Positions 1 to 32,000 of a stretch of DNA of 32,000 nucleotides are shown here, piece by piece (positions within the stretch are counted from its first letter, which is position 1; every line of letters begins with the position of its first letter). A program made the position numbers and the translations under genes. The notes beneath the pieces were generated by a model. That model did no database searches. It had not been told where the DNA came from and saw only the letters and a list, made by a program, of their open reading frames with translations. This DNA comes from Abditibacteriales bacterium (lineage in GTDB: Bacteria; Armatimonadota; Abditibacteriia; Abditibacteriales; Abditibacteriaceae), in the NCBI GenBank assembly GCA_038236075.1, contig JBBSTH010000003.1:2426-34425 (forward strand), in the 5' to 3' direction.

Positions 1-1092
1 AAACCTTACGATTGGATTGCCGACGATGACTTACATTTCAGTAAGGACAGCAAGCGTGTGGCCTACTGGGCGGAGCGAGGCGGGAAATATTTCATTGTCA
101 CCAGCGACCAAAGCGGAGCAAAGGAAGTTCCATCTGGTCCCGCTTCGGGCACCAGCACGCGCATGGTGCGCCTCCTGCAGCGCAACGATAAGGAAATGGT
201 TGTGATTGATGGACGTCTCGGCCCGGCCTACGATGGAATTGGATCGGATGAGTTTAGATACAAAACGCCGCTTAGCCCTGACAGAAAGCGCGTGGCCTAT
301 GCAGCACGGCGCGGTAAGAAGTGGATGGCAGTGGTGGATGGAAAAGAAGGCAAAGCCTATGATGCGGTGAGCGAGCTTCTCTTCAGCCCCGACAGTCGGC
401 ACCTTTCCTACATCGCCTACTCAGACGCTCAGAATGGGCAAAGTTTCATGGTGCGGGACGGGCAGGAAAGCAAACCCTTTGAACACAGCATTGTCTCTCC
501 TATTTTCAGCCCCGATAGCCAACATCTGGCCTACATTCTCCGGGGCGATGGCGACGCGGTGGTGCGCGATGGCCAGCAGGGACAGACGTATCCGGTAGTG
601 GAAGGTCTTCGTTTCAGCGCCGACAGCGCGCATCTGCTTTACGACGCGAACCAAGTTGTTCAAGAGAAATTCACGCCGCTGGTAGTGCGCGACGGCAAGG
701 AATATCCCCGCTCCACCGTATGGAGTGCTGATGGAGCGCACACGGCTTCCCTCGCTAAGCGTGACAGTAAAACGCTCGTTGTCCACGATGGTCAGGAAGG
801 CAAGCCCTTTGATGATGTTAACGGTCTGACTTTGGGCCCCGACGGACGCCATTTAGCGTATTGGGCCAAACACGATAACCGTTGGTTTATCGTGGTGGAT
901 GGTGTCGAAGGCAAGTCTTACCTGGACGGGTTAGGCGCCGAACCTTTCCTTATGCCCAGCGAGGAGGAATTTCGGGGAACTACAACTCGGCTCCAACCGC
1001 TTGTTTTCCTTGATGCGAAGACGGTGCAAACTCTGGCGTTGCGCTCCGATAATGAAGTCGTGGGCGTGCGGATTGAAATTGTCGAAGAATAG
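1..1092 (+). CDS. PD40 / WD40-like beta-propeller repeat protein (5' end cut by window edge)
   Basis: Frame 1 is open from nt 1 (KPYDWIADDDLHFSKDSKRVAYWAE...) into the listed 58..1092 ORF. It has at least 6 repeats of the pattern (F/W)S(P/A)D(S/G)xHLxY...VVxDGxEGKxYD, which resemble TolB-type PD40 blades. Stop TAG at 1090-1092. Confidence 0.6.
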   Translation, partial: KPYDWIADDDLHFSKDSKRVAYWAERGGKYFIVTSDQSGAKEVPSGPASGTSTRMVRLLQRNDKEMVVIDGRLGPAYDGIGSDEFRYKTPLSPDRKRVAYAARRGKKWMAVVDGKEGKAYDAVSELLFSPDSRHLSYIAYSDAQNGQSFMVRDGQESKPFEHSIVSPIFSPDSQHLAYILRGDGDAVVRDGQQGQTYPVVEGLRFSADSAHLLYDANQVVQEKFTPLVVRDGKEYPRSTVWSADGAHTASLAKRDSKTLVVHDGQEGKPFDDVNGLTLGPDGRHLAYWAKHDNRWFIVVDGVEGKSYLDGLGAEPFLMPSEEEFRGTTTRLQPLVFLDAKTVQTLALRSDNEVVGVRIEIVEE

Positions 1093-1355
1093 AATCTCAA
1101 ACTGCGCCAGCTTCACCACTCGCAACCAGAGCGACGCCGTTTTTGTAGCTCTCTGGATCGGATGATAGGCGGGCATGACTGAGGTGGTGCCTAAACAGCA
1201 GTACAAAAAGGCGCTGCACCCGACCGCCTGCCCCAGAGGGAATCCTCTTCGTTCGTCGTTCCTTCTTACCCCGCTTCCGGCGGTGGGAGAGGTTGGAGTG
1301 GAACGAAATTAGTAGTAAAATGGATGGTGAATCTTTTGATTAAAGGAATGAAAAA

Positions 1356-2561
1356 ATGTTATCAATTTCATCAAGAATACCACTGGCGCAAATTTTTCTG
1401 TTGACGCTGACGGTCGGCATCGCGAGTGCTTCGTGGGCGCAAACCGAGGATGAAGTATTATGGCAAAAACTCGACATCACGGAAGATGGTTGGCTTGATG
1501 GCAAAGAGCTCGATGAAACTTTGAAAGAATACGATACCGATGGCGACAAGGAAGTCACCAAAGCGGAATTTTTAGCGGGCCGCGCCAAAGCGCGCGACGT
1601 GGGTCATGCCTCGTCGGTCGAAGCAGACACGCAACTCTTCCAAAAAATTGATGCGAGCGAGAACGGTTATTTGTCGGGTAGCGAACTCGACAGCGATAAC
1701 GCCCGCAGCTTCGATGCTAACGGCGATAAGCGCGTGACACTTGAGGAGTTTTTGGCCGGTCGCGCCAAGGAGCGCGGCGTGAGGGCTCTGGTGACCGCAC
1801 CCGCCACGAAAACTCAACCGGTGACGAAACCCGCCGTGAAACCAACGCCAAAAACTGCTGGCAAACCGGCAACACAACCTACGACCGCAACCCAACCGAA
1901 AGAAGCGATGCCCGCGCCCATCGTCATGACGAAAGACAAAATCAACGGCCTGTTTTTCATGACGCGGTTTTGGTCGGGTTCGGGAACTCTGGAAAAAGCG
2001 AGCTGGTATTTCGCACCCGACGGCAAGTATTATCGGGATCTCACAACTGGTTTTTCGAGTGCAGAATTGGCGGCCTTCGACGGCGAAAAAGGCACTTATA
2101 AAGTTGCGGGCAACCTCCTTTCAACAACTCGCAGCAACGGTGAAAAGACCGAAAGTGAAATCGAGCCTTCCACAAATGCCTGGTATTGGAACGGCGGCCT
2201 TTTCACCTCGGTCACGCCGTTCGAGAACGCCACGGAACTGGTCGGCAGCTATGAAGGCGGCGAATCTTCCGTTTATTCCGGCAACGTCGCCACGATTTCC
2301 AAAACGCTGAATTTGCAGCCCAATGGCACTTTTTCCTGGGGTGGGTTGGCCTCGTTCAAAACCAATGGCAATACCACAACCACCAGAACCGCCAGCGAAA
2401 GCACACTTGCTGGCAAATGGAGTCTCTCAGGTTACGTCCTCACGCTCACCACAAACGATGGCCAGGTTACGAAAGGCATTTCATTTCCCTACGACAACGA
2501 AAAAACCGAGATCAAACCCGACCGCTTCTTTTTCGCCGGAACAATGTATAAAAAACAATGA
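1356..2561 (+). CDS. Secreted protein with four EF-hand Ca2+-binding loops, a Pro/Thr/Lys-rich linker and an uncharacterised C-terminal domain
   Basis: ATG at 1356 is preceded by AAGGAA. The signal peptide is MLSISSRIPLAQIFLLTLTVGIASA/SWAQ. There are four canonical 12-residue EF loops: DITEDGWLDGKE, DTDGDKEVTKAE, DASENGYLSGSE and DANGDKRVTLEE. A PATKTQPVTKPAVKPTPKTAGKPATQPTTATQPK linker follows. Confidence 0.75.
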   Translation: MLSISSRIPLAQIFLLTLTVGIASASWAQTEDEVLWQKLDITEDGWLDGKELDETLKEYDTDGDKEVTKAEFLAGRAKARDVGHASSVEADTQLFQKIDASENGYLSGSELDSDNARSFDANGDKRVTLEEFLAGRAKERGVRALVTAPATKTQPVTKPAVKPTPKTAGKPATQPTTATQPKEAMPAPIVMTKDKINGLFFMTRFWSGSGTLEKASWYFAPDGKYYRDLTTGFSSAELAAFDGEKGTYKVAGNLLSTTRSNGEKTESEIEPSTNAWYWNGGLFTSVTPFENATELVGSYEGGESSVYSGNVATISKTLNLQPNGTFSWGGLASFKTNGNTTTTRTASESTLAGKWSLSGYVLTLTTNDGQVTKGISFPYDNEKTEIKPDRFFFAGTMYKKQ

Positions 2562-2665
2562 GGCGAAAACGCGCGCATTTCCAAGCGTGAAATGGAAGTC
2601 GCAAATCAAATTTCGCAAAAGTTCGTTTCGCCCATTTGTAGGGATAATTCGAGATTGACTTGTCT

Positions 2666-2698
2666 TACGCAAACACCCCATTTGCGTAGAGAGTTTTT
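2666..2698 (+). terminator. Weak candidate intrinsic terminator downstream of the EF-hand gene
   Basis: An 8-bp stem TACGCAAA / TTTGCGTA (2666-2673 / 2681-2688) has a 7-nt loop. A TTTTT run follows at 2694-2698, separated from the stem by 5 nt, which is suboptimal geometry. Confidence 0.2.
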
Positions 2699-2875
2699 CA
2701 GACCGTCACGCCCGCGCATGGAGCAAACGTAAAACTTCAAGCGCCGCCACGTCGCGGCCAACCCCTTACGAACTTTATTTTGAGGGGCGCATTTTTTGAC
2801 GGTTCCTGAAGGTAAATTCTGCCGCTGATATGACCGAAATTAGTCGTTTTTGAGATAACGATAGCGAAACCGGGT

Positions 2876-5800
2876 CTACTTCTGCTCCTTTTGATTTTTA
2901 GCCAGCCATTGCTTGAAAGTTGCGCTATCTGGTGGCACCAAACCATTGGCAGCGAACTGTTGCAAGTCAGAGAGAATAACATCAAAAAATCGCTTGCCAT
3001 GCACTTTGGTCTGCTTGTTTTGGCGGCACAGTGCGATGGCTTTATCGAGTTGATCGTTGAAGAGATAACCATGAACCAGATTAACCGCGATCCAAGATTG
3101 GTCGGGTGCCATGGCAAGACCGCGCGAGGCATCGGAGATCGCTTCTTTGGGACGATGGTAAAGCACTTCGAGATAAGCCATTTGTCCCAGCGCCGAAGCC
3201 GCCTGAGGCTGCACCTGGTCTTTAACTGGCGTGTTTTTTAGCAACTCGAATTGTTCCAAACTTTTCCGGTAAGCGGCGCGTGCGGGCAGCAAGTTCCCCA
3301 AGCTTAACTGAGCGTCGCCGATATTGGCGTAGATTTCCAGTAACTCTTGCTGAACTTGCAGATTGCCCTTGTCTTTTGCCAGGTTTTCCAGCAGCGGCAA
3401 ACTTTTAGCGAAGAGAGGCAATGACGCGGCGATTTTCCCTTGCGAAAGCGCGAGCACACCCAGACGATTCCAGCTTGTGCTGAGGTCGTGTTGCGCTTCG
3501 GCGTTACTCTTATCTTTAGCTAATTCCAGAGCAATGTTCAAACTCTTATGAAAGGTTTTGATGGCGGCATCCGTTTGATTTTGCGCCAGTTGCAATTCGC
3601 CAATGCGGTCGTAAACGGCGGATAAATCGCGGAGCGGTTCGGCTGTGGCGGTGCCATCTTTGTGGGCGCGTTTCACCAGTTCAGTCGCCAGCGGCAACGC
3701 CAAATCGTAGGCTTTTCGCGCTTTATCGTAAACCTTTTGATCGAATTGAACATCGCCACTTTTCATGGCGGTTACCAGTAAGTCGCGCTGAGCCTGTGTA
3801 TTTTCCTTGTCTTGGGCCAACACCGCGCGGATATCCCAGGCTTGTGCGTAGGCTTGTGCGGCACCTTTGTCGTCTTTGAGCAATTGCCGCACATCGCCCA
3901 TCTTTTCTAGGCTAACCGATAAATCGCGTTGAGCCGTCGGAGCGAAATCGCCGCGCGCTAAATCGGTGCGAATCGCCAGGCTTTTGGCGAAAAAGTCCTT
4001 CGCTTTTTGCAATTCGTCGGTGGCCTGATAGCTTTCGCCCATTTTTTCGTAGTTAGTTGCCAAATCGCGCCATGCACCGGGAGTTGGTTTATTCTTGGAC
4101 AGTTCCTCGGTAATAGCCAGGCTTTTTTGGTAGGCCGCGCGCGATTGACTCAGATCGCCCAAGGTCTGCCAAGTATCGCCGATACGTTGCAAGTTGACCG
4201 CTTGTTCGCGGCGCGCAGTGGGCGTTTGGGAATCCATCGCCAAAATCCGATCCAGCAGGGCGATGTTTTCCTCAAAAATCGCTTTGATGATCGGGCGACT
4301 TTCCGGGACATCGGCCAGCTTATCCGGAATTTCGTAAGTCCACTTGCCGATGGCATCCAAGGCCAATTTTTTCTGCACTGCCGTCTTTTGCCATTGAAGA
4401 TAGCTAAAAGTGCCAAAACCCGCGATCATCAGGAAAAACGTCGCCAACACGCTACTGATAATCGTCCACTTCTGGCGTCGAGCGCGTCGCACCCGTTGTC
4501 GTGAAGCCTGAATGTATTCGATGGTGTCCGAATCCAAATCGGTCAGGCGCAGACTGATCATATTTTCGGCTTCGGCCAGGGGCATACCCTCGCGCAGCAG
4601 AAAATCCGGGCGTTTATCTTCGGTCTGCCAGTGAGTGACTTCAGCGGTGATACGCGTGCGCGCGCGCAGAAAATCAATGTCGCCCACCAGCCATTCTTGA
4701 AGGCGTGGCCAGTGTCGTAGCAAGGCTTCGTGCGCCACGCGAATCACCGGCTCTGCCGCCGTGGCCCCTGTGCCCTCCGCTTCGTCTACGACCAACAAAC
4801 GGGCGTCAATGAAGGCTTTAATCAGCGTGCGCCGCGCTTCGTTGGTCACCACGCTATTTATCATTACGCGCCGCGCGGCGATGAGGGAATCGCGCTCGGT
4901 GTCAACCGTGACCAGCGCCCGCAAAACGCCCGGCAACTCTGCTTGCGCCGCCTTGGAAAGCGACTGAAAAACGGCTTCGGCACGCTCGGCCAAAGCGCCT
5001 TCCAATCCGCCCAATTGACGATAAGCCTCGAAGGTCAACACGCCTTTTTCTGTGCGGCTTTTGAAGAGTTCATCGAGAGTGAATTGCAACAGGGGCAACG
5101 CGCCGGGGTTTTTGCCAGCGGCATCGTGTAGCACATCGCTGAGGCGTTCTCCGCTGATGGGATCGACTTCAAAACGCAATCCTGCCGCGCGCGTGGGTTG
5201 AATGAGAATTTGGCCGATTTCGGCAAACGTGGGCGGCACCAAATGATATTGGCCGCTTCCTTCCTTGAGCTTCACCAAATCGGGAATTTCGGCGCAGCGA
5301 GCGTAAAAGTCACTGCGCATCGTCGCTATAATGGAAATCAGACCGCTACATGCCAAAACCGACAATACCGCAACAAAGGTTTGGCGTTCCTCTGCGCCCA
5401 GCCAATCGAGCGTGAAAATTTCCTCAAACTGATCCACCAGCAACGCCAGGCGAGCCGCTGGCACCGAAGCGAGTTGTTCCTGTTCTTGAGTCGCTAACGC
5501 CGCCTTTTCCAACGCTGCGTGCAATGAACTCACGGCGCGTTGCGGAGCTTCGCGGAGCAGAGCGGCCAACTCGGCCGCGTCCATGCCGATTTCTGGCAGG
5601 GCTTTGGGTTCGAGTAACGCCAAGGCCAGACCGTAGAGCAGATCATCGGAAGCATCGCTGGGCTTAAAAATGCTCCAACGCCACAGAGCCACGCCTTCGA
5701 CAACGCCCGGTTGAGTGAGCGTCGGCAAAACACCGGCGCGCACCAGAGACGACTTGCCGCTGCCGCTCATGCCGAAAATCATCAGGAACGAACAACCTTG

Positions 5801-7447
5801 AGCGGCATGGCGCACCAGAGCATCTCGAATCTCGCCAATGGCGCGCGTGCGCCCAAAGAAAATCGGGGCGTGTTCCATATCGAAGGCTTCCAGGCCGCGA
5901 TAGGGCGAGCCTTTGTGCCAGCGAATCGCAAAGGTGCCTTCCTCTGCGTCGGAGCTGAATTTTGGCAGGCGTTCTTTGATGAGCTTGCGCAGGTGACTTT
6001 CCAGCAATCGCTCAAATTCATCGGGCGTGGGAAAATTGTGGAAGGCGGCCTTGAACGTTTCCTGGGCGTTGCCAAACCAGCGATCAATGAAGGTATCGAG
6101 CGCCTTTTTTTGCGCGAGGCGTCCGAGCAGAGCCTCTTCATCACTCATGCTCGCCAACGGCTCGGACGATTTGCGGTAGACCATCAAATCGGGCGTGCCG
6201 CGCTCCTGGAACGAAGCCAACGCGTCCTCGAATTCCCATTCGGTGCCAGAAGAATAGAGCGTTCCATCGGAGCGCCGAAACTGTTCCGGCAAGCGCGTGC
6301 CTAACCGTGACCACAAAATACAAATCACGATGTCGGTGGAAGAAGGCGGAATGATTTGTTCTTGAAAATGGCTGGTCGCGCGCAACGGTTCGTGTTCCCA
6401 TAAAATTGGCACCAATTCCACAAAGGCCGCGAATTCGCCCTGCAAGCGTTCCACCACGCGCGTTGCAATTAAACGTTCCTGTCCCACGTCGCCGGGCGAC
6501 GAAATGAAAATTTGCAGCCTTTTCGGGGACGATTCGGCGGGTGGGGTGGACTCCTCGGCAGAAGGCTGGATTTCGGCGCGCGCTGCTACTTTTTCAATTG
6601 CAACCTCTTGAACTGAAACGCCTGTGTTATCGGATTGGGGAAGAATGTGGGCAGATGTCTCACCATCGGCATCGAGAATCGGCGTTTCCGCTTCCTCTTT
6701 ATCGAACAGTTTTTCAGCTTCGTCATGGAGAGCTTCTTCGTGCGCGATGATTTCGGCGTCTTGCTGAGAAATAACGGTCAAAGAACCAGAAACGCCGTTC
6801 GAGCCGTGAAGAGGAACCGGCAAACTTTCGGTAGGATTAACTTCCTCGTCCACATTCGGCGAAGGCAAAGCAAGCGGCGCTAATGTGACGATTTCTGGAA
6901 TGGCATTGGTATTTGAGGGTAATTCTTCAGCGGATTCTTCCGTGACCTCGCTTTCTTGGCTTGGAGCGGCGGGCAAAGCGGGAAGTTCGAGAGCGGCTTC
7001 AATTTGTGGGAAGGTTTGAGCGGGAGCAAAAATCGCGGCCACCGGGGCGCAGCAAAGGAAAATTTTGTCTTCCAGATCGTTGCGCAGCAGGCGAAATTCG
7101 TAAAAATCTACGGGTTGGGCCAGCGTTTTCTGCAAAAGCTCTTCATATTGTTCCAATGTTTCCGTAAGTCCTTCGATGCGGCTAACAACCGTTGAGGTTT
7201 GCGCGGGTGGGCAGTCCGCGAGACGCCATTCTTCCAGGCCGTTGAGTCCGAAGCGAGTCAAGGTGGCACCGTGACGCGCGAGCAGTTCTTCCAGAACCTG
7301 CCCTAATTTGGCTTGTCCTTGGGCGCGCTCTTGCAATTTCGATTCAGAGAGCCGTGCCACCTCCTCCACGAATGAGATGTAATCATCCCATTCGGTCGCT
7401 TCTGCGGGAAGCGTCTTCAATTCGTCGAGCCAGATATTCCATTTCAT
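2876..7447 (-). CDS. Giant STAND-class P-loop NTPase: N-terminal helical domain, acidic disordered linker, DUF4062/TIR-like Rossmannoid domain, nSTAND-type NTPase, one TM helix and a C-terminal TPR array
   Basis: This is the 1533-aa ORF in the track. The listed start at 7477 is TTG. I prefer the in-frame ATG at 7447 (MKWNIWLD...), which is preceded by GAGGGA 5 nt upstream. The motif IFISSPGDVGQER...DIVICILWSRLGT...SGTEWEFEDAL (track aa 320-437) resembles DUF4062. Walker A is FGMSGSGKSSLVRAGVLP; I verified nt 5750-5773 translate to GMSGSGKS. Walker B is LALLVDQFEEIF. The hydrophobic helix is WTIISSVLATFFLMIAGFGTFSYL (nt 4400-4471). About 400 aa of TPR-like repeats follow (xxLGDxxxxxGxxxxAxxxYxKSLxI). 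Confidence 0.85.
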   Translation of the reverse strand: MKWNIWLDELKTLPAEATEWDDYISFVEEVARLSESKLQERAQGQAKLGQVLEELLARHGATLTRFGLNGLEEWRLADCPPAQTSTVVSRIEGLTETLEQYEELLQKTLAQPVDFYEFRLLRNDLEDKIFLCCAPVAAIFAPAQTFPQIEAALELPALPAAPSQESEVTEESAEELPSNTNAIPEIVTLAPLALPSPNVDEEVNPTESLPVPLHGSNGVSGSLTVISQQDAEIIAHEEALHDEAEKLFDKEEAETPILDADGETSAHILPQSDNTGVSVQEVAIEKVAARAEIQPSAEESTPPAESSPKRLQIFISSPGDVGQERLIATRVVERLQGEFAAFVELVPILWEHEPLRATSHFQEQIIPPSSTDIVICILWSRLGTRLPEQFRRSDGTLYSSGTEWEFEDALASFQERGTPDLMVYRKSSEPLASMSDEEALLGRLAQKKALDTFIDRWFGNAQETFKAAFHNFPTPDEFERLLESHLRKLIKERLPKFSSDAEEGTFAIRWHKGSPYRGLEAFDMEHAPIFFGRTRAIGEIRDALVRHAAQGCSFLMIFGMSGSGKSSLVRAGVLPTLTQPGVVEGVALWRWSIFKPSDASDDLLYGLALALLEPKALPEIGMDAAELAALLREAPQRAVSSLHAALEKAALATQEQEQLASVPAARLALLVDQFEEIFTLDWLGAEERQTFVAVLSVLACSGLISIIATMRSDFYARCAEIPDLVKLKEGSGQYHLVPPTFAEIGQILIQPTRAAGLRFEVDPISGERLSDVLHDAAGKNPGALPLLQFTLDELFKSRTEKGVLTFEAYRQLGGLEGALAERAEAVFQSLSKAAQAELPGVLRALVTVDTERDSLIAARRVMINSVVTNEARRTLIKAFIDARLLVVDEAEGTGATAAEPVIRVAHEALLRHWPRLQEWLVGDIDFLRARTRITAEVTHWQTEDKRPDFLLREGMPLAEAENMISLRLTDLDSDTIEYIQASRQRVRRARRQKWTIISSVLATFFLMIAGFGTFSYLQWQKTAVQKKLALDAIGKWTYEIPDKLADVPESRPIIKAIFEENIALLDRILAMDSQTPTARREQAVNLQRIGDTWQTLGDLSQSRAAYQKSLAITEELSKNKPTPGAWRDLATNYEKMGESYQATDELQKAKDFFAKSLAIRTDLARGDFAPTAQRDLSVSLEKMGDVRQLLKDDKGAAQAYAQAWDIRAVLAQDKENTQAQRDLLVTAMKSGDVQFDQKVYDKARKAYDLALPLATELVKRAHKDGTATAEPLRDLSAVYDRIGELQLAQNQTDAAIKTFHKSLNIALELAKDKSNAEAQHDLSTSWNRLGVLALSQGKIAASLPLFAKSLPLLENLAKDKGNLQVQQELLEIYANIGDAQLSLGNLLPARAAYRKSLEQFELLKNTPVKDQVQPQAASALGQMAYLEVLYHRPKEAISDASRGLAMAPDQSWIAVNLVHGYLFNDQLDKAIALCRQNKQTKVHGKRFFDVILSDLQQFAANGLVPPDSATFKQWLAKNQKEQK

Positions 7448-7694
7448 AAATCCCTCAATTTCCTGTTTTTTGAACAAAAATTAAAAACTGCGATGGCACA
7501 ATTCACTTTTGCGTGCGTTATGTGTTATATTTTCTCTTAAGTGAGTGTTTATCGCAGTATAAATGTATTGGCAGAGAGTATTTTTGTGACAAGAAATCTT
7601 TGATGTCGAGAATTCAATTTTAAACTTGTCAATATCTTGTTTCCCCTGCCAAATATGTTTGCGCTGACTGTTTATTGTTGCCAAAAGGATTTGC
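7448..7694. promoter_or_regulatory. AT-rich divergent promoter region between the STAND gene (-) and the 7695 gene (+)
   Basis: This 247-nt non-coding gap is clearly more AT-rich than its flanks and separates two divergently oriented genes. It contains several TATAAT-like hexamers (TATAAA, TTATAT, AAATAT). No single -35/-10 pair is convincing. Confidence 0.4.
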
Positions 7695-8876
7695 ATGACC
7701 AACCTCAAAATCTGCCGACTTGCTACAAAAACCTCCGTTGTCACACTTCTCGTTTTTGGTTTGACCGCTTCTGCCAGCAACGCAGTAGAACTCATCGGGC
7801 AAACCGCCAAGTTCTCTCGCTCCACATCGCTGGCAATGTGCGAAAAGTCGGCGCCGATTTACCGCTTTGGCGAAACGGATTGGCGCTTGGCCAGTCGCGC
7901 TGGTGCAACTTCTTCAAAGGGAGCGAAGATTCGTCCGTGTGTTACAGGGGAAGATCAACTGCCAGGCGAAGTTCCTGTGTTGCCTTTGGGAGAACCTGTT
8001 ATTCGTTCGCTTGCTCTGGAAGCACCGCCCTCACCGGCGCCCGCAGAGCCGACAGATGTTGTTGAAAATGGGCCGCAATCTGTGCTGGTCGTTCCCCTGG
8101 CAACAGAAGAGGAGAAACCGGCTCCGGCGACTTTACAAGATCGGTTTGAGCAGTTAAATCAGCGTCTTAAAACTGTGCAAGGCGTGGAAGAAGCCGACTT
8201 GCATCCCCTGTTGTTGTCGCTGCCCAGTTTGACTTCCAACATTCCCACCGCTTACGGCGGTTCGTTGGGCACCATTGGCGTGGGCATTGGTTATCAAGAT
8301 CGGCCTCGGTTCGGCAGCAAAGGCGATGGAGACTTGGGCGTGGTTCTCGGTCTGGGCAACCCCAAAAAAATCGGTTTTGATTTGCAGTTGACGAGTCTGG
8401 ATATTTCCCAGCCAACCCATGATCTTGCCATTGGATTTAAGCTGCACCGAGTGCTACCGCGAGATTACGTCGTCGCCCTGGGATTGGAAAATGAGACGTT
8501 TCGCGGCTCTTCCGATAGCGTCCACAGTTGGTATGGAGTGGTTACCAAAAAAATTAATCTTAAGGAGAGCCGCCGTGAGATGTTCAGCCGCCTTTATCTC
8601 ACTGCCGGACTGGGAAGTGGACGTTTCAAAAAGGATTTTGATACTGTCCGGGGCGGAACGGGAACTCTGAATGTCTTTGGCGGCGCGGCTCTGAGCCTGG
8701 GCGAGCCAGCCACCGTCTTCTTAGAGTGGGGCGGCCAAGACCTCAATATCGGCGCTTCTCTTGTGCCCTTTCGCAATCAATCCATTGTCATCACGCCCAC
8801 CATCGCCGATGTCACGGGATCTGCTGGTAATGGCCGGCGCTTTCTGCTGACTGTCGGTTACTTTTTTGCGCGCTAA
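7695..8876 (+). CDS. Secreted hypothetical protein, possible outer-membrane beta-barrel
   Basis: ATG at 7695 is preceded by AAGGA. The signal peptide is MTNLKICRLATKTSVVTLLVFGLTASASNA. The C-terminal 230 aa are Gly-rich with alternating hydrophobic beta-strand patterns and end in ...LLTVGYFFAR. I recognise no family. Confidence 0.6.
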   Translation: MTNLKICRLATKTSVVTLLVFGLTASASNAVELIGQTAKFSRSTSLAMCEKSAPIYRFGETDWRLASRAGATSSKGAKIRPCVTGEDQLPGEVPVLPLGEPVIRSLALEAPPSPAPAEPTDVVENGPQSVLVVPLATEEEKPAPATLQDRFEQLNQRLKTVQGVEEADLHPLLLSLPSLTSNIPTAYGGSLGTIGVGIGYQDRPRFGSKGDGDLGVVLGLGNPKKIGFDLQLTSLDISQPTHDLAIGFKLHRVLPRDYVVALGLENETFRGSSDSVHSWYGVVTKKINLKESRREMFSRLYLTAGLGSGRFKKDFDTVRGGTGTLNVFGGAALSLGEPATVFLEWGGQDLNIGASLVPFRNQSIVITPTIADVTGSAGNGRRFLLTVGYFFAR

Positions 8877-8898
8877 AAATTTCTCTGGAGGCTTTTCC

Positions 8899-9459
8899 AT
8901 GTCAGGCATCTCTCAATTTCTTCGTCCTTACCTTGTCTTAGTATTCGTGGCAGTTTGTGGAACTTTGGCTTCTTCTGCGGCTTGGGGCCAGTCAGGAGGC
9001 AATACTAACTCGCACAGTTATTTTGCCTCGGATACGAGTTTGCCGTTACCGTTTCCCCAAATTGAGCCGCCGTTGGATTTCGAGTCGTTTCCAAACGGAG
9101 TGCCCCGTCTTCCGATTACGCCAGTCAGCGAAATTCTACAAACCGATCTCCTTTCGCCCAATCTTCAGCGCACGGCTTTGGACTTCAATTCAAGCATCAA
9201 TGCATTAATGCCTTTTGCGGGGTGTGCCAACACGAATTGGGCCGCATATAACAAAGCCATTAAAATCGCCGCTCAGTTGCGAACTTCTCTTTCCGAAGAA
9301 GTTGCGGCCCAACAAAAAGCTCTGGCAAAGGACAGTTCGCCAGAGCGGATCGCGCAAGCGGAAAAAGCGGCTTTGGTCATCGAAAATACGACCACCGCAC
9401 TCGAAAAAGCGACGCAAGTTTTGGTTGATTTGGGCAAAGTATTCGACAAAGCTCGGTAA
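8899..9459 (+). CDS. Secreted hypothetical protein with a helical C-terminal half
   Basis: The track ORF starts at 8866 with TTG. The in-frame ATG at 8899 has a strong GGAGG 8 nt upstream and yields a clean signal peptide, MSGISQFLRPYLVLVFVAVCGTLASSAAWG. Stop TAA at 9457-9459. Confidence 0.6.
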   Translation: MSGISQFLRPYLVLVFVAVCGTLASSAAWGQSGGNTNSHSYFASDTSLPLPFPQIEPPLDFESFPNGVPRLPITPVSEILQTDLLSPNLQRTALDFNSSINALMPFAGCANTNWAAYNKAIKIAAQLRTSLSEEVAAQQKALAKDSSPERIAQAEKAALVIENTTTALEKATQVLVDLGKVFDKAR

Positions 9460-9475
9460 CTGAACCGCTAATTTT

Positions 9476-9526
9476 ACAAAAGCCAACGGCCTTGCGTCAT
9501 TCTGACGCAAGGCCGTTGGCTTTTGT
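9476..9526. terminator. Bidirectional rho-independent terminator between convergent genes
   Basis: This is a perfect inverted repeat, ACAAAAGCCAACGGCCTTGCGTCA-ttc-TGACGCAAGGCCGTTGGCTTTTGT. The GC-rich stem is flanked by an A-tract on one side and a T-tract on the other. It lies 17 nt after the stop at 9459 (+) and 28 nt after the stop at 9554 (-). Confidence 0.8.
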
Positions 9527-9553
9527 AACTCGCTTTTTCGCAGAAGCCAGTGT

Positions 9554-10354
9554 TCAACCGTTGCAATCGCACTTCCGGCTCGGCGGAGTGGCTTTAGAAG
9601 AGGACGCCGACGACGGCACCATTTGAGCCTGAGATTGCAACTGGATTGGGCCTAAGAGTCCTGCCTGTCCCTCCAGAGAAATGCTTTCCACCTTTGCAGC
9701 AGCGTCAAAGGTAGGTTGCAGCTCTTTGTTGGGAGTGGGACTCTCCAACGCCTTGCGCCACTCCAGCAGCGGACTCAAGTTCGGCACTGCCGAGGGGGCC
9801 GACGGAGGAGAACCGGGATAAACGGTGCTTTGCTGAGATTCGTGGACCAGCACATCGCCACAGGGATTATAAATTTCCACGGTGCCTTCGATGACCGTCA
9901 CAGTCGTGGTGCCATCATCAGCGACATCAAGTAAGAATTCGGTGCCCTTAACGCGCATCAGAGCAGTGCGCGTTGCCACGATCCTACCGGGTTGAAGCCG
10001 AACCGCCATTCGTCCCTGCAAAGCTCGAAAAAGTGGTTTTCCTTTACCTGCGGAACCGTTTGCCGTTATTTCAATTGAGGCGCCGGAGTTCATTTCCACC
10101 CGCGAACCATCTTTAAAACGCAAAGAGGTGCGGACGCCTTTGGGCGACACGACAACATCGCCCGCATAAACACGGTCGTTGGCGCGCAACTGAGTTGTGG
10201 TGCGGACACCCTTGCGCTGCACTAAGACATTGCCAGTTACGGTGCCAACAGGTTCAGGGGCTGCCCAACCGCTGTAGAACAGAGTTGAGCCTCCACCTGC
10301 GATCAGGCACATTACTGCTGCCTGTGCGAAGTAATTTTGTCGAGAAACTCTCAT
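9554..10354 (-). CDS. FecR-domain secreted/periplasmic protein
   Basis: ATG at 10354 is preceded by AAGGAAAAC. There is an N-terminal hydrophobic signal (AQAAVMCLIAGGGSTLF). The central pattern is FecR-like: L..NDRVYAGDVVVS..GVRTSLRFKDGSRVEMNSGASIEI...MRVKGTEFLLDV...TVTVIEGTVEI. Confidence 0.7.
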   Translation of the reverse strand: MRVSRQNYFAQAAVMCLIAGGGSTLFYSGWAAPEPVGTVTGNVLVQRKGVRTTTQLRANDRVYAGDVVVSPKGVRTSLRFKDGSRVEMNSGASIEITANGSAGKGKPLFRALQGRMAVRLQPGRIVATRTALMRVKGTEFLLDVADDGTTTVTVIEGTVEIYNPCGDVLVHESQQSTVYPGSPPSAPSAVPNLSPLLEWRKALESPTPNKELQPTFDAAAKVESISLEGQAGLLGPIQLQSQAQMVPSSASSSKATPPSRKCDCNG

Positions 10355-10553
10355 GTTTTCCTTGGAAGCAACTGAGACGACATCACAGCAATTGATAATT
10401 CAATGCTATAAGTTCAGCATACCAGATATAGTCAGGCAAATGCGCCTGTATCAGAAAATTTTGGAGATTTTAATTGCTTTGTTTTAATTTTATGTAACAA
10501 TATGAATTGACATTCTCTATACAGACAATCTACTGCAACGTCACCTAAAATTG

Positions 10554-12563
10554 CTATCCGGCGTGTGGCACTTCGAGTGGGCGTTCGCGGTGCAACATCA
10601 CCCAGTCGCCATTTTCGGCCAGGGCTTCGCGGCCCAGTTCGTGAAGCAAGGTCGAAGTCTTATGGGAGTGTCCCACCGACAGTTGGGCTTCGAGTTCCTG
10701 GCAAGCGGTTTCAAAGAGTGTGCCCATGCGTCCGTAGCGTTTGGAATGTTCGGCGCGCGCCATCAGCGCATTATATCCGTGCAGCAAACCGGCGGTGACG
10801 GCGAGCATCACGATACAAATCATGATTAGAGCGTGCGTGAGCGGCACTTCGACCATCGCTTTGAACGGCTCCAGCAACGGTAGCGGCAAAAGAGAGGGCA
10901 ATGTCAGCAGTAACCCAAGCGCAACCGACAACGCGATGCTGGCGACGACCAAAGCGCCGATCAGTTTTTCCTGTTTCTCTAACTCGTGGTGTTCGCGGTG
11001 CGCTTTGCTCACATAGTAATTGCGTTGATCTTGTGCCCAACTCTGCACGATCAGCGACAACGGTGCGGATGTGTGAGGCGCCGACTTTTGCTGCGCATCA
11101 GCCAGCACGTTGCAGCTTTTAATGGCGTGACGAATCCAGTTGAGTTCGCCGCGCTGTTTGCCCAGATAATGATCGCTCACGTCGTCGCGCAGACCCGCCA
11201 AACGCCAGTAAATCTGCACGCGCAACCCTTCGGCCAGGGCGCGGTAATCTTGATATTTGGTTTGTAACTCTTGCTTTTCGGTGCGTCCGTGCAACACGAC
11301 ATTGACGACCACTAAAAGAAGATAAAGCCATAAAAACCAGGGCAGCAACGACCATAACGACGCCAGCGAAAAGCCACCGTGCGATTCATCGGATGTTTCG
11401 ACAGGGAGAATTTCTCCGTGCGTCTCAGATACCGTGGGGGCGGCGTGGCTGGTGCTGCCGTGTTCGGCAGTAGCGGGCACATCGGCACCAATTGCAGCTT
11501 CGTGTTCCGTTGGTGAGGTAACAGCAGATGTCGCGTGTGAGGAATTCCCGGTTTCGTGATGAGTGCCGTGCGGCAGCGAGTGAAACAGGTTGAAACTCAA
11601 CGCGGCAAAAAACACGAGCAGAAAGACTCGTCGCGTAGCGTGCGCCATTTGGCGCGCGAAAACGCTCGACATCGCGTCCGACCAGCCGTAAATGGTCATC
11701 GGAAAACGCAGATTATCGGGAATCTCCGTGTTGCTAGCGGTTTCCGCGTTGTCGGCGGACGCGATGAGATAGTTCGCATTGCGCTGGGCGCTATCGCCCA
11801 GGGTCGCTCGCAGTTTTTGAACGTCGGCATTGAAAGCATCAATGCGACTAAAATCTTCTGCGGCTTCTGCGTTGGGTTTGATGTGAAGCGAGAAGGGTTC
11901 GCCCGCGCCTGCGGACAAGGGGCGCGACTGGCGCGGTGTCACGAGATGATGGACGGCGCCATATCCGGCGCGTTCGAGCGGCGAAATCACCGGCCCGTAG
12001 GGCGGCGGCGCGCCGTGCAAGCGCAAGCGCACGATATGTGCGGTGCCTCCGGTGCGCTCGTGTTCGGGCAAGTCGTCACCGTCCCACAGCGCCAGCAAAA
12101 TGTGGCTGTAACGCGCCAGATATGCGCCCATTGCGGCGTATTGCCCCTCGATTTGCGCTTGGGTTAGTTCGCCCGCAGCCATGCGATTTTCCTCCTCGCT
12201 GCCCGCCACCCAAGGCAAGGTAAACACTTCGCTGGCGCGTTCGAGCAAACCGGCAAATTCGGCGCGCGATTCGTCACTGCTGAAACTCTTTTCATACTGT
12301 TGACGTGGCAAGGGCAAGGGCACGATCAAGGCACAGCCTTCTTCCAGTGCTACGCACGCGATAAGGCGGTCGGCGCCCTCGCCCAGAGGAGAAAGCACGA
12401 TGAGCGGCGTGTGAGGATAGCGCGCGCGAAACGCGCGCAGTTCGCGCCGCACAACCTCGCGTAGCGGCTCGATGTCTTGCGGGCGCAAATCGCTGTGGCC
12501 GGTGATGCCCACGAAAAGCGGCAACAGATCAGAAGGCAAATCGGCGGAAGAGGAAGGAGTCAT
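10554..12563 (-). CDS. SLOG-like Rossmannoid (putative nucleotide-sensor) domain fused to two 2TM hairpins (SLATT-like putative membrane effector)
   Basis: 669-aa ORF with ATG at 12563. Residues 14-210 show a strand/helix pattern: FVGITGH, LSPLGEGADRLIACVAL, ALIVPLPL and ILLALWDGD...TGGTAHIV. This resembles SLOG/LOG/YpsA-type folds, where the GGT loop corresponds to the PGGxGT loop of LOG. Four hydrophobic helices lie at aa 311-330, 401-425, 534-555 and 575-597. Each pair is followed by an amphipathic helix (KYQDYRALAEGLRVQIYW; ARAEHSKRYGRMGTLFE), as in SLATT/DUF4231-type modules. The CDS call is strong. The domain assignment is inference. Confidence 0.8.
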   Translation of the reverse strand: MTPSSSADLPSDLLPLFVGITGHSDLRPQDIEPLREVVRRELRAFRARYPHTPLIVLSPLGEGADRLIACVALEEGCALIVPLPLPRQQYEKSFSSDESRAEFAGLLERASEVFTLPWVAGSEEENRMAAGELTQAQIEGQYAAMGAYLARYSHILLALWDGDDLPEHERTGGTAHIVRLRLHGAPPPYGPVISPLERAGYGAVHHLVTPRQSRPLSAGAGEPFSLHIKPNAEAAEDFSRIDAFNADVQKLRATLGDSAQRNANYLIASADNAETASNTEIPDNLRFPMTIYGWSDAMSSVFARQMAHATRRVFLLVFFAALSFNLFHSLPHGTHHETGNSSHATSAVTSPTEHEAAIGADVPATAEHGSTSHAAPTVSETHGEILPVETSDESHGGFSLASLWSLLPWFLWLYLLLVVVNVVLHGRTEKQELQTKYQDYRALAEGLRVQIYWRLAGLRDDVSDHYLGKQRGELNWIRHAIKSCNVLADAQQKSAPHTSAPLSLIVQSWAQDQRNYYVSKAHREHHELEKQEKLIGALVVASIALSVALGLLLTLPSLLPLPLLEPFKAMVEVPLTHALIMICIVMLAVTAGLLHGYNALMARAEHSKRYGRMGTLFETACQELEAQLSVGHSHKTSTLLHELGREALAENGDWVMLHRERPLEVPHAG

Positions 12564-12607
12564 AAATTTTTAGTGATAGCGAGTTAATTCTCAGACTTTG
12601 GTGCGTT

Positions 12608-14386
12608 TCAATCTGCGGCAGTTTCTTCAACAGAAGCATTGAGACGAAGCACCTGAAAACCGGCACCGGCCAGAAACGCCGGAATCGCGCGCACGACATT
12701 GCGATTCCAGTCGCGCATATTCTCGGGTAATTCATCCCACGTCACCAAATTCGGGTTGGTTCTGCGTTGATTATCGCGCGGCCCGGTTTTCCAGCCCGTT
12801 GCCAACCGTTCTTTCGTCCAGCGAGTGTGTTCCAATTTTGCCATGAGTTCAACTTCGGCGGGCGTAAATTCGTGAGTGCGTGCGTCCCAATCCCACAGCG
12901 GCGCAATGTCGCAGCCGATGGCCGCCAACTTTTCGCCGATGTGCAACGCCTGCGCGCGATTCGATTCGCGCGCTTCTTCAGGCAACTCGTCCCACGGCAC
13001 CAAAAGCCCGTTGGAGCCAGTTTGTGCGGCTTCTTCTTGATCTTCCAGATAGCGTTCGTGGAGCGCGCGCGCCAACAATTCCGGCACTCCGCCCAACACC
13101 AAATCGGGTTGACAGGCACGCTCCATCAATCCCAGCGCGTGTAGCGTTTCAAAGCGCCGACCGGAGCCACGAATTTCGCGCAGCAATGAAGTTAGTCCCG
13201 AGTCCTCCTGCATCGCAGCCACGACGGGCACACCCGTCACGCGTAAACGCCCGTGCAACGCCAGTGCTGCCGCCAAACTCGCCGCGTCATCGGGCAAGCA
13301 GACGTAAACCCGCGAAACGCACGGCTCGCCGTCTTCATCGAACAAAAACTGAGCGCGATGGAACTCTGGATCGCCTGCATCGAGCGAGAGCGTGGACAAC
13401 TCACACGTTGCGCTCAGTTCGGGATGGCGCAGATGCAACAGTTCGGCAATCCGTTCGGCGTTGCGGTCTATGAGCAGACAACGCAATTTCTCGCGCTCTT
13501 GCGGAGGCGATGACTGGGGCGCATCATGCCAGGCGCGCGCGCTGTGGACGAGCAAACTGCGCCCCAGCCGGCCCGCTCCCACGATGAGCAGCTGCGGAGC
13601 GCCTGACGCGGGCAGCGAAAACGCCGGATGTTCGTCGAGCAAGGCGCGCGCGGCAGAGTCCACCAGATTGAAGAATTGTAGGCGAAACGAGCCGCTTGCG
13701 GAGATTTCCCATTCGCGCAAAAGCGCCCACAGGTCGGCGTCCACGATGTGAACGCTGCACACCAACGGATCGCCCGAAGGGCGCCGCGTCGCGCAATCGC
13801 GGGCGCGCGCGGCGATTTCGGCGTTGATGCCATCGTCGCCGCATAAGGCGATCACCGTCTGCGCGCGCGCGATACCCGCGTTTTCCAGAAGAATACGCTC
13901 GCGCGGATCGCCCAACAGCACAATCGCGCCCAACTCGCGCGCGACTGGCACGAAATCGTTGTTTTCGTCGCTTTCCAGGGCCACGACCTGCACGCCGCGC
14001 TCGCAAAAAGCGCGCACCAAAAGCAAGCCGCGTTTGTCCAGTCCACAGACGATGATGTGATGTTTGAAACGGCGCAGACGGAGTTGTTGCCAGCCGTCGC
14101 CCCGCACCAGAAACGAAGCAATGGCCGCGGTTAAAAACGAGAGCGCGCCGATGCCCGCGAACATCAAAAACAGCGCGATCAAGCGCCCGCCCAACGTGCG
14201 CGGAAATACGTCGCCATAACCGATGGTCGTTACCGTCACCATCGCCCACCAGAAGCTGTCCCACAACGAAAGTTGAGGCGAAACCGGCTTCTCGAAGTGA
14301 TAAAATCCCAGCGCGCACGCCACGACCAAAACCATCAACGCGCCCAAAATGGCGGCGACAAGCGAGTTTTTACCCGGTTTGTTCAT
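12608..14386 (-). CDS. 2TM K+ channel fused to an RCK/TrkA-N domain, a second Rossmann-like domain and two C-terminal RyR (ryanodine-receptor repeat) domains
   Basis: ATG at 14386. The selectivity filter is VTVTTIGYGDVFP; I verified nt 14210-14230 translate to TTIGYGD. Hydrophobic helices flank it. The RCK motif is HIIVCGLDKRGLLLVRAF..GVQVVALESD. The second GxGxxG motif is LLIVGAGRLGRSLL. Two RyR-like repeats follow: LARALHERYLEDQ...LVPWDELPEEARESNRAQALHIGEKLAAIG and MAKLEHTRWTKERLATGWKTGPRDNQRRTNPNLVTWDELPENMRDWNRNVVRAIP. Confidence 0.9.
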   Translation of the reverse strand: MNKPGKNSLVAAILGALMVLVVACALGFYHFEKPVSPQLSLWDSFWWAMVTVTTIGYGDVFPRTLGGRLIALFLMFAGIGALSFLTAAIASFLVRGDGWQQLRLRRFKHHIIVCGLDKRGLLLVRAFCERGVQVVALESDENNDFVPVARELGAIVLLGDPRERILLENAGIARAQTVIALCGDDGINAEIAARARDCATRRPSGDPLVCSVHIVDADLWALLREWEISASGSFRLQFFNLVDSAARALLDEHPAFSLPASGAPQLLIVGAGRLGRSLLVHSARAWHDAPQSSPPQEREKLRCLLIDRNAERIAELLHLRHPELSATCELSTLSLDAGDPEFHRAQFLFDEDGEPCVSRVYVCLPDDAASLAAALALHGRLRVTGVPVVAAMQEDSGLTSLLREIRGSGRRFETLHALGLMERACQPDLVLGGVPELLARALHERYLEDQEEAAQTGSNGLLVPWDELPEEARESNRAQALHIGEKLAAIGCDIAPLWDWDARTHEFTPAEVELMAKLEHTRWTKERLATGWKTGPRDNQRRTNPNLVTWDELPENMRDWNRNVVRAIPAFLAGAGFQVLRLNASVEETAAD

Positions 14387-14410
14387 AATTTCGACGGCGC
14401 GCTTGCGCCG

Positions 14411-14552
14411 TTAAAACTTATGCAGCAAGAGAACCCGGAGCGGCAGCGACATGGCTTACAGTGCGACGTGGCTTACTGCACACAAGGCCAACTCCCCTGA
14501 CTTCGTCGGGTGCCCGCTTCCGCTCCGGGTTCTCTTGCTGATTAAGTTTTAA
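14411..14552. repeat. 142-nt long inverted repeat (33-nt arms, 76-nt core) in the intergenic leader of the K+ channel gene; structured RNA element or MITE-like insertion
   Basis: Arm 14411-14443 (TTAAAACTTATGCAGCAAGAGAACCCGGAGCGG) pairs with arm 14520-14552 at 31 of 33 positions, with one 2-nt internal mismatch. Pairing extends 4 bp further (14445-14448 / 14515-14518). The core carries a 14-nt direct repeat, GCGAC(A/G)TGGCTTAC, at 14446-14459 and 14463-14476. Confidence 0.8.
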
Positions 14553-14638
14553 ACAGTTCTCTCCAAGCAAACAAAAGCCGTTGGATGCGCGCCTTTTGCG
14601 CTGGTCTTCCACTCCCGAAATCGCGCCGATTCCCTGCT

Positions 14639-15526
14639 CTACTCGTCCAGCATTTTTATCGCTTGTTTCAGACTCCGTTGCATCCGGTTGAACGAGCTGG
14701 AAAGCATGGCGATTTCATCTTTGCCGTTGACTGGTAAATCTTCGACTTCCAAATTGCCTTTGGAAATTTCGTCCGCTGAGCGCGCCAATTGTTTGACCGG
14801 TGCCACAACAACACTGCGCAACATCAGGTTTAAAATCAGCAGCGTTAACAGCAAAATTCCCGCGAGTGCGCCCATCATAAGGCCCGTGATTTTGCGCGCG
14901 ATTTGTTCGGGAATGCCGACAGGCACCGAAACGATTTGCGCTCCGATGACCGAGTGCAATTTCCAGTTGAAACCGTTTTTCGAGCCGTAATCGTGAATCA
15001 TGGAAGCGGGCGCGACATTGGGTGTGCTATGGCAACTCAAGCACGACTGTTGCGTGACGCGGAGCGGGCGCGACATATAAAAGTAACGGCCTTTCGGCGT
15101 ATCGCGCAAACCGACGACCTCTTTGAGATTACCGTTTTTCTGGAAACTCTTGATGATGCTGGCTTCCCAGTCCACCGCCAAATCTTTGGTGTTGGTTGGG
15201 TTGAGCGTGGCCTCACGATAAAAATAATCGGGATAACGCTCCTGCATATAAGAAAAAACTTTTTGTGACGAAAACGCGGGAACGGTTTCGGGCACGAACT
15301 TGCCGTTGCGTTGCGACGGCAAAATCGGTTTGATTTGGTTCGAGGTATATTTGCGAACGGCGAGCGCATTTTCCATCATCAGGCGCGCATTGCCGGTCAC
15401 GATCTGACGCGCTTGTTGTTGCAACAAGGCATTGAAAACCGTCCCCGCGCCTACAATGCTCACCGCGAATACCACGAAGAAAACCAGATTGAACTTGGAC
15501 GCCAGGCGCCAGGAAGAAAAATTCAT
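14639..15526 (-). CDS. Membrane-anchored DUF3365 (Tll0287-like c-type heme) sensor domain plus HAMP domain, with no output domain
   Basis: The track start at 15565 is GTG. I prefer the in-frame ATG at 15526 (MNFSSWRLASKFNLVFFVVFAVSIVGAG, a signal anchor). The heme-c motif CLSCH is verified at nt 15029-15043. A second TM helix is ITGLMMGALAGILLLTLLILNLML. The HAMP motif is VVAPVKQLARSADEISKGNLEVEDLPVNGKDEIAMLSSSFNRMQRSL. The protein ends 8 aa after HAMP. Confidence 0.8.
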   Translation of the reverse strand: MNFSSWRLASKFNLVFFVVFAVSIVGAGTVFNALLQQQARQIVTGNARLMMENALAVRKYTSNQIKPILPSQRNGKFVPETVPAFSSQKVFSYMQERYPDYFYREATLNPTNTKDLAVDWEASIIKSFQKNGNLKEVVGLRDTPKGRYFYMSRPLRVTQQSCLSCHSTPNVAPASMIHDYGSKNGFNWKLHSVIGAQIVSVPVGIPEQIARKITGLMMGALAGILLLTLLILNLMLRSVVVAPVKQLARSADEISKGNLEVEDLPVNGKDEIAMLSSSFNRMQRSLKQAIKMLDE

Positions 15527-15624
15527 AGGAAAGAGAAAGAAGATGAGGTCACTATCGAATGGCACGCAGTTGTAAATCGAAAAGAAGCAGCGAAAGCTCG
15601 CTCGAAAGGTTTGACATTGGGCGA

Positions 15625-16557
15625 TTAAACGCGTTCTTCCTTCAAGAATACCTCGCGTTCCTCTGGCGTGGGCAGATTTTTGGCGAGCAAAATGTAAAGT
15701 TCGTTCACGTCTCTGGCTTTTTTGGATGCGCGTTTCACCAGCAAACGGGAGAGCGGCCCCATGTGAACCGCAAATTGGCGTTCGATTTTTTGCAAGACGA
15801 CTTCATCCCACACTTTTTCGCCAGTGGGCGTGGCTGATGGTGTCGCAGGGAGCGCCGTTGGCACGCCGAATAAAAGTGTCGTTGTTTCCAGAAAACGGGC
15901 GCGTTCGTCTTCTTTGGTGATGGAATGGCTCACCATTTGGCAAAGCGCGGCGCCATTGAACGTTTTCAGCGCACTCTGATGCACGATGACGCGGGCCATT
16001 GGGCCAATATAAAACGCCAGTTCGCGTTCGATGCGGCGCAAGGTATCGGGATTCCACCCTTCGCTTTCCTTTTTCCCCTCCGCATCGAGCGACTCAACGG
16101 GTTCAATTCCCCCTTCTTCGAGGAGCAACACGCTCTCTGTTTGTTCAGGTTCGGTGCATTGCAGCAGAGCGTGAATAGTTTTGGCGAGCCGTTCCAAATG
16201 CGCTTCGAGCGGCGGACTGAGCGCATCCAACCAGTGCGGCGTGCCGATGAAGTAACGCATATGCTTGGAGAGCGCCACGTCTTCTAAACGAAACGGCACG
16301 ATGGACAAACCTTCGGAGACTGCGTTTTGCACTTCGCGCTTGACCTGCTCGGAGATATTGGACGACGACGACAACAACAGCACGAACACGCGCGCAGAAG
16401 TGATTCCGTCAATAATGGCGTCACTCCAATCCTGGCCGGGCGTCACGTCGCGTGGCGCGATCCAGCAGCGAACACCGCGCGCTTCGAGCGTGCCGCACAC
16501 CGCGTCTGCCGTCAGTTTGTCCTGGTGAGCGTAGGAAATAAATACATCGAGCGACAT
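15625..16557 (-). CDS. TIR-domain protein with two tandem ~60-aa C-terminal helical repeats
   Basis: ATG at 16557. The N-terminus is a textbook bacterial TIR (TIR_2-like): DVFISYAHQDKLTADAVCGTLEARGVRCWIAPRDVTPGQDW..AIIDGITSARVFVLLLSSSSNISEQVKREVQNAV..GLSIVPFRL. The C-terminal repeats are WNPDTLRRIERELAFYIGPMARVIV...DERARFLE and WDEVVLQKIERQFAVHMGPLSRLLV...EEREVFLK. Confidence 0.9.
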   Translation of the reverse strand: MSLDVFISYAHQDKLTADAVCGTLEARGVRCWIAPRDVTPGQDWSDAIIDGITSARVFVLLLSSSSNISEQVKREVQNAVSEGLSIVPFRLEDVALSKHMRYFIGTPHWLDALSPPLEAHLERLAKTIHALLQCTEPEQTESVLLLEEGGIEPVESLDAEGKKESEGWNPDTLRRIERELAFYIGPMARVIVHQSALKTFNGAALCQMVSHSITKEDERARFLETTTLLFGVPTALPATPSATPTGEKVWDEVVLQKIERQFAVHMGPLSRLLVKRASKKARDVNELYILLAKNLPTPEEREVFLKEERV

Positions 16558-16599
16558 GAGAAACTTCGCCGGTTACGCGCGAGCGAAAACGACGTTAAT

Positions 16600-16881
16600 T
16601 TATTTGGCGATGCGAAACCCCATTGCCAACATGGTTTTGATGACCTGTTGCGCCACAACGCGATCATAATCTTTCTCGCTTTCGGAAAGCTCTTCGTAAG
16701 GCACAAGTCCCGGATGCTCTTTACGTTGATCGTCTCGATGCGGCCCATAGAGCCAACCGTCATCCAGACGTTGTTTTGCCCACACCTCGTGGGTATTAAT
16801 GGCGATTTCCTCCAGCAAAGCGGCGATTGATTCATCCAATTCGATATGGGAAGTATCAATCGGAGTAGGAATGTAACGCAT
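16600..16881 (-). CDS. Stand-alone RyR-domain protein (about 93-100 aa)
   Basis: The sequence ...LLEEIAINTHEVWAKQRLDDGWLYGPHRDDQRKEHPGLVPYEELSESEKDYDRVVAQQVIKTMLAMGF matches the RyR-repeat consensus (HE.W...R...GW.yG......k.hP.lvpY.eL.e.eK..dR). The start is ambiguous: ATG at 16881 (used here) or in-frame GTG at 16902 (track). Confidence 0.8.
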   Translation of the reverse strand: MRYIPTPIDTSHIELDESIAALLEEIAINTHEVWAKQRLDDGWLYGPHRDDQRKEHPGLVPYEELSESEKDYDRVVAQQVIKTMLAMGFRIAK

Positions 16882-16916
16882 GAAATTAGGCGCTTTTGGC
16901 ACAGCAATCCCTCTAA

Positions 16917-16945
16917 AATTTACTCTGCCTGTGGTCTCCTTTCAA
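16917..16945 (-). promoter_or_regulatory. Candidate sigma70-type promoter for the RyR/TIR cluster
   Basis: On the minus strand there is TTGAAA (16945-16940), a 17-nt spacer and TAAATT (16922-16917). This would place the transcription start about 5-10 nt upstream of the GTG at 16902 and about 27 nt upstream of the ATG at 16881. Confidence 0.35.
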
Positions 16946-17000
16946 CATTTTGACGATTTTCGGGCCAACCCAGTTGTGGCACGATCTCACACGATTCCCT

Positions 17001-17774
17001 TTAGTCATTCATGGATTGGCAACGCACTAACGCATTTTGCATCGCTTCGGGGTGAACGGCCAAATCGCCGGTAAAGGCGTAGTTGAGCGCGCTGATGAGA
17101 AAAAGCACCAGAGCAATTATGATGGCGAGCAAACTCGTCATGGCGGCTTGAGTCTGAAATCGCTCTATGCCAAAGAAGAACGTGAAGGCGATGGTTGCCA
17201 TGCCGCCCAGAATCAACACGACCCACATCGGGCCGGGCACTCCACTGCGACTCGCCAGCAAGCGCAAGCGCCGGTTGTCGCCGACGTCGGTGAGACGGTC
17301 GAGAATTTGAGCCATCAGCACCGATTCAGTGGGAGTCAAACGCGATTTTTGAGTGCAACTGGCCCACAGCGCATCCAATGCGATCGAGGTGCCGTCATCT
17401 GACTGGCCCTGTGTCATCAGCGGCCATTCATTTTGCACCACGCGACGCGCGTATTGCGCTGACTTGGCACGCAATTCCTCTTTAAAGGGCGCTTGAAATC
17501 CCGTTGATAACCGGCAAACATCAACAATGGCGTTGGCCTCGCGCGCGGCGACGATTTCGGCAGCACCGTATCGTTCCCACACCACGAGCACCACAAAAGC
17601 CAACACCACCGCATAAATAACACCCACAATCGCCAGAATAAAACCTGCGACATCGTGATGTTGGCGCAAAGCGAGCGGCGAAGTGCGTGCGCGCACCAGC
17701 GCCAGACCGCCCACAGAAAACAACAGCGCGACGACCGTAATCGTCACGCATAGTAGCCATAAAGGTAATACCAA
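17001..17774 (-). CDS. DUF4239 / bestrophin-like membrane protein
   Basis: The protein has an N-terminal TM helix and a second TM helix followed by ...VVWERYGAAEIVAAREANAIVDVCRL..., where EANAI is the hallmark I associate with DUF4239. Two C-terminal TM helices follow. The start codon at 17774 is TTG, and no in-frame ATG lies near the N-terminus. Confidence 0.6.
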   Translation of the reverse strand: MVLPLWLLCVTITVVALLFSVGGLALVRARTSPLALRQHHDVAGFILAIVGVIYAVVLAFVVLVVWERYGAAEIVAAREANAIVDVCRLSTGFQAPFKEELRAKSAQYARRVVQNEWPLMTQGQSDDGTSIALDALWASCTQKSRLTPTESVLMAQILDRLTDVGDNRRLRLLASRSGVPGPMWVVLILGGMATIAFTFFFGIERFQTQAAMTSLLAIIIALVLFLISALNYAFTGDLAVHPEAMQNALVRCQSMND

Positions 17775-17803
17775 AATTGAATTTTTTCTCCATTCAATTC
17801 AAA

Positions 17804-17839
17804 GATGCGCCCAATCTCAAATCAGAGATTGGGCGCATC
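17804..17839 (-). terminator. Rho-independent terminator after the AGE-like gene
   Basis: A perfect 15-bp stem, GATGCGCCCAATCTC / GAGATTGGGCGCATC, has a 6-nt loop. It lies 22 nt downstream of the TAA at 17862-17864. On the minus strand it is followed by TTTGAATTGAAT. Confidence 0.7.
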
Positions 17840-17861
17840 CTGCATTGTCAGACCGCACGAT

Positions 17862-19742
17862 TTAAACCGGCTTGATGCGAACTTTGACTTTCAAATCGTT
17901 GGAGATGTGCTCCATTTTCAAGCCTCCGGCGCGGCGGCGTTCCAGCATTTGCTGTTGCGACATCGCGTTCGATGACGGCAGATTTACCGTCAACGCTTTA
18001 GCATCGAAGTCGCCATACGGTTCGCCGTTAATCGTGACCGATTCGATTTCGATGCTGCCCGGCGGCAACAAATCGGGCGCAACGCGCAAGATGTTGTCGG
18101 GAAAAGCGCCGATTTTGGGCTTGAAGTGAAAGTCCATCGCGGTCTTGGTGATCAGCAAGTTGGTATAGACCGCCGCCAGGTAGCACAGTTCAATCGAGTG
18201 GTAAGCGCCCATCGAGTGGCTTCCTTTTTGCCGTTCGTTGCCCAGCAAATACGGCAGACCGTTCGCCAGCACGTTGAAGTAAACCGCGCCCGAATCGGTA
18301 TCGAGGAACCACGCGTTATAAAACGCCGCCGATTCCTGCGCCAGCTTGCGATATTTGTCTTCGCCCATGCAGCCGGACAAAATCAAATACGCCAGAATGC
18401 CCTGTTCCTGCTGCCACCACGCTTTGCGGTCGTGGAATGCCAGCCGGTGAAAGATTTCGCCATCGGCCACGTGACGTTCCAAAACGTCATACCAACCGCC
18501 GCGCTGCTTGTCCATAGCCACGTCGGGCATGGCGTTGGCCAGTTTGGTGGCGAGCGCGGTATAGGAATCTTTGGCGCGCAGCGAGTTCATGCGCATCAAA
18601 TTCCACGCGATTTTCAAGTCGTGACCGCCCACAGCCCGATCCTGCTGCCAGCCCCAGGTTTTGTCGGCGCTCCAATCGTCGAAGAATTTCTCCTGCACGA
18701 ACGGCGAACCGTCTTTGGCCGGAAATCGCTGTTCAATGGTATCGAAGGTATATTCCAGAAACTTCGCGTATTCTTCGCGGCCCGTCGCCAGATACAAGTT
18801 AATGAGGTAGGCGGGCGCGTGGTCGCCGACCGAGTTCCAGTTTTTGCGCGCCTGATTGTGGCCCAACGATTCGGCTTTGGGATCGAAAGTATCGGTCGTG
18901 AGATGCGAGTAGTAACCGCCCGCTTCGCTGGTGTCGAGATAGTATTTATCGAAGAGCGCAATGGTTTTCTCGGTATCGCTGAGAATGGACGGATCGCCGG
19001 TGATACGGTAGGTTTGCACCGGCCCAGCGAGCGCGTAGATTTGTTCGTAAGCCGGAAGCGCGTTCCAGTCGTCGCCAAAGAGCGAGCCGAGATGTTCTTT
19101 CACGCCGTCGGGCGTCACTTCGAGCGCGTGCAGCCAGTAAACGACGCCTTCTTTGTCGCGCTTGGCGATTTTTTCCTGCAAATACTTGGTGCCCTTTTCG
19201 GCGGCTTCCAGAAAACGATCTTCGCCGGTCAACAGGTAAGCCGAAGCGAAACCATAAACCGTGCGCGAAATGGTATCGGTTTCCTGAATGCCCGAAGGCA
19301 GCTTGTCGCCATTGAGATACAGGTTGGTGCGGTATTTGGAGTAGTCCATTGGGCCGCCTTCAAACTGCGCCTTAATGTAAAAATCGGCGACCTGACGCGC
19401 CTGCTCGACCCACCAATCCGGCTTTTCAAACTCGAATTTGCCCGCGCTTTTGCCAGGGAAAACCAGGTGTTGCGCTTCAAATTTGTAGTCGCCGTCTTCG
19501 GGGTAAAACACGCCATAGGCGAACATATAGTTGCCGGGCACGAACAACTCTTGGAGTTGATCCATCGCGTTCTGATACGATTCGCCCAGATTGCGCGTGA
19601 ACTCGGCAAAAGTCGCGGAGGTCGTTTTGCCGGAGACTTCGGTGCCACCGGGCGTTTTGATGGTGAAGGTGCCTTTTTCGGCATCGGCTTGTGTGAGGTA
19701 TCCGGCAACAGTGTCGGAAAATATCCAGTTGATTTGGTTCAT
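17862..19742 (-). CDS. N-acylglucosamine 2-epimerase (AGE) superfamily (alpha/alpha)6-barrel protein with extra N- and C-terminal domains
   Basis: 626-aa ORF with ATG at 19742. The central region shows AGE-like helical repeats: TISRTVYGFASAYLLTGEDRFLEAAEKGTKYL, YEQIYALAGPVQTYRITGD, GDHAPAYLINLYLATGREEY, GGHDLKIAWNLMRM and WWQQEQGILAYLIL. Confidence 0.75.
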   Translation of the reverse strand: MNQINWIFSDTVAGYLTQADAEKGTFTIKTPGGTEVSGKTTSATFAEFTRNLGESYQNAMDQLQELFVPGNYMFAYGVFYPEDGDYKFEAQHLVFPGKSAGKFEFEKPDWWVEQARQVADFYIKAQFEGGPMDYSKYRTNLYLNGDKLPSGIQETDTISRTVYGFASAYLLTGEDRFLEAAEKGTKYLQEKIAKRDKEGVVYWLHALEVTPDGVKEHLGSLFGDDWNALPAYEQIYALAGPVQTYRITGDPSILSDTEKTIALFDKYYLDTSEAGGYYSHLTTDTFDPKAESLGHNQARKNWNSVGDHAPAYLINLYLATGREEYAKFLEYTFDTIEQRFPAKDGSPFVQEKFFDDWSADKTWGWQQDRAVGGHDLKIAWNLMRMNSLRAKDSYTALATKLANAMPDVAMDKQRGGWYDVLERHVADGEIFHRLAFHDRKAWWQQEQGILAYLILSGCMGEDKYRKLAQESAAFYNAWFLDTDSGAVYFNVLANGLPYLLGNERQKGSHSMGAYHSIELCYLAAVYTNLLITKTAMDFHFKPKIGAFPDNILRVAPDLLPPGSIEIESVTINGEPYGDFDAKALTVNLPSSNAMSQQQMLERRRAGGLKMEHISNDLKVKVRIKPV

Positions 19743-19769
19743 GGTGTTGATTGTGGGATTGTGGGATTA

Positions 19770-22052
19770 TCAAACGTCGGCGCGTTCAGCATTATCGGGA
19801 GTTTTGCCGATGGCTTCAACTAATTCGCGTGCGCTACCTTCCGGATCGGCAGTCGCTTCTTCGCTGGCTTCCTCGCCTGAACGCAGGTCTTTGGAAACTA
19901 AAACGACAATACTACGCGGGCCAACAATGTAATTTGAACCGTGTATGGGCACTTCGCAATCGTGCAAACAAATATCCTCGAGACGGCCCAGTGAGGTATC
20001 AATGCTACGGTGCCAGTTGCGTTCGGGCACGCGCGGTAATTCGAAGGTGAGAGCGTCCCAGTGCATATTCATCATCACATGAATGTCGGGATCGGTGCCA
20101 AAGCCACCCATCGTGAAAGCCAAAGCGTGCGCTTCGCCGTCGTCCCAGCCCGGCGCATTGAGTTGGCAACCATGCCACGAGATGTCGGCCAATCCCCGCT
20201 CGTTGAGTTGGCCGTTGAAGTAGATCGCGCGCCGTAAAATCGGGTGATTTTTGCGGAATTGAATGATACGCGAGAAAAAATTGAATGTCTCAGCGTTCTT
20301 TTCAACCAAATCCCAATCGAACCACGAAATTTCGTCGTTGTGACAGTAAGCGTTGTTGTTGCCGTTCTGCGTGCGACGCACTTCGTCGCCGCCGCAAATC
20401 ATCGGCACGCCTTGCGAAAGCATCAAAATCGTGGCGAAGTTTTTGATTTGTCGTTGCCGCAAACGTTCGATTTCTGGATCGTCTGTTGGGCCTTCGACGC
20501 CACAGTTCCAACTCAAATTGTCGTCGTTGCCGTCGCGGTTGTCTTCGCCATTAGCCCAGTTATGTTTTTCATTGTAAGAAACCATGTCGTTGAGCGTGAA
20601 GCCGTCGTGACAGGTAATGAAATTAACCGAGTTGACCGGCAGTTCACAATCGTATCGGAACAGGGCGGCGCTGCCGCTCATCACATCAGCCACGCGGCCA
20701 ATCAGTCCGCCGTCGCCTCGGACGAAACGGCGAATCGCGTCACGATAATAACCGTTCCATTCGCCCCAGCGATAGCCGGGGAAATGGCCCAACTGGTTGT
20801 CGCCCGCCGCGTCCCAACATTCGGCGATCACTTTGGAATCGGCCAGAACTTCCGATAACTCGATTTGCCAGATGACCGGCGGTTTGGGCATTGGCGCGCC
20901 GTTTTCGTCGCGCGTCAGAATCACGGCTTCGTCAAAGCGAAAGCCGTCAACGTGCATCTCGCTCACCCAGAATTCGAGCGAATCCACAACGAACTTTTCG
21001 CCGATGGGATGGTTGGCATTGAAAGTGTTGCCACATCCCGTGTAGTTCATATAAAATTCTCGGTTCTCTGGCGATAACATATAGTAAGTGCTATTGCCGA
21101 AACCTTTGAAGTTAATCGTCGGCCCTGCTTCGTTGCCTTCGGAAGTATGGTTATAAACCACATCCAAAATAACTTCGATGTCCGCTTTGTGGAAAGCCTT
21201 CACCATGTCGCGGAACTCATTGATATGTTGCCCCATTTGCGGCGACATACAATAACTCGAATGCGGTGCGAAAAACCCGACGGTGCTATAACCCCAATAA
21301 TTGCACAATTGGGTGCCATCTTCCATTTCGCGCAAGCCTTCTTTGGTGTCAAAGTCGAAAACTGGCAGGAGTTCAACGGCAGTAACGCCCAACTCTTTAA
21401 GGTAGGGAATTTTGTCGATGAGACCAGTAAACGTGCCCGCTTTGGCCGTTTCTACACCCGAAGTCGGCGATTTCGTGAAACCGGCGACGTGCATTTCGTA
21501 AATCACCGTCTCTTCCATCGGGCGATTAATGGGTTTATCGCCTTCCCAATCGTAATTTTCGCTATCAACCACGACCGAACGCATCGAATTGGTCAGATTA
21601 TCGTTCCAGTCGCAGCCTTTGCCACGATCCCATAACTCGTCGGTGTTGCCTTTGGCATAGGGATCAGTCAGCACTTTATTGCGGTTATAACGGTCGCCGC
21701 GCCCTTGAATATCGTTCGGCCCATCCACGCGAAATGCGTAGTGAGCGCCTGGCTTGAGACCCTTCACGTAAACGTGCCAGAAGTGGAAGGATTTGTTTTC
21801 GATGATGTCGAAGTGAATGATCTGCGTCGGTTCGGGATCATCGTGGGCATCGAACAACAACAGTTCTATTCCGGAGGCCGCATCGGAAAACACTGAAAAA
21901 TTTACGCCATTGGCATCGGGCGTCGCACCCAGAGGATGCGAACGACCGGGTTCGGTTTCATAGTGCGTTGCTTTGGGCAACCCACGATGCGACGGTGCAG
22001 AAGCAGAGGGAGCGGAAGAGATTTGCTCTTCGGGAGCAGCAGTTTGTGGCAT
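19770..22052 (-). CDS. glgX: Glycogen debranching enzyme (GH13 isoamylase/GlgX type)
   Basis: The GH13 conserved regions are present: VILDVVYNH, VDGFRFDEA, IAECWDA and FITCHDGFTLND. An N-terminal E-set/CBM48-like segment is GVNFSVFSDAASGIELLLFD. I place the start at the ATG at 22052 (MPQTAAPEE). The longer track ORF to 22181 would overlap the upstream VOC gene. Confidence 0.9.
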   Translation of the reverse strand: MPQTAAPEEQISSAPSASAPSHRGLPKATHYETEPGRSHPLGATPDANGVNFSVFSDAASGIELLLFDAHDDPEPTQIIHFDIIENKSFHFWHVYVKGLKPGAHYAFRVDGPNDIQGRGDRYNRNKVLTDPYAKGNTDELWDRGKGCDWNDNLTNSMRSVVVDSENYDWEGDKPINRPMEETVIYEMHVAGFTKSPTSGVETAKAGTFTGLIDKIPYLKELGVTAVELLPVFDFDTKEGLREMEDGTQLCNYWGYSTVGFFAPHSSYCMSPQMGQHINEFRDMVKAFHKADIEVILDVVYNHTSEGNEAGPTINFKGFGNSTYYMLSPENREFYMNYTGCGNTFNANHPIGEKFVVDSLEFWVSEMHVDGFRFDEAVILTRDENGAPMPKPPVIWQIELSEVLADSKVIAECWDAAGDNQLGHFPGYRWGEWNGYYRDAIRRFVRGDGGLIGRVADVMSGSAALFRYDCELPVNSVNFITCHDGFTLNDMVSYNEKHNWANGEDNRDGNDDNLSWNCGVEGPTDDPEIERLRQRQIKNFATILMLSQGVPMICGGDEVRRTQNGNNNAYCHNDEISWFDWDLVEKNAETFNFFSRIIQFRKNHPILRRAIYFNGQLNERGLADISWHGCQLNAPGWDDGEAHALAFTMGGFGTDPDIHVMMNMHWDALTFELPRVPERNWHRSIDTSLGRLEDICLHDCEVPIHGSNYIVGPRSIVVLVSKDLRSGEEASEEATADPEGSARELVEAIGKTPDNAERADV

Positions 22053-22087
22053 GATCGTTGGTGGAAAACTAGCGAGCAAAAGAAATG

Positions 22088-22510
22088 TTAATTGAGTGGC
22101 GGCGGCGCGTCTTGGTCGGTGAAACCCTGCGAAATTTCCACGATGTTCCCATCGGGATCGCGAACCCAGACCGTGCGCCAACCAGGAATAAAAGCATCGA
22201 AATCGAGCGGGCCAAGCGTAACATCTGCGGCATCGCCCATCTCGCCAAGCGTTGCGTCCACATTTTCCACTTGAAAAGCGATGTGGCGCACGCCCGCCGT
22301 ATGCGGCCCGTCGGCCTCGAAATTTTGTAGAGCGTCGCCCTCAGCGGCGAACAGTTCCAGGTAAACCGCGCCCGCTTTAAGAAATACGATTTGCGTCTCG
22401 CCCAACGGAATGACGCGCGCGCGCTGGAAACCAAAATAGCGCGCGTAAAAACGTTCGGTGGCCAGAGGATCGCGGCACGAAAGCGCAATGTGAGAAAAAG
22501 TAGTGGTCAT
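22088..22510 (-). CDS. VOC (glyoxalase/bleomycin-resistance/dioxygenase) family protein
   Basis: The sequence FSHIALSCRDPLATERFYARYFGF...YLELF...GVRHIAFQVENVDA...VWVRDPDGNIVEI is the typical paired beta-alpha-beta-beta-beta pattern. ATG at 22510 (MTTTFSHIAL). The track start at 22522 is TTG. Confidence 0.8.
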   Translation of the reverse strand: MTTTFSHIALSCRDPLATERFYARYFGFQRARVIPLGETQIVFLKAGAVYLELFAAEGDALQNFEADGPHTAGVRHIAFQVENVDATLGEMGDAADVTLGPLDFDAFIPGWRTVWVRDPDGNIVEISQGFTDQDAPPPLN

Positions 22511-22518
22511 AATACAAA

Positions 22519-23139
22519 TCAACCATCCTGAGAGCGACCATCGAAAGGTAGGTCTGCTTCGGCTCTGGCTTTGGCATTGATCATTTCGATGATCTGACGC
22601 GCCAAGAGATGACAGTGGCCGCCAGTGCGTGCCGTGACCAAATCGCCGTCTACGACAACATCTTGATCGATATAAATGATGCCCATGTTGCGAGCGTCGC
22701 CATGCAAGTTGTTATGAACAACGGCTTTGCGTCCGCGCACCACTTCGGGAATTGGCGCCATCAGCCACATCCCATGACAGATGATGCCTTTGATCACATC
22801 TTCATTCTCGAAAGCCTGCTGCAAGAACGCGGTTGCAGGCGGTAATTTGGAGATATCTTCGGTGTAGCGCAAGCGGTCGGCAACCATTCCGGCGGGCACA
22901 ATGATAGCGTCATAAGACGCCAATTCATTATCGCTCATACCTTCGAGACTTTTCTCCTCGAAGTTGCCGGAAATGTGGTATTCGTGACCTTTGAAATCGA
23001 TCACCGATTGGCCCCACAAACGAGTGAGAAAGACAACATCAATGCTTTCTTCGGCAAAGCGGTGTTGGTAATACCAGATTTCTGGTTCGTAAAAGTCGCT
23101 TTCAATCAAGATGCCGACTTTTTTAGTTTTGGGTGTCAT
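22519..23139 (-). CDS. DJ-1/PfpI family protein
   Basis: ATG at 23139 is preceded by AAGGAG. The motifs KVGILIESDF, YDAIIVPAG, the nucleophile elbow GIICHGMWLM and VVVDGDLVTAR are present. Confidence 0.85.
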   Translation of the reverse strand: MTPKTKKVGILIESDFYEPEIWYYQHRFAEESIDVVFLTRLWGQSVIDFKGHEYHISGNFEEKSLEGMSDNELASYDAIIVPAGMVADRLRYTEDISKLPPATAFLQQAFENEDVIKGIICHGMWLMAPIPEVVRGRKAVVHNNLHGDARNMGIIYIDQDVVVDGDLVTARTGGHCHLLARQIIEMINAKARAEADLPFDGRSQDG

Positions 23140-23151
23140 GAATTCTCCTTT

Positions 23152-23544
23152 TTAGGCGAGCGAGCCGTCGGGATGTTGAACCATTCCGGCGAAGTGAATG
23201 GCGATTTTGCCGTCGCGCAAAACCCAGCTATCGGCGAAACGCATATGCGCGTCGCCATCCGGCATTTTCATGGTGATCTGCTCGGTGATCATCAAGGTTT
23301 GTGGGGCTTCGGTTTCGGCCCAGAACACGATGTCAGTTTCCAGACCGTCAATGCCCATAATGCCCTGCATATGTTCGCGCAGTTCGTCGCGCCCGCGAAA
23401 ATATAGCGGCTTTTTGGTGAAGCTGGAAATCAGCAAAGCATCGTCGGTGTATTGGTCGAGCAACGCTTCAATGTTCTTGTCGAGGATGTAGCCGATGTGT
23501 TCTTTATACATTCGGCCTAATTTGGTGTCTGGAACGTTTTGCAT
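23152..23544 (-). CDS. NTF2/SnoaL-like fold protein
   Basis: At 130 aa, the size and pattern (IEALLDQYTDDALLISS...ADSWVLRDGKIAIH) are typical of SnoaL_2-type cone-shaped alpha+beta proteins. Confidence 0.55.
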   Translation of the reverse strand: MQNVPDTKLGRMYKEHIGYILDKNIEALLDQYTDDALLISSFTKKPLYFRGRDELREHMQGIMGIDGLETDIVFWAETEAPQTLMITEQITMKMPDGDAHMRFADSWVLRDGKIAIHFAGMVQHPDGSLA

Positions 23545-23551
23545 GGTATTT

Positions 23552-25084
23552 TTATGAGTTGAGAATCAAATCGGCGGCGCATTCGCCGATGACGAAACAG
23601 GCGGCTTGCGTGTTGCCGCTGGTCACGCGCGGCATCACCGAAGCATCAGCCACGCGCAGGTTGTCGAAACCGCGCACGCGCAGTTGAGGGTCAACGACAG
23701 CGTTTTCGTCGCTCGCGCCGCCGATGCGACAGGTTCCCACCGGATGCCAAATCGTGGTGGCATTTCCACGAATGTAGGCTTCAACATCGGTGTCGGCTCC
23801 AGGCGCGATTTCAGCCGCGTAAGCCTCGGCCATAGGGCCGGTTTTGACCAGTTCGCGGATGATTTTCACCGCTTCCACCAGAGTTTGAACATCGGCGTTG
23901 CTTTGCAGATAATTCGGCTGGATATGCGGTGAGTCCTGTGGGTCAGTGGAGCGCAATGTCACACTGCCGATGCTATCGGGCTGCACCATAATCGGCAGAA
24001 AAATACCGACTGGAATGGGAATGTTCAGCACCGGCGCCAGCGGTTGAGGCACAGCAGGAGTGAAATTGAGCTGCAAATCAGGCGCGGCATCGGGACGCTC
24101 TGTTCGTGTGTTGAGAAAGATGGTGTTGCCGGTCAACAACTTCGGCAGGGGATGCTCGGCTTTGGCGGCATAAACGATGGGCAGTTGCAAGTGGTCTTGT
24201 AAATTCTGTCCGACGCCGGGCAAATCAAGCACGACCGGAATGCCCATTTCTTCCAAATGGGCAGCTGGGCCAACACCTGACAGCATCAACAACTTCGGCG
24301 ACAAAAACGCGCCCGCGCTCACCACGACTTCTTGCGAAGCACGAGCCTGTTTGATTTCGCCTTCTTGAAGATACTCAACGCCAATAGCGCGATTTCCCTC
24401 GAAGAGAATCCGCGTCACCAGAGCGCCAGTTTCGACCATTAGATTGGCGCGGTCACGCACTGGGTCAAGGTAAGCCTGCACCGAGCTGGCGCGTGTGCCT
24501 TCTTTGGTGATCGAAAATTGCAGATACCCCGCGCCATTTTCCTGACGTTCGCCGTTGATGTCCCAGTGAGGGCCATCATAACCGAGTTCGACGAGACCAT
24601 TGAGAAACGCTTCAGAACGCGAATCGGGATCGGGATTATCCAGCACGCTAATCGGGCCGCCACTGCCGCGAAAGGGTGAAGCGCCGCCACCATAATCTTC
24701 GACTTTCTTGAAGAAAGGCAGCAAATCATTGTAAGCCCAGCCGGTTGCGCCATTGGCGGCCCAACCATCGAAATTGCGTCGGTTGCCGCGCACCCACATC
24801 AGGGCGTTGATGGAAGTGCTGCCGCCCGCGACTTTGCCCTGATTGATGACGATTTGGCGGCCCCCAAGGGCATTTTGCTCATCGGTGGGCAGCTTCCAAT
24901 CGAGGTCGGAACCCCACAATTGCACGAAACCACTTGGATCAGCGATATTAGGGTTGCTATCGGGCACACCTGCTTCCAAAACCAAAACGCGGCGTTGGGA
25001 ATCGGCGCTCAGGCGATTGGCGACCACAGCGCCGCTCGCGCCGCTGCCCACCATAATGTAATCGAACGATGTCGCGTTAGTCAT
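23552..25084 (-). CDS. GMC-family FAD oxidoreductase (choline-dehydrogenase-like)
   Basis: ATG at 25084 is preceded by GAAGGA. The N-terminal FAD fold is FDYIMVGSGASGAVVANRLS. GMC signature-like segments are GKVAGGSTSINALMWVRG and the C-terminal HPVGTCRIG...VVDPQLRVRGFDNLRVADASVMP. Confidence 0.9.
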   Translation of the reverse strand: MTNATSFDYIMVGSGASGAVVANRLSADSQRRVLVLEAGVPDSNPNIADPSGFVQLWGSDLDWKLPTDEQNALGGRQIVINQGKVAGGSTSINALMWVRGNRRNFDGWAANGATGWAYNDLLPFFKKVEDYGGGASPFRGSGGPISVLDNPDPDSRSEAFLNGLVELGYDGPHWDINGERQENGAGYLQFSITKEGTRASSVQAYLDPVRDRANLMVETGALVTRILFEGNRAIGVEYLQEGEIKQARASQEVVVSAGAFLSPKLLMLSGVGPAAHLEEMGIPVVLDLPGVGQNLQDHLQLPIVYAAKAEHPLPKLLTGNTIFLNTRTERPDAAPDLQLNFTPAVPQPLAPVLNIPIPVGIFLPIMVQPDSIGSVTLRSTDPQDSPHIQPNYLQSNADVQTLVEAVKIIRELVKTGPMAEAYAAEIAPGADTDVEAYIRGNATTIWHPVGTCRIGGASDENAVVDPQLRVRGFDNLRVADASVMPRVTSGNTQAACFVIGECAADLILNS

Positions 25085-25106
25085 TGAATTTCCTTCGCTT
25101 TAACTA

Positions 25107-25964
25107 CTAAGACTGAAAAACCGCCGCATGGTCTTTGGCAAATTGATCGAATGAACGGGACGGTTGCCCCGTCACTTGGTGAGTTGTGTCCGTCACTGCC
25201 GAGGCATAGCCGGTTGCGTAGGAGGTATAGAGATCATTCATGCCATCCACCATCCATTCCGGTAAGCCCCAGCCCATCATGCCTTGTTTGAACTCGGCGG
25301 GCGACACGGCCACATATTGCACGGGTTTGCCGATGGCTTCCGAGAGTTTGGCCGCGCAATCGCCATACGAAAGCGCTTCTGGCCCGGTGACTTCGTAAGC
25401 CTTACCTTCGTGGCCCGTTTCGGTCAGCAATTTGACCGCAACCGCCGCCACATCGCGGATATCAACAAAGCTGATTTTAGTGTCGCCCGCTGGCAGAGAG
25501 AAAGCGCCCTGAGAAGAGATTCCCTGCGCGAACATCAACAGGTTCTGCATGAACGAGTTGGGACGCAGATGGGTGTAAGGCAAACCTGAGGCTTCCAACT
25601 CTTTTTCGGTTTGCCCGTGCCAGCGCAAAACCGAGCCGAAGCCATCGGGATCGGCGCCGAGCACCGAAAATTTGACGATGTGAGGCCCGTCTGTTTGCTG
25701 CGCGGCTTTGATGAGATTGCCTTGCAATTCGACCTGATTTTCCGCGTAGGATGAAACCAGCATCGCTCGATCTATGCCTTGCAGGGCCACGTCCAGCGAG
25801 GCTATGTCATTCAGATCGCCTTGCACGATTTCCACGCCAGACGGCAGCATCGCGGCGGCTTTCTCTGGATTGCGCACCAGAGCGCGCACTGGCGCTCCGG
25901 CGGCAACCAGTTGTTTCACAATTTCACTACCATTGTTTCCGGTGGCTCCGGTGACAAGAATCAT
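25107..25964 (-). CDS. NmrA-like / atypical SDR NAD(P)-binding protein
   Basis: ATG at 25964 is preceded by GGAGAA. The motif MILVTGATGNNGSEIVKQLVAAGAPVRALVRNPEKA is present, and the length of 285 aa fits. Confidence 0.85.
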   Translation of the reverse strand: MILVTGATGNNGSEIVKQLVAAGAPVRALVRNPEKAAAMLPSGVEIVQGDLNDIASLDVALQGIDRAMLVSSYAENQVELQGNLIKAAQQTDGPHIVKFSVLGADPDGFGSVLRWHGQTEKELEASGLPYTHLRPNSFMQNLLMFAQGISSQGAFSLPAGDTKISFVDIRDVAAVAVKLLTETGHEGKAYEVTGPEALSYGDCAAKLSEAIGKPVQYVAVSPAEFKQGMMGWGLPEWMVDGMNDLYTSYATGYASAVTDTTHQVTGQPSRSFDQFAKDHAAVFQS

Positions 25965-25994
25965 AATTTTCTCCGTTGCATTCGAGACAGAATC

Positions 25995-26025
25995 TTCTCT
26001 TGCGTGCCATGCTGCCGCAAGAGAA
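25995..26025 (-). terminator. Intergenic hairpin (possible attenuator or weak terminator) between the tandem-SnoaL gene and the NmrA-like gene
   Basis: A 10-bp stem, TTCTCTTGCG / CGCAAGAGAA, has an 11-nt loop. There is no clear U-tract on the minus strand, so terminator function is doubtful. Confidence 0.25.
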
Positions 26026-26035
26026 GGTGAACCGT

Positions 26036-26926
26036 TTAGTCTTCTTTGGCAGGGCCGCCGGGAATGACGCCCATTTGTTGCATCAAACCAAGGTCGTTTT
26101 CATTGACCCAGATTTCGATAATTTTGCCGTCGGCGATGCGAAAAATGTCCACGCCTTGATCGTGAACCTTATTGCCCGAAGCGGGCGCGCCCAGAAATGG
26201 CCCCAGATGCGTGGCATCAATTGTCCAGCGCGCCGCGACTTTGTCGCCTTCGCCCATTTCGAGATGCGGCGTGAATTTGATGTCGGGAAACGCGATGTGC
26301 AAACCCTTGACGAAGCCCTTCAATCCTTCCAGACCGCGCACTGGTTCCGGCAGAGTCGGGATGCGAAACGCGAAATTCGGATGAATGATCTCTTCCATCG
26401 TTACTTCGTTGGCCTGCGTCAAAATCTCGTCGAAGTAGCGGCGCATCAGCACTTTGTTTTCTTCGACCGTCGTTGTCTTTGGAGCTTCGGGGCGCGGAAT
26501 AACGCCGATTTGCATCAGCAAACCGAGTGTGTCTTCGTTGGCCAGCGACTCGACAATTTTGCCATCGACGATTTTGAGCCAGCTCATGCCGTCAATCACG
26601 AAGCGTTTACCACTGGGTGGAATATCGCCCATCACGGTATGCAGTGGCCCGCCGGTGTGAGTGCCGCTACCCGTCCAGTGGCCAACAACAGTATCGCCTT
26701 CAGCCAGCAGATGTTCAACGACCAGATGAACATCGGGAAAGGCGCCGTGCAGCATCGTAACGAGATTCTTGAAGCCCTCAGGCCCGTGATAAGGGTCGGG
26801 ATGCGTCGGAATGGTGAACAGAAAATCAGGTGACATCAATTCATCAATAACATTGAGATTGGCCTGATTCATGATTTCGTCGTAGTAGCGACGGGCAATG
26901 GTTTTGTTTTGATCTTCGACAGACAT
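26036..26926 (-). CDS. Tandem double SnoaL-like (ester-cyclase-type) domain protein
   Basis: Two homologous halves are present: ARRYYDEIMNQANLNVIDELMSPDFLF...GHWTGSGTHTG.. and MRRYFDEILTQANEVTMEEIIHPNFAF...ARWTIDATHLG... ATG at 26926 (MSVEDQNK) has GGGAG upstream. The track start at 26941 is TTG. Confidence 0.8.
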   Translation of the reverse strand: MSVEDQNKTIARRYYDEIMNQANLNVIDELMSPDFLFTIPTHPDPYHGPEGFKNLVTMLHGAFPDVHLVVEHLLAEGDTVVGHWTGSGTHTGGPLHTVMGDIPPSGKRFVIDGMSWLKIVDGKIVESLANEDTLGLLMQIGVIPRPEAPKTTTVEENKVLMRRYFDEILTQANEVTMEEIIHPNFAFRIPTLPEPVRGLEGLKGFVKGLHIAFPDIKFTPHLEMGEGDKVAARWTIDATHLGPFLGAPASGNKVHDQGVDIFRIADGKIIEIWVNENDLGLMQQMGVIPGGPAKED

Positions 26927-26960
26927 GGTGAAAACTCCCAAAAAGTAAGAAGCGCAAAAT

Positions 26961-28376
26961 CTACAAACGCACGTTAACGCCTAACACAATATCGTTAAAG
27001 GAGAGATCGTATCCGGGTGAGCGAATAAAGCCTCCTTTGGCGTAAAGCTCGAAACGGTCAGAGATTTCCTTGTTGACAAACCCGAACAGTGTGCGCGCGG
27101 GGTCGTGTTTGGCGAAGCCGGTGCCCTGGTCTTTGAGCAGGGGATAACCGGCAAAAATACCGAATTTGAAACCACGTTTGATCATCACGTAATCGGCCAG
27201 CACCGAAAGCGACTGGGTGGACTGCGGTGAATAGTAAAGCGGATTGAATTTATCGGTATCGTCGTAAAGATACCCCAAACCGATGCGCGCCACTGGCATC
27301 TGTTGTGGGGCTGTGGGCTGGAGGCGATAGTAGAGCGCGGCCTTGGCGGTGTCACGGCTGTTACCATCCGAATAGTTGTAGTGCAGGTAGTTGGCAGAAA
27401 GATCGAGCTTCGGCGTTAACGGATATTCCACAGCGCCCGCATATTCGTTGAGTGTCAAACCCGAAGTAACCGTGTAATACGTTTCGGGTGGTAGAAACTG
27501 CGCCTGGGCACTTTGCAAAATACTATCGCGCCGCGCCACGGACAGGGTATATTTCTCGCGTGACGGTTGCGGCAAATACGAAGCGCGGAAATCATAAAGG
27601 GTGCGGTCGGGCGCCCAATCAAAGGTAACACGGCTCACAAAAAATGAGCCTTCGTATTTCTTGTAATGCGGCTCCAACAACAGGTTAAAGGTGTTTTTGT
27701 CCAACTTGTCATCGTCTAAAAACGATGCGATGGGGCCTAACGGGTTTTTCGGGTTACTGGGATCGTTGTTGTTCCGGTAATAGCCGGTTCCCGCCGTAAA
27801 GGTGAGGTTGCCGTAGCGAGTGCGAAACGTTGGGCCACCGCCACGCGCATTGAGGCGAACGTCGTGGGAATCGCTATAGTTATGAGTCAGCAAGGTGAGA
27901 GTGGGTCTCTCATATAGTTTGGCTCTTTTCAAACCCGCCAAAGCACCCTCATTTTCGGCGTCGTGGCCCAGAATACCGTGATAAATATCTTCGGCATCGA
28001 AGGGCCGATCAACGGCAATCAAAAAATCGGCGATGCCCAGCAAAACTGGCACAGGCGGTGGGCCACCTGACGGCGGGCCGCCACTGGGAGCGCCATTTTC
28101 GGGTGCGCCTTCTGGTGCGATTTGCGGCAATTCGGATGTAGGATTGGTAGGCGCTGTGGCAGTGGTGGGACTCTGCGACGGAATGTTGGGCACAACAACA
28201 CTGCCTTCAGCCTGAGCCAGCAAAATGCGCGGATCCTTGGGCACGACGCGCAACGGCGATGCGCTCGCGGCGACGCAGGGCGCTATGCAAACTGCGCCTA
28301 ACGCAACAGCACCACTGGCCAGGAACGGAAGCCTGCTTCGAGTTCTAATGGGGCGTCGGCTCAGCAAATTAATCAT
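26961..28376 (-). CDS. Secreted protein with a Pro/Gly-rich segment and a probable outer-membrane beta-barrel C-terminal region
   Basis: ATG at 28376 (MINLLSRRP...); the track start at 28388 is TTG. The signal peptide is LPFLASGAVALGAVCIAPCVAASA. A low-complexity stretch is GAPENGAPSGGPPSGGPPPVP. The C-terminal 330 aa show alternating aromatic/hydrophobic strands rich in Y, G and N. I recognise no family. Confidence 0.6.
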   Translation of the reverse strand: MINLLSRRPIRTRSRLPFLASGAVALGAVCIAPCVAASASPLRVVPKDPRILLAQAEGSVVVPNIPSQSPTTATAPTNPTSELPQIAPEGAPENGAPSGGPPSGGPPPVPVLLGIADFLIAVDRPFDAEDIYHGILGHDAENEGALAGLKRAKLYERPTLTLLTHNYSDSHDVRLNARGGGPTFRTRYGNLTFTAGTGYYRNNNDPSNPKNPLGPIASFLDDDKLDKNTFNLLLEPHYKKYEGSFFVSRVTFDWAPDRTLYDFRASYLPQPSREKYTLSVARRDSILQSAQAQFLPPETYYTVTSGLTLNEYAGAVEYPLTPKLDLSANYLHYNYSDGNSRDTAKAALYYRLQPTAPQQMPVARIGLGYLYDDTDKFNPLYYSPQSTQSLSVLADYVMIKRGFKFGIFAGYPLLKDQGTGFAKHDPARTLFGFVNKEISDRFELYAKGGFIRSPGYDLSFNDIVLGVNVRL

Positions 28377-28428
28377 GGTTGGTCTCAAGATGTAAGGCTC
28401 TCGGTTCGATTTTGGCGCGGGTTCAATT

Positions 28429-29217
28429 TCAATGTTTGACTAACCCGTCCAGAGACAGAATATGCAGAGATATGGTGGGCTGCGACGGATTCACAGCACC
28501 ATATCTCACACTGTAAGAAGTGGGATAGTAACCCGCCTTCTGGTAAATTGCGGGCTGCTTGATGGCCGCCGAGAAGCTGCTCTTGGAAGCAATGAAGTCT
28601 TTCGTCACCATCGGCTCGACAAAGTTCAATGTGCCATTATAAAAACCGTAAACGAAAGCACTGGTGAATGGCTGTCCATTGAACTCAGGGCCGGTAGTAT
28701 CGATGTAGTGGCTGCCTTCTCTTGGAACAACGGGAGGAGAGACCATATAGTCAGCCGGAACTACGCTTGTCGCTGGAGTTGCCGGATCGGGATCGGTGAT
28801 GCTCGCGCGCTGCGAGAGGGAAATGGTATAAAAGTGGAAATCGAAATGCGGCTTGTCGTAAACGCCAGCGGGAGGATGCCCAGTGGGATTCCAGTCCAGG
28901 CCGATGTGGGTAAAGGGCGTCGCATTGGCTTGCGGTGGCAGTTCCACCAGATATTCAGTCGGCGTCGTGGGCAACTGTTGCAGCACATCGTCGCTCAATG
29001 TGATTCCCACTGAAGTCGGTTTGGCATTTTTATCCAGCAAAACAAACCCAGTGGCATCTCCATCGCCAACATGAGTGGAAGCGCCGAAATAAATGCCTGC
29101 GGGAGGTAACGTGGTTGGCGCGCTACCACCGCCACCACAGCCGGAAATAACCGCCAGGAGTGCAACACCCAGACAACTTCTCACTCCTATTTTGGCCCGT
29201 GAACTCAAAGTTTTCAT
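28429..29217 (-). CDS. Lipoprotein of unknown function (paralog of 29245-30087)
   Basis: ATG at 29217 has AAGGAAGGA upstream. The lipobox is LLAVISGC followed by GGGGS. It shares these motifs with its neighbour: G.YFG, KP.S.G...S...L..LP, TPF.HI.L...P.GH.P.GV, H.DF and F....FYG(F/Y)YNG..NF.E, AGYYPT. Confidence 0.75.
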   Translation of the reverse strand: MKTLSSRAKIGVRSCLGVALLAVISGCGGGGSAPTTLPPAGIYFGASTHVGDGDATGFVLLDKNAKPTSVGITLSDDVLQQLPTTPTEYLVELPPQANATPFTHIGLDWNPTGHPPAGVYDKPHFDFHFYTISLSQRASITDPDPATPATSVVPADYMVSPPVVPREGSHYIDTTGPEFNGQPFTSAFVYGFYNGTLNFVEPMVTKDFIASKSSFSAAIKQPAIYQKAGYYPTSYSVRYGAVNPSQPTISLHILSLDGLVKH

Positions 29218-29244
29218 GTTGTTGAAAGTCCTTCCTTTCCTTAA

Positions 29245-30087
29245 TTAATTCCGGTAAACGAAATTTTCCAGGAAAAAAGTTTGTTCGTTCGTCACTGGGT
29301 TGCGTTGCACCCGAAATCGAGTGGGATAATATCCGGCCTTTGCTGCGGAACTGGGAGCAGCAAAGGTATCTGTGATCCCGGACTGGCTTTGTAAGAGCGG
29401 AATCGTGATAGGAATCTCGATGAAGTTCGTTTGCCCGTTATAATAACCGTAGAAGACAGCCGTAGTGAACGTTTCGGTGCCCGACAAAACAGGAGTCAAT
29501 TTCGCTACATCGAAGTATCTGGTGCCAAAGCGCGCTTCGGCGTAAGCGAAATCCACCGAAGGAATCGGTGCAAATCCGAGAGGAATATACGAATCTTGCG
29601 GTGTTTTTAGCACCTTCGCCAGATTCTCCCCCTGCGCGGTGATTTGATCCCGCTCTTGGGGGCTGATGACAAAAGACACGAAATCTATGTGAGACAACGA
29701 TAGAACGCCGTCGGGGTCATGTCCTTCGGGCCAATATCTCAGCTCAATATGATTGAAAGGCGTTTGCGCGGCTTCGGATGGAAACTGGATAACCGTTGAA
29801 ATTCCATGCTGTAAAGGTGGAAGATCGGACGGCAAACCCGTTAGCGCATTTTCAGAAAAACTCACTCCAAGCGATGCGGGCTTTCCATCGCTGCCCACAC
29901 TAACAAACGAACGCACGCTGCCATTACCCATAGGCTGCGTCTGTCCAAAGTAGGTTCCAGGCGTAACTGTTTGGGTAACGCTGCCTGAACCACCGCCACC
30001 GCATCCAGAAACCAACACCGTAGCGGCAGAAAGTAGCACAAGAAGGGATGGAGCTATCGCTTTGCGTTTCTTTTTCAGAAATTCCAT
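29245..30087 (-). CDS. Lipoprotein of unknown function (paralog of 28429-29217)
   Basis: ATG at 30087 (MEFLKKKRKAIAPSLLVLLSAATVLVSGCGGGGSG). The track start at 30105 is TTG. The protein is collinear with the downstream paralog along its whole length. Confidence 0.75.
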   Translation of the reverse strand: MEFLKKKRKAIAPSLLVLLSAATVLVSGCGGGGSGSVTQTVTPGTYFGQTQPMGNGSVRSFVSVGSDGKPASLGVSFSENALTGLPSDLPPLQHGISTVIQFPSEAAQTPFNHIELRYWPEGHDPDGVLSLSHIDFVSFVISPQERDQITAQGENLAKVLKTPQDSYIPLGFAPIPSVDFAYAEARFGTRYFDVAKLTPVLSGTETFTTAVFYGYYNGQTNFIEIPITIPLLQSQSGITDTFAAPSSAAKAGYYPTRFRVQRNPVTNEQTFFLENFVYRN

Positions 30088-30110
30088 TGATCTGATTCCT
30101 TGCAAGAGCT

Positions 30111-30596
30111 TTAAAGCCGCGCAAAACCCGGCGCGTATTGGAAAGGCTTGGCGACGGCGTTGTAACTGGTGATAACGAAACCGAAGCGATTCTTATCGGA
30201 CGGCGCCAGCTTCCAGCTTTGCGTCGCGTCCATCGAAGTGCGCCTGGCTTTGGTCGCGGGCTTGACAAACCAACTCGCCTGCCACGCCACCATAACGCTC
30301 ACTTCGATCTGCTCGTCGTCGGCTGTGCCCTCGGAAACATCGATGGAAACCAGATTGTGGCTTTCATCGAAAAAGATGTTGATGACGCCGGGCAATTCGC
30401 TATCATCGGAACAGGTGCCGCCCTCATACCACGCCTTGAAATCTTGCAGCTTAGGCAGAGTTTTTTCGGGAAACACCATTTGCACTTCGTCCGACAAAAA
30501 TGCGACTAATTCATCGGTCGGCGCGTGATTGTCGAGCGCCAGATACCATGCGGTCGCAAAGGCGTTCAGGTTTTCGGAAGAGTAAAGTTGGTTCAT
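30111..30596 (-). CDS. Hypothetical protein, possibly NTF2-like fold
   Basis: 161-aa ORF with ATG at 30596, tightly packed between its neighbours. The N-terminal pattern is FATAWYLALDNHAPTDELVAFLSDEV. The family assignment is tentative. Confidence 0.5.
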   Translation of the reverse strand: MNQLYSSENLNAFATAWYLALDNHAPTDELVAFLSDEVQMVFPEKTLPKLQDFKAWYEGGTCSDDSELPGVINIFFDESHNLVSIDVSEGTADDEQIEVSVMVAWQASWFVKPATKARRTSMDATQSWKLAPSDKNRFGFVITSYNAVAKPFQYAPGFARL

Positions 30597-30612
30597 AATT
30601 CACTATTTACAT

Positions 30613-32000
30613 TCACTGTCCGCAAGTGTTGCCCACGCGTTCGGGATGAACGGTGCCTTCGACGACTAAATCAATGAGAAACGGGCCGGGATGCGCCAAC
30701 ATTTGTTCGATGGCGGCGGCGATCTCCCAGGGTTTTTCGACGCGCAGCGATTGCACGCCCATCGCGCGCGCCAGTTCGTGAAATTGGATTGGCGGCTCAG
30801 ACAAATCGAACGAGAGCGGGTAATCGGTCGGGGTTTCGTGGTGTTCGTCGCGAAACTGGTCAATGTTGAGTTGCAGCAAGTGATAACAACCGTTGTTGCA
30901 CACCACGAACTTGGTCGGCACATTATGGCGCGCCGCCGACCACAACGCCTGAAACGTATACATCGAGCCGCCGTCGCCGCTGAACCCGACGACGGTGCGA
31001 CCGGGATTAGCGAGCGAAACGCCGATGGCGCCGGGAAAACCTACGCCCAGCGAACCGCCGCGCGTGGTGAAGTAATCGCCGGTTTTTTGCGGCGCAAACC
31101 AACGAGAAATTGGCGGCGAATTTGTCAACGCTTCATCAAAAACAATGGCGTTTTCGGGCAGACGCGCCACCAACTCTTTGACGAAACGCGTCATCGAAAT
31201 CGGCACATTGTCCACTTTGGCGTCATCAATTTCATCCTGCTGGCGTAGGTGTTCATCGCGCGTCTTTTGCATCGCATTCAACCGTTTCGCGGCGGCCTCG
31301 CGCTGATCGGGCGTCAAAATCGCTTCGAGATGATCGGCCAACTTCGCCAGCGAAAGTTTCGGATCGCCCAATAATCCCAAATCAACCGGATGGTTTTTGG
31401 CGATTTCGTAGAGGTTCAAGTCAATGTGAACGACTTTGGCATCGGGCGCGAAGATATCGCCCAATTCGGGAAACACTTCCGGCAATAAATACGTGCCGCA
31501 CACCAAATTCACGTCGCCGCTTTGCAAAATCGGTAACGAATGAGTGCCAAACATATGGCCCGTCATGCCCTGATACGCCGGGTGCGTGTAGGAGATATTA
31601 ACTTCGCCCGCATCGGCTTCCCAAACGGGCGCGCCCAACAGTTCGGCGACGCGCTCCAACTCTTTTTGCGCGCCCGAAAACGCGATGCCGTCGCCGATGT
31701 AAATCGTCGGACGCTCGCCGCTCGCCAGCATTTGCGCGGCCTCTTGGAGCAACGCATCGTCGGGCACTGCGCGCGTCGAAGGCAATGACGCCGGGCGAAT
31801 CGGTTCGACAATCGGCGCATCTAAAATATCCTGCGGCAGACAGACATAAACCGGGCCCATCGGCGGCGTGGCTGCTATCTTGACGGCGCGGCGTAGCGTT
31901 CGCAGCAACGACGACGGATGTTGAACCATCGTCGCCCATTTGGTGACCGGTTCCATCATCGCCACCAGATCAGCGGCCATTTGCGCGTCCATCGCCTGAT
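30613..32000 (-). CDS. Thiamine-diphosphate-dependent enzyme (acetolactate synthase / benzoylformate decarboxylase-like), N-terminus beyond window
   Basis: The ThDP-binding motif is GGSLGVGFPGAIGVSLANPGRTVVGFSGDGGSMYTFQALWSAARHNVPTKFVVCNNGCY (GDG...NN). The frame stays open past the listed Met at 31992 to the window edge. About 100 aa or more of the N-terminal Pyr domain are missing. Confidence 0.85.
   Translation of the reverse strand, partial: QAMDAQMAADLVAMMEPVTKWATMVQHPSSLLRTLRRAVKIAATPPMGPVYVCLPQDILDAPIVEPIRPASLPSTRAVPDDALLQEAAQMLASGERPTIYIGDGIAFSGAQKELERVAELLGAPVWEADAGEVNISYTHPAYQGMTGHMFGTHSLPILQSGDVNLVCGTYLLPEVFPELGDIFAPDAKVVHIDLNLYEIAKNHPVDLGLLGDPKLSLAKLADHLEAILTPDQREAAAKRLNAMQKTRDEHLRQQDEIDDAKVDNVPISMTRFVKELVARLPENAIVFDEALTNSPPISRWFAPQKTGDYFTTRGGSLGVGFPGAIGVSLANPGRTVVGFSGDGGSMYTFQALWSAARHNVPTKFVVCNNGCYHLLQLNIDQFRDEHHETPTDYPLSFDLSEPPIQFHELARAMGVQSLRVEKPWEIAAAIEQMLAHPGPFLIDLVVEGTVHPERVGNTCGQ

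Follow-up and report, generated by a model that had tools for sequence, protein, structure and literature searches.

The stretch of DNA analysed here (32,000 nucleotides from an Abditibacteriales bacterium, hereafter the window) carries on its minus strand, at 2876..7477, one open reading frame, which the list of reading frames translates into 1533 aa from a TTG codon. The likely start is the ATG at 7447, with a GAGGG ribosome-binding site 7 nt upstream, and the whole gene (2876..7447, minus strand) then encodes a protein of 1523 aa that is identical to an entry in public data (P0001). The reading frame of this length described in an earlier, sequence-only reading of the locus is therefore real, whereas the residue ranges suggested there follow the 1533-aa TTG numbering; the Walker A lysine that it called K575 is present, and becomes K565 in the 1523-aa numbering used below. 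From the N-terminus, the protein consists of a helical domain, an acidic linker, a NIR/DUF4062-like domain, an nSTAND1 NTPase, a transmembrane (TM) helix and a tetratricopeptide (TPR) array, in agreement with the proposed order of an effector-like Rossmannoid domain, a STAND NTPase and a repeat array. The identity between orthologues differs strongly by region, amounting to 72-76% in the NIR-like domain, 58-63% in nSTAND1, 39-47% in the TPR array and 31-36% in the N-terminal domain. A sequence search of the PDB with the whole protein matched only an engineered TPR.

The first 310 residues, which the sequence-only reading left undescribed, hold a conserved helical domain and an acidic, proline-rich linker. 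The all-helical domain (aa 1-145; 7013..7447, minus strand), which shows 29-35% identity in the long-form orthologues, is a mobile, unnamed module: a profile search recovered 332 cluster representatives at E<=1e-3, and many of these matches correspond to the N-terminus of P-loop ATPases of 1700-2150 aa. No named family was found for it in Pfam (E<=5), PADLOC, NCBIfam or a profile search against the PDB, and PADLOC and NCBIfam scans of the proteins that share it also returned nothing. The idea of an EAD-type adaptor was examined as well, and no homotypic partner of this domain was detected within +/-10 kb of the orthologous loci at E<=1e-3. The low-complexity linker that follows (aa 146-309; 6521..7012, minus strand) is rich in acidic residues, Pro, Ala and Ser (E 16%, A 13%, P 11%, S 10%) and differs in length among orthologues, and a similar linker comes after the N-terminal domain in unrelated proteins.

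The next domain (aa 310-498; 5954..6520, minus strand) is a NIR/DUF4062-like, TIR-like domain and the predicted NADase effector of the protein. The DUF4062-like assignment made earlier holds with respect to its acidic TEWE motif with an invariant Glu, but the DUF4062 model (PF13271) scores 19.4 bits with the whole protein and 22.8 bits with the isolated domain, below the Pfam cutoff of 24.7. DUF4062 is nevertheless the only Pfam family that matches the isolated domain, over model positions 1-82 of 82, and it matches 20 of 24 family members at E<=0.01 (best E 1.1e-5). The N-terminus of a candidate PADLOC model, PDC-S60, also matches this region (E 3e-7). Canonical TIR families (PF01582 and PF13676) were considered and gave no Pfam match at E<=0.1 in either the whole-protein or the domain-only scan. 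In the AF2 model (pLDDT 79.9), five parallel strands alternate with helices to form a beta/alpha sandwich, a predicted fold resembling that of TIR and flavodoxin-like proteins. Foldseek returned weak matches that include TIR domains (4c6t_D, 9lmq_B; TM-scores of the TIR matches 0.34-0.53) and a nucleoside deoxyribosyltransferase (8qc0_A); both kinds are mixed with generic flavodoxin-like folds and are not discriminating, and the cryo-EM structure of Swarozyc was not among the matches. A profile of the region found nothing meaningful among PDB sequences. Alignment of the family profile with single DUF4062 (P0290) and TIR (P0277) proteins by hhalign was not significant (Neff 2.6 vs 1), and neither was a search of single bona fide DUF4062 sequences with the family HMM, filters off, which gave a weak alignment at the level of the motif only.

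Both motifs on which the earlier assignment was based, IFISSPGDVGQER and SGTEWEFEDAL, were found, at aa 313-325 and 400-410. The candidate catalytic residue is the central Glu of GTEWEFEDA, E405 (codon at 6233..6235, minus strand), which is kept in 110/110 homologues, while a few of them differ at E403 or at E407. Orthologues that have lost the catalytic residues, named earlier as an outcome that would speak against the assignment, were thus not seen. The Gly-Thr-x-aromatic-Glu motif is invariant across phyla. In the AF2 model E405 lies in the first turn of helix alphaC, about 94 residues past the start of the domain, and the catalytic residues reported for DUF4062 domains, E97, E98, E103 and E108, occupy equivalent positions. 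When aligned by eye, E405 matches the Glu of two bona fide DUF4062 proteins (SYTQFEF in P0290 and SITHLEF in P0298), consistent with the earlier suggestion that the acidic motif could be catalytic. Three 2026 preprints show that DUF4062 acts as an NADase effector, among others in Avs2 and further NLR-like proteins. A catalytic Glu is described for PsAvs2, Vulcan, Vesta, Swarozyc and TEP1, and the domain is also reported from NLR-like proteins whose repeats are of various kinds. All DUF4062 domains tested to date caused NAD+ depletion together with abortive infection or toxicity. The NIR-like module is the most conserved part of the protein and, with its invariant motif, displays a pattern typical of an active site under purifying selection.

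The NTPase named in the sequence-only reading is confirmed. The STAND module (aa 515-947; 4607..5905, minus strand) matches nSTAND1 (PF20703) at 324.8 bits against a cutoff of 27.1 (E 1.5e-96), over model positions 1-378 of 379. Inspection of the sequence also confirmed the Walker A motif GMSGSGKSS (aa 559-567, with K565; 5747..5773, minus strand) and the Walker B motif LLVDQFEE (aa 669-676; 5420..5443, minus strand); GK[ST] of the former is present in 107/110 homologues, and DQxEE of the latter, searched as a strict pattern, in 90/110.

The hydrophobic helix seen earlier is confirmed at aa 994-1017 (WTIISSVLATFFLMIAGFGTFSYL; 4397..4468, minus strand), where it is preceded by RQRVRRARRQK and reaches a Kyte-Doolittle 19-mer score of 2.01. 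By inspection, an equivalent hydrophobic segment lies about 682 residues past the start of the NIR-like domain in 116/120 homologues, and the segment at this offset scores at least 1.6 in 107/110. The N-terminal flank contains more Lys and Arg than the C-terminal flank in 97/110 homologues (means 5.24 vs 2.94). TM helices and signal peptides were called here from hydropathy, charge bias and inspection. The helix is kept whatever the C-terminal domain, be it TPR, WD40, CHASE2 or caspase, and the CHASE2 variant (P0086), with a TM helix, CHASE2 and a three-TM region, has the canonical layout of an extracytoplasmic sensor.

The C-terminal TPRs of the earlier reading are equally present (aa 1060-1523; 2879..4270, minus strand); the array ends in a conserved cap and matches the Pfam families TPR_12, TPR_8, TPR_2 and TPR_1, the first three above threshold. 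Few regions diverge as much between orthologues. Homologous TPR cassettes are found behind TIR-TM, DUF4062-TM and Ser/Thr-kinase-TM modules, as well as in caspase-TPR proteins that begin with a signal peptide and are presumably exported whole. Since the TM helix is conserved, its flanks show a positive-inside bias and the cassette occurs behind TM-linked or exported modules, the TPR sensor is most likely periplasmic, unlike that of the cytosolic Avs proteins. This topology is well supported, while the function outlined below is inferred. Found behind TIR, DUF4062, kinase and caspase modules alike, the shared TM-TPR cassette points to a general toolkit of extracytoplasmic sensors.

The gene is monocistronic, as previously described, and it is not a singleton, being part of a conserved four-gene block in seven Abditibacteriaceae genomes. 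Its flanks were also described correctly: on one side lies a convergent EF-hand gene on the plus strand, ending at 2561, and on the other an AT-rich divergent intergenic region (7448..7694) with a GC content of 33.6% vs 54% in the window. This region contains three promoter-like sites, counted on both strands, vs 0.8 expected. When the divergent regions were aligned, a palindrome was found to be common to three orthologous loci and not clearly present in the window.

Across this region lies the gene of a 393-aa exported protein (7695..8876, plus strand) with a signal-peptide-like N-terminal segment and a C-terminal 12-stranded outer-membrane beta-barrel. Neither this protein nor the next one matched a named family in Pfam (E<=5), PADLOC or profile searches against the PDB, and the identity of the barrel came solely through structure prediction: the AF2 model of aa 148-393 (pLDDT 75) has 12 strands, and all 50 top Foldseek PDB matches are outer-membrane barrels, for example OmpG (2f1c, E 1.7e-5), KdgM, FapF and PelB. 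Syntenic orthologues share 44-55% identity. Homologues at a greater distance have an aromatic-x-F beta-signal at the C-terminus, and an SLH domain is present in one of them; barrel homologues in other phyla lie without an adjacent nSTAND1 gene. The second partner is an exported protein of 186 aa (8899..9459, plus strand) for which its translation and an alignment of five orthologues show a signal peptide of the A-x-A|Q type (AWG|Q in the window copy) and a helical C-terminal domain. Every orthologue ends, after a variable residue, in D-K-A-R (...LGKVFDKAR in the window), and the gene is syntenic in all block-carrying genomes (31-51% identity). It is probably co-transcribed with the barrel gene, as judged from a stated overlap with the end of that gene (listed coordinates 8876 and 8899). 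The third partner (9554..10354, minus strand) contains a FecR domain at aa 66-160 (Pfam E 4.5e-12) behind an N-terminal hydrophobic anchor or signal; a public gene call gives it a shorter start of 252 aa. It occurs in 6/7 genomes, being missing in L007, with syntenic homologues at 42-52% identity.

The NLR-like gene is divergent from the barrel and 186-aa genes in 7/7 distinct Abditibacteriaceae genomes. The proteins of the four-gene block share 31-55% identity across these genomes, and the block has been kept while its outer flanks were reshuffled. As it is confined to one bacterial family, common descent, and not function, could account for part of this synteny. The neighbours of a short paralogue (L005) are different, namely a WD40 protein and a C14 peptidase, both exported; the position of another (P0010), apparently on the same 49,973-bp contig, was not found. 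As for the TIR/RyR cluster placed about 3 kb away, the distance holds for its first gene (10554..12563), while the TIR gene itself (15625..16557) is 8.2 kb off. Among the neighbours, nothing matched a known defence system beyond a domain-level TIR match, and neither a sigma factor nor a TonB-dependent receptor was found in the window. The defence-island context suggested earlier is therefore weak, and so is the support that it lends to an immune role.

Taken together, and with somewhat more confidence than doubt, the protein can be regarded as a single-pass inner-membrane receptor of the STAND/NLR type, with a periplasmic TPR sensor and a cytoplasmic output composed of nSTAND1 and a NIR domain of the NADase type. 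It looks like a trans-envelope receptor rather than an intracellular phage sensor. The approximately 990 N-terminal residues, from the helical domain and acidic linker to the DUF4062/NIR and nSTAND1 modules, would be cytoplasmic and would be followed by the one TM helix and a periplasmic TPR array of about 500 residues. The array would bind an envelope-side cue, and in Abditibacteriaceae the barrel, the small helical periplasmic protein and the FecR-domain protein probably take part in its sensing. Once the ligand has clustered the external repeats, proximity might carry the signal through the membrane, in the manner of Toll-like receptors or receptor kinases, and so permit nucleotide-dependent oligomerization of the nSTAND1 modules. 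The NIR domains brought together in this way may hydrolyse NAD+ via E405 and thereby cause growth arrest or death, or produce a nucleotide signal. One difficulty of this scheme is that the STAND ring would have to form with its C-terminal side held at the membrane.

The most serious competitor, though a doubtful one, is trans-envelope signalling unrelated to immunity, in which a housekeeping or adaptive receptor works with the barrel and the FecR-domain protein much as in FecA-FecR. FecR domains are periplasmic signal-transfer modules. The receptor would then respond to envelope stress or to a nutrient or surface cue, or serve in the recognition of other cells or of kin or in the developmental death of cells in aggregating bacteria; its NIR domain would not kill but produce a signalling nucleotide or provide a scaffold. 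The co-conservation of the FecR domain with barrel and receptor fits this explanation, and so does the fact that the immediate neighbours in the block are not known defence genes; moreover, Ser/Thr receptor kinases use the same TPR cassette, related family members adjoin cyclase or TPR-S signalling proteins, and defence and non-defence STAND clades have been found interspersed (2026 STAND survey). However, the NAD+ depletion with abortive infection or toxicity seen with all tested DUF4062 domains and the invariance of the catalytic Glu point the other way, as do the pairing of paralogues and relatives with effectors typical of conflict systems (caspases and TIR-TPR proteins) and the position of the sensor region among the fastest-diverging parts, as in immune receptors. 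The barrel, too, is small and 12-stranded and shows nothing of a TonB-dependent transducer, and the surroundings encode no ECF sigma factor.

Improbable, by comparison, is a degenerate, non-enzymatic scaffold that has lost its NADase activity, uses the hydrophobic segment only as an anchor and owes its synteny to phylogenetic inertia. The subthreshold DUF4062 score, the weak structural matches and the restriction of the block to Abditibacteriaceae are compatible with such decay, but it would be at odds with a NIR-like module that retains 72-76% identity where the TPRs share just 39-47%, with a Gly-Thr-x-aromatic-Glu motif invariant across phyla and with a block retained though its outer flanks were reshuffled. 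Least probable of all is the Avs/AVAST-like singleton proposed in the sequence-only reading, whose TPR array would bind a conserved phage protein in the cytoplasm, oligomerize and fire the effector. Its order of effector, STAND and TPRs matches Avs, an Avs2 protein with a DUF4062 effector is documented, and the monocistronic gene has a promoter region to itself. Nevertheless, a hydrophobic helix with positive-inside bias lies between NTPase and TPRs family-wide, and with a single span between them the two cannot both be cytoplasmic; an array outside the cytoplasm could not sense cytosolic phage proteins as Avs does. In addition, the PADLOC scan at E<=0.1 matched no Avs/AVAST model; its only matches were to the N-terminus of PDC-S60, to a generic model of TPRs and, weakly, to mad8. 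The NTPase belongs to nSTAND1 and thus to another clade than the Avs NTPases, relatives of the TPR cassette are exported or occur in receptor kinases, and the gene is not a singleton.

If the trans-envelope receptor serves immunity, it would represent a new class of bacterial pattern-recognition receptor, an NLR with a periplasm-facing sensor that couples detection at the envelope stage to STAND-gated NAD+ depletion in the cytoplasm; this proposal is tentative and, at present, rather unlikely to hold in full. Possible cues are phage tail or ejection proteins, predatory enzymes, toxins and peptidoglycan fragments, and in Abditibacteriaceae a dedicated outer-membrane barrel, a periplasmic adaptor and a FecR-domain relay might contribute. 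To our knowledge, all characterized bacterial NLR-like immune receptors (Avs, bNACHT and related STANDs) are soluble and sense phage proteins after genome entry. The protein would unite Toll-like-receptor topology, NLR switching and TIR-type enzymology in one polypeptide. A widespread clade of this kind would link extracytoplasmic recognition to NLR-style suicide or signalling in bacteria, and the split known from animals, between surface TLR-like and cytosolic NLR-like receptors, would not be upheld in prokaryotes. It offers a natural test bed for STAND NTPase activation across a membrane, with the barrel, the small exported protein and the FecR-domain protein as concrete, testable partners.

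Among known systems, NLR-like defence proteins with a NIR/DUF4062 domain, such as PsAvs2 of Pseudomonas chlororaphis (bioRxiv 10.64898/2026.09.04.749371), are built in a similar order: on the N-terminal side a TIR-like domain with a conserved Glu (DUF4062-like in the window protein), in the centre a STAND NTPase and at the C-terminus TPR-like repeats. Oligomerization-driven NAD+ depletion would be the expected output. PsAvs2 is soluble, however, and senses a cytoplasmic phage terminase, whereas the repeats of the window protein are predicted outside the cytoplasm, its NTPase is nSTAND1 and not an Avs2 NTPase, and it has an extra N-terminal domain and three conserved exported partner genes. The full-length, high-scoring nSTAND1 module belongs with the nSTAND1 NTPases of conflict systems, a clade in which the N-terminal effector varies (TIR, DRHyd, caspase, EADs) and the sensor consists of repeats or is of the FGE type (Kaur, Iyer, Burroughs and Aravind, eLife 2021, PMC8195603). 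In the literature searched, no description was found of nSTAND1 followed by a TM helix, of a sensor in the periplasm or of a linkage to outer-membrane barrel and FecR genes, nor of transmembrane STAND sensors and FecR+CHASE2+CHAT modules; only a PNAS 2024 study of DGRs predicts, for some STAND/NACHT targets, possible C-type-lectin sensors in the periplasm.

The FecA-FecR-FecI system likewise encodes together an outer-membrane barrel, a periplasmic FecR-domain protein and a transducer spanning the inner membrane. Its barrel is a 22-stranded TonB-dependent transducer and its output is transcription, in contrast to the 12-stranded OmpG/KdgM-like barrel and the predicted STAND-NADase of the window, where the FecR protein has no anti-sigma domain on the cytoplasmic side and the vicinity contains no ECF sigma factor. 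By analogy, Toll-like receptors are also single-pass proteins with solenoid repeats outside, a TIR-type domain inside and ligand-induced clustering, with no whole-protein homology implied. They have the opposite polarity (the N-terminus would be cytoplasmic here) and LRRs instead of TPRs, and their TIR domain is an adaptor, while the TIR-like domain of the window protein is a predicted enzyme, separated from the TM helix by a STAND NTPase. The receptor Ser/Thr kinases (P0307, P0316) and TIR-TM-TPR proteins (P0277, P0279, P0283) differ in their output, which is a kinase or a canonical TIR and lacks an NTPase switch, but they contain a homologous TM and TPR module and appear to have the same layout of cytoplasmic output, TM helix and external TPRs.

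The receptor is a member of the nSTAND1 clade of STAND NTPases and most probably belongs to the DUF4062/NIR superfamily. In translation, its gene is a single long minus-strand ORF that can be followed up to a TTG codon (2876..7477 (-), 1533 aa); the ATG at 7447, with GGAAATTGAGGGATTT just upstream, is the probable start and gives a protein of 1523 aa. Two public contigs, one from Logan and one of 49,973 bp at NCBI, encode an identical protein (P0001). At aa 515-947 the Pfam nSTAND1 model is matched over its full length (324.8 bits, E 1.5e-96); matches to several TPR families lie between aa 1085 and 1480. The motifs named in the sequence-only reading were all recovered from the translation, among them IFISSPGDVGQER (aa 313-325), SGTEWEFEDAL (aa 400-410), the Walker B motif LLVDQFEE (aa 669-676) and the hydrophobic helix WTIISSVLATFFLMIAGFGTFSYL (aa 994-1017). 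The Walker A motif is also present, as GMSGSGKSS at aa 559-567, its lysine being K565 and not K575.

DUF4062 is the sole Pfam family matched by the NIR-like region. The match takes in the entire model (aa 312-409) and stays below the gathering score of 24.7, reaching 19.4 bits when the full protein is scanned and 22.8 bits for the region by itself; of 24 diverse family members, 20 hit DUF4062 at E<=0.01. Modelled with AlphaFold2, aa 305-520 (pLDDT 79.9) form a parallel beta/alpha sandwich of five strands to which a long helical tail is attached, our structure models being built on shallow alignments of 24 and 8 sequences. Foldseek matches of this model in the PDB are weak; a plant TIR domain (4c6t_D), a TIR-STING protein (9lmq_B) and a nucleoside 2'-deoxyribosyltransferase (8qc0_A) appear among them alongside other proteins of flavodoxin-like fold. 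The candidate catalytic residue E405, the central glutamate of G-[TS]-x-[WFY]-E-[FL], is invariant in all 110 homologues compared, with E403 and E407 each varying in a few of them. In the model it falls within the opening turn of helix alphaC, about 94 residues into the domain, and in an alignment by eye the bona fide DUF4062 proteins P0290 (SYTQFEF) and P0298 (SITHLEF) carry a conserved glutamate at the equivalent place. In three 2026 preprints DUF4062 has been renamed NIR, a TIR-like NADase with a catalytic glutamate needed for anti-phage defence (KpSwz E97, Vulcan E98, VstA E103, PsAvs2 E108, human TEP1 E1008), and both an Avs2 protein and further NLR-like proteins, these with repeats of various kinds, are reported to carry the domain N-terminally. 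The name nSTAND1 comes from Kaur et al. (eLife 2021, PMC8195603), who introduced it for a STAND clade whose members are predicted to work in conflict systems and carry variable effectors. The effector and NTPase assignments of the earlier reading, i.e., its account of the cytoplasmic half, are thus in line with the current literature on both domains. The receptor is not a member of Avs1-5: the PADLOC scan gave no match to Avs models and returned only the N-terminal part of the candidate system PDC-S60, a generic TPR model and a weak mad8 match, and the NCBIfam scan gave TPR-type noise only.

By inspection of hydropathy, 116 of the 120 closest homologues, from phyla including Abditibacteriota, Armatimonadota, Pseudomonadota and Planctomycetota, have one strongly hydrophobic 19-mer, which sits downstream of the NTPase at a constant place. 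Its median distance from the NIR start is 682 residues; it scores at least 1.6 in 107 of the 110 homologues scored, and is kept regardless of whether TPRs, WD40 repeats (P0041, P0073, P0075), a caspase (P0083) or CHASE2 (P0086) form the C-terminal domain; in P0086, CHASE2, well established as a sensor domain of the extracytoplasmic side, takes the place of the TPRs, with three more TM helices after it. The mean number of Lys/Arg per 15 residues is 5.24 before the TM helix vs 2.94 after it (110 homologues), the N-terminal flank being the richer one in 97 proteins. Since the NTPase needs ATP and NIR is predicted to consume NAD+, both must be cytoplasmic, so that the approximately 500 residues past the helix should be periplasmic, with TM and signal-peptide calls based on hydropathy, charge and inspection. 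Independent support for periplasmic TPRs is provided by a search with the TM and TPR part alone, which retrieved TIR-TM-TPR proteins (P0277 and others), the DUF4062-TM-TPR protein P0290 (DUF4062 at 46.5 bits), Ser/Thr-kinase-TM-TPR receptor kinases (P0307, P0316) and caspase-TPR proteins (P0292, P0294, P0297), the last opening with an N-terminal signal peptide and therefore predicted to be exported whole. As the TPR cassette stands behind TIR, DUF4062 and kinase outputs and also occurs in exported caspases, it appears to behave as an extracytoplasmic sensor module common to several outputs.

The receptor gene had been described as a singleton, convergent with one neighbour and separated from the other by an AT-rich divergent promoter. 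Its flanks are as described: the convergent EF-hand gene ends at 2561, and the divergent spacer (247 bp, 33.6% GC vs 54% for the window) carries promoter-like sites on both strands. Its isolation is not borne out, the same partner genes lying beside full-length orthologues (47-50% identity) in six further Abditibacteriaceae genomes. Divergent from the receptor gene is the gene of a 393-aa protein (7695..8876 (+)) with a signal-peptide-like N-terminus; its last 246 residues were modelled (pLDDT 75) as a barrel of 12 strands, and the best 50 PDB matches of this model are all outer-membrane barrels, including OmpG, KdgM, FapF, PelB and OMPLA. At the end of the barrel gene follows that of a protein of 186 aa (8899..9459 (+)), which has a signal peptide and, at its C-terminus, a conserved domain of helices that ends in ...DKAR. 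Next, on the opposite strand, comes the gene of a FecR-domain protein with an N-terminal anchor (9554..10354 (-)), absent in one of the six genomes. The partner proteins there share 31-55% identity with the window copies, and genes further out vary from genome to genome. No nSTAND1 gene was found within 9 kb of barrel homologues in Cyanobacteria, Rhodothermales, Gemmatimonadota and Salinivenus, and the barrel-receptor linkage is therefore lineage-specific, the synteny evidence coming from a single bacterial family. The divergent spacers of three orthologous loci (L002:9876-10000, L006:9876-10000, L007:9874-10000) have in common a TCACAGCGGTTTACGGCTGTACCGTGA-like inverted repeat, which could be an operator and is not evident in the longer spacer of the window.

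Long-form orthologues, those with these envelope partners, are also the only ones with the conserved helical domain of aa 1-145 (7013..7447 (-)), which is followed by a variable acidic/Pro-rich linker. A profile search found this domain in 332 of 1.84 billion cluster representatives (E<=1e-3); its relatives (P0129-P0276), often with the same type of linker, place it at or near the N-terminus of uncharacterised proteins of 1700-2150 aa with an AAA_22-type P-loop. The family has no name in Pfam, PADLOC or NCBIfam; it may reasonably be guessed to act as an adaptor or in regulation. The short-form paralogue of a complete Abditibacteriota genome (AP024152, L005:5188-13729) is without the barrel, 186-aa and FecR partners. 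This NIR-nSTAND1-TM-TPR gene lies instead in an apparent operon, between genes of an exported WD40 protein and an exported C14 caspase-like peptidase, which suggests a periplasmic protease partner for this short-form subfamily. A 1164-aa short-form paralogue (P0010, 51% identity) is recorded, outside the window, on a contig equal in length (49,973 bp) to the one from which the window comes, suggesting two family members within 50 kb. Genes of TIR-TPR, TPR-S and cyclase proteins adjoin more distant members. At two such loci (L008:2530-14098 in Halomonas CP071922; L009:5964-11192), WD40 and CHASE2 versions are found immediately downstream of TPR-S/MAP3K_TRAF_bd-domain proteins, and the Halomonas locus additionally has a TIR-TPR protein and two peptidoglycan amidases nearby.

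The convergent neighbour (1356..2561 (+)) encodes an exported EF-hand protein, its signal peptide ending in ASA ahead of SWAQ, and beyond it lies a PD40/Tricorn-like beta-propeller gene (58..1092 (+)); at locus L002 a PD40 gene downstream of the orthologue adjoins FecR-TPR and CHASE2-guanylate-cyclase genes. On the other side, a 669-aa protein (10554..12563 (-)), its gene not conserved beside receptor orthologues, bears a weak resemblance to SLOG at its N-terminus (YAcAr, E 0.028) and matches DUF4231, a SLATT-type 2-TM effector domain, below threshold (22 bits vs 24.7); it could be a nucleotide-sensing membrane effector. The same-strand run previously singled out as a TIR/RyR cluster (12608..17774 (-)) is peculiar to this genome's version of the locus and comprises a K+-channel/TrkA_N/RyR-domain protein (12608..14386 (-)), a Tll0287-like and HAMP protein (14639..15565 (-)), a TIR_2 protein with domain-level PADLOC matches to SAVED-TIR and ThsB models (15625..16557 (-)), a small ORF with a RyR domain according to the public gene call (16512..16907 (-)) and a bestrophin-like channel (17001..17774 (-)). 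Ordinary metabolism occupies 17862..31992 (-), with GlcNAc 2-epimerase-like, isoamylase/GH13, DJ-1/PfpI, SnoaL-like, GMC oxidoreductase and NmrA-like proteins, two TTHB210-like proteins, a possible porin-like 475-aa protein and a TPP enzyme; integrases and transposases are absent from this stretch, so nothing in it points to a mobile island.

On balance, we lean toward a single-pass receptor NLR, in which the TPR arrays would be clustered by a cue in the periplasm that the barrel, 186-aa and FecR proteins may deliver or modulate; the resulting proximity across the membrane would permit nucleotide-dependent oligomerisation of nSTAND1, and the oligomer would assemble the NIR domains and switch on NAD+ hydrolysis via E405. 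Identity between orthologues falls from 72-76% in NIR and 58-63% in nSTAND1 to 39-47% in the TPRs and 31-36% in the N-terminal domain, a gradient that fits an enzyme and a switch kept under constraint while the outer parts evolve faster. What the data show directly are the domain assignments, the conserved residues, the conserved TM helix with its charge bias, the shared cassette and the synteny; we infer where the parts of the protein are located, that it is catalytic, what triggers it, how it interacts with its partners and what it does in the cell. The main rival is a non-immune role in envelope signalling, which we consider rather unlikely. That the protein is a degenerate scaffold is improbable, being at odds with purifying selection on the NIR motif, and the cytosolic Avs-like protein proposed from the sequence conflicts with the TM topology and has very little probability left.

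The open-access papers and preprints consulted, among them the three DUF4062 preprints and a 2026 survey covering 589 STAND clades, make no mention of a TM helix between NTPase and sensor, of a periplasmic sensor for this clade, or of linkage of nSTAND1 to outer-membrane and FecR genes. The nearest precedent is provided by the periplasmic lectin domains predicted for some DGR-diversified STAND targets (PNAS 2024).

Follow-up and report, generated by a model that had tools for sequence, protein, structure and literature searches.

The question raised by this locus is whether five minus-strand ORFs at positions 10554-16902 of the window (the whole 32,000-nt stretch of DNA that was analysed) form a single TIR-dependent signalling system, and what such a system would serve. 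Genes 1 to 5 encode, respectively, a stand-alone RyR protein, a TIR protein, a heme-c sensor, a K+ channel-RCK-2xRyR protein, and a SLOG-4TM protein, with intergenic gaps of 42, 59 (98 from the ATG of gene 3), 252, and 44 nt. The original prediction had described five same-strand genes with these gaps, and the coordinates and gap sizes re-derived here all agree with it. It had also named in advance, as grounds for its refutation, a failure of profile and structure searches to recover its RyR, TIR, and SLOG-like assignments; both kinds of search bear these assignments out. A scan of the cluster for promoters and terminators performed no better than chance. A bestrophin-like 4TM protein (17001..17774, minus strand; Pfam Bestrophin-like, 8.6e-59), encoded on the same strand 98 nt upstream, is a possible accessory gene; because only L001 and L164, both close relatives, keep it at this position, its membership is inseparable from plain synteny.

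Gene 2 (310 aa; 15625..16557, minus strand, as are all features below; Pfam TIR_2, 5.1e-22) encodes an N-terminal TIR_2 domain (16189-16545) with the catalytic glutamate E75 (16333-16335), which does not vary among 22 TIR proteins drawn from these gene contexts, and two C-terminal repeats of ~59 aa each (15880-16056 and 15634-15810). For the ortholog in L164, there is a precomputed Pfam match to DUF8082 (PF26309). The TIRs that adjoin relatives of gene 5 constitute one clade, with the N-terminus MAHDVFISY... and an invariant E75, in which the C-terminal sensor modules are swapped (Pkinase, SH3, PASTA-PEGA, or a TM helix followed by a further region). As predicted from sequence, gene 2 probably produces an NAD+-derived signal.

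Gene 3 (14639..15565) encodes a membrane sensor identified using Pfam, of 308 aa if read from a GTG and 295 aa from the ATG at 15526, the latter probably being the actual start. It comprises a periplasmic Tll0287-like/DUF3365 heme-c domain (14921-15421; 1.9e-41, 142 bits vs. a cut-off of 24.1) and a HAMP domain (14663-14818; 3e-14) that is closest to Af1503, but no output domain. A CxxCH motif found by motif scan (aa 175; 15029-15043) falls between TM segments 25-43 and 222-240. Orthologs adjoin a TIR or channel gene in eight loci (L001, L002, L003, L005, L009, L012, L016, and L164), and the DUF8082-type repeats of the TIR were found only where a Tll0287-HAMP gene is present; from this co-occurrence, the HAMP domain of gene 3 is probably linked to the C-terminal repeats of the TIR.

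Gene 1 (100 aa; 16600..16902) is a stand-alone RyR protein of the Repeat12 type (Pfam RyR, PF02026; 9.5e-34, 116 bits vs. a cut-off of 27.4). In comparison with PDB, its best-matching stretch is the RyR2 repeat 862-950, and Bacteroides thetaiotaomicron 3NRT is matched at 8e-31. The RyR domains of two phage proteins, RyDEP (PMC13232231) and RyR Tad (bioRxiv 10.64898/2026.06.04.730250), both described in 2026 preprints, bind the TIR products 2'cADPR, 3'cADPR, and cADPR, or hydrolyse 2'/3'cADPR. The link between RyR domains and cyclic-ADPR-type signals, the most speculative one in the original prediction, which had drawn it from ryanodine receptors while calling direct binding debated, thus now has direct experimental backing, for phage domains. 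Gene 1 belongs to the same family (PF02026) and retains the same ligand-binding and catalytic set of His, Trp, His, and Asp: H38, W41, H63, and D80 are invariant across 19 homologs, have the spacing of RyDEP H75/W78/H100/D117, and align with RyR Tad H129/W132/H154/D171; a tblastn search with gene 1 as query also matched RyR Tad gp68. Unlike the phage proteins, however, the RyR genes of the cluster are host-encoded in a chromosomal operon with a TIR gene (Pfam scanning of flanking ORFs revealed no phage genes), and one RyR copy forms part of a K+ channel protein, its catalytic Asp being replaced by Asn. RyDEP and RyR Tad serve phage immune evasion, whereas the role proposed for the cluster RyR domains is that of receptor or self-regulator, gene 1 being proposed to bind or hydrolyse the TIR product on the host side. 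A literature search found no paper on host RyR components. Elsewhere, one stand-alone RyR gene sits in an isochorismatase-NAPRTase (NAD+ salvage) operon.

Gene 4 (592 aa; 12608..14386) encodes a 2TM K+ channel identified using Pfam, with a pore (14105-14362; Ion_trans_2, 3.5e-19), the selectivity filter TTIGYGD (aa 53-59; 14210-14230), an RCK domain (13787-14065; TrkA_N, 3.6e-15), a second Rossmann-like region, and two C-terminal RyR repeats. Repeat b (12641-12868) is found by Pfam (RyR, 2.3e-14; 53.8 bits vs. the PF02026 cut-off of 27.4); the degenerate repeat a (aa 431-497; 12896-13096) is missed by Pfam and recovered only via profile-profile comparison (hhalign probability 94%, E 1.4e-7). 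A profile of gene 4 matches MthK in PDB (4.6e-26 over aa 12-199) and, as the best matches after it, repeat 2 of RyR3 (aa 976-1052) and of RyR2 (aa 993-1063). The order of 2TM pore, TxGYGD filter, and RCK (TrkA_N) is that of MthK and other RCK-gated K+ channels, from which gene 4 differs by its C-terminal tandem RyR module and its linkage to a TIR gene. The filter and both RyR repeats are invariant in 11 gene 4 orthologs. In both repeats, Asn replaces the catalytic Asp; repeat b retains the His and Trp, and repeat a the His, with Tyr for Trp. Asn also replaces the second, phosphate-binding His in both, and because of this loss the channel repeats may bind another ligand than the phage proteins do.

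Gene 5 (669 aa; 10554..12563) was assigned using AlphaFold2 and Foldseek, given that Pfam searches with this protein alone returned only sub-threshold matches to DUF4231 (2.2e-4; 22 bits vs. a cut-off of 24.7) and YAcAr (0.028). The AlphaFold2 model is confident (pLDDT 84, pTM 0.83), and its best Foldseek match in PDB is YpsA (2NX2; probability 1.0, TM-score on target 0.65), followed by ShosA, DprA, and LOG-like proteins, with TRPM8 and TRPM4 at low probability only. By this model, the N-terminal YpsA-like domain (11874-12518), which contains the conserved motifs GHR, GADR, and GGT, is a SLOG superfamily fold (Rossmannoid SLOG/LOG/DprA-like). Four hydrophobic helices form two hairpins: hairpin 1 (11292-11627) is succeeded by a disordered loop, and hairpin 2 (10776-10964) lies inside a helical region. 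Across the family, 15/34 members match DUF4231, 6/34 match YAcAr, and 6/34 match SLATT_1 or SLATT_3, and several relatives have precomputed matches to PF18181, PF18184, or PF14015. DUF4231 is presumably a member of the SLATT clan. Gene 5 is accordingly proposed, from its modelled fold and the weak SLATT-like matches of its hairpins, as a putative signal-gated membrane effector.

Conservation of this arrangement was assessed using a sample of 80 loci that encode relatives of gene 5. Within 4 kb of the gene-5 relative lie all TIR ORFs (28/28) and all RyR ORFs (17/17); 597 kb of farther flank at the same loci contained no TIR or RyR ORFs. A TIR is carried by 23 of the 46 loci whose flanks extend for 3 kb or more on both sides, and for 19 of the 28 TIR genes the distance to the gene-5 relative is no more than 300 nt. 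In gene-5 loci, the channel-RyR gene is always directly upstream of the SLOG-4TM gene (12/80 loci, plus L084 and L174); in no fewer than 14 loci, spanning at least three phyla, the two genes share a strand and either overlap or are a short gap apart. This adjacency was seen in Abditibacteriota, Verrucomicrobiia, and Vicinamibacterales. L174 has the RyR, channel-RyR, and SLOG-4TM core behind a different TIR (TIR-WD40), and L179 encodes stand-alone RyR, TrkA_N-RyR, and TIR-WD40 proteins together in the absence of a gene-5 relative. Among stand-alone RyR genes sampled, 6/10 have a TIR_2 gene within three genes. Synteny in other genomes and phyla, a lack of which had been set beforehand as refuting the prediction, therefore holds. 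Because the arrangement recurs across phyla, with TIR and RyR genes keeping within 4 kb of gene-5 relatives, it is not due to chance: the cluster is a real conserved unit. Counting against a Thoeris-like function, roughly half of the gene-5 relatives lack a nearby TIR and show no alternative partner that recurs.

Beyond the domain identities, conserved residues, and gene linkage established in the present analysis, we favour, with a probability of roughly 0.55, a reading of the cluster as a Thoeris-like TIR messenger operon in which two membrane proteins would provide the output and a host-side RyR protein would buffer or hydrolyse the messenger. It has an intact TIR catalytic Glu and, adjacent to it, putative signal-binding effector domains (SLOG in gene 5, RyR in genes 1 and 4), as in Thoeris, where the SLOG domain of ThsA is the receptor for 3'cADPR and the SLATT effectors of type VII respond to cADPR. 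In the proposed sequence of events, gene 3 would sense a periplasmic redox, gas, or envelope cue through its c-type heme domain, and its HAMP domain would signal to the soluble gene 2 protein, probably via the two DUF8082-type repeats. The activated TIR (E75) would then convert NAD+ to a cyclic-ADPR-type messenger, to be read both by gene 4, as a tetrameric K+-selective channel in which an RCK ring with tandem RyR repeats would be a non-catalytic ligand sensor, and by gene 5, in which the YpsA-like SLOG domain would gate the two 2TM hairpins. Gene 1, probably a homodimer, would buffer or hydrolyse the messenger, and thereby set a threshold or end the signal. The resulting K+ flux and membrane permeabilisation would lead to growth arrest or death (abortive infection as in Thoeris) or to a graded stress response.

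The statement that no named defence system has this composition stands, in that PADLOC detects none; its weak partial matches fall on the TIR protein only and include ThsB models (best ThsB, 2.4e-4), with nothing for the other four proteins, and the PADLOC 2.0 (2023) library is older than Thoeris types V-XI. NCBIfam matches to the cluster proteins are far under cut-offs, and no system was recognised. That both libraries fail to recognise a system counts against the Thoeris-like reading. That the locus is undescribed is only partly true, given Thoeris type VII, type X, and an unvalidated "TIR + SLOG and 4TM" candidate (Table S2) reported by Yirmiya et al. (2025; bioRxiv 10.64898/2025.12.03.692087, December 2025). 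Type VII consists of a ThsB TIR and the SLATT effector ThsH, with canonical cADPR as the signal (Yirmiya et al., 2025), and shares with our cluster a TIR beside a 2TM SLATT-type membrane effector with membrane disruption as the predicted output. In contrast to ThsH, gene 5 has doubled TM hairpins fused to an N-terminal YpsA-like SLOG domain, and its own SLATT matches are sub-threshold; gene 2 belongs to another TIR clade (no phmmer match to the type VII TIR domain at E≤0.01), and the cluster has three more genes (sensor, RyR, and channel). Type X, validated as anti-phage, likewise has an ion channel (ThsK) encoded beside a TIR (Yirmiya et al., 2025), although that TIR falls in a type II-like cluster with no match to gene 2. 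RyR and TrkA are unmentioned in the same preprint and its supplements, and the ThsK channel family is undescribed there.

The "SLOG and 4TM" candidates, from Streptomyces sp. GKU 895 and Ca. Nitrospira nitrosa, did not defend in E. coli (Yirmiya et al., 2025), a result that counts against the Thoeris-like reading. The likeness to our cluster lies in the described architecture only (SLOG and four TM helices next to a TIR); the candidate TIR domains show no close similarity to gene 2 and match only the TIR of L080 (E 8.7e-6), and RyR, channel, and heme-sensor components are all absent from the entry. On one contig, reached via a relative of the Nitrospira TIR, that relative lacked a SLOG-4TM gene beside it.

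The genomic surroundings bear on an alternative with the same wiring and a physiological rather than immune purpose, by which the heme sensor would act through a TIR messenger to tune K+ flux or membrane potential, with no abortive infection, in parallel with cADPR and Ca2+ signalling in animals. On one side, the cluster adjoins housekeeping genes, a position that is kept by vertical inheritance in three Abditibacteria genomes, and TIR-less gene-5 loci also have mostly housekeeping genes as immediate neighbours. The site is not a typical defence island, which counts against a Thoeris-like system, and no known defence system was detected by PADLOC. The Tll0287-type heme-c and HAMP domains of gene 3 are a typical environmental input, the C-terminal modules in the TIR clade are of signalling type, and a K+-selective channel would permit a graded output. 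The periplasmic heme sensor and the housekeeping neighbours fit physiological signalling equally well as defence. However, SLATT-type effectors and TIR-coupled SLOG domains are so far known from conflict systems; gene-5 relatives have a patchy spread over many phyla, with at least 575 loci among the 185,579 species genomes of the collection; the sensor domains of the TIRs are exchanged between loci; and conflict-type genes do occur nearby, namely nSTAND1-TPR on the other side of the cluster in the window, caspase-PEGA and TIR-TPR on that side in L164, and PycTM and NACHT next to a Priestia RyR gene. Such a purely physiological role thus appears unlikely, if far from negligible.

It is more doubtful that the TIR is an NAD+-depleting effector, with RyR and SLOG domains that sense ordinary NAD+ metabolites (ADPR, ATP/ADP) and thereby couple NAD+ status to K+ homeostasis. 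TIR domains serve CBASS, Pycsar, and pAgo systems as NADase effectors, nucleotide binding is common among RCK domains, and the NAD+ salvage context of the one stand-alone RyR gene would fit; the animal RyR Repeat12 domain binds ATP, ADP, and AMP-PCP. Against this, an enzyme that would generate a signal upstream (CD-NTase, cyclase, or SMODS) is missing from the cluster, the layout of gene 2 (N-terminal TIR, then a variable C-terminal module) is typical of sensing TIRs, and two dedicated putative ligand-binding membrane effectors beside a TIR follow the generator-effector logic of Thoeris. Finally, the notion that the genes are not one system, and that a TIR and SLOG-4TM pair has a K+ channel, a sensor, and an RyR gene as unrelated neighbours by chance, is highly improbable: it could appeal to the 252-nt gap between genes 3 and 4, the chance-level promoter and terminator scan, the many gene-5 relatives with no channel, sensor, or RyR gene, and a channel/RCK-RyR family (1,883 clusters at E≤1e-30) far larger than the gene-5-linked set, but it conflicts with the recurrent channel-RyR and gene-5 pairing, the confinement of RyR genes around gene-5 relatives, an RyR-TIR linkage that exists independently of gene 5, and the co-variation of the sensor gene with the TIR C-terminal repeats.

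Under the favoured reading of a TIR messenger operon with membrane outputs, the cluster looks like a bacterial counterpart of ion-channel control by cyclic ADP-ribose, as far as its sequence can indicate. Like animal RyR, gene 4 combines an ion channel with a cytosolic pair of RyR (Repeat12) repeats, and like TRPM2, with its SLOG-like ADPR-binding domain, gene 5 couples a SLOG-type fold to a putative membrane pore; nevertheless, the pore of gene 4 is of the 2TM MthK/RCK K+ type rather than a 6TM Ca2+ release channel, the cluster has no SPRY, EF-hand, or other RyR modules, and gene 5 is not a TRP channel. Direct action of cADPR on ryanodine receptors has been disputed for decades, and to our knowledge there is no known cellular RyR-domain receptor for TIR-made cADPR isomers. 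Tentatively, and at odds we place well below even, host RyR (Repeat12) domains may be native receptors of TIR-made cyclic-ADPR messengers, one of them gating a K+ channel below a periplasmic heme sensor. This would amount to a full bacterial path from cue to TIR, cADPR-type messenger, and RyR-gated channel, complete with an RyR off-switch; it might be the evolutionary source of the disputed animal cADPR-RyR link, and phage RyDEP and RyR Tad might be captured copies of host receptors.

The cluster makes the question of cADPR and ryanodine receptors testable, in a small model that has RyR repeats on a simple 2TM K+ channel beside a TIR and is open to electrophysiology and structural methods. If the proposal is true, Thoeris-type signalling would gain two effectors, one a K+-selective channel and the other a SLOG-gated 4TM protein, as well as a host-encoded buffer or hydrolase of the signal, whose role would be analogous to that of ring nucleases in type III CRISPR. 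The periplasmic heme sensor suggests that bacterial TIR messengers may have a role in environmental signalling, beyond defence.

All five minus-strand ORFs of the TIR/RyR cluster were found where the original prediction placed them: g1, a stand-alone RyR protein (16600-16902, 100 aa); g2, a TIR protein (15625-16557, 310 aa); g3, a heme-c Tll0287/HAMP sensor (14639-15565, 308 aa from GTG); g4, a K+ channel-RCK-RyR protein (12608-14386, 592 aa); and g5, a SLOG-4TM protein (10554-12563, 669 aa). The predicted gaps of 42, 59, 252, and 44 nt were also reproduced, the second becoming 98 nt with the g3 ATG start at 15526; this ATG appears more likely than the GTG, because the g3 ortholog in locus L164 has 294 aa. 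The g3-g4 gap (14387-14638; 252 nt) measures ~175 nt in L164 and ~60 nt in L001, both loci with relatives of the cluster genes, and no Rfam family, convincing promoter, or terminator was found in it. Scans of the window returned no tRNA and no Rfam family, and a promoter/terminator scan of the window performed no better than chance level.

The domain assignments previously made by eye all hold on Pfam, profile-profile, and AF2/Foldseek evidence. In Pfam, g1 matches RyR (9.5e-34), g2 matches TIR_2 (5.1e-22), and g3 matches Tll0287-like (1.9e-41) and HAMP (3e-14); a single-sequence structure model of g2 (pLDDT 50) was too low in confidence for use. TM helices of g3 (aa 25-43 and 222-240) lie either side of a domain with CxxCH at aa 175, and the protein is predicted to act as a heme-c sensor in the periplasm; the HAMP domain is similar to Af1503, with no domain C-terminal of it. 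Pfam identifies Ion_trans_2, TrkA_N, and one RyR domain (aa 512-579) in g4, the filter TT[IV]GYGD of which is invariant in 11 orthologs, and the closest solved structure for its pore and RCK is MthK. The stand-alone RyR profile also matches a degenerate repeat at aa 431-497 (hhalign probability 94%, E 1.4e-7), the second RyR repeat of g4, in which the GWxYGP loop is absent.

The Pfam matches of g5 itself, to DUF4231 and YAcAr, are both sub-threshold. Its AF2 model, for which a 34-sequence family alignment was the input, is confident (pLDDT 84.2, pTM 0.83), and predicts an α/β domain (aa 16-230), long helices, and a helical bundle, with aa 341-398 as a disordered loop. The top Foldseek match is YpsA (2NX2), and ShosA, DprA, Moco-carrier/LOG-like proteins, and LOG come next; from this ranking we infer that the modelled N-terminal domain is a member of the SLOG superfamily. 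Four hydrophobic helices are present (aa 313-331, 406-424, 534-552, and 578-596), and matches at the family level (DUF4231 in 15 of 34 members, SLATT_1 or SLATT_3 in six of 34) support two putative SLATT-like hairpins.

The gene neighbourhood is conserved across genomes. A scan with the g5 family gave at least 575 loci, the best 80 of which were analysed; these span Abditibacteriota, Verrucomicrobiia, Acidobacteriota, Armatimonadota, Ignavibacteria/Kapaibacteria, Chloroflexota, Gammaproteobacteria, Syntrophomonadaceae, and others, and linkage of TIR, RyR, and channel genes to g5 relatives recurs across phyla. A g2-like TIR was found in 27 of these 80 loci and a divergent TIR in one more; no more than 300 nt separates the TIR gene from the g5 relative in 19 of 28 cases, and where the TIR lies ~3 kb away, the intervening genes are g3 and g4. 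In 12 of the 80 loci, and again in metagenome locus L084, the gene immediately upstream of the g5 relative is a g4 ortholog in the same orientation; g3 is present in seven of the 80. Of the 46 g5 loci whose flanks both extend 3 kb or more, half (23) have a TIR. All TIR ORFs (28/28) and RyR-containing ORFs (17/17) fall in the 498 kb that lie no farther than 4 kb from a g5 relative, and the farther flank (597 kb) contains no TIR and no RyR ORF. In the closest relative, a complete Abditibacteriota genome (AP024152), all five genes, their order, and the genes upstream of them are preserved. For g5 loci that lack a TIR, a recurrent partner was sought and none was found besides the one divergent TIR. 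AAA/STAND-RyR fusions occur in g5 loci L025 and L074. Locus L010 (CALQBJ020000001.1), labelled as a Bifidobacterium breve MAG, resembles the Vicinamibacterales loci L006 and L007 in gene layout, with nearly equal protein identities to the proteins of the window, and the contig is likely mis-binned.

The TIR proteins adjoining g5 relatives have the N-terminus MAHDVFISY... in common, together with the invariant residues F6, S8, D13, S63, S69, E75 (the catalytic Glu), and A79. Their C-termini vary by locus, with two DUF8082-type repeats, a protein kinase domain (Vicinamibacterales), or a TM helix and further region; SH3, TPR-like repeats, WD40, and PASTA-PEGA modules also occur. DUF8082-type repeats are found only alongside the Tll0287-HAMP gene (the window, L001, L005, L009, L012, L016, and L164), and this co-variation suggests that g3 may signal to g2. 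In TIR proteins of this clade from L011, L019, L020, L029, L066, and L175, an N-terminal TIR is followed by an apparent hydrophobic stretch in the alignment and a C-terminal SH3, PASTA-PEGA, or unknown conserved region; were that stretch a TM segment, the topology would be like that of Toll-like receptors.

Both 2'cADPR and 3'cADPR are ligands of phage RyR-domain proteins (PF02026), one of which, the anti-Thoeris protein RyDEP, hydrolyses the two via H75 and D117, with W78 stacking on the adenine and H100 touching the phosphates (PMC13232231). Another, RyR Tad, binds 3'cADPR with a Kd of 43 nM, and 2'cADPR and cADPR below 1 µM (bioRxiv 10.64898/2026.06.04.730250). Phage proteins are the sole subject of both papers (PMC13232231; bioRxiv 10.64898/2026.06.04.730250), and we found no paper in the literature searched on host RyR domains within TIR operons. 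Mapped by equal spacing and the text of the RyDEP paper, H75, W78, H100, and D117 correspond to g1 H38, W41, H63, and D80, which are invariant in 19 homologs, have the RyDEP spacing of 3, 25, and 42 residues, and align with RyR Tad H129, W132, H154, and D171. On these residues, g1 is predicted to be able to bind the product of the TIR protein, and perhaps to hydrolyse it; the residues alone do not separate a sponge from an enzyme, since high conservation with RyDEP is reported for the non-catalytic phage RyR homologs that were tested. The corresponding residues of g4 are H520, W523, N544, and N561 in repeat b, and H443, Y446, N459, and N476 in repeat a, all invariant in 11 orthologs except position 476 (Ser in two). 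The g4 repeats are thus probably non-catalytic sensors, and their ligand may differ from that of the phage RyR proteins.

Linkage of RyR to TIR extends beyond g5 loci. A protein search gave 329 stand-alone g1-like proteins (~93-130 aa), and in six of 10 sampled genomic contexts a TIR_2 gene lies within three genes of the RyR gene. Among these, L164 has the full five-gene cluster; L174 encodes TIR-WD40, RyR, a channel-RCK-RyR protein (47% identical to g4), and then a g5 homolog (38% identity); in L179, RyR adjoins TrkA_N-RyR and TIR-WD40. A three-gene set of TIR_2, stand-alone RyR, and a homologous ~360-415-aa protein recurs in L170/L171, L175, and L177; the L170/L171 member of this last family has a weak SLATT_1 match (E 2e-5), and the set may represent a minimal RyR-containing TIR system separate from the window cluster. 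The remaining four contexts are Priestia megaterium (PycTM, RyR, DUF4062-NACHT-WD40), an isochorismatase-NAPRTase operon, and two with large unknown proteins. In that operon (L176, 3227-5786), the stand-alone RyR follows isochorismatase-like and NAPRTase (NAD+ salvage) genes, which recalls phage RyDEP, located within a NARP1 NAD+-synthesis operon. In a Pelotomaculum MAG (L054, 1000-4369), stand-alone RyR, TIR-STING (CAP12-type TIR and prokaryotic STING), and a g5 relative are consecutive, and may form a hybrid between CBASS-type and TIR-signal modules.

The RCK-RyR family comprises 1,883 clusters at 50% identity (E≤1e-30). When metagenomes were scanned with the channel alignment, the search patterns derived from the generic K+ pore, and 78 of the 80 loci recovered therefore held ordinary K+ channels, leaving L084 and L107 as the informative ones. 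Some RCK-RyR members (L178, 773-2596; L179, 3154-4860) are without the GYGD potassium filter and differ in their 2TM N-terminus; therefore, the RCK-RyR cytoplasmic module is combined with membrane domains of more than one type.

Several neighbours of the cluster are also of note. A bestrophin-like 4TM protein is encoded 98 nt upstream of g1 on the same strand (17001-17774, minus), and may be a further ion-channel component or a mere neighbour; it was rejected as a core part, since only the close relatives L001 and L164 retain it in this position, as was a FecR gene, which is not conserved. A 626-aa GlcNAc-2-epimerase-like protein (17862-19742, minus) adjoins the cluster in Abditibacteria and also in Vicinamibacterales, at 55-65% identity (the loci being the window, L006 13319-15595, L007, L010, L018, and L021), and lies 3 nt after the TIR-kinase gene in L006; this may reflect a functional link or block transfer. 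Approximately 3 kb downstream of the cluster lies a conflict-type, 1,533-aa nSTAND1 NTPase with TPR repeats (2876-7477, minus), the N-terminal region of which (aa 321-502) has a weak likeness to the PADLOC candidate system PDC-S60 (E 3.2e-7). A 401-aa protein (1356-2561, plus) has EF-hand matches at aa ~48-111, towards the N-terminus. EF-hand-type calcium-binding proteins are uncommon among bacteria.

In the mechanism we propose, g3 would receive a periplasmic or envelope cue and activate g2, which would make a cADPR-type messenger; this would target g4, as a RyR-gated K+ channel, and g5, as a SLOG-gated 4TM protein, and g1 would set the signal threshold or end the signal. A two-tier output of reversible K+ flux, then permeabilisation, is speculation. 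Among 29 putative Thoeris types, type VII combines TIR and SLATT with canonical cADPR as the signal, and type X combines TIR and an ion channel with an unknown signal; an unvalidated "SLOG and 4TM" effector gave no defence in E. coli (bioRxiv 10.64898/2025.12.03.692087). The Nitrospira TIR domain of that candidate has relatives of up to 64% identity, with UDPGP as the neighbour on the one usable contig. The original prediction of an undescribed system is thus narrowed: the TIR and SLOG-4TM core was already catalogued as a candidate, and the RyR, RyR-channel, and heme-sensor parts were not found described in the literature searched. Neither RyR nor TrkA is mentioned in the text or supplements of that study (bioRxiv 10.64898/2025.12.03.692087), and the literature searched held no description of host-encoded RyR components, an RyR-bearing K+ channel in a TIR operon, heme-sensor input, or general RyR-TIR linkage.

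Defence appears somewhat more likely than physiology as the role of the cluster. A conflict role is favoured by the SLATT-like, SLOG, and TIR components, the patchy phyletic spread, the swapped TIR sensor modules, and such neighbours as nSTAND1-TPR (window 2876-7477), caspase-PEGA, TIR-TPR, PycTM, and NACHT. A physiological role would fit the heme/HAMP input, the kinase, SH3, and PASTA modules on TIR proteins, vertical inheritance adjoining isoamylase, epimerase, and GMC-oxidoreductase genes, and the absence of known defence models. The cluster is of interest for the question of RyR and cADPR. Binding of cADPR isomers by RyR domains is already known from phages.

Follow-up and report, generated by a model that had tools for sequence, protein, structure and literature searches.

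The gene at positions 10554 to 12563 of the 32,000-nucleotide stretch of DNA analysed here (the window) probably serves a Thoeris-like system of TIR-based nucleotide signalling as its membrane effector, and this system would have multiple outputs that also involve a channel and RyR-domain proteins. The gene product combines an N-terminal SLOG domain with two SLATT hairpins (SLOG-2xSLATT) and belongs to a very large uncharacterised family that comprises thousands of 50%-identity clusters in many phyla. A word-indexed search recovered 856 homologues at E<=1e-3, and a full scan of cluster representatives (50%-identity clusters) returned 11,164, 8,411 and 3,772 of them at E<=1e-3, 1e-10 and 1e-30, respectively; because of these counts the open reading frame stands far above chance. 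The full-length AF2 model has a pLDDT of 85.9 and a pTM of 0.85. Neither PADLOC nor NCBIfam holds a dedicated model for the family or for the channel that accompanies it, and Pfam holds none dedicated to the family. The gene and the parts of its product are as follows.

10554..12563, minus strand: SLOG-2xSLATT gene, 669 aa, ATG start (open reading frame list, homologue family and AF2 model)
11874..12524, minus strand: SLOG domain, aa 14-230, a sensor predicted to be cytoplasmic and to bind nucleotides (Foldseek and invariant residues; YAcAr matches below cutoff)
11166..11717, minus strand: SLATT module 1, with TM1 at aa ~311-331, an outer loop, TM2 at ~403-425 and the conserved helix YQDYRALAEGLRVQ (DUF4231 below cutoff; homologues above)
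11370..11570, minus strand: disordered insert, rich in His/Ser/Thr/Glu, within the outer loop of hairpin 1, aa 332-398 (pLDDT below 50)
10674..11060, minus strand: SLATT module 2, with TM3 at aa ~534-556, TM4 at ~575-597 and the helix AEHSKRYGRMGTLFE (SLATT_1 matches of homologues, hydropathy)
10557..10667, minus strand: conserved C-terminal cytoplasmic helix and tail, ELGREALAENGDWVMLHRERPLEVPHAG (residue conservation)

The neighbourhood of the gene in the window includes the following.

12608..14386, minus strand: K+ channel (filter TTIGYGD) with RCK/TrkA_N and tandem RyR repeats, 592 aa (Pfam Ion_trans_2 3.5e-19, TrkA_N 3.6e-15, RyR 2.3e-14)
12650..13084, minus strand: the channel's pair of RyR (R12-type) repeats, at aa 435-494 and 512-579 (iterated HMM, 9.5e-21 and 7.6e-31)
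14639..15565, minus strand: Tll0287-like (CLSCH haem motif) and HAMP protein, with no output domain (Pfam 1.9e-41 and 3e-14)
15625..16557, minus strand: TIR-domain protein, 310 aa, presumed signal generator (Pfam TIR_2 5.1e-22)
16600..16902, minus strand: solo RyR-domain protein, 100 aa, with H38/W41/H63/D80 (Pfam RyR, PF02026, 9.5e-34)
17001..17774, minus strand: bestrophin-like membrane protein, 257 aa, candidate system member (Pfam 8.6e-59)

TIR is the commonest neighbour of the SLOG-2xSLATT family. A TIR open reading frame lies less than 500 bp from the family gene in 24 of 80 species-level loci and less than 3 kb away in 35 of them, and the latter proportion is 28/48 among loci that have at least 5 kb of flank on each side. 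Expressed per 100 kb, TIR frames number 16.9 within 1 kb, 5.3 between 1 and 3 kb, 1.7 between 3 and 5 kb and ~0.2 between 5 and 10 kb; the 1 kb next to the family gene is enriched ~50-fold or more over the region 5-10 kb away. These neighbours represent at least five architectures, and the position of the catalytic Glu, E75 in the window TIR, retains Glu in 45/47 of the TIRs neighbouring the family. Bare pairs of a TIR gene and a SLOG-SLATT gene occur as well (L022, L037, L045). Such strong enrichment supports a logic in which TIR supplies the signal, SLOG senses it and the membrane part is the output. The association expected of SLATT domains, with a SMODS or TIR generator or with SLOG, is thus seen here both as a SLOG fusion and as TIR enrichment, and a TIR with its catalytic Glu near an effector corresponds to Thoeris in the broad sense.

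The pairing of a TIR gene with a SLOG-effector gene had been proposed in the first-pass annotation of this DNA. At the level of the family it stands, TIR being both the commonest and an enriched neighbour; what does not stand is the two-gene view, the conserved partner in the window's clade being the channel-RCK-RyR gene. Nor does the pairing hold as immediate adjacency: in the window, two genes and 3 kb separate the SLOG-2xSLATT gene from the TIR gene upstream of it on the same strand, a distance that counts against a Thoeris-like reading. Similarly on that side of the balance, 18 of the 48 well-flanked loci (~37%) have neither a TIR nor an RyR gene within 5 kb. Many members from Ignavibacteria and Bacteroidota are surrounded by housekeeping genes. 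Promoter and terminator counts in a scan of positions 9400-18000 were at chance level and defined no operon structure.

Several features of these neighbourhoods invite a physiological rather than antiviral explanation, in which a TIR-made messenger of the ADPR type would tune ion fluxes through the K+ channel, the bestrophin-like channel and a SLATT pore under osmotic, desiccation or carbon-storage stress, by analogy with the actions of cADPR on RyR and of ADPR on TRPM2 in eukaryotes. Synteny of the block with isoamylase (GlgX-like) and GlcNAc-2-epimerase-like (+STAS) genes is conserved at 9-10 loci from two phyla, Abditibacteria and Acidobacteriota; this would be uncommon in a mobile defence island, and it also speaks against the Thoeris-like reading. 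Bestrophin-like and Tll0287-HAMP sensor genes lie inside the gene string: the Tll0287-HAMP gene occupies the same position in five Abditibacteria-type loci, and the bestrophin-like gene, which is conserved upstream in Abditibacteria, does so in L001 and L003. Mobile elements provide few relatives, as none was found among phage genomes and a plasmid search yielded a single distant one, in two Caballeronia records, which is itself followed by a TIR gene. The absence of the family from PADLOC agrees with a physiological role, as does the nature of the partner TIRs, which are large kinase, TPR or WD40 fusions and not small ThsB proteins. The flanking genes, however, are in part of conflict type (DUF4062-nSTAND1-TPR in the window; caspase, CHAT and TIR-TPR in relatives), SLATT and TIR have so far been characterised solely in conflict systems, and the high variety of partner TIR architectures is typical of defence systems, so that this alternative is considered unlikely.

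For the protein itself, the N-terminal ~230 residues are confidently modelled as a SLOG fold, as the first-pass annotation had proposed on the basis of their resemblance to nucleotide binders of this type. The AF2 model of the N-domain (pLDDT 85.5) shows the Rossmannoid three-layer alpha/beta fold with a parallel five-stranded core sheet that is expected of SLOG, its strands (16-22, 54-57, 78-83, 112-115 and 155-160) alternating with helices. The best Foldseek match is YpsA (2nx2; E 3.3e-6, TM 0.54/0.69), with 18% identity in the structural alignment. All eight matches at E<=1e-3 are SLOG proteins (YpsA, ShosA, DprA, MoCo carrier), and 18 of the top 19, LOG included, belong to the SLOG superfamily or its close structural relatives, with TM1055 the exception; the full-length model gives the same ranking.

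Conservation among 47 diverse aligned members points in the same direction. The motifs singled out earlier are all present (GITGH at aa 19-23, GEGADRLIA at 61-69, WDGD at 160-163 and TGGTAHIV at 171-178) and are the conserved ones of the family, in which G22, H23, G63, D65, W160, G172, G173 and T174 are invariant in 47/47. Gly-rich loops are thus found where SLOG domains have them, G22-H23 after strand 1 and the GGT-type G172-G173-T174 after the last core strand. The invariant G63-A64-D65 after strand 2 matches the GxD/E substrate-binding signature that characterises the YpsA clade of SLOG (PMC6459960). The window protein has S at residue 24, a position at which R (TGHRD) occurs in at least 90% of the family; this departure from near-invariance is to be set against the Thoeris-like reading. 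Pfam YAcAr (SLOG) is matched by 16/47 members, always below cutoff (best E 3.4e-5; window protein E 0.028). An N-domain profile searched against all PDB sequences gave no meaningful match, only chance-level ones to TIM and SspA, and the full 669-residue protein gave none against PDB sequences. As there is no sequence-profile link to any solved SLOG, a further observation against the Thoeris-like reading, membership therefore rests on fold and motifs.

A closer relationship to ThsA, also proposed earlier, was not borne out. No ThsA structure is among the top 50 Foldseek matches of either the N-domain or the full-length model, PADLOC reports no ThsA match, and the invariant G63-x-D65 fits the YpsA clade instead; a SLOG of the ThsA (3'cADPR-binding) type was accordingly not found by these searches, and its place outside the top 50 likewise weighs against the Thoeris-like reading. 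No SIR2 NADase domain was detected by Pfam, NCBIfam or PADLOC, the remainder of the protein being 4TM/SLATT.

In the C-terminal part, four TM-like segments predicted by hydropathy (~311-331, 403-425, 534-556 and 575-597) coincide with long helices in the AF2 model, in agreement with the two hairpins described in the first-pass annotation. Judged by their profile matches, they are two SLATT modules, hairpin 1 being SLATT_3/DUF4231-like and hairpin 2 SLATT_1-like, and the SLATT/DUF4231 character suggested for both is thereby upheld through homologues. The window protein's own match, to DUF4231 at aa 404-452 (E 2.2e-4), scores 22 bits against a cutoff of 24.7 and so falls below it. Among the 47 members, 31 match DUF4231, 11 SLATT_3 and seven SLATT_1, and homologues exceed the cutoffs for hairpin 1 (SLATT_3, 27.6 bits vs 26.3; DUF4231, 28.5 vs 24.7) and, in P0077 and P0081, for hairpin 2 (SLATT_1, 27.8 and 28.0 bits vs 26.3), so that a 2TM hairpin with its following helix is recognised by SLATT profiles at the level of the family. 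The helices that follow the hairpins were located as quoted earlier, YQDYRALAEGLRVQIYW at aa 437-453 and AEHSKRYGRMGTLFE at 604-618; across the 47 members R441, A442, A444, E445, R448 and W453 are invariant after hairpin 1 and M613 after hairpin 2. Conservation extends to the C-terminal tail, where L648, W654, H658 and R659 are invariant and E646, A647, E650, N651, D653, E660 and R661 are at least 90% conserved. The disordered insert at aa 332-398 is confined, in this alignment, to Abditibacteria- and Verrucomicrobia-type members. An internal duplication of the hairpin was considered and not borne out: hhalign of module 1 against module 2 gave a colinear and non-significant alignment (E 0.05, probability 1%), and the modules match different SLATT families.

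The same conservation bears on whether the SLOG domain is instead an enzyme, an N-glycosidase or other LOG-like processor of a nucleotide or TIR product, with the four helices serving mainly to anchor or regulate it. Besides the Gly-rich loops, invariance extends to H23, D30 and D65, and the structural matches include LOG and further SLOGs that are enzymes. Processing of ADPR derivatives by SLOG domains has also been proposed (PMC9503650). The closest structural relatives, however, are the binders YpsA, DprA and ShosA rather than LOG-type hydrolases, the LOG motif PGGxGTxxE is incomplete (GGTAxIV is present, its Glu is not), and the strong conservation of the SLATT helices and cytoplasmic segments points to the membrane part as the functional output. 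Taken together, a primarily enzymatic role appears quite unlikely.

Proteins with RyR domains form the other recurrent element of these loci. The channel-RCK-RyR gene is a conserved operon partner of the SLOG-2xSLATT gene in the window's clade, lying 44 bp upstream in the same orientation and overlapping by 4 bp in other phyla. Channel genes adjoin the SLOG-SLATT gene in 18/80 species loci from several phyla, making up the second largest neighbour cluster, and a TIR is found in 15 of these 18, the remaining three having truncated flanks. It is improbable that the SLOG-SLATT protein is simply a subunit that assists or regulates the RyR-K+ channel, in one complex gated by NAD+/NADH or ADPR independently of TIR: the overlap of the two genes in several phyla is of the translational-coupling type, the channel RCK/TrkA_N is a classic NAD(H)/nucleotide sensor and [solo RyR][SLOG-SLATT] arrangements lack a TIR within 7 kb in L107 and L124 (full 7-kb flanks) and likewise in L129 and L130 (one flank shorter, 1.8 and 3.3 kb), but about three-quarters of the sampled species have no channel neighbour, many of them with an adjacent TIR, and every channel-bearing locus with enough flank has a TIR.

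The solo RyR gene adjoins the window TIR gene. Its product matches animal RyR2 at the R12 repeat with 68 bits and 3nrt with 8.2e-31, and H38, W41, H63 and D80 are invariant in seven solo homologues. With PF02026 and this His/Trp/His/Asp set it has the hallmarks of the RyR R12/RyDEP family; the spacing equals that of H75/W78/H100/D117 in RyDEP, a correspondence drawn from spacing and the text of the RyDEP paper, not from an alignment. The channel repeats match PF02026 as well, but Asn replaces the second His and the catalytic Asp: repeat 2 keeps H and W and has N at the other two RyDEP ligand positions, and repeat 1 has H, Y, N and N.

Independent loci extend these associations. In 80 metagenome loci anchored on the solo RyR, a TIR lies within 3 kb of 19/59 solo RyRs and a SLOG-SLATT gene within 5 kb of nine; the scan used the solo-RyR alignment, as the diverse channel alignment had no stretch conserved enough. 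Fusion proteins join RyR and TPR-S to a cyclase and to the window's subtype of SLOG (hhalign 87%, E 3.7e-6), and one of them adjoins a TIR-WD40 gene. A 2TM-TrkA_N-RyR gene also lies beside a TIR-WD40 gene at a locus with no SLOG-SLATT gene, and at L150 the order is [solo RyR][2xSLATT w/o SLOG][TIR]. Tentatively, host RyR (R12-type) domains may take part in TIR signalling, the non-catalytic tandem pair gating a K+ channel in answer to a cADPR isomer made by the TIR protein and the solo copy, its His/Asp dyad intact, buffering or hydrolysing that isomer as an off-switch or threshold of the host, beside a SLOG-gated tandem-SLATT pore.

In the preferred reading, that of a Thoeris-like system with a membrane effector, a trigger would cause the TIR protein to produce, from NAD+, a signal derived from ADP-ribose (a cADPR isomer or a relative of one). 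This signal would be bound by a SLOG pocket formed from the G22-H23 loop, G63-x-D65 and G172-G173-T174, and binding would lead to oligomerisation or opening of the tandem SLATT helices, such that the inner membrane is breached or depolarised and growth arrest or death follows. The RyR repeats of the channel, their catalytic Asp lost, may sense the same signal and, by opening a path for K+, add a second output in parallel, while the solo RyR protein, with its full H/W/H/D set, could buffer or hydrolyse the signal and thereby set a threshold or provide an off-switch.

With its firm placing in TIR neighbourhoods, the SLOG-2xSLATT family can be put forward concretely as a candidate for another effector of the Thoeris type. 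Of greater value as a lead is the recurrence, as neighbours and in fusions, of the tandem-RyR channel and the solo RyR with TIR, the window SLOG subtype and tandem SLATT, which suggests receptor and off-switch roles for many host RyR-domain proteins. If true, TIR signalling would extend to ligand-gated ion channels, phage RyR domains would be explained as stolen host regulators, and a single operon would contain bacterial equivalents of the two ADPR-family channel sensors of eukaryotes, R12 repeats as in RyR and a SLOG of the TRPM type. It would also offer a simple model, in bacteria, of how ryanodine-receptor repeats bind ligands and a tractable system for the long-disputed direct action of cADPR-type ligands on them.

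Comparison with known systems illustrates which of these features have precedents. The definitions of SLOG and SLATT, and the SLATT proteins associated with CBASS/SMODS, reportedly go back to Burroughs et al. in 2015 (NAR). The SLOG-SLATT architecture beside a TIR is not new: Pfam defines SLATT as the "SMODS and SLOG-associating 2TM effector domain," and "SLOG and 4TM" beside TIR is listed as a putative Thoeris effector, with entries from Streptomyces sp. GKU 895 and Ca. Nitrospira nitrosa COMA1 (Yirmiya et al., bioRxiv Dec 2025, Table S1/S2). The labelled architecture of these effectors (IMG genes 2862473379 and 2691454910, compared here by label only) is that of the window gene, SLOG and four TM with TIR adjacent and a predicted role as TIR-signal effector, whereas they are described with no RyR or channel partner and their TIR domains are not close to those at family loci. 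Two such systems assayed in E. coli gave no defence (Yirmiya et al. 2025), an observation against the Thoeris-like reading to the extent that these putative relatives belong to the family. Identity with the "4TM SLOG" class was also pursued through the published TIR domains and set aside: BLAST against family loci gave only 30%, and relatives of the published TIR at 55-64% lie on short contigs, the one usable contig having no SLOG-4TM neighbour.

ThsA of type I Thoeris (SIR2-SLOG) likewise fuses a SLOG, as presumed receptor of a TIR-made ADPR derivative, to an effector. In ThsA, however, SIR2 is present, the SLOG is C-terminal and the output is NAD+ depletion, whereas the window protein has no SIR2, an N-terminal SLOG and a predicted membrane output. 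The SLATT effector ThsH responds to cADPR in type VII Thoeris, and a TIR with an ion channel constitutes type X (10.64898/2025.12.03.692087). ThsH is also a 2TM SLATT acting as a nucleotide-signal-responsive membrane effector beside a TIR; as described, it has no SLOG, and its modelled cADPR site lies between SLATT protomers, unlike the window protein, in which two different SLATT modules (SLATT_3-like and SLATT_1-like) stand in tandem behind their own SLOG. Type X also has an ion channel as TIR output; RyR repeats in that channel were sought through plasmid relatives of the type X TIR, and the four loci inspected were all type II (TIR + Macro). YpsA of B. subtilis (2nx2), the best structural match, has the GxD/E signature in common with the N-domain (G63-A-D65), although it is a small soluble regulator of cell division and the two show no match at the HMM level.

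For phage proteins with RyR domains, binding or cleavage of 2'/3'cADPR has been shown (PMC13232231; Lopez Rivera et al., bioRxiv May 2026). RyDEP and the solo RyR protein share PF02026 and identical H/W/H/D spacing, whereas RyDEP is a phage anti-defence protein and the RyR domains in the window are encoded by the host at a TIR locus, one of the two genes joining them to a K+ channel. In eukaryotes, TRPM channels have a SLOG-like N-domain and RyR has R12 repeats. In TRPM2 and RyR the sensor is fused to a cation channel, whereas in the window the SLOG is placed on SLATT hairpins and the RyR repeats on a 2TM K+ channel.

The gene predicted to encode a SLOG domain followed by two 2TM SLATT hairpins (SLOG-SLATT) lies on the minus strand of the window, among the following genes:

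2876–7477, minus strand: 1533-aa protein with DUF4062 (TIR-like), nSTAND1 NTPase and TPR regions, 3 kb downstream of the SLOG-SLATT gene
10554–12563, minus strand: SLOG-SLATT gene, an intact ORF with an ATG start, 669 aa
12608–14386, minus strand: 592-aa channel protein with RyR repeats (channel-RyR)
14639–15565, minus strand: Tll0287-like domain with a c-type haem motif (CLSCH) plus HAMP, with no output domain
15625–16557, minus strand: TIR gene, 3 kb from the SLOG-SLATT gene
16600–16902, minus strand: solo RyR-domain protein, 100 aa, directly upstream of the TIR gene
17862–22181, minus strand: isoamylase (GlgX-like) and GlcNAc-2-epimerase-like genes, flanking the TIR/channel-RyR/SLOG-SLATT block

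The nearest relatives of the SLOG-SLATT protein are Abditibacteriota proteins (58–68% identity), and the family as a whole is distributed far more broadly. A word-indexed search returned 856 relatives. With an HMM run in full over 1.84 billion cluster representatives, the number was 11,164 at E ≤ 1e-3, falling to 8,411 at E ≤ 1e-10 and to 3,772 at E ≤ 1e-30, almost all of them 560–720 aa long and matched end to end. Scanning of species-representative genomes places the family in at least 520 species; its phyla include Abditibacteriota, Acidobacteriota, Verrucomicrobiota, Planctomycetota, Ignavibacteriota, Bacteroidota, Spirochaetota, Armatimonadota, Chloroflexota, Nitrospirota and Proteobacteria, among others. 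The motifs quoted in a first-pass annotation of the gene were all found where it had placed them, and they are the invariant ones in a 47-sequence family alignment, in which G22, H23, D30, G63, D65, W160, G172, G173 and T174 of the N-domain, R441, A442, A444, E445, R448 and W453 after hairpin 1, M613 after hairpin 2, and L648, W654, H658 and R659 at the C terminus do not vary. This conservation, together with the homologue counts, indicates a real, conserved and very widespread gene that is without a name. Residue 24 (window 12492–12494, minus strand), which directly adjoins the invariant G22-H23 loop, is Ser in the window protein (TGHSD) and Arg (TGHRD) in at least 90% of the family; S24 may change ligand specificity or weaken the sensor.

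In an AlphaFold2 model of the full-length protein, built with the family alignment (pLDDT 85.9, pTM 0.85), residues 14–230 form a Rossmannoid domain of alternating strands and helices, and disorder is confined to residues 1–6 and 341–398. When a model of the N-domain only (pLDDT 85.5) was compared with the PDB by Foldseek, the best match was Bacillus subtilis YpsA (2nx2; E 3.3e-6, TM 0.54/0.69), followed by ShosA, DprA, MoCo carrier protein, LOG enzymes and TM1055, with TRPM4 further down. All eight matches at E ≤ 1e-3 are SLOG-superfamily proteins, and the order is the same with the full-length model. The link at the sequence level is weak, consisting only of sub-threshold matches to Pfam YAcAr in 16 of 47 members (best E 3.4e-5), and a profile search of PDB sequences with the N-domain gave no match. 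In the YpsA clade, a GxD/E signature is regarded as marking substrate binding (PMC6459960), and the invariant G63-A-D65 is its counterpart here; G172-G173-T174 is the usual SLOG “GGT” loop. From fold and motifs, the N-domain is concluded to be a SLOG domain of an uncatalogued subfamily closest to YpsA, in agreement with the SLOG-type Rossmannoid fold first proposed for it. The first-pass annotation had gone further in describing a ThsA-like receptor, with a membrane output replacing SIR2, paired with a TIR gene. The top 50 Foldseek matches include no ThsA structure and no PADLOC ThsA model matches the protein, so that “ThsA-like” is valid at the superfamily level only and does not hold specifically.

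The membrane part contains four strong hydrophobic segments (residues ~311–331, 403–425, 534–556 and 575–597 by Kyte-Doolittle). In the window protein alone, only a sub-threshold DUF4231 match is found there (residues 404–452), and it is at the family level that both hairpins can be assigned, as had been suggested, to SLATT/DUF4231-type modules: among the 47 members, DUF4231 is matched in 31, SLATT_3 in 11 and SLATT_1 in 7. In individual homologues, several of which exceed Pfam cutoffs, hairpin 1 matches SLATT_3/DUF4231 and hairpin 2 matches SLATT_1. No similarity between the two modules is detectable (hhalign E 0.05), and they are therefore two different SLATT modules in tandem. The same comparison gives no sign of a recent internal duplication. 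The protein lacks a signal peptide and its N-domain is soluble, from which we infer an N-in topology; on the cytoplasmic side would then lie the SLOG domain, the helical region between the hairpins and the conserved C-terminal tail. Hairpin 1 of the window protein carries a 67-residue disordered loop rich in His, Ser, Thr and Glu (aa 332–398; window 11370–11570, minus strand), which would face outward. Inserts of this kind, 60–100 aa long across their carriers, occur only in Abditibacteria- and Verrucomicrobia-type members, and their many His residues suggest metal binding.

Association with TIR genes is evident across the family. In 80 species-level family loci (loci of all samples are designated here by L-numbers), ORFs were called and iterated HMMs seeded with the TIR, RyR and channel proteins of the window were applied. 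The family gene has a TIR ORF no more than 500 bp away in 24 of these loci, no more than 3 kb away in 35 and no more than 10 kb away in 38; these counts are lower bounds, since the HMM missed a CAP12-type TIR-STING. The density of TIR ORFs per 100 kb falls from 16.9 in the first kb to 5.3 at 1–3 kb, 1.7 at 3–5 kb and ~0.2 at 5–10 kb, which bears out the proposed link to TIR, and TIR-containing proteins form the largest cluster among family neighbours. Among the 48 loci having at least 5 kb of flank on each side, 28 have a TIR gene within 3 kb; 18 have neither a TIR nor an RyR gene nearby, many of these amid housekeeping genes. Partner architectures are varied, including TIR+DUF8082, an 837-aa ThsB_TIR protein, TIR-kinase, kinase-TIR, TIR-TPR and TIR-WD40, and the catalytic-Glu position (E75 of the window TIR) is kept in 45 of 47 neighbouring TIR domains. 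Plain two-gene operons of TIR and SLOG-SLATT occur in L022, L037 and L045, and a distant relative on a Caballeronia plasmid, annotated as “DUF4231 domain-containing protein”, is followed by a TIR gene.

Two further arrangements deserve mention. In a Blastocatellia MAG (L033:6829–11692), a single 306-aa TIR gene lies between two SLOG-SLATT paralogues of 568 and 585 aa. In a Pelotomaculum MAG (L090:1015–4372), the order is solo RyR (99 aa), a CAP12-type TIR with prokaryotic STING (355 aa) and SLOG-SLATT (587 aa). TIR-STING is normally a CBASS effector; here it occupies the place expected for a TIR signal generator.

Another recurrent partner, the RyR domain, was overlooked in the first-pass annotation, both in the channel-RyR gene, on the same strand and 44 bp upstream of the SLOG-SLATT gene, and in the solo gene beside the TIR gene. 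The channel combines a canonical K+ filter (TTIGYGD) with RCK/TrkA_N and, at its C terminus, a pair of RyR repeats (aa 435–494 and 512–579). Its pairing with SLOG-SLATT is seen again in Abditibacteriota, Verrucomicrobiota, Acidobacteriota, Armatimonadota and Nitrospirota, and the two genes frequently overlap by 4 bp. Channel-RyR proteins form the second largest neighbour cluster (18 loci), and a TIR gene is present in 15 of the 18, that is, in all of those with enough flank. Solo RyR genes similar to that of the window occur in six other loci. Phage RyR-domain proteins (RyDEP; PF02026, R12) act on 2'/3'cADPR in one of two ways, by hydrolysis of its ribose-ribose bond or by binding at nanomolar affinity, and they use H75, W78, H100 and D117, of which H75 and D117 are the catalytic dyad (PMC13232231, a May-2026 preprint). 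The solo RyR proteins, which resemble the animal RyR2 R12 repeat (68 bits), have invariant H38, W41, H63 and D80, whose spacing (+3, +25, +42) is exactly that of RyDEP, the mapping being by spacing and not by alignment with RyDEP. At the same four positions, channel repeat 2 keeps His and Trp with Asn at the other two, and repeat 1 has His, Tyr, Asn and Asn. These residues suggest that the channel carries a binder and that the solo protein may serve as hydrolase or sponge.

The same components reappear in a second, independent sample, made up of 80 metagenome loci chosen through solo-type RyR genes and not through SLOG-SLATT. A TIR is found no farther than 3 kb from 19 of the 59 solo RyR ORFs, and no farther than 500 bp from 13; a SLOG-SLATT gene accompanies 9 of them within 5 kb, and an RyR-bearing channel-like ORF of >400 aa accompanies 8 within 5 kb. 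Pairs of solo RyR and SLOG-SLATT genes only 1 bp apart occur in L107, L124, L129 and L130. Three loci rearrange or fuse these parts:

L150, 6842–9821: in order, solo RyR (146 aa), tandem SLATT with no SLOG (373 aa), TIR (436 aa)
L142, 6983–9238: fusion of RyR, TPR-S, SLOG and class III nucleotide cyclase (751–758 aa in this locus and the next)
L144, 2540–4816: fusion of the same composition, 93 bp downstream of a TIR-WD40 gene

In L150, the RyR protein may stand in for SLOG as sensor of the same tandem-SLATT effector. The RyR domain of the L142/L144 fusions carries the full H/W/H/D set, and their SLOG is exactly the subtype found here (hhalign 87% probability, E 3.7e-6; GH, GAD, WDG and GGT motifs in common); of the two, only L142 gave a Pfam cyclase match (Guanylate_cyc). 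These fusions suggest that a TIR signal is turned into a cyclic-nucleotide signal. Related combinations include a 2TM-TrkA_N-RyR protein without K+ filter adjoining TIR-WD40, with no SLOG-SLATT gene (L094:7001–12116), another without a canonical K+ filter beside RelA_SpoT+RyR and NUDIX genes (L093:3979–8740), and a fusion of RelA_SpoT, RyR and the SLOG domain LSDAT_prok (P0221). From neighbours and fusions together, RyR, this SLOG subtype, tandem SLATT and TIR thus constitute a recurrent network.

That the protein is a SLOG-SLATT effector responsive to a TIR signal is the reading we favour, with some reserve. The TIR protein would convert NAD+ to an ADPR-derived signal, the SLOG pocket would bind it, and the tandem SLATT helices would oligomerise or open, compromising the membrane. 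Membrane compromise has been proposed for the SLATT effectors of CBASS and type VII Thoeris, and that of the latter, ThsH, responds to canonical cADPR (10.64898/2025.12.03.692087). Against this reading count the 3-kb distance of the window TIR gene, the 18 well-flanked loci that have neither TIR nor RyR nearby, and two “SLOG and 4TM” systems, possibly of this family, that gave no defence in E. coli (Yirmiya et al.). The full scheme, in which the channel RyR repeats probably sense the same or a related molecule to give a second, ionic output and the signal is probably buffered or removed by the solo RyR protein, is rather doubtful.

A less likely alternative is a physiological signalling role. 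Synteny of the block with isoamylase and epimerase-like genes in two phyla, found in Abditibacteriota and Vicinamibacterales (L012, L013, L019–L021, L024, L032, L035 and L092), accords with such a role at least as well as with a mobile defence island. This synteny could stem from a larger block having been transferred, or from a functional connection with carbohydrate or osmotic physiology; in Acidobacteriota, the epimerase-like gene carries a STAS domain. The conflict-type genes flanking the block speak against a physiological role: the DUF4062-nSTAND1-TPR gene of the window has an architecture typical of conflict-system STAND proteins, and on the corresponding side relatives have caspase-PEGA, TIR-TPR and CHAT-TPR genes. 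The Tll0287-HAMP protein, whose gene holds its place between TIR and channel-RyR in five loci of the Abditibacteria type, might be an input sensor of the system. The organisation of L024, from a MAG labelled “Bifidobacterium breve”, is nearly identical to that of Vicinamibacterales L019 and L020, and the label looks wrong, probably through a binning or contamination error.

In the literature searched, no description was found of an RyR-repeat K+ channel in conserved operonic coupling with SLOG-SLATT, of a host solo RyR with the RyDEP residue set inside TIR loci, or of RyR/TPR-S/SLOG/cyclase fusions. With this locus, the role of host RyR domains becomes directly testable, and so, perhaps, does the more general question of ligand binding by RyR repeats. 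The association of SLOG with SLATT itself reportedly goes back to Burroughs et al. 2015, and it is built into the Pfam definition of SLATT as “SMODS and SLOG-associating 2TM effector domain”. TIR-SLATT neighbourhoods have been described (PMC9503650), and “SLOG and 4TM” beside TIR has been listed as a putative Thoeris type (Yirmiya et al.). Compared with ThsA, the protein has neither a SIR2 domain nor a ThsA-type SLOG; given the Pfam definition and the listed “SLOG and 4TM” type, it is therefore a new member of a predicted, unvalidated kind.

What the first reader, a model, noticed from the sequence alone, without database searches (positions are those of the whole stretch)
12608..14386. K+ channel whose cytoplasmic tail ends in tandem RyR repeats
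The protein has a KcsA/MthK-like 2TM pore with a verified TTIGYGD filter and an RCK domain. After a second Rossmann-like domain (LLIVGAGRLGRS), it carries two ryanodine-receptor-type repeats at aa ~435-580 (nt 12647-13084). RyR repeats in bacteria have no established function. Here they sit where channels normally carry ligand-sensing modules. This suggests the RyR repeat acts as a ligand-binding or protein-docking gate of a prokaryotic channel, and is an evolutionary echo of the eukaryotic RyR channel context.
Basis: partly seen in the sequence, partly recalled or inferred. Interest (0 to 1): 0.72.

Follow-up and report, generated by a model that had tools for sequence, protein, structure and literature searches.

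The report
TIR-linked K+ channel with RyR sensor tail
This bacterial potassium channel really does end in a ryanodine-receptor-type tandem repeat, and because it sits beside a TIR enzyme gene across several phyla it is probably gated by an ADP-ribose-derived signal, a bacterial parallel to the proposed cADPR–ryanodine-receptor link in animals.

Summary
ORF 12608-14386 (-) encodes a 592-aa protein with a 2TM pore (TTIGYGD filter), two RCK/Rossmann domains like the GsuK channel, and a C-terminal tandem RyR domain. Repeat 2 is canonical. Repeat 1 is degenerate and falls below the Pfam threshold, but the pair aligns with the whole human RyR3 Repeat12 fold.

The new result is the context. The channel lies in a conserved module: small RyR protein, TIR-DUF8082, haem-sensor/HAMP protein, channel, then a SLOG + 4TM protein. 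After collapsing near-identical loci, 24 of 45 family loci of at least 8 kb carry a TIR gene within 5 kb, against 0 of 67 control K+ channel loci (p about 2e-12).

Two 2026 papers give the RyR domain a function. Phage RyR-domain proteins bind or cleave the TIR signals 2'/3'cADPR, and RyR1's RY12 domain is an ADP sensor. The equivalent pocket residues are nearly invariant in this family.

Best reading: a K+ channel gated by a TIR-made nucleotide through its RyR tail. It matches no named Thoeris type; the presumed type X channel effector is unrelated. All of this is comparative inference. Ligand, gating direction and biological role (defence or physiology) are untested.

The parts
12608..14386 (-). 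Whole gene: 592-aa K+ channel with tandem RCK domains and an R12-like RyR tail
   Evidence: ORF; Pfam; AF2 model with pLDDT 86.2 and pTM 0.75; Foldseek best hits GsuK, MthK, TrkA, Slo and RyR3 R12
14105..14335 (-). 2TM pore domain (aa 18-94), Ion_trans_2
   Evidence: Pfam E 3.5e-19; KcsA/MthK sequence hits; two TM helices H6-32 and H65-94 plus pore helix H41-53 in the model
14210..14230 (-). Selectivity filter TTIGYGD (aa 53-59)
   Evidence: Translation; T53, T54, G56, Y57, G58 and D59 are invariant in 23 relatives
13796..14056 (-). RCK1 / TrkA_N Rossmann domain (aa 111-197). The nucleotide-loop motif is GLDKRG here but GLGxxG in all 22 relatives
   Evidence: Pfam E 3.6e-15; motif counts
13115..13597 (-). 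RCK2, second Rossmann-type domain (aa ~264-424) with GAGRLG
   Evidence: No significant Pfam hit; confident beta-alpha-beta model; tandem-RCK matches to GsuK 4GX0-4GX5 and TrkA 4J9V; motif conserved
12872..13081 (-). RyR repeat 1 (aa ~436-505), degenerate: H443, Y446, N459, N476, R477; the GW loop is missing
   Evidence: Pfam RyR E 0.0025, below threshold; 33% identity and E 3e-8 to repeat 2; listed residues conserved in 22-23 of 23 sequences
12644..12865 (-). RyR repeat 2 (aa ~508-581), canonical: H520, W523, R527, W532, N544, N561, R562
   Evidence: Pfam RyR E 2.3e-14; PDB RyR hits; listed residues conserved in 20-23 of 23 sequences
10554..12563 (-). Co-encoded partner: 669-aa protein with a SLOG-fold N-domain and a 4-helix membrane region (weak SLATT/DUF4231 match). 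Directly downstream of the channel
   Evidence: Weak DUF4231 hit; weak YAcAr SLOG hit; homologues carry PF18181/PF18184/PF14015; AF2 pLDDT 81.9; Foldseek best hits YpsA 2NX2, DprA, ShosA and LOG; directly downstream in 13 of 16 K+-clade loci
15625..16557 (-). TIR_2 + DUF8082 protein (310 aa), the predicted signal generator
   Evidence: Pfam TIR_2 E 5e-22; DUF8082 on its orthologues; PADLOC weak ThsB/TIR hits; TIR subfamily conserved next to family members, with the catalytic-Glu column at least 80% conserved
16600..16902 (-). Stand-alone small RyR-domain protein (100 aa). Keeps H38, W41, H63 and D80, equivalent to RyDEP H75, W78, H100 and D117 in the ungapped register
   Evidence: ORF; Pfam RyR E 9.5e-34, full length; alignment; such genes occur in 15 of 89 family loci and 0 of 80 controls; relatives in 108 phage records
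14639..15565 (-). Tll0287-like (CXXCH haem) periplasmic sensor + HAMP with no output domain, between the TIR and channel genes
   Evidence: Pfam Tll0287-like E 1.9e-41 and HAMP E 3e-14; same position in L002, L004, L005, L010 and L175

Best explanation
The gene encodes a tetrameric 2TM K+ channel whose cytoplasmic part is a GsuK-like ring of tandem RCK domains, extended by an R12-like tandem RyR domain. I propose that the RyR tail is the receptor for an ADP-ribose-derived nucleotide (a cADPR isomer or a relative) made from NAD+ by the TIR protein encoded two genes upstream.

Proposed steps:
- The ligand binds in the cleft between the two repeats, stacked on Y446 and W523 and held by H443, H520, R527, W532, N544 and R562.
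- Binding closes the clamp, as ADP does in RyR1 RY12.
- This movement passes through the conserved 'ACQPDLVLGG' linker to RCK2 and the gating ring, and changes pore opening.

The channel works within a module:
- a TIR generator with a variable sensor domain;
- a small RyR protein that keeps the RyDEP catalytic dyad and may hydrolyse or buffer the signal;
- a SLOG + 4TM (SLATT-like) protein as a second signal-responsive membrane effector.

Shown here: the domain anatomy, the fold, conservation of the pocket residues, and the gene linkage. Taken from published relatives: RyR domains bind 2'/3'cADPR and adenine nucleotides, and TIR domains make such signals. Inferred: this tail binds the TIR product, binding gates the pore, and the direction of gating.
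For: Anatomy.

Gene linkage:
- A TIR gene is present in 24 of 45 non-redundant family loci of at least 8 kb, always within 5 kb, against 0 of 67 control K+ channel loci. Fisher p = 2e-12.
- In the K+-filter clade, TIR lies within two genes in 11 of 13 well-sampled loci from Abditibacteriota-like, Vicinamibacterales and other lineages, with different TIR fusions: DUF8082, kinase, WD40, TM.
- The linked TIRs form one tight subfamily (170-190 bits) with a conserved catalytic-Glu column.

Pocket conservation:
- Repeat 1 H/Y/N/N/R and repeat 2 H/W/R/W/N/N/R are conserved in 20-23 of 23 sequences.
- The same pattern holds in 94 loci.

Precedents:
- Phage RyDEP and 6 of 8 tested viral RyR-domain homologues bind 2'/3'cADPR, some at nanomolar affinity, using H75, W78, H100 and D117 (PMC13232231).
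- RyR1 RY12 binds ADP stacked on W882/W996 and closes on binding (PMC13642953).
- GsuK-type RCK rings gate K+ pores and bind NAD/ADP (PDB titles).

Other module members:
- Stand-alone small RyR genes with the RyDEP residues are enriched next to family members, 15 of 89 against 0 of 80.
- The partner has a SLOG fold, the sensor type used by Thoeris ThsA, and SLATT-like TM helices.
- TIR + SLATT is the validated type VII Thoeris, which signals with cADPR (10.64898/2025.12.03.692087).
Against: - No experiment of any kind, and no structural model of a ligand complex or of the tetramer.
- The pocket differs from RyDEP. The H100 equivalent is N in both repeats. In the ungapped, Pfam-consistent register, D117 is also N. 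Repeat 1 lacks the GW loop. So affinity or specificity could differ, or the ligand could be a plain adenine nucleotide.
- The D117 register is ambiguous, because MAFFT inserts a 2-residue gap there.
- About half of the family loci of at least 8 kb show no TIR nearby. Three or four K+-filter loci lack both TIR and partner.
- PADLOC recognises no known system here.
- The control loci came from a different collection, and the TIR HMM was built from family-locus TIRs. It did detect divergent TIRs at 70-100 bits.
- RCK domains already provide nucleotide sites, so the tail need not be the primary gate.
- The window protein's RCK1 motif is atypical (GLDKRG).
Confidence: 0.55

Rival explanations
1. 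The RyR tail senses ordinary adenine nucleotides (ADP/ATP), as RyR1 RY12 does, and couples K+ flux to cellular energy state. The neighbouring TIR genes act through other targets, such as the SLOG-4TM partner, or alter the ligand pool only indirectly by consuming NAD+.
For: RY12 of RyR1 selectively binds two ADP molecules (PMC13642953). The channel's repeats resemble RyR3 repeat 2 at the H100 and D117 positions, with N/N. GsuK-type channels are regulated by NAD/ADP. About half of family loci have no TIR nearby.
Against: The strong and specific TIR adjacency (p about 2e-12) and the co-occurring small RyR genes with RyDEP-like residues are hard to explain if the RyR fold here has nothing to do with TIR products. 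The two RCK domains already supply adenine-nucleotide sites.
Confidence: 0.17
2. The module is not an anti-phage system. It is a physiological second-messenger pathway: TIR receptors with environmental sensor domains make a nucleotide messenger that tunes K+ flux and membrane potential in response to redox, nutrient or osmotic cues. This rival concerns the biological role and is compatible with the gating mechanism above.
For: Many linked TIR proteins are predicted single-pass membrane proteins, with a cytoplasmic TIR followed by periplasmic-type domains: Peripla_BP_6, SBP_bac_5, PQQ propeller, TSP_3. A haem-sensor/HAMP gene sits between the TIR and the channel in the window's lineage. The same metabolic gene block flanks the module in several phyla, unlike a mobile defence island. 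PADLOC finds no system. 'SLOG and 4TM' candidates gave no phage defence in E. coli.
Against: All TIR signalling systems characterised so far in bacteria are defensive. The window and related loci also hold conflict-type genes: nSTAND1 NTPase, caspase-like C14, TIR-TPR, CHAT. Phages carry RyR-domain anti-defence proteins related to the small RyR gene, which implies that RyR-recognised signals are used in immunity.
Confidence: 0.3
3. The RyR tail is not a gate. It is either a protein-docking site, for example heterodimerising with the small RyR protein or the partner, or a built-in sponge or hydrolase that lowers the local signal concentration.
For: Single RyR domains homodimerise (RyDEP). Small RyR genes are co-encoded. 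In the non-canonical-filter clade, repeat 2 usually keeps Asp at the D117 position, in 37 of 50 scored sequences, so some members could be catalytic.
Against: The tandem repeat already forms an intramolecular pseudo-dimer that matches the complete R12 fold, which leaves no free dimer interface. In the K+ clade both repeats have N at the catalytic-acid position. A covalent fusion to a gating ring, conserved across thousands of sequences, is the usual signature of an allosteric sensor.
Confidence: 0.1
4. The adjacency is incidental. This is a housekeeping Kch/GsuK-type K+ channel with a structural C-terminal extension.
For: Sources annotate relatives simply as 'voltage-gated potassium channel Kch' or 'NAD-binding protein'.
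Against: Pocket residues are nearly invariant. The linkage with TIR, small RyR and partner recurs across phyla with different gene orders and different TIR fusions.
Confidence: 0.04

Closest known systems
GsuK (Geobacter sulfurreducens multi-ligand-gated K+ channel; PDB 4GX0/4GX1/4GX2/4GX5)
   Same: 2TM K+ pore followed by two RCK domains in one chain. It is the best structural match to the whole model (E 4e-13 to 3e-11). GsuK crystal structures carry NAD or ADP.
   Different: GsuK has no RyR/R12 domain. Sequence identity is only 15-19%. No TrkA_C lobes are detected by Pfam in the window protein.
Repeat12 (R12/RY12/P1) domain of animal ryanodine receptors
   Same: Same tandem-repeat fold (RyR3 R12 9LS7/9L9B, E 3e-7, about 185 aligned columns). 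Sequence E 1e-12 to 1e-16 for repeat 2. An aromatic pair flanks the cleft (Y446/W523 against W882/W996), with a basic residue at W+4 (R527 against R1000). In both cases the domain hangs on the cytoplasmic side of a tetrameric cation channel and, in RyR1, senses a nucleotide.
   Different: The host channel is an unrelated 2TM K+ channel with an RCK ring, not a 6TM Ca2+ release channel. Repeat 1 is shortened and has Y instead of W. There is no evidence of common descent of the channel-plus-repeat combination.
Phage RyDEP and viral RyR-domain sponges (PMC13232231)
   Same: Same Pfam family, PF02026. The H75 and W78 equivalents are conserved. RyDEP ligands are the TIR products 2'/3'cADPR, and the window gene is linked to a TIR.
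   Different: RyDEP is a single-domain homodimeric soluble enzyme or sponge used against defence. Here there is a tandem pseudo-dimer fused to a channel. The H100 equivalent is N, and the D117 equivalent is N in the ungapped register. The stand-alone small RyR protein at 16600-16902 is the closer RyDEP analogue.
Thoeris-type TIR signalling systems, especially type VII (TIR + SLATT, cADPR), type X (TIR + 'ion channel' ThsK) and the untyped 'SLOG and 4TM' candidates (10.64898/2025.12.03.692087)
   Same: A TIR gene sits next to membrane proteins that carry predicted nucleotide-sensor domains. The partner protein is a SLOG + 4TM / SLATT-like protein.
   Different: The window TIR belongs to a different TIR subfamily: there is no BLASTP similarity to a '4TM SLOG' TIR, and type X TIRs are ThsB-like. 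The presumed ThsK is a 246-aa multi-TM protein with no K+ filter, RCK or RyR. That preprint does not mention RyR, TrkA or PF02026. The module has 4-6 genes, not two. No defence phenotype is known.
MthK / TrkA / Slo (BK) RCK-gated K+ transport proteins
   Same: RCK gating-ring principle. Significant sequence and structural matches.
   Different: Their ligands are Ca2+, ATP/ADP or Na+, and none has an RyR-type module.

Membership tests
P-loop 2TM K+ channel (Pfam Ion_trans_2) | HMM match above the curated threshold | tested here: met
   68.9 bits against a cut-off of 22.5
P-loop 2TM K+ channel (Pfam Ion_trans_2) | TxGYGD selectivity filter between two TM helices with a pore helix | tested here: met
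   TTIGYGD at aa 53-59; invariant in relatives; helices in the model
P-loop 2TM K+ channel (Pfam Ion_trans_2) | K+-selective conduction by a tetramer | not testable with these tools
   Needs electrophysiology or flux assays; no multimer modelling was available
RCK-gated channel of GsuK type (tandem RCK) | Two RCK Rossmann domains in one polypeptide after the pore | tested here: met
   RCK1 by Pfam; RCK2 by the AF2 model and Foldseek matches to GsuK/TrkA
RCK-gated channel of GsuK type (tandem RCK) | GxGxxG dinucleotide-binding loops | tested here: inconclusive
   RCK2 has GAGRLG (met). RCK1 has GLDKRG in the window protein but GLGxxG in all 22 relatives
RCK-gated channel of GsuK type (tandem RCK) | TrkA_C peripheral lobes | tested here: not met
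   No PF02080 hit in the window protein, although more distant K+ channel hits do carry it
RyR domain (Pfam PF02026) / R12 tandem | HMM match above the curated threshold | tested here: met
   Repeat 2 scores 53.8 bits against a cut-off of 27.4
RyR domain (Pfam PF02026) / R12 tandem | A second repeat forming the pseudo-symmetric tandem | tested here: met
   Repeat 1 is below the HMM threshold (18.4 bits). It aligns with repeat 2 at E 3e-8, and the pair aligns with the full R12 of RyR3 and with 6UHI
RyR domain (Pfam PF02026) / R12 tandem | Ligand-stacking aromatic residue on the first helix of each repeat (W882/W996 in RyR1; W78 in RyDEP) | tested here: met
   Y446 (22 of 23, plus one F) and W523 (23 of 23); Y and W across 94 loci
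RyDEP-type cADPR glycosidase | Catalytic dyad H75 + D117 | tested here: inconclusive
   His is present in both repeats. The D117 position is N in both repeats in the ungapped, Pfam-consistent register, but E/D in the MAFFT register. The small RyR protein at 16600-16902 keeps both residues in either register
RyDEP-type cADPR glycosidase | Binding or cleavage of 2'/3'cADPR | not testable with these tools
   Biochemical assay needed
Thoeris-like TIR signalling system (generic) | TIR-domain gene adjacent to the effector gene, conserved across genomes | tested here: met
   (24 of 45 against 0 of 67, p = 2e-12)
Thoeris-like TIR signalling system (generic) | TIR catalytic glutamate | tested here: met
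   The 'REVxxA' Glu column is at least 80% conserved in 27 linked TIR domains, including the window's. Its assignment as the catalytic residue rests on motif knowledge
Thoeris-like TIR signalling system (generic) | Protection against phage; phage-triggered signal production | not testable with these tools
   Needs phage challenge and LC-MS
Thoeris-like TIR signalling system (generic) | Recognition by defence-system models | tested here: not met
   PADLOC gives only weak TIR-domain hits for the TIR protein and none for the channel, partner or small RyR
Type X Thoeris (ThsB + ThsK ion channel) | Effector homologous to ThsK | tested here: not met
   The gene next to a TIR 89% identical to the B. 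cereus Q1 type X ThsB encodes a 246-aa multi-TM protein with no Pfam hit, filter, RCK or RyR. Caveat: its identity as ThsK is inferred from adjacency
Type X Thoeris (ThsB + ThsK ion channel) | TIR of the ThsB type II/X cluster | tested here: not met
   Type X TIRs are PF08937 ThsB_TIR proteins of about 165 aa. The window TIR is TIR_2 + DUF8082 with a different signature
Type VII Thoeris / SLOG-4TM candidates (for the partner gene) | SLATT-domain membrane effector | tested here: inconclusive
   The DUF4231 hit is below threshold (22 bits against 24.7). A few homologues carry PF18181/PF18184/PF14015. There is no PDB match for the TM part
Type VII Thoeris / SLOG-4TM candidates (for the partner gene) | SLOG sensor fold | tested here: met
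   The top Foldseek hits are all from the SLOG superfamily (YpsA TMt 0.65, DprA, ShosA, LOG), with borderline E-values of 1.5e-3 and above. There is also a weak YAcAr hit

The most novel reading that the evidence does not exclude
Bacteria have a genuine TIR -> cADPR-type messenger -> RyR-domain -> ion-channel signalling axis that is not only immune. Single-pass TIR receptors with extracytoplasmic ligand-binding domains (or TIR-kinase / TIR-DUF8082 proteins fed by a haem sensor) would generate the messenger. A large family of P-loop channels, with either a K+ filter or a 'VLESG'-type filter, would read it through an R12-like clamp on an RCK ring, while a small RyR hydrolase resets the signal. 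The R12 domain of animal ryanodine receptors would then descend from a prokaryotic cADPR-sensing module. That would bear directly on the long-debated question of whether cADPR acts on RyRs themselves.
Probability: 0.2. Interest if true: 0.92.

Novelty: new variant of a known kind. Interest (0 to 1): 0.78.

Why it matters
If the RyR tail gates this channel in response to a TIR product, three things follow.

1. The cellular RyR domain (PF02026) would gain its first proposed role as a receptor for TIR-derived nucleotides. So far it has a known function only in phage counter-defence proteins and in animal RyRs.

2. A new sensor and a new effector class, a true K+ channel with an RCK ring, would be added to TIR/Thoeris-type signalling. 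The family is large: all 150 best 50%-identity representatives match at E < 1e-145.

3. It would provide a small, soluble-domain-rich bacterial model for asking how an R12 clamp converts nucleotide binding into channel gating. That question is currently open for the dantrolene/ADP site of RyR1, and for whether cADPR-type molecules bind RyR repeats at all.

The linked single-pass TIR proteins with periplasmic sensor domains also raise the possibility that bacterial TIR signalling is used beyond phage defence.

Tried and rejected
- Genome contigs survey with the full-length alignment. The tool chose the selectivity-filter pattern and returned only generic K+ channels (L011-L090), so the scan told me nothing about this family. 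I reused those loci as the negative control.
- Type X Thoeris effector via the plasmid collection. This found only type II loci (TIR + Macro). I reached a probable ThsK only through the last protein search and the last contig look-up.
- PADLOC on ten window proteins. No system-level hit.
- NCBIfam. Only far-below-threshold Kch/TrkA/Kef similarities.
- Rfam on the whole window. No hits, so there is no riboswitch in the 252-bp gap upstream of the channel gene.
- Promoter and terminator scans. Counts equal the shuffled expectation, so operon structure rests only on shared strand and short gaps.
- Literature searches for bacterial RyR-domain K+ channels. Nothing describes this architecture or a TIR-RyR link in cells. 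Library coverage is incomplete; for example, the 2015 paper that defined SLOG/SLATT did not appear.
- Cluster look-up for organism names. No names were attached. The source is inferred only from 78% identity to an Abditibacteriota genome.
- Considered and rejected: that the 'pore-less' TrkA_N-RyR relatives are soluble. They keep TM1, a pore-helix-like segment and TM2, with a non-canonical filter.
- Considered and rejected: that repeat 1 is spurious.
Full report

Yes. ORF 12608..14386 on the minus strand encodes 592 aa.

Pfam gives three matches above their curated cut-offs:
- Ion_trans_2, aa 18-94, E 3.5e-19;
- TrkA_N, aa 111-197, E 3.6e-15;
- RyR (PF02026), aa 512-579, E 2.3e-14.

The filter TTIGYGD lies at aa 53-59 and is invariant in 23 relatives.

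Two points needed checking.

The 'second Rossmann-like domain' has no significant Pfam hit of its own. An AlphaFold2 model built on 23 homologues is confident (mean pLDDT 86.2, pTM 0.75). Its best matches among solved structures are the tandem-RCK K+ channel GsuK (4GX0/1/2/5, E 4e-13 to 3e-11), followed by MthK, TrkA and Slo channels. So this is a second RCK domain.

The first RyR repeat is below the Pfam threshold on its own (E 0.0025, 18.4 bits), and it matches no PDB sequence. It still aligns with repeat 2 at 33% identity (E 3e-8), with an 8-residue deletion of the 'GW..G' loop. Foldseek aligns 182-192 columns of the tail with the complete human RyR3 Repeat12 domain (9LS7, 9L9B; E 3e-7 to 8e-7) and with the Bacteroides/human chimera 6UHI. 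The tail is therefore a true R12-like tandem with a degenerate first half.

**2. How common is it?**

The identical protein is on record, and relatives at 41-78% identity with the same three Pfam domains form about 50 clusters. They are annotated only as 'voltage-gated potassium channel Kch', 'NAD-binding protein' or 'RyR domain-containing protein'. Named sources include Abditibacteriota (78%), Capsulimonadales and Vicinamibacterales.

A profile search of 1.84 billion cluster representatives gave 3,933 hits at E <= 1e-30. The 150 best are all below 1e-145 and cover RCK1 through the RyR tail.

Only about one in eight of those 150 also matches the canonical pore. The rest keep TM1, a 'WDxxYxxxQLF' pore-helix-like segment and TM2, but carry 'VLESG'- or 'AMQSG'-type sequences in place of TTIGYGD. 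They look like divergent P-loop channels with a non-canonical filter rather than soluble proteins.

**3. Surroundings**

All on the minus strand and separated by short gaps, the window encodes:
- a bestrophin-like protein (17001-17774);
- a 100-aa stand-alone RyR-domain protein (16600-16902; Pfam E 9.5e-34);
- a TIR_2 + DUF8082 protein (15625-16557);
- a Tll0287-like CXXCH haem sensor with a HAMP domain and no output domain (14639-15565);
- the channel;
- a 669-aa protein (10554-12563).

The 669-aa partner has weak DUF4231/SLATT and YAcAr-SLOG hits. Some of its 856 homologues carry SLATT Pfam domains. Its AF2 model (pLDDT 81.9) has an N-domain whose PDB matches are all SLOG-superfamily folds: YpsA 2NX2 (TMt 0.65), DprA, ShosA and LOG. 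A helical four-TM region follows.

**4. Is the neighbourhood conserved?**

Eleven contig look-ups on homologues at 43-78% identity show the partner directly downstream, often with a 4-bp overlap. A TIR gene lies within two genes, but with different fusions and orientations:
- TIR-DUF8082 upstream (L002, L004, L005, L010, L175);
- TIR-kinase downstream and convergent (L008, L009, L177);
- TIR-WD40 (L176);
- a TIR-TM protein that Pfam had missed (L178).

A small RyR gene is often directly upstream (L002, L005, L007, L176, L178).

A metagenome scan with the family-specific cytoplasmic region gave 80 more loci. I searched six-frame translations with HMMs built in the sandbox, with these results:
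- A TIR gene occurred in 23 of 51 family loci of at least 8 kb, against 0 of 67 control loci. The controls were the generic K+ channel neighbourhoods returned by a failed scan.
- After collapsing loci at 80% identity or more, 24 of 45 have a TIR, always within 5 kb and mostly within 2 kb (Fisher p = 2e-12). The split is 10 of 14 in the K+-filter clade and 14 of 31 in the other clade.
- Stand-alone small RyR genes occur in 15 of 89 family loci and in 0 of 80 controls.

The linked TIR domains form one tight subfamily (170-190 bits to a common HMM) with a conserved Glu at the expected catalytic position. Their C-terminal parts are highly variable: TPR, PQQ propeller, Peripla_BP_6, SBP_bac_5, zinc ribbon, TSP_3, kinase, WD40, DUF8082. 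Many have a single strong TM helix right after the TIR domain. That predicts single-pass receptors with a cytoplasmic TIR.

Caveats. The control loci come from a different collection. The TIR HMM was trained on family-locus TIRs, although it also detected divergent TIRs at 70-100 bits. About half of the family loci show no TIR in the sequence available.

**5. What the literature adds**

[quoted passage not shown] Six of eight other viral RyR-domain proteins bind these molecules, some at nanomolar affinity. H75, W78, H100 and D117 contact the ligand, and H75/D117 form the catalytic dyad. I retrieved RyDEP (MN234187 gp78) and confirmed the numbering.
- A 2026 paper (PMC13642953) shows that RyR1's RY12 domain is an ADP sensor. 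W882 and W996 stack the ligands, the cleft is lined by basic residues including R1000, and the clamp closes on binding.
- A December 2025 preprint (10.64898/2025.12.03.692087) defines Thoeris types V-XI. These include type VII (TIR + SLATT, canonical cADPR) and type X (TIR + 'ion channel' ThsK, signal unknown). It also lists 'SLOG and 4TM' candidates that gave no defence in E. coli. It mentions no RyR, TrkA or PF02026 domain.
- Searches for 'RyR domain' together with 'TIR domain' return only the RyDEP paper and one unrelated paper.

**6. Residue-level comparison**

Counts are from the 23 K+-clade sequences.

| Repeat | Position | Equivalent in RyDEP / RyR1 | Conservation |
|---|---|---|---|
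| 1 | H443 | H75 | 23/23 |
| 1 | Y446 | W78 / W882 | 22/23, plus one F |
| 1 | N459 | H100 | 22/23 |
| 1 | N476 | D117 (ungapped register) | 22/23 |
| 1 | R477 | not assigned | 23/23 |
| 2 | H520 | H75 | 23/23 |
| 2 | W523 | W78 / W996 | 23/23 |
| 2 | R527 | R1000 | 22/23 |
| 2 | W532 | W1005 | 21/23 |
| 2 | N544 | H100 | 21/23 |
| 2 | N561 | D117 (ungapped register) | 22/23 |
| 2 | R562 | not assigned | 20/23 |

The pattern holds across 94 loci. The exception is repeat 2 in the non-canonical-filter clade, which usually keeps Asp at the D117 position.

The D117 register is ambiguous. Pfam profile coordinates imply an ungapped alignment, which puts N at that position in both channel repeats. 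MAFFT inserts a two-residue gap. I therefore treat 'binder rather than hydrolase' as a suggestion only.

The stand-alone small RyR protein keeps H, W, H and D in either register. It has relatives in 108 phage genomes.

**7. Most likely mechanism**

Shown here:
- a K+-filter pore with a GsuK-like tandem-RCK cytoplasmic assembly and an R12-like clamp;
- a pocket under strong selection;
- a conserved gene partnership with one TIR subfamily, a SLOG-4TM protein and a small RyR protein.

Drawn from characterised relatives:
- TIR domains convert NAD+ into cADPR-type signals;
- RyR domains bind such molecules and adenine nucleotides between the aromatic residues of their first helices;
- RCK rings gate K+ pores.

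Inferred: the TIR product binds the tail, the clamp closes, and the movement passes through the invariant linker and RCK2 to the pore. The small RyR protein would degrade or buffer the signal. The SLOG-4TM partner would be a second responder. I put about 0.55 on this mechanism.

The direction of gating and the biological role are open.
- A defensive, abortive-infection role is suggested by precedent and by neighbouring conflict-type genes: nSTAND1 NTPase in the window, and caspase-like, TIR-TPR and CHAT genes in relatives.
- A physiological signalling role is suggested by the receptor-like TIR architectures, by the haem-sensor/HAMP gene, and by the same metabolic gene block flanking the module in several phyla.

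**8. Comparison with known systems**

The protein works like an RCK-gated K+ channel and is structurally closest to GsuK, but GsuK lacks the RyR module.

Its tail is a member of PF02026 and has the R12 fold, but the host channel is unrelated to RyRs.

The module resembles Thoeris in logic, yet it matches no named type:
- PADLOC finds no system.
- The TIR is of a different subfamily.
- The probable ThsK next to a type X-like TIR is a 246-aa membrane protein with no K+ filter, RCK or RyR. Its identity as ThsK rests on adjacency.

I therefore classify this as a new variant of a known kind: TIR-nucleotide signalling with a new sensor (a cellular R12-type RyR tandem) on a new effector (a true K+ channel).

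**9. Verdict**

Interest is high (0.78), because the family is large, uncharacterised and immediately testable. It also links three active fields: TIR immune signalling, phage counter-defence, and nucleotide or dantrolene regulation of ryanodine receptors.

Noticed in passing
window 16600-16902 (-): A 100-aa stand-alone RyR-domain protein (Pfam E 9.5e-34) keeps all four RyDEP ligand and catalytic residues (H38, W41, H63, D80). It is a candidate host-encoded cADPR-isomer hydrolase or buffer. Similar genes sit next to 15 of 89 family loci and 0 of 80 controls, and relatives occur in 108 phage genomes.
   Followed up: partly
window 14639-15565 (-): A membrane protein with a periplasmic Tll0287-like domain carrying a CXXCH haem motif (CLSCH), followed by a HAMP domain and no output domain. 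It is conserved between the TIR and channel genes in L002, L004, L005, L010 and L175, and may feed a redox or gas signal into the module.
   Followed up: partly
window 17862-25084; L002, L004, L005, L007, L008, L009, L177: The same metabolic block lies beside the TIR/channel module in several phyla. It comprises GMC oxidoreductase, SnoaL_2, DJ-1/PfpI, glyoxalase, isoamylase (CBM48 + alpha-amylase) and a GlcNAc-2-epimerase-like protein, which carries a STAS domain in the Acidobacteria versions. This is unusual for a mobile defence island and remains unexplained.
   Followed up: no
window 14027-14044 (-), aa 115-120: The RCK1 nucleotide-loop motif is GLDKRG in the window protein but GLGxxG in all 22 aligned relatives. 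The second glycine is replaced by Asp, which might weaken nucleotide binding at RCK1 in this particular protein.
   Followed up: no
L091-L170 (e.g. L101, L107, L140, L159); P0038, P0043, P0059: Most of the RCK-RCK-RyR family has no K+ filter. It keeps TM1, a 'WDxxYxxxQLF' segment and TM2, with 'VLESG'- or 'AMQSG'-type sequences in place of the filter. These are probably P-loop channels of unknown selectivity. In this clade, repeat 2 usually keeps Asp at the RyDEP D117 position.
   Followed up: partly
L099, L107, L120, L125, L127, L133, L159, L167: TIR proteins next to family members have an N-terminal TIR, one strong TM helix at about residues 170-270, and then periplasmic-type domains (PQQ propeller, SBP_bac_5, Peripla_BP_6, TSP_3, TPR). 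They are predicted single-pass receptors with a cytoplasmic TIR, a topology reminiscent of Toll-like receptors.
   Followed up: partly
window 2876-7477 (-): A 1533-aa nSTAND1 NTPase (E 1.5e-96) with C-terminal TPR repeats and an unassigned N-terminal region of about 525 aa (weak PADLOC PDC-S60 hit at aa 321-502). It is a conflict-system-type STAND protein near the module.
   Followed up: no
window 17001-17774 (-): A bestrophin-like (anion-channel family) gene lies directly upstream of the small RyR gene. It is conserved there in L002, L004 and L005, and within 6 kb in L010, so an anion channel is possibly co-regulated with the K+ channel.
   Followed up: no
P0079, P0088, P0095: RyR domains occur in other bacterial fusions: BTAD + Trans_reg_C + TrkA_N + RyR, DUF1003 + RyR, and RelA_SpoT + RyR + PF18171. 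This suggests the RyR domain is a portable sensor attached to several kinds of output.
   Followed up: no
window 1356-2561 (+): A 401-aa protein with EF-hand Ca2+-binding motifs (aa ~48-111), encoded near the STAND NTPase. Its function is unknown.
   Followed up: no
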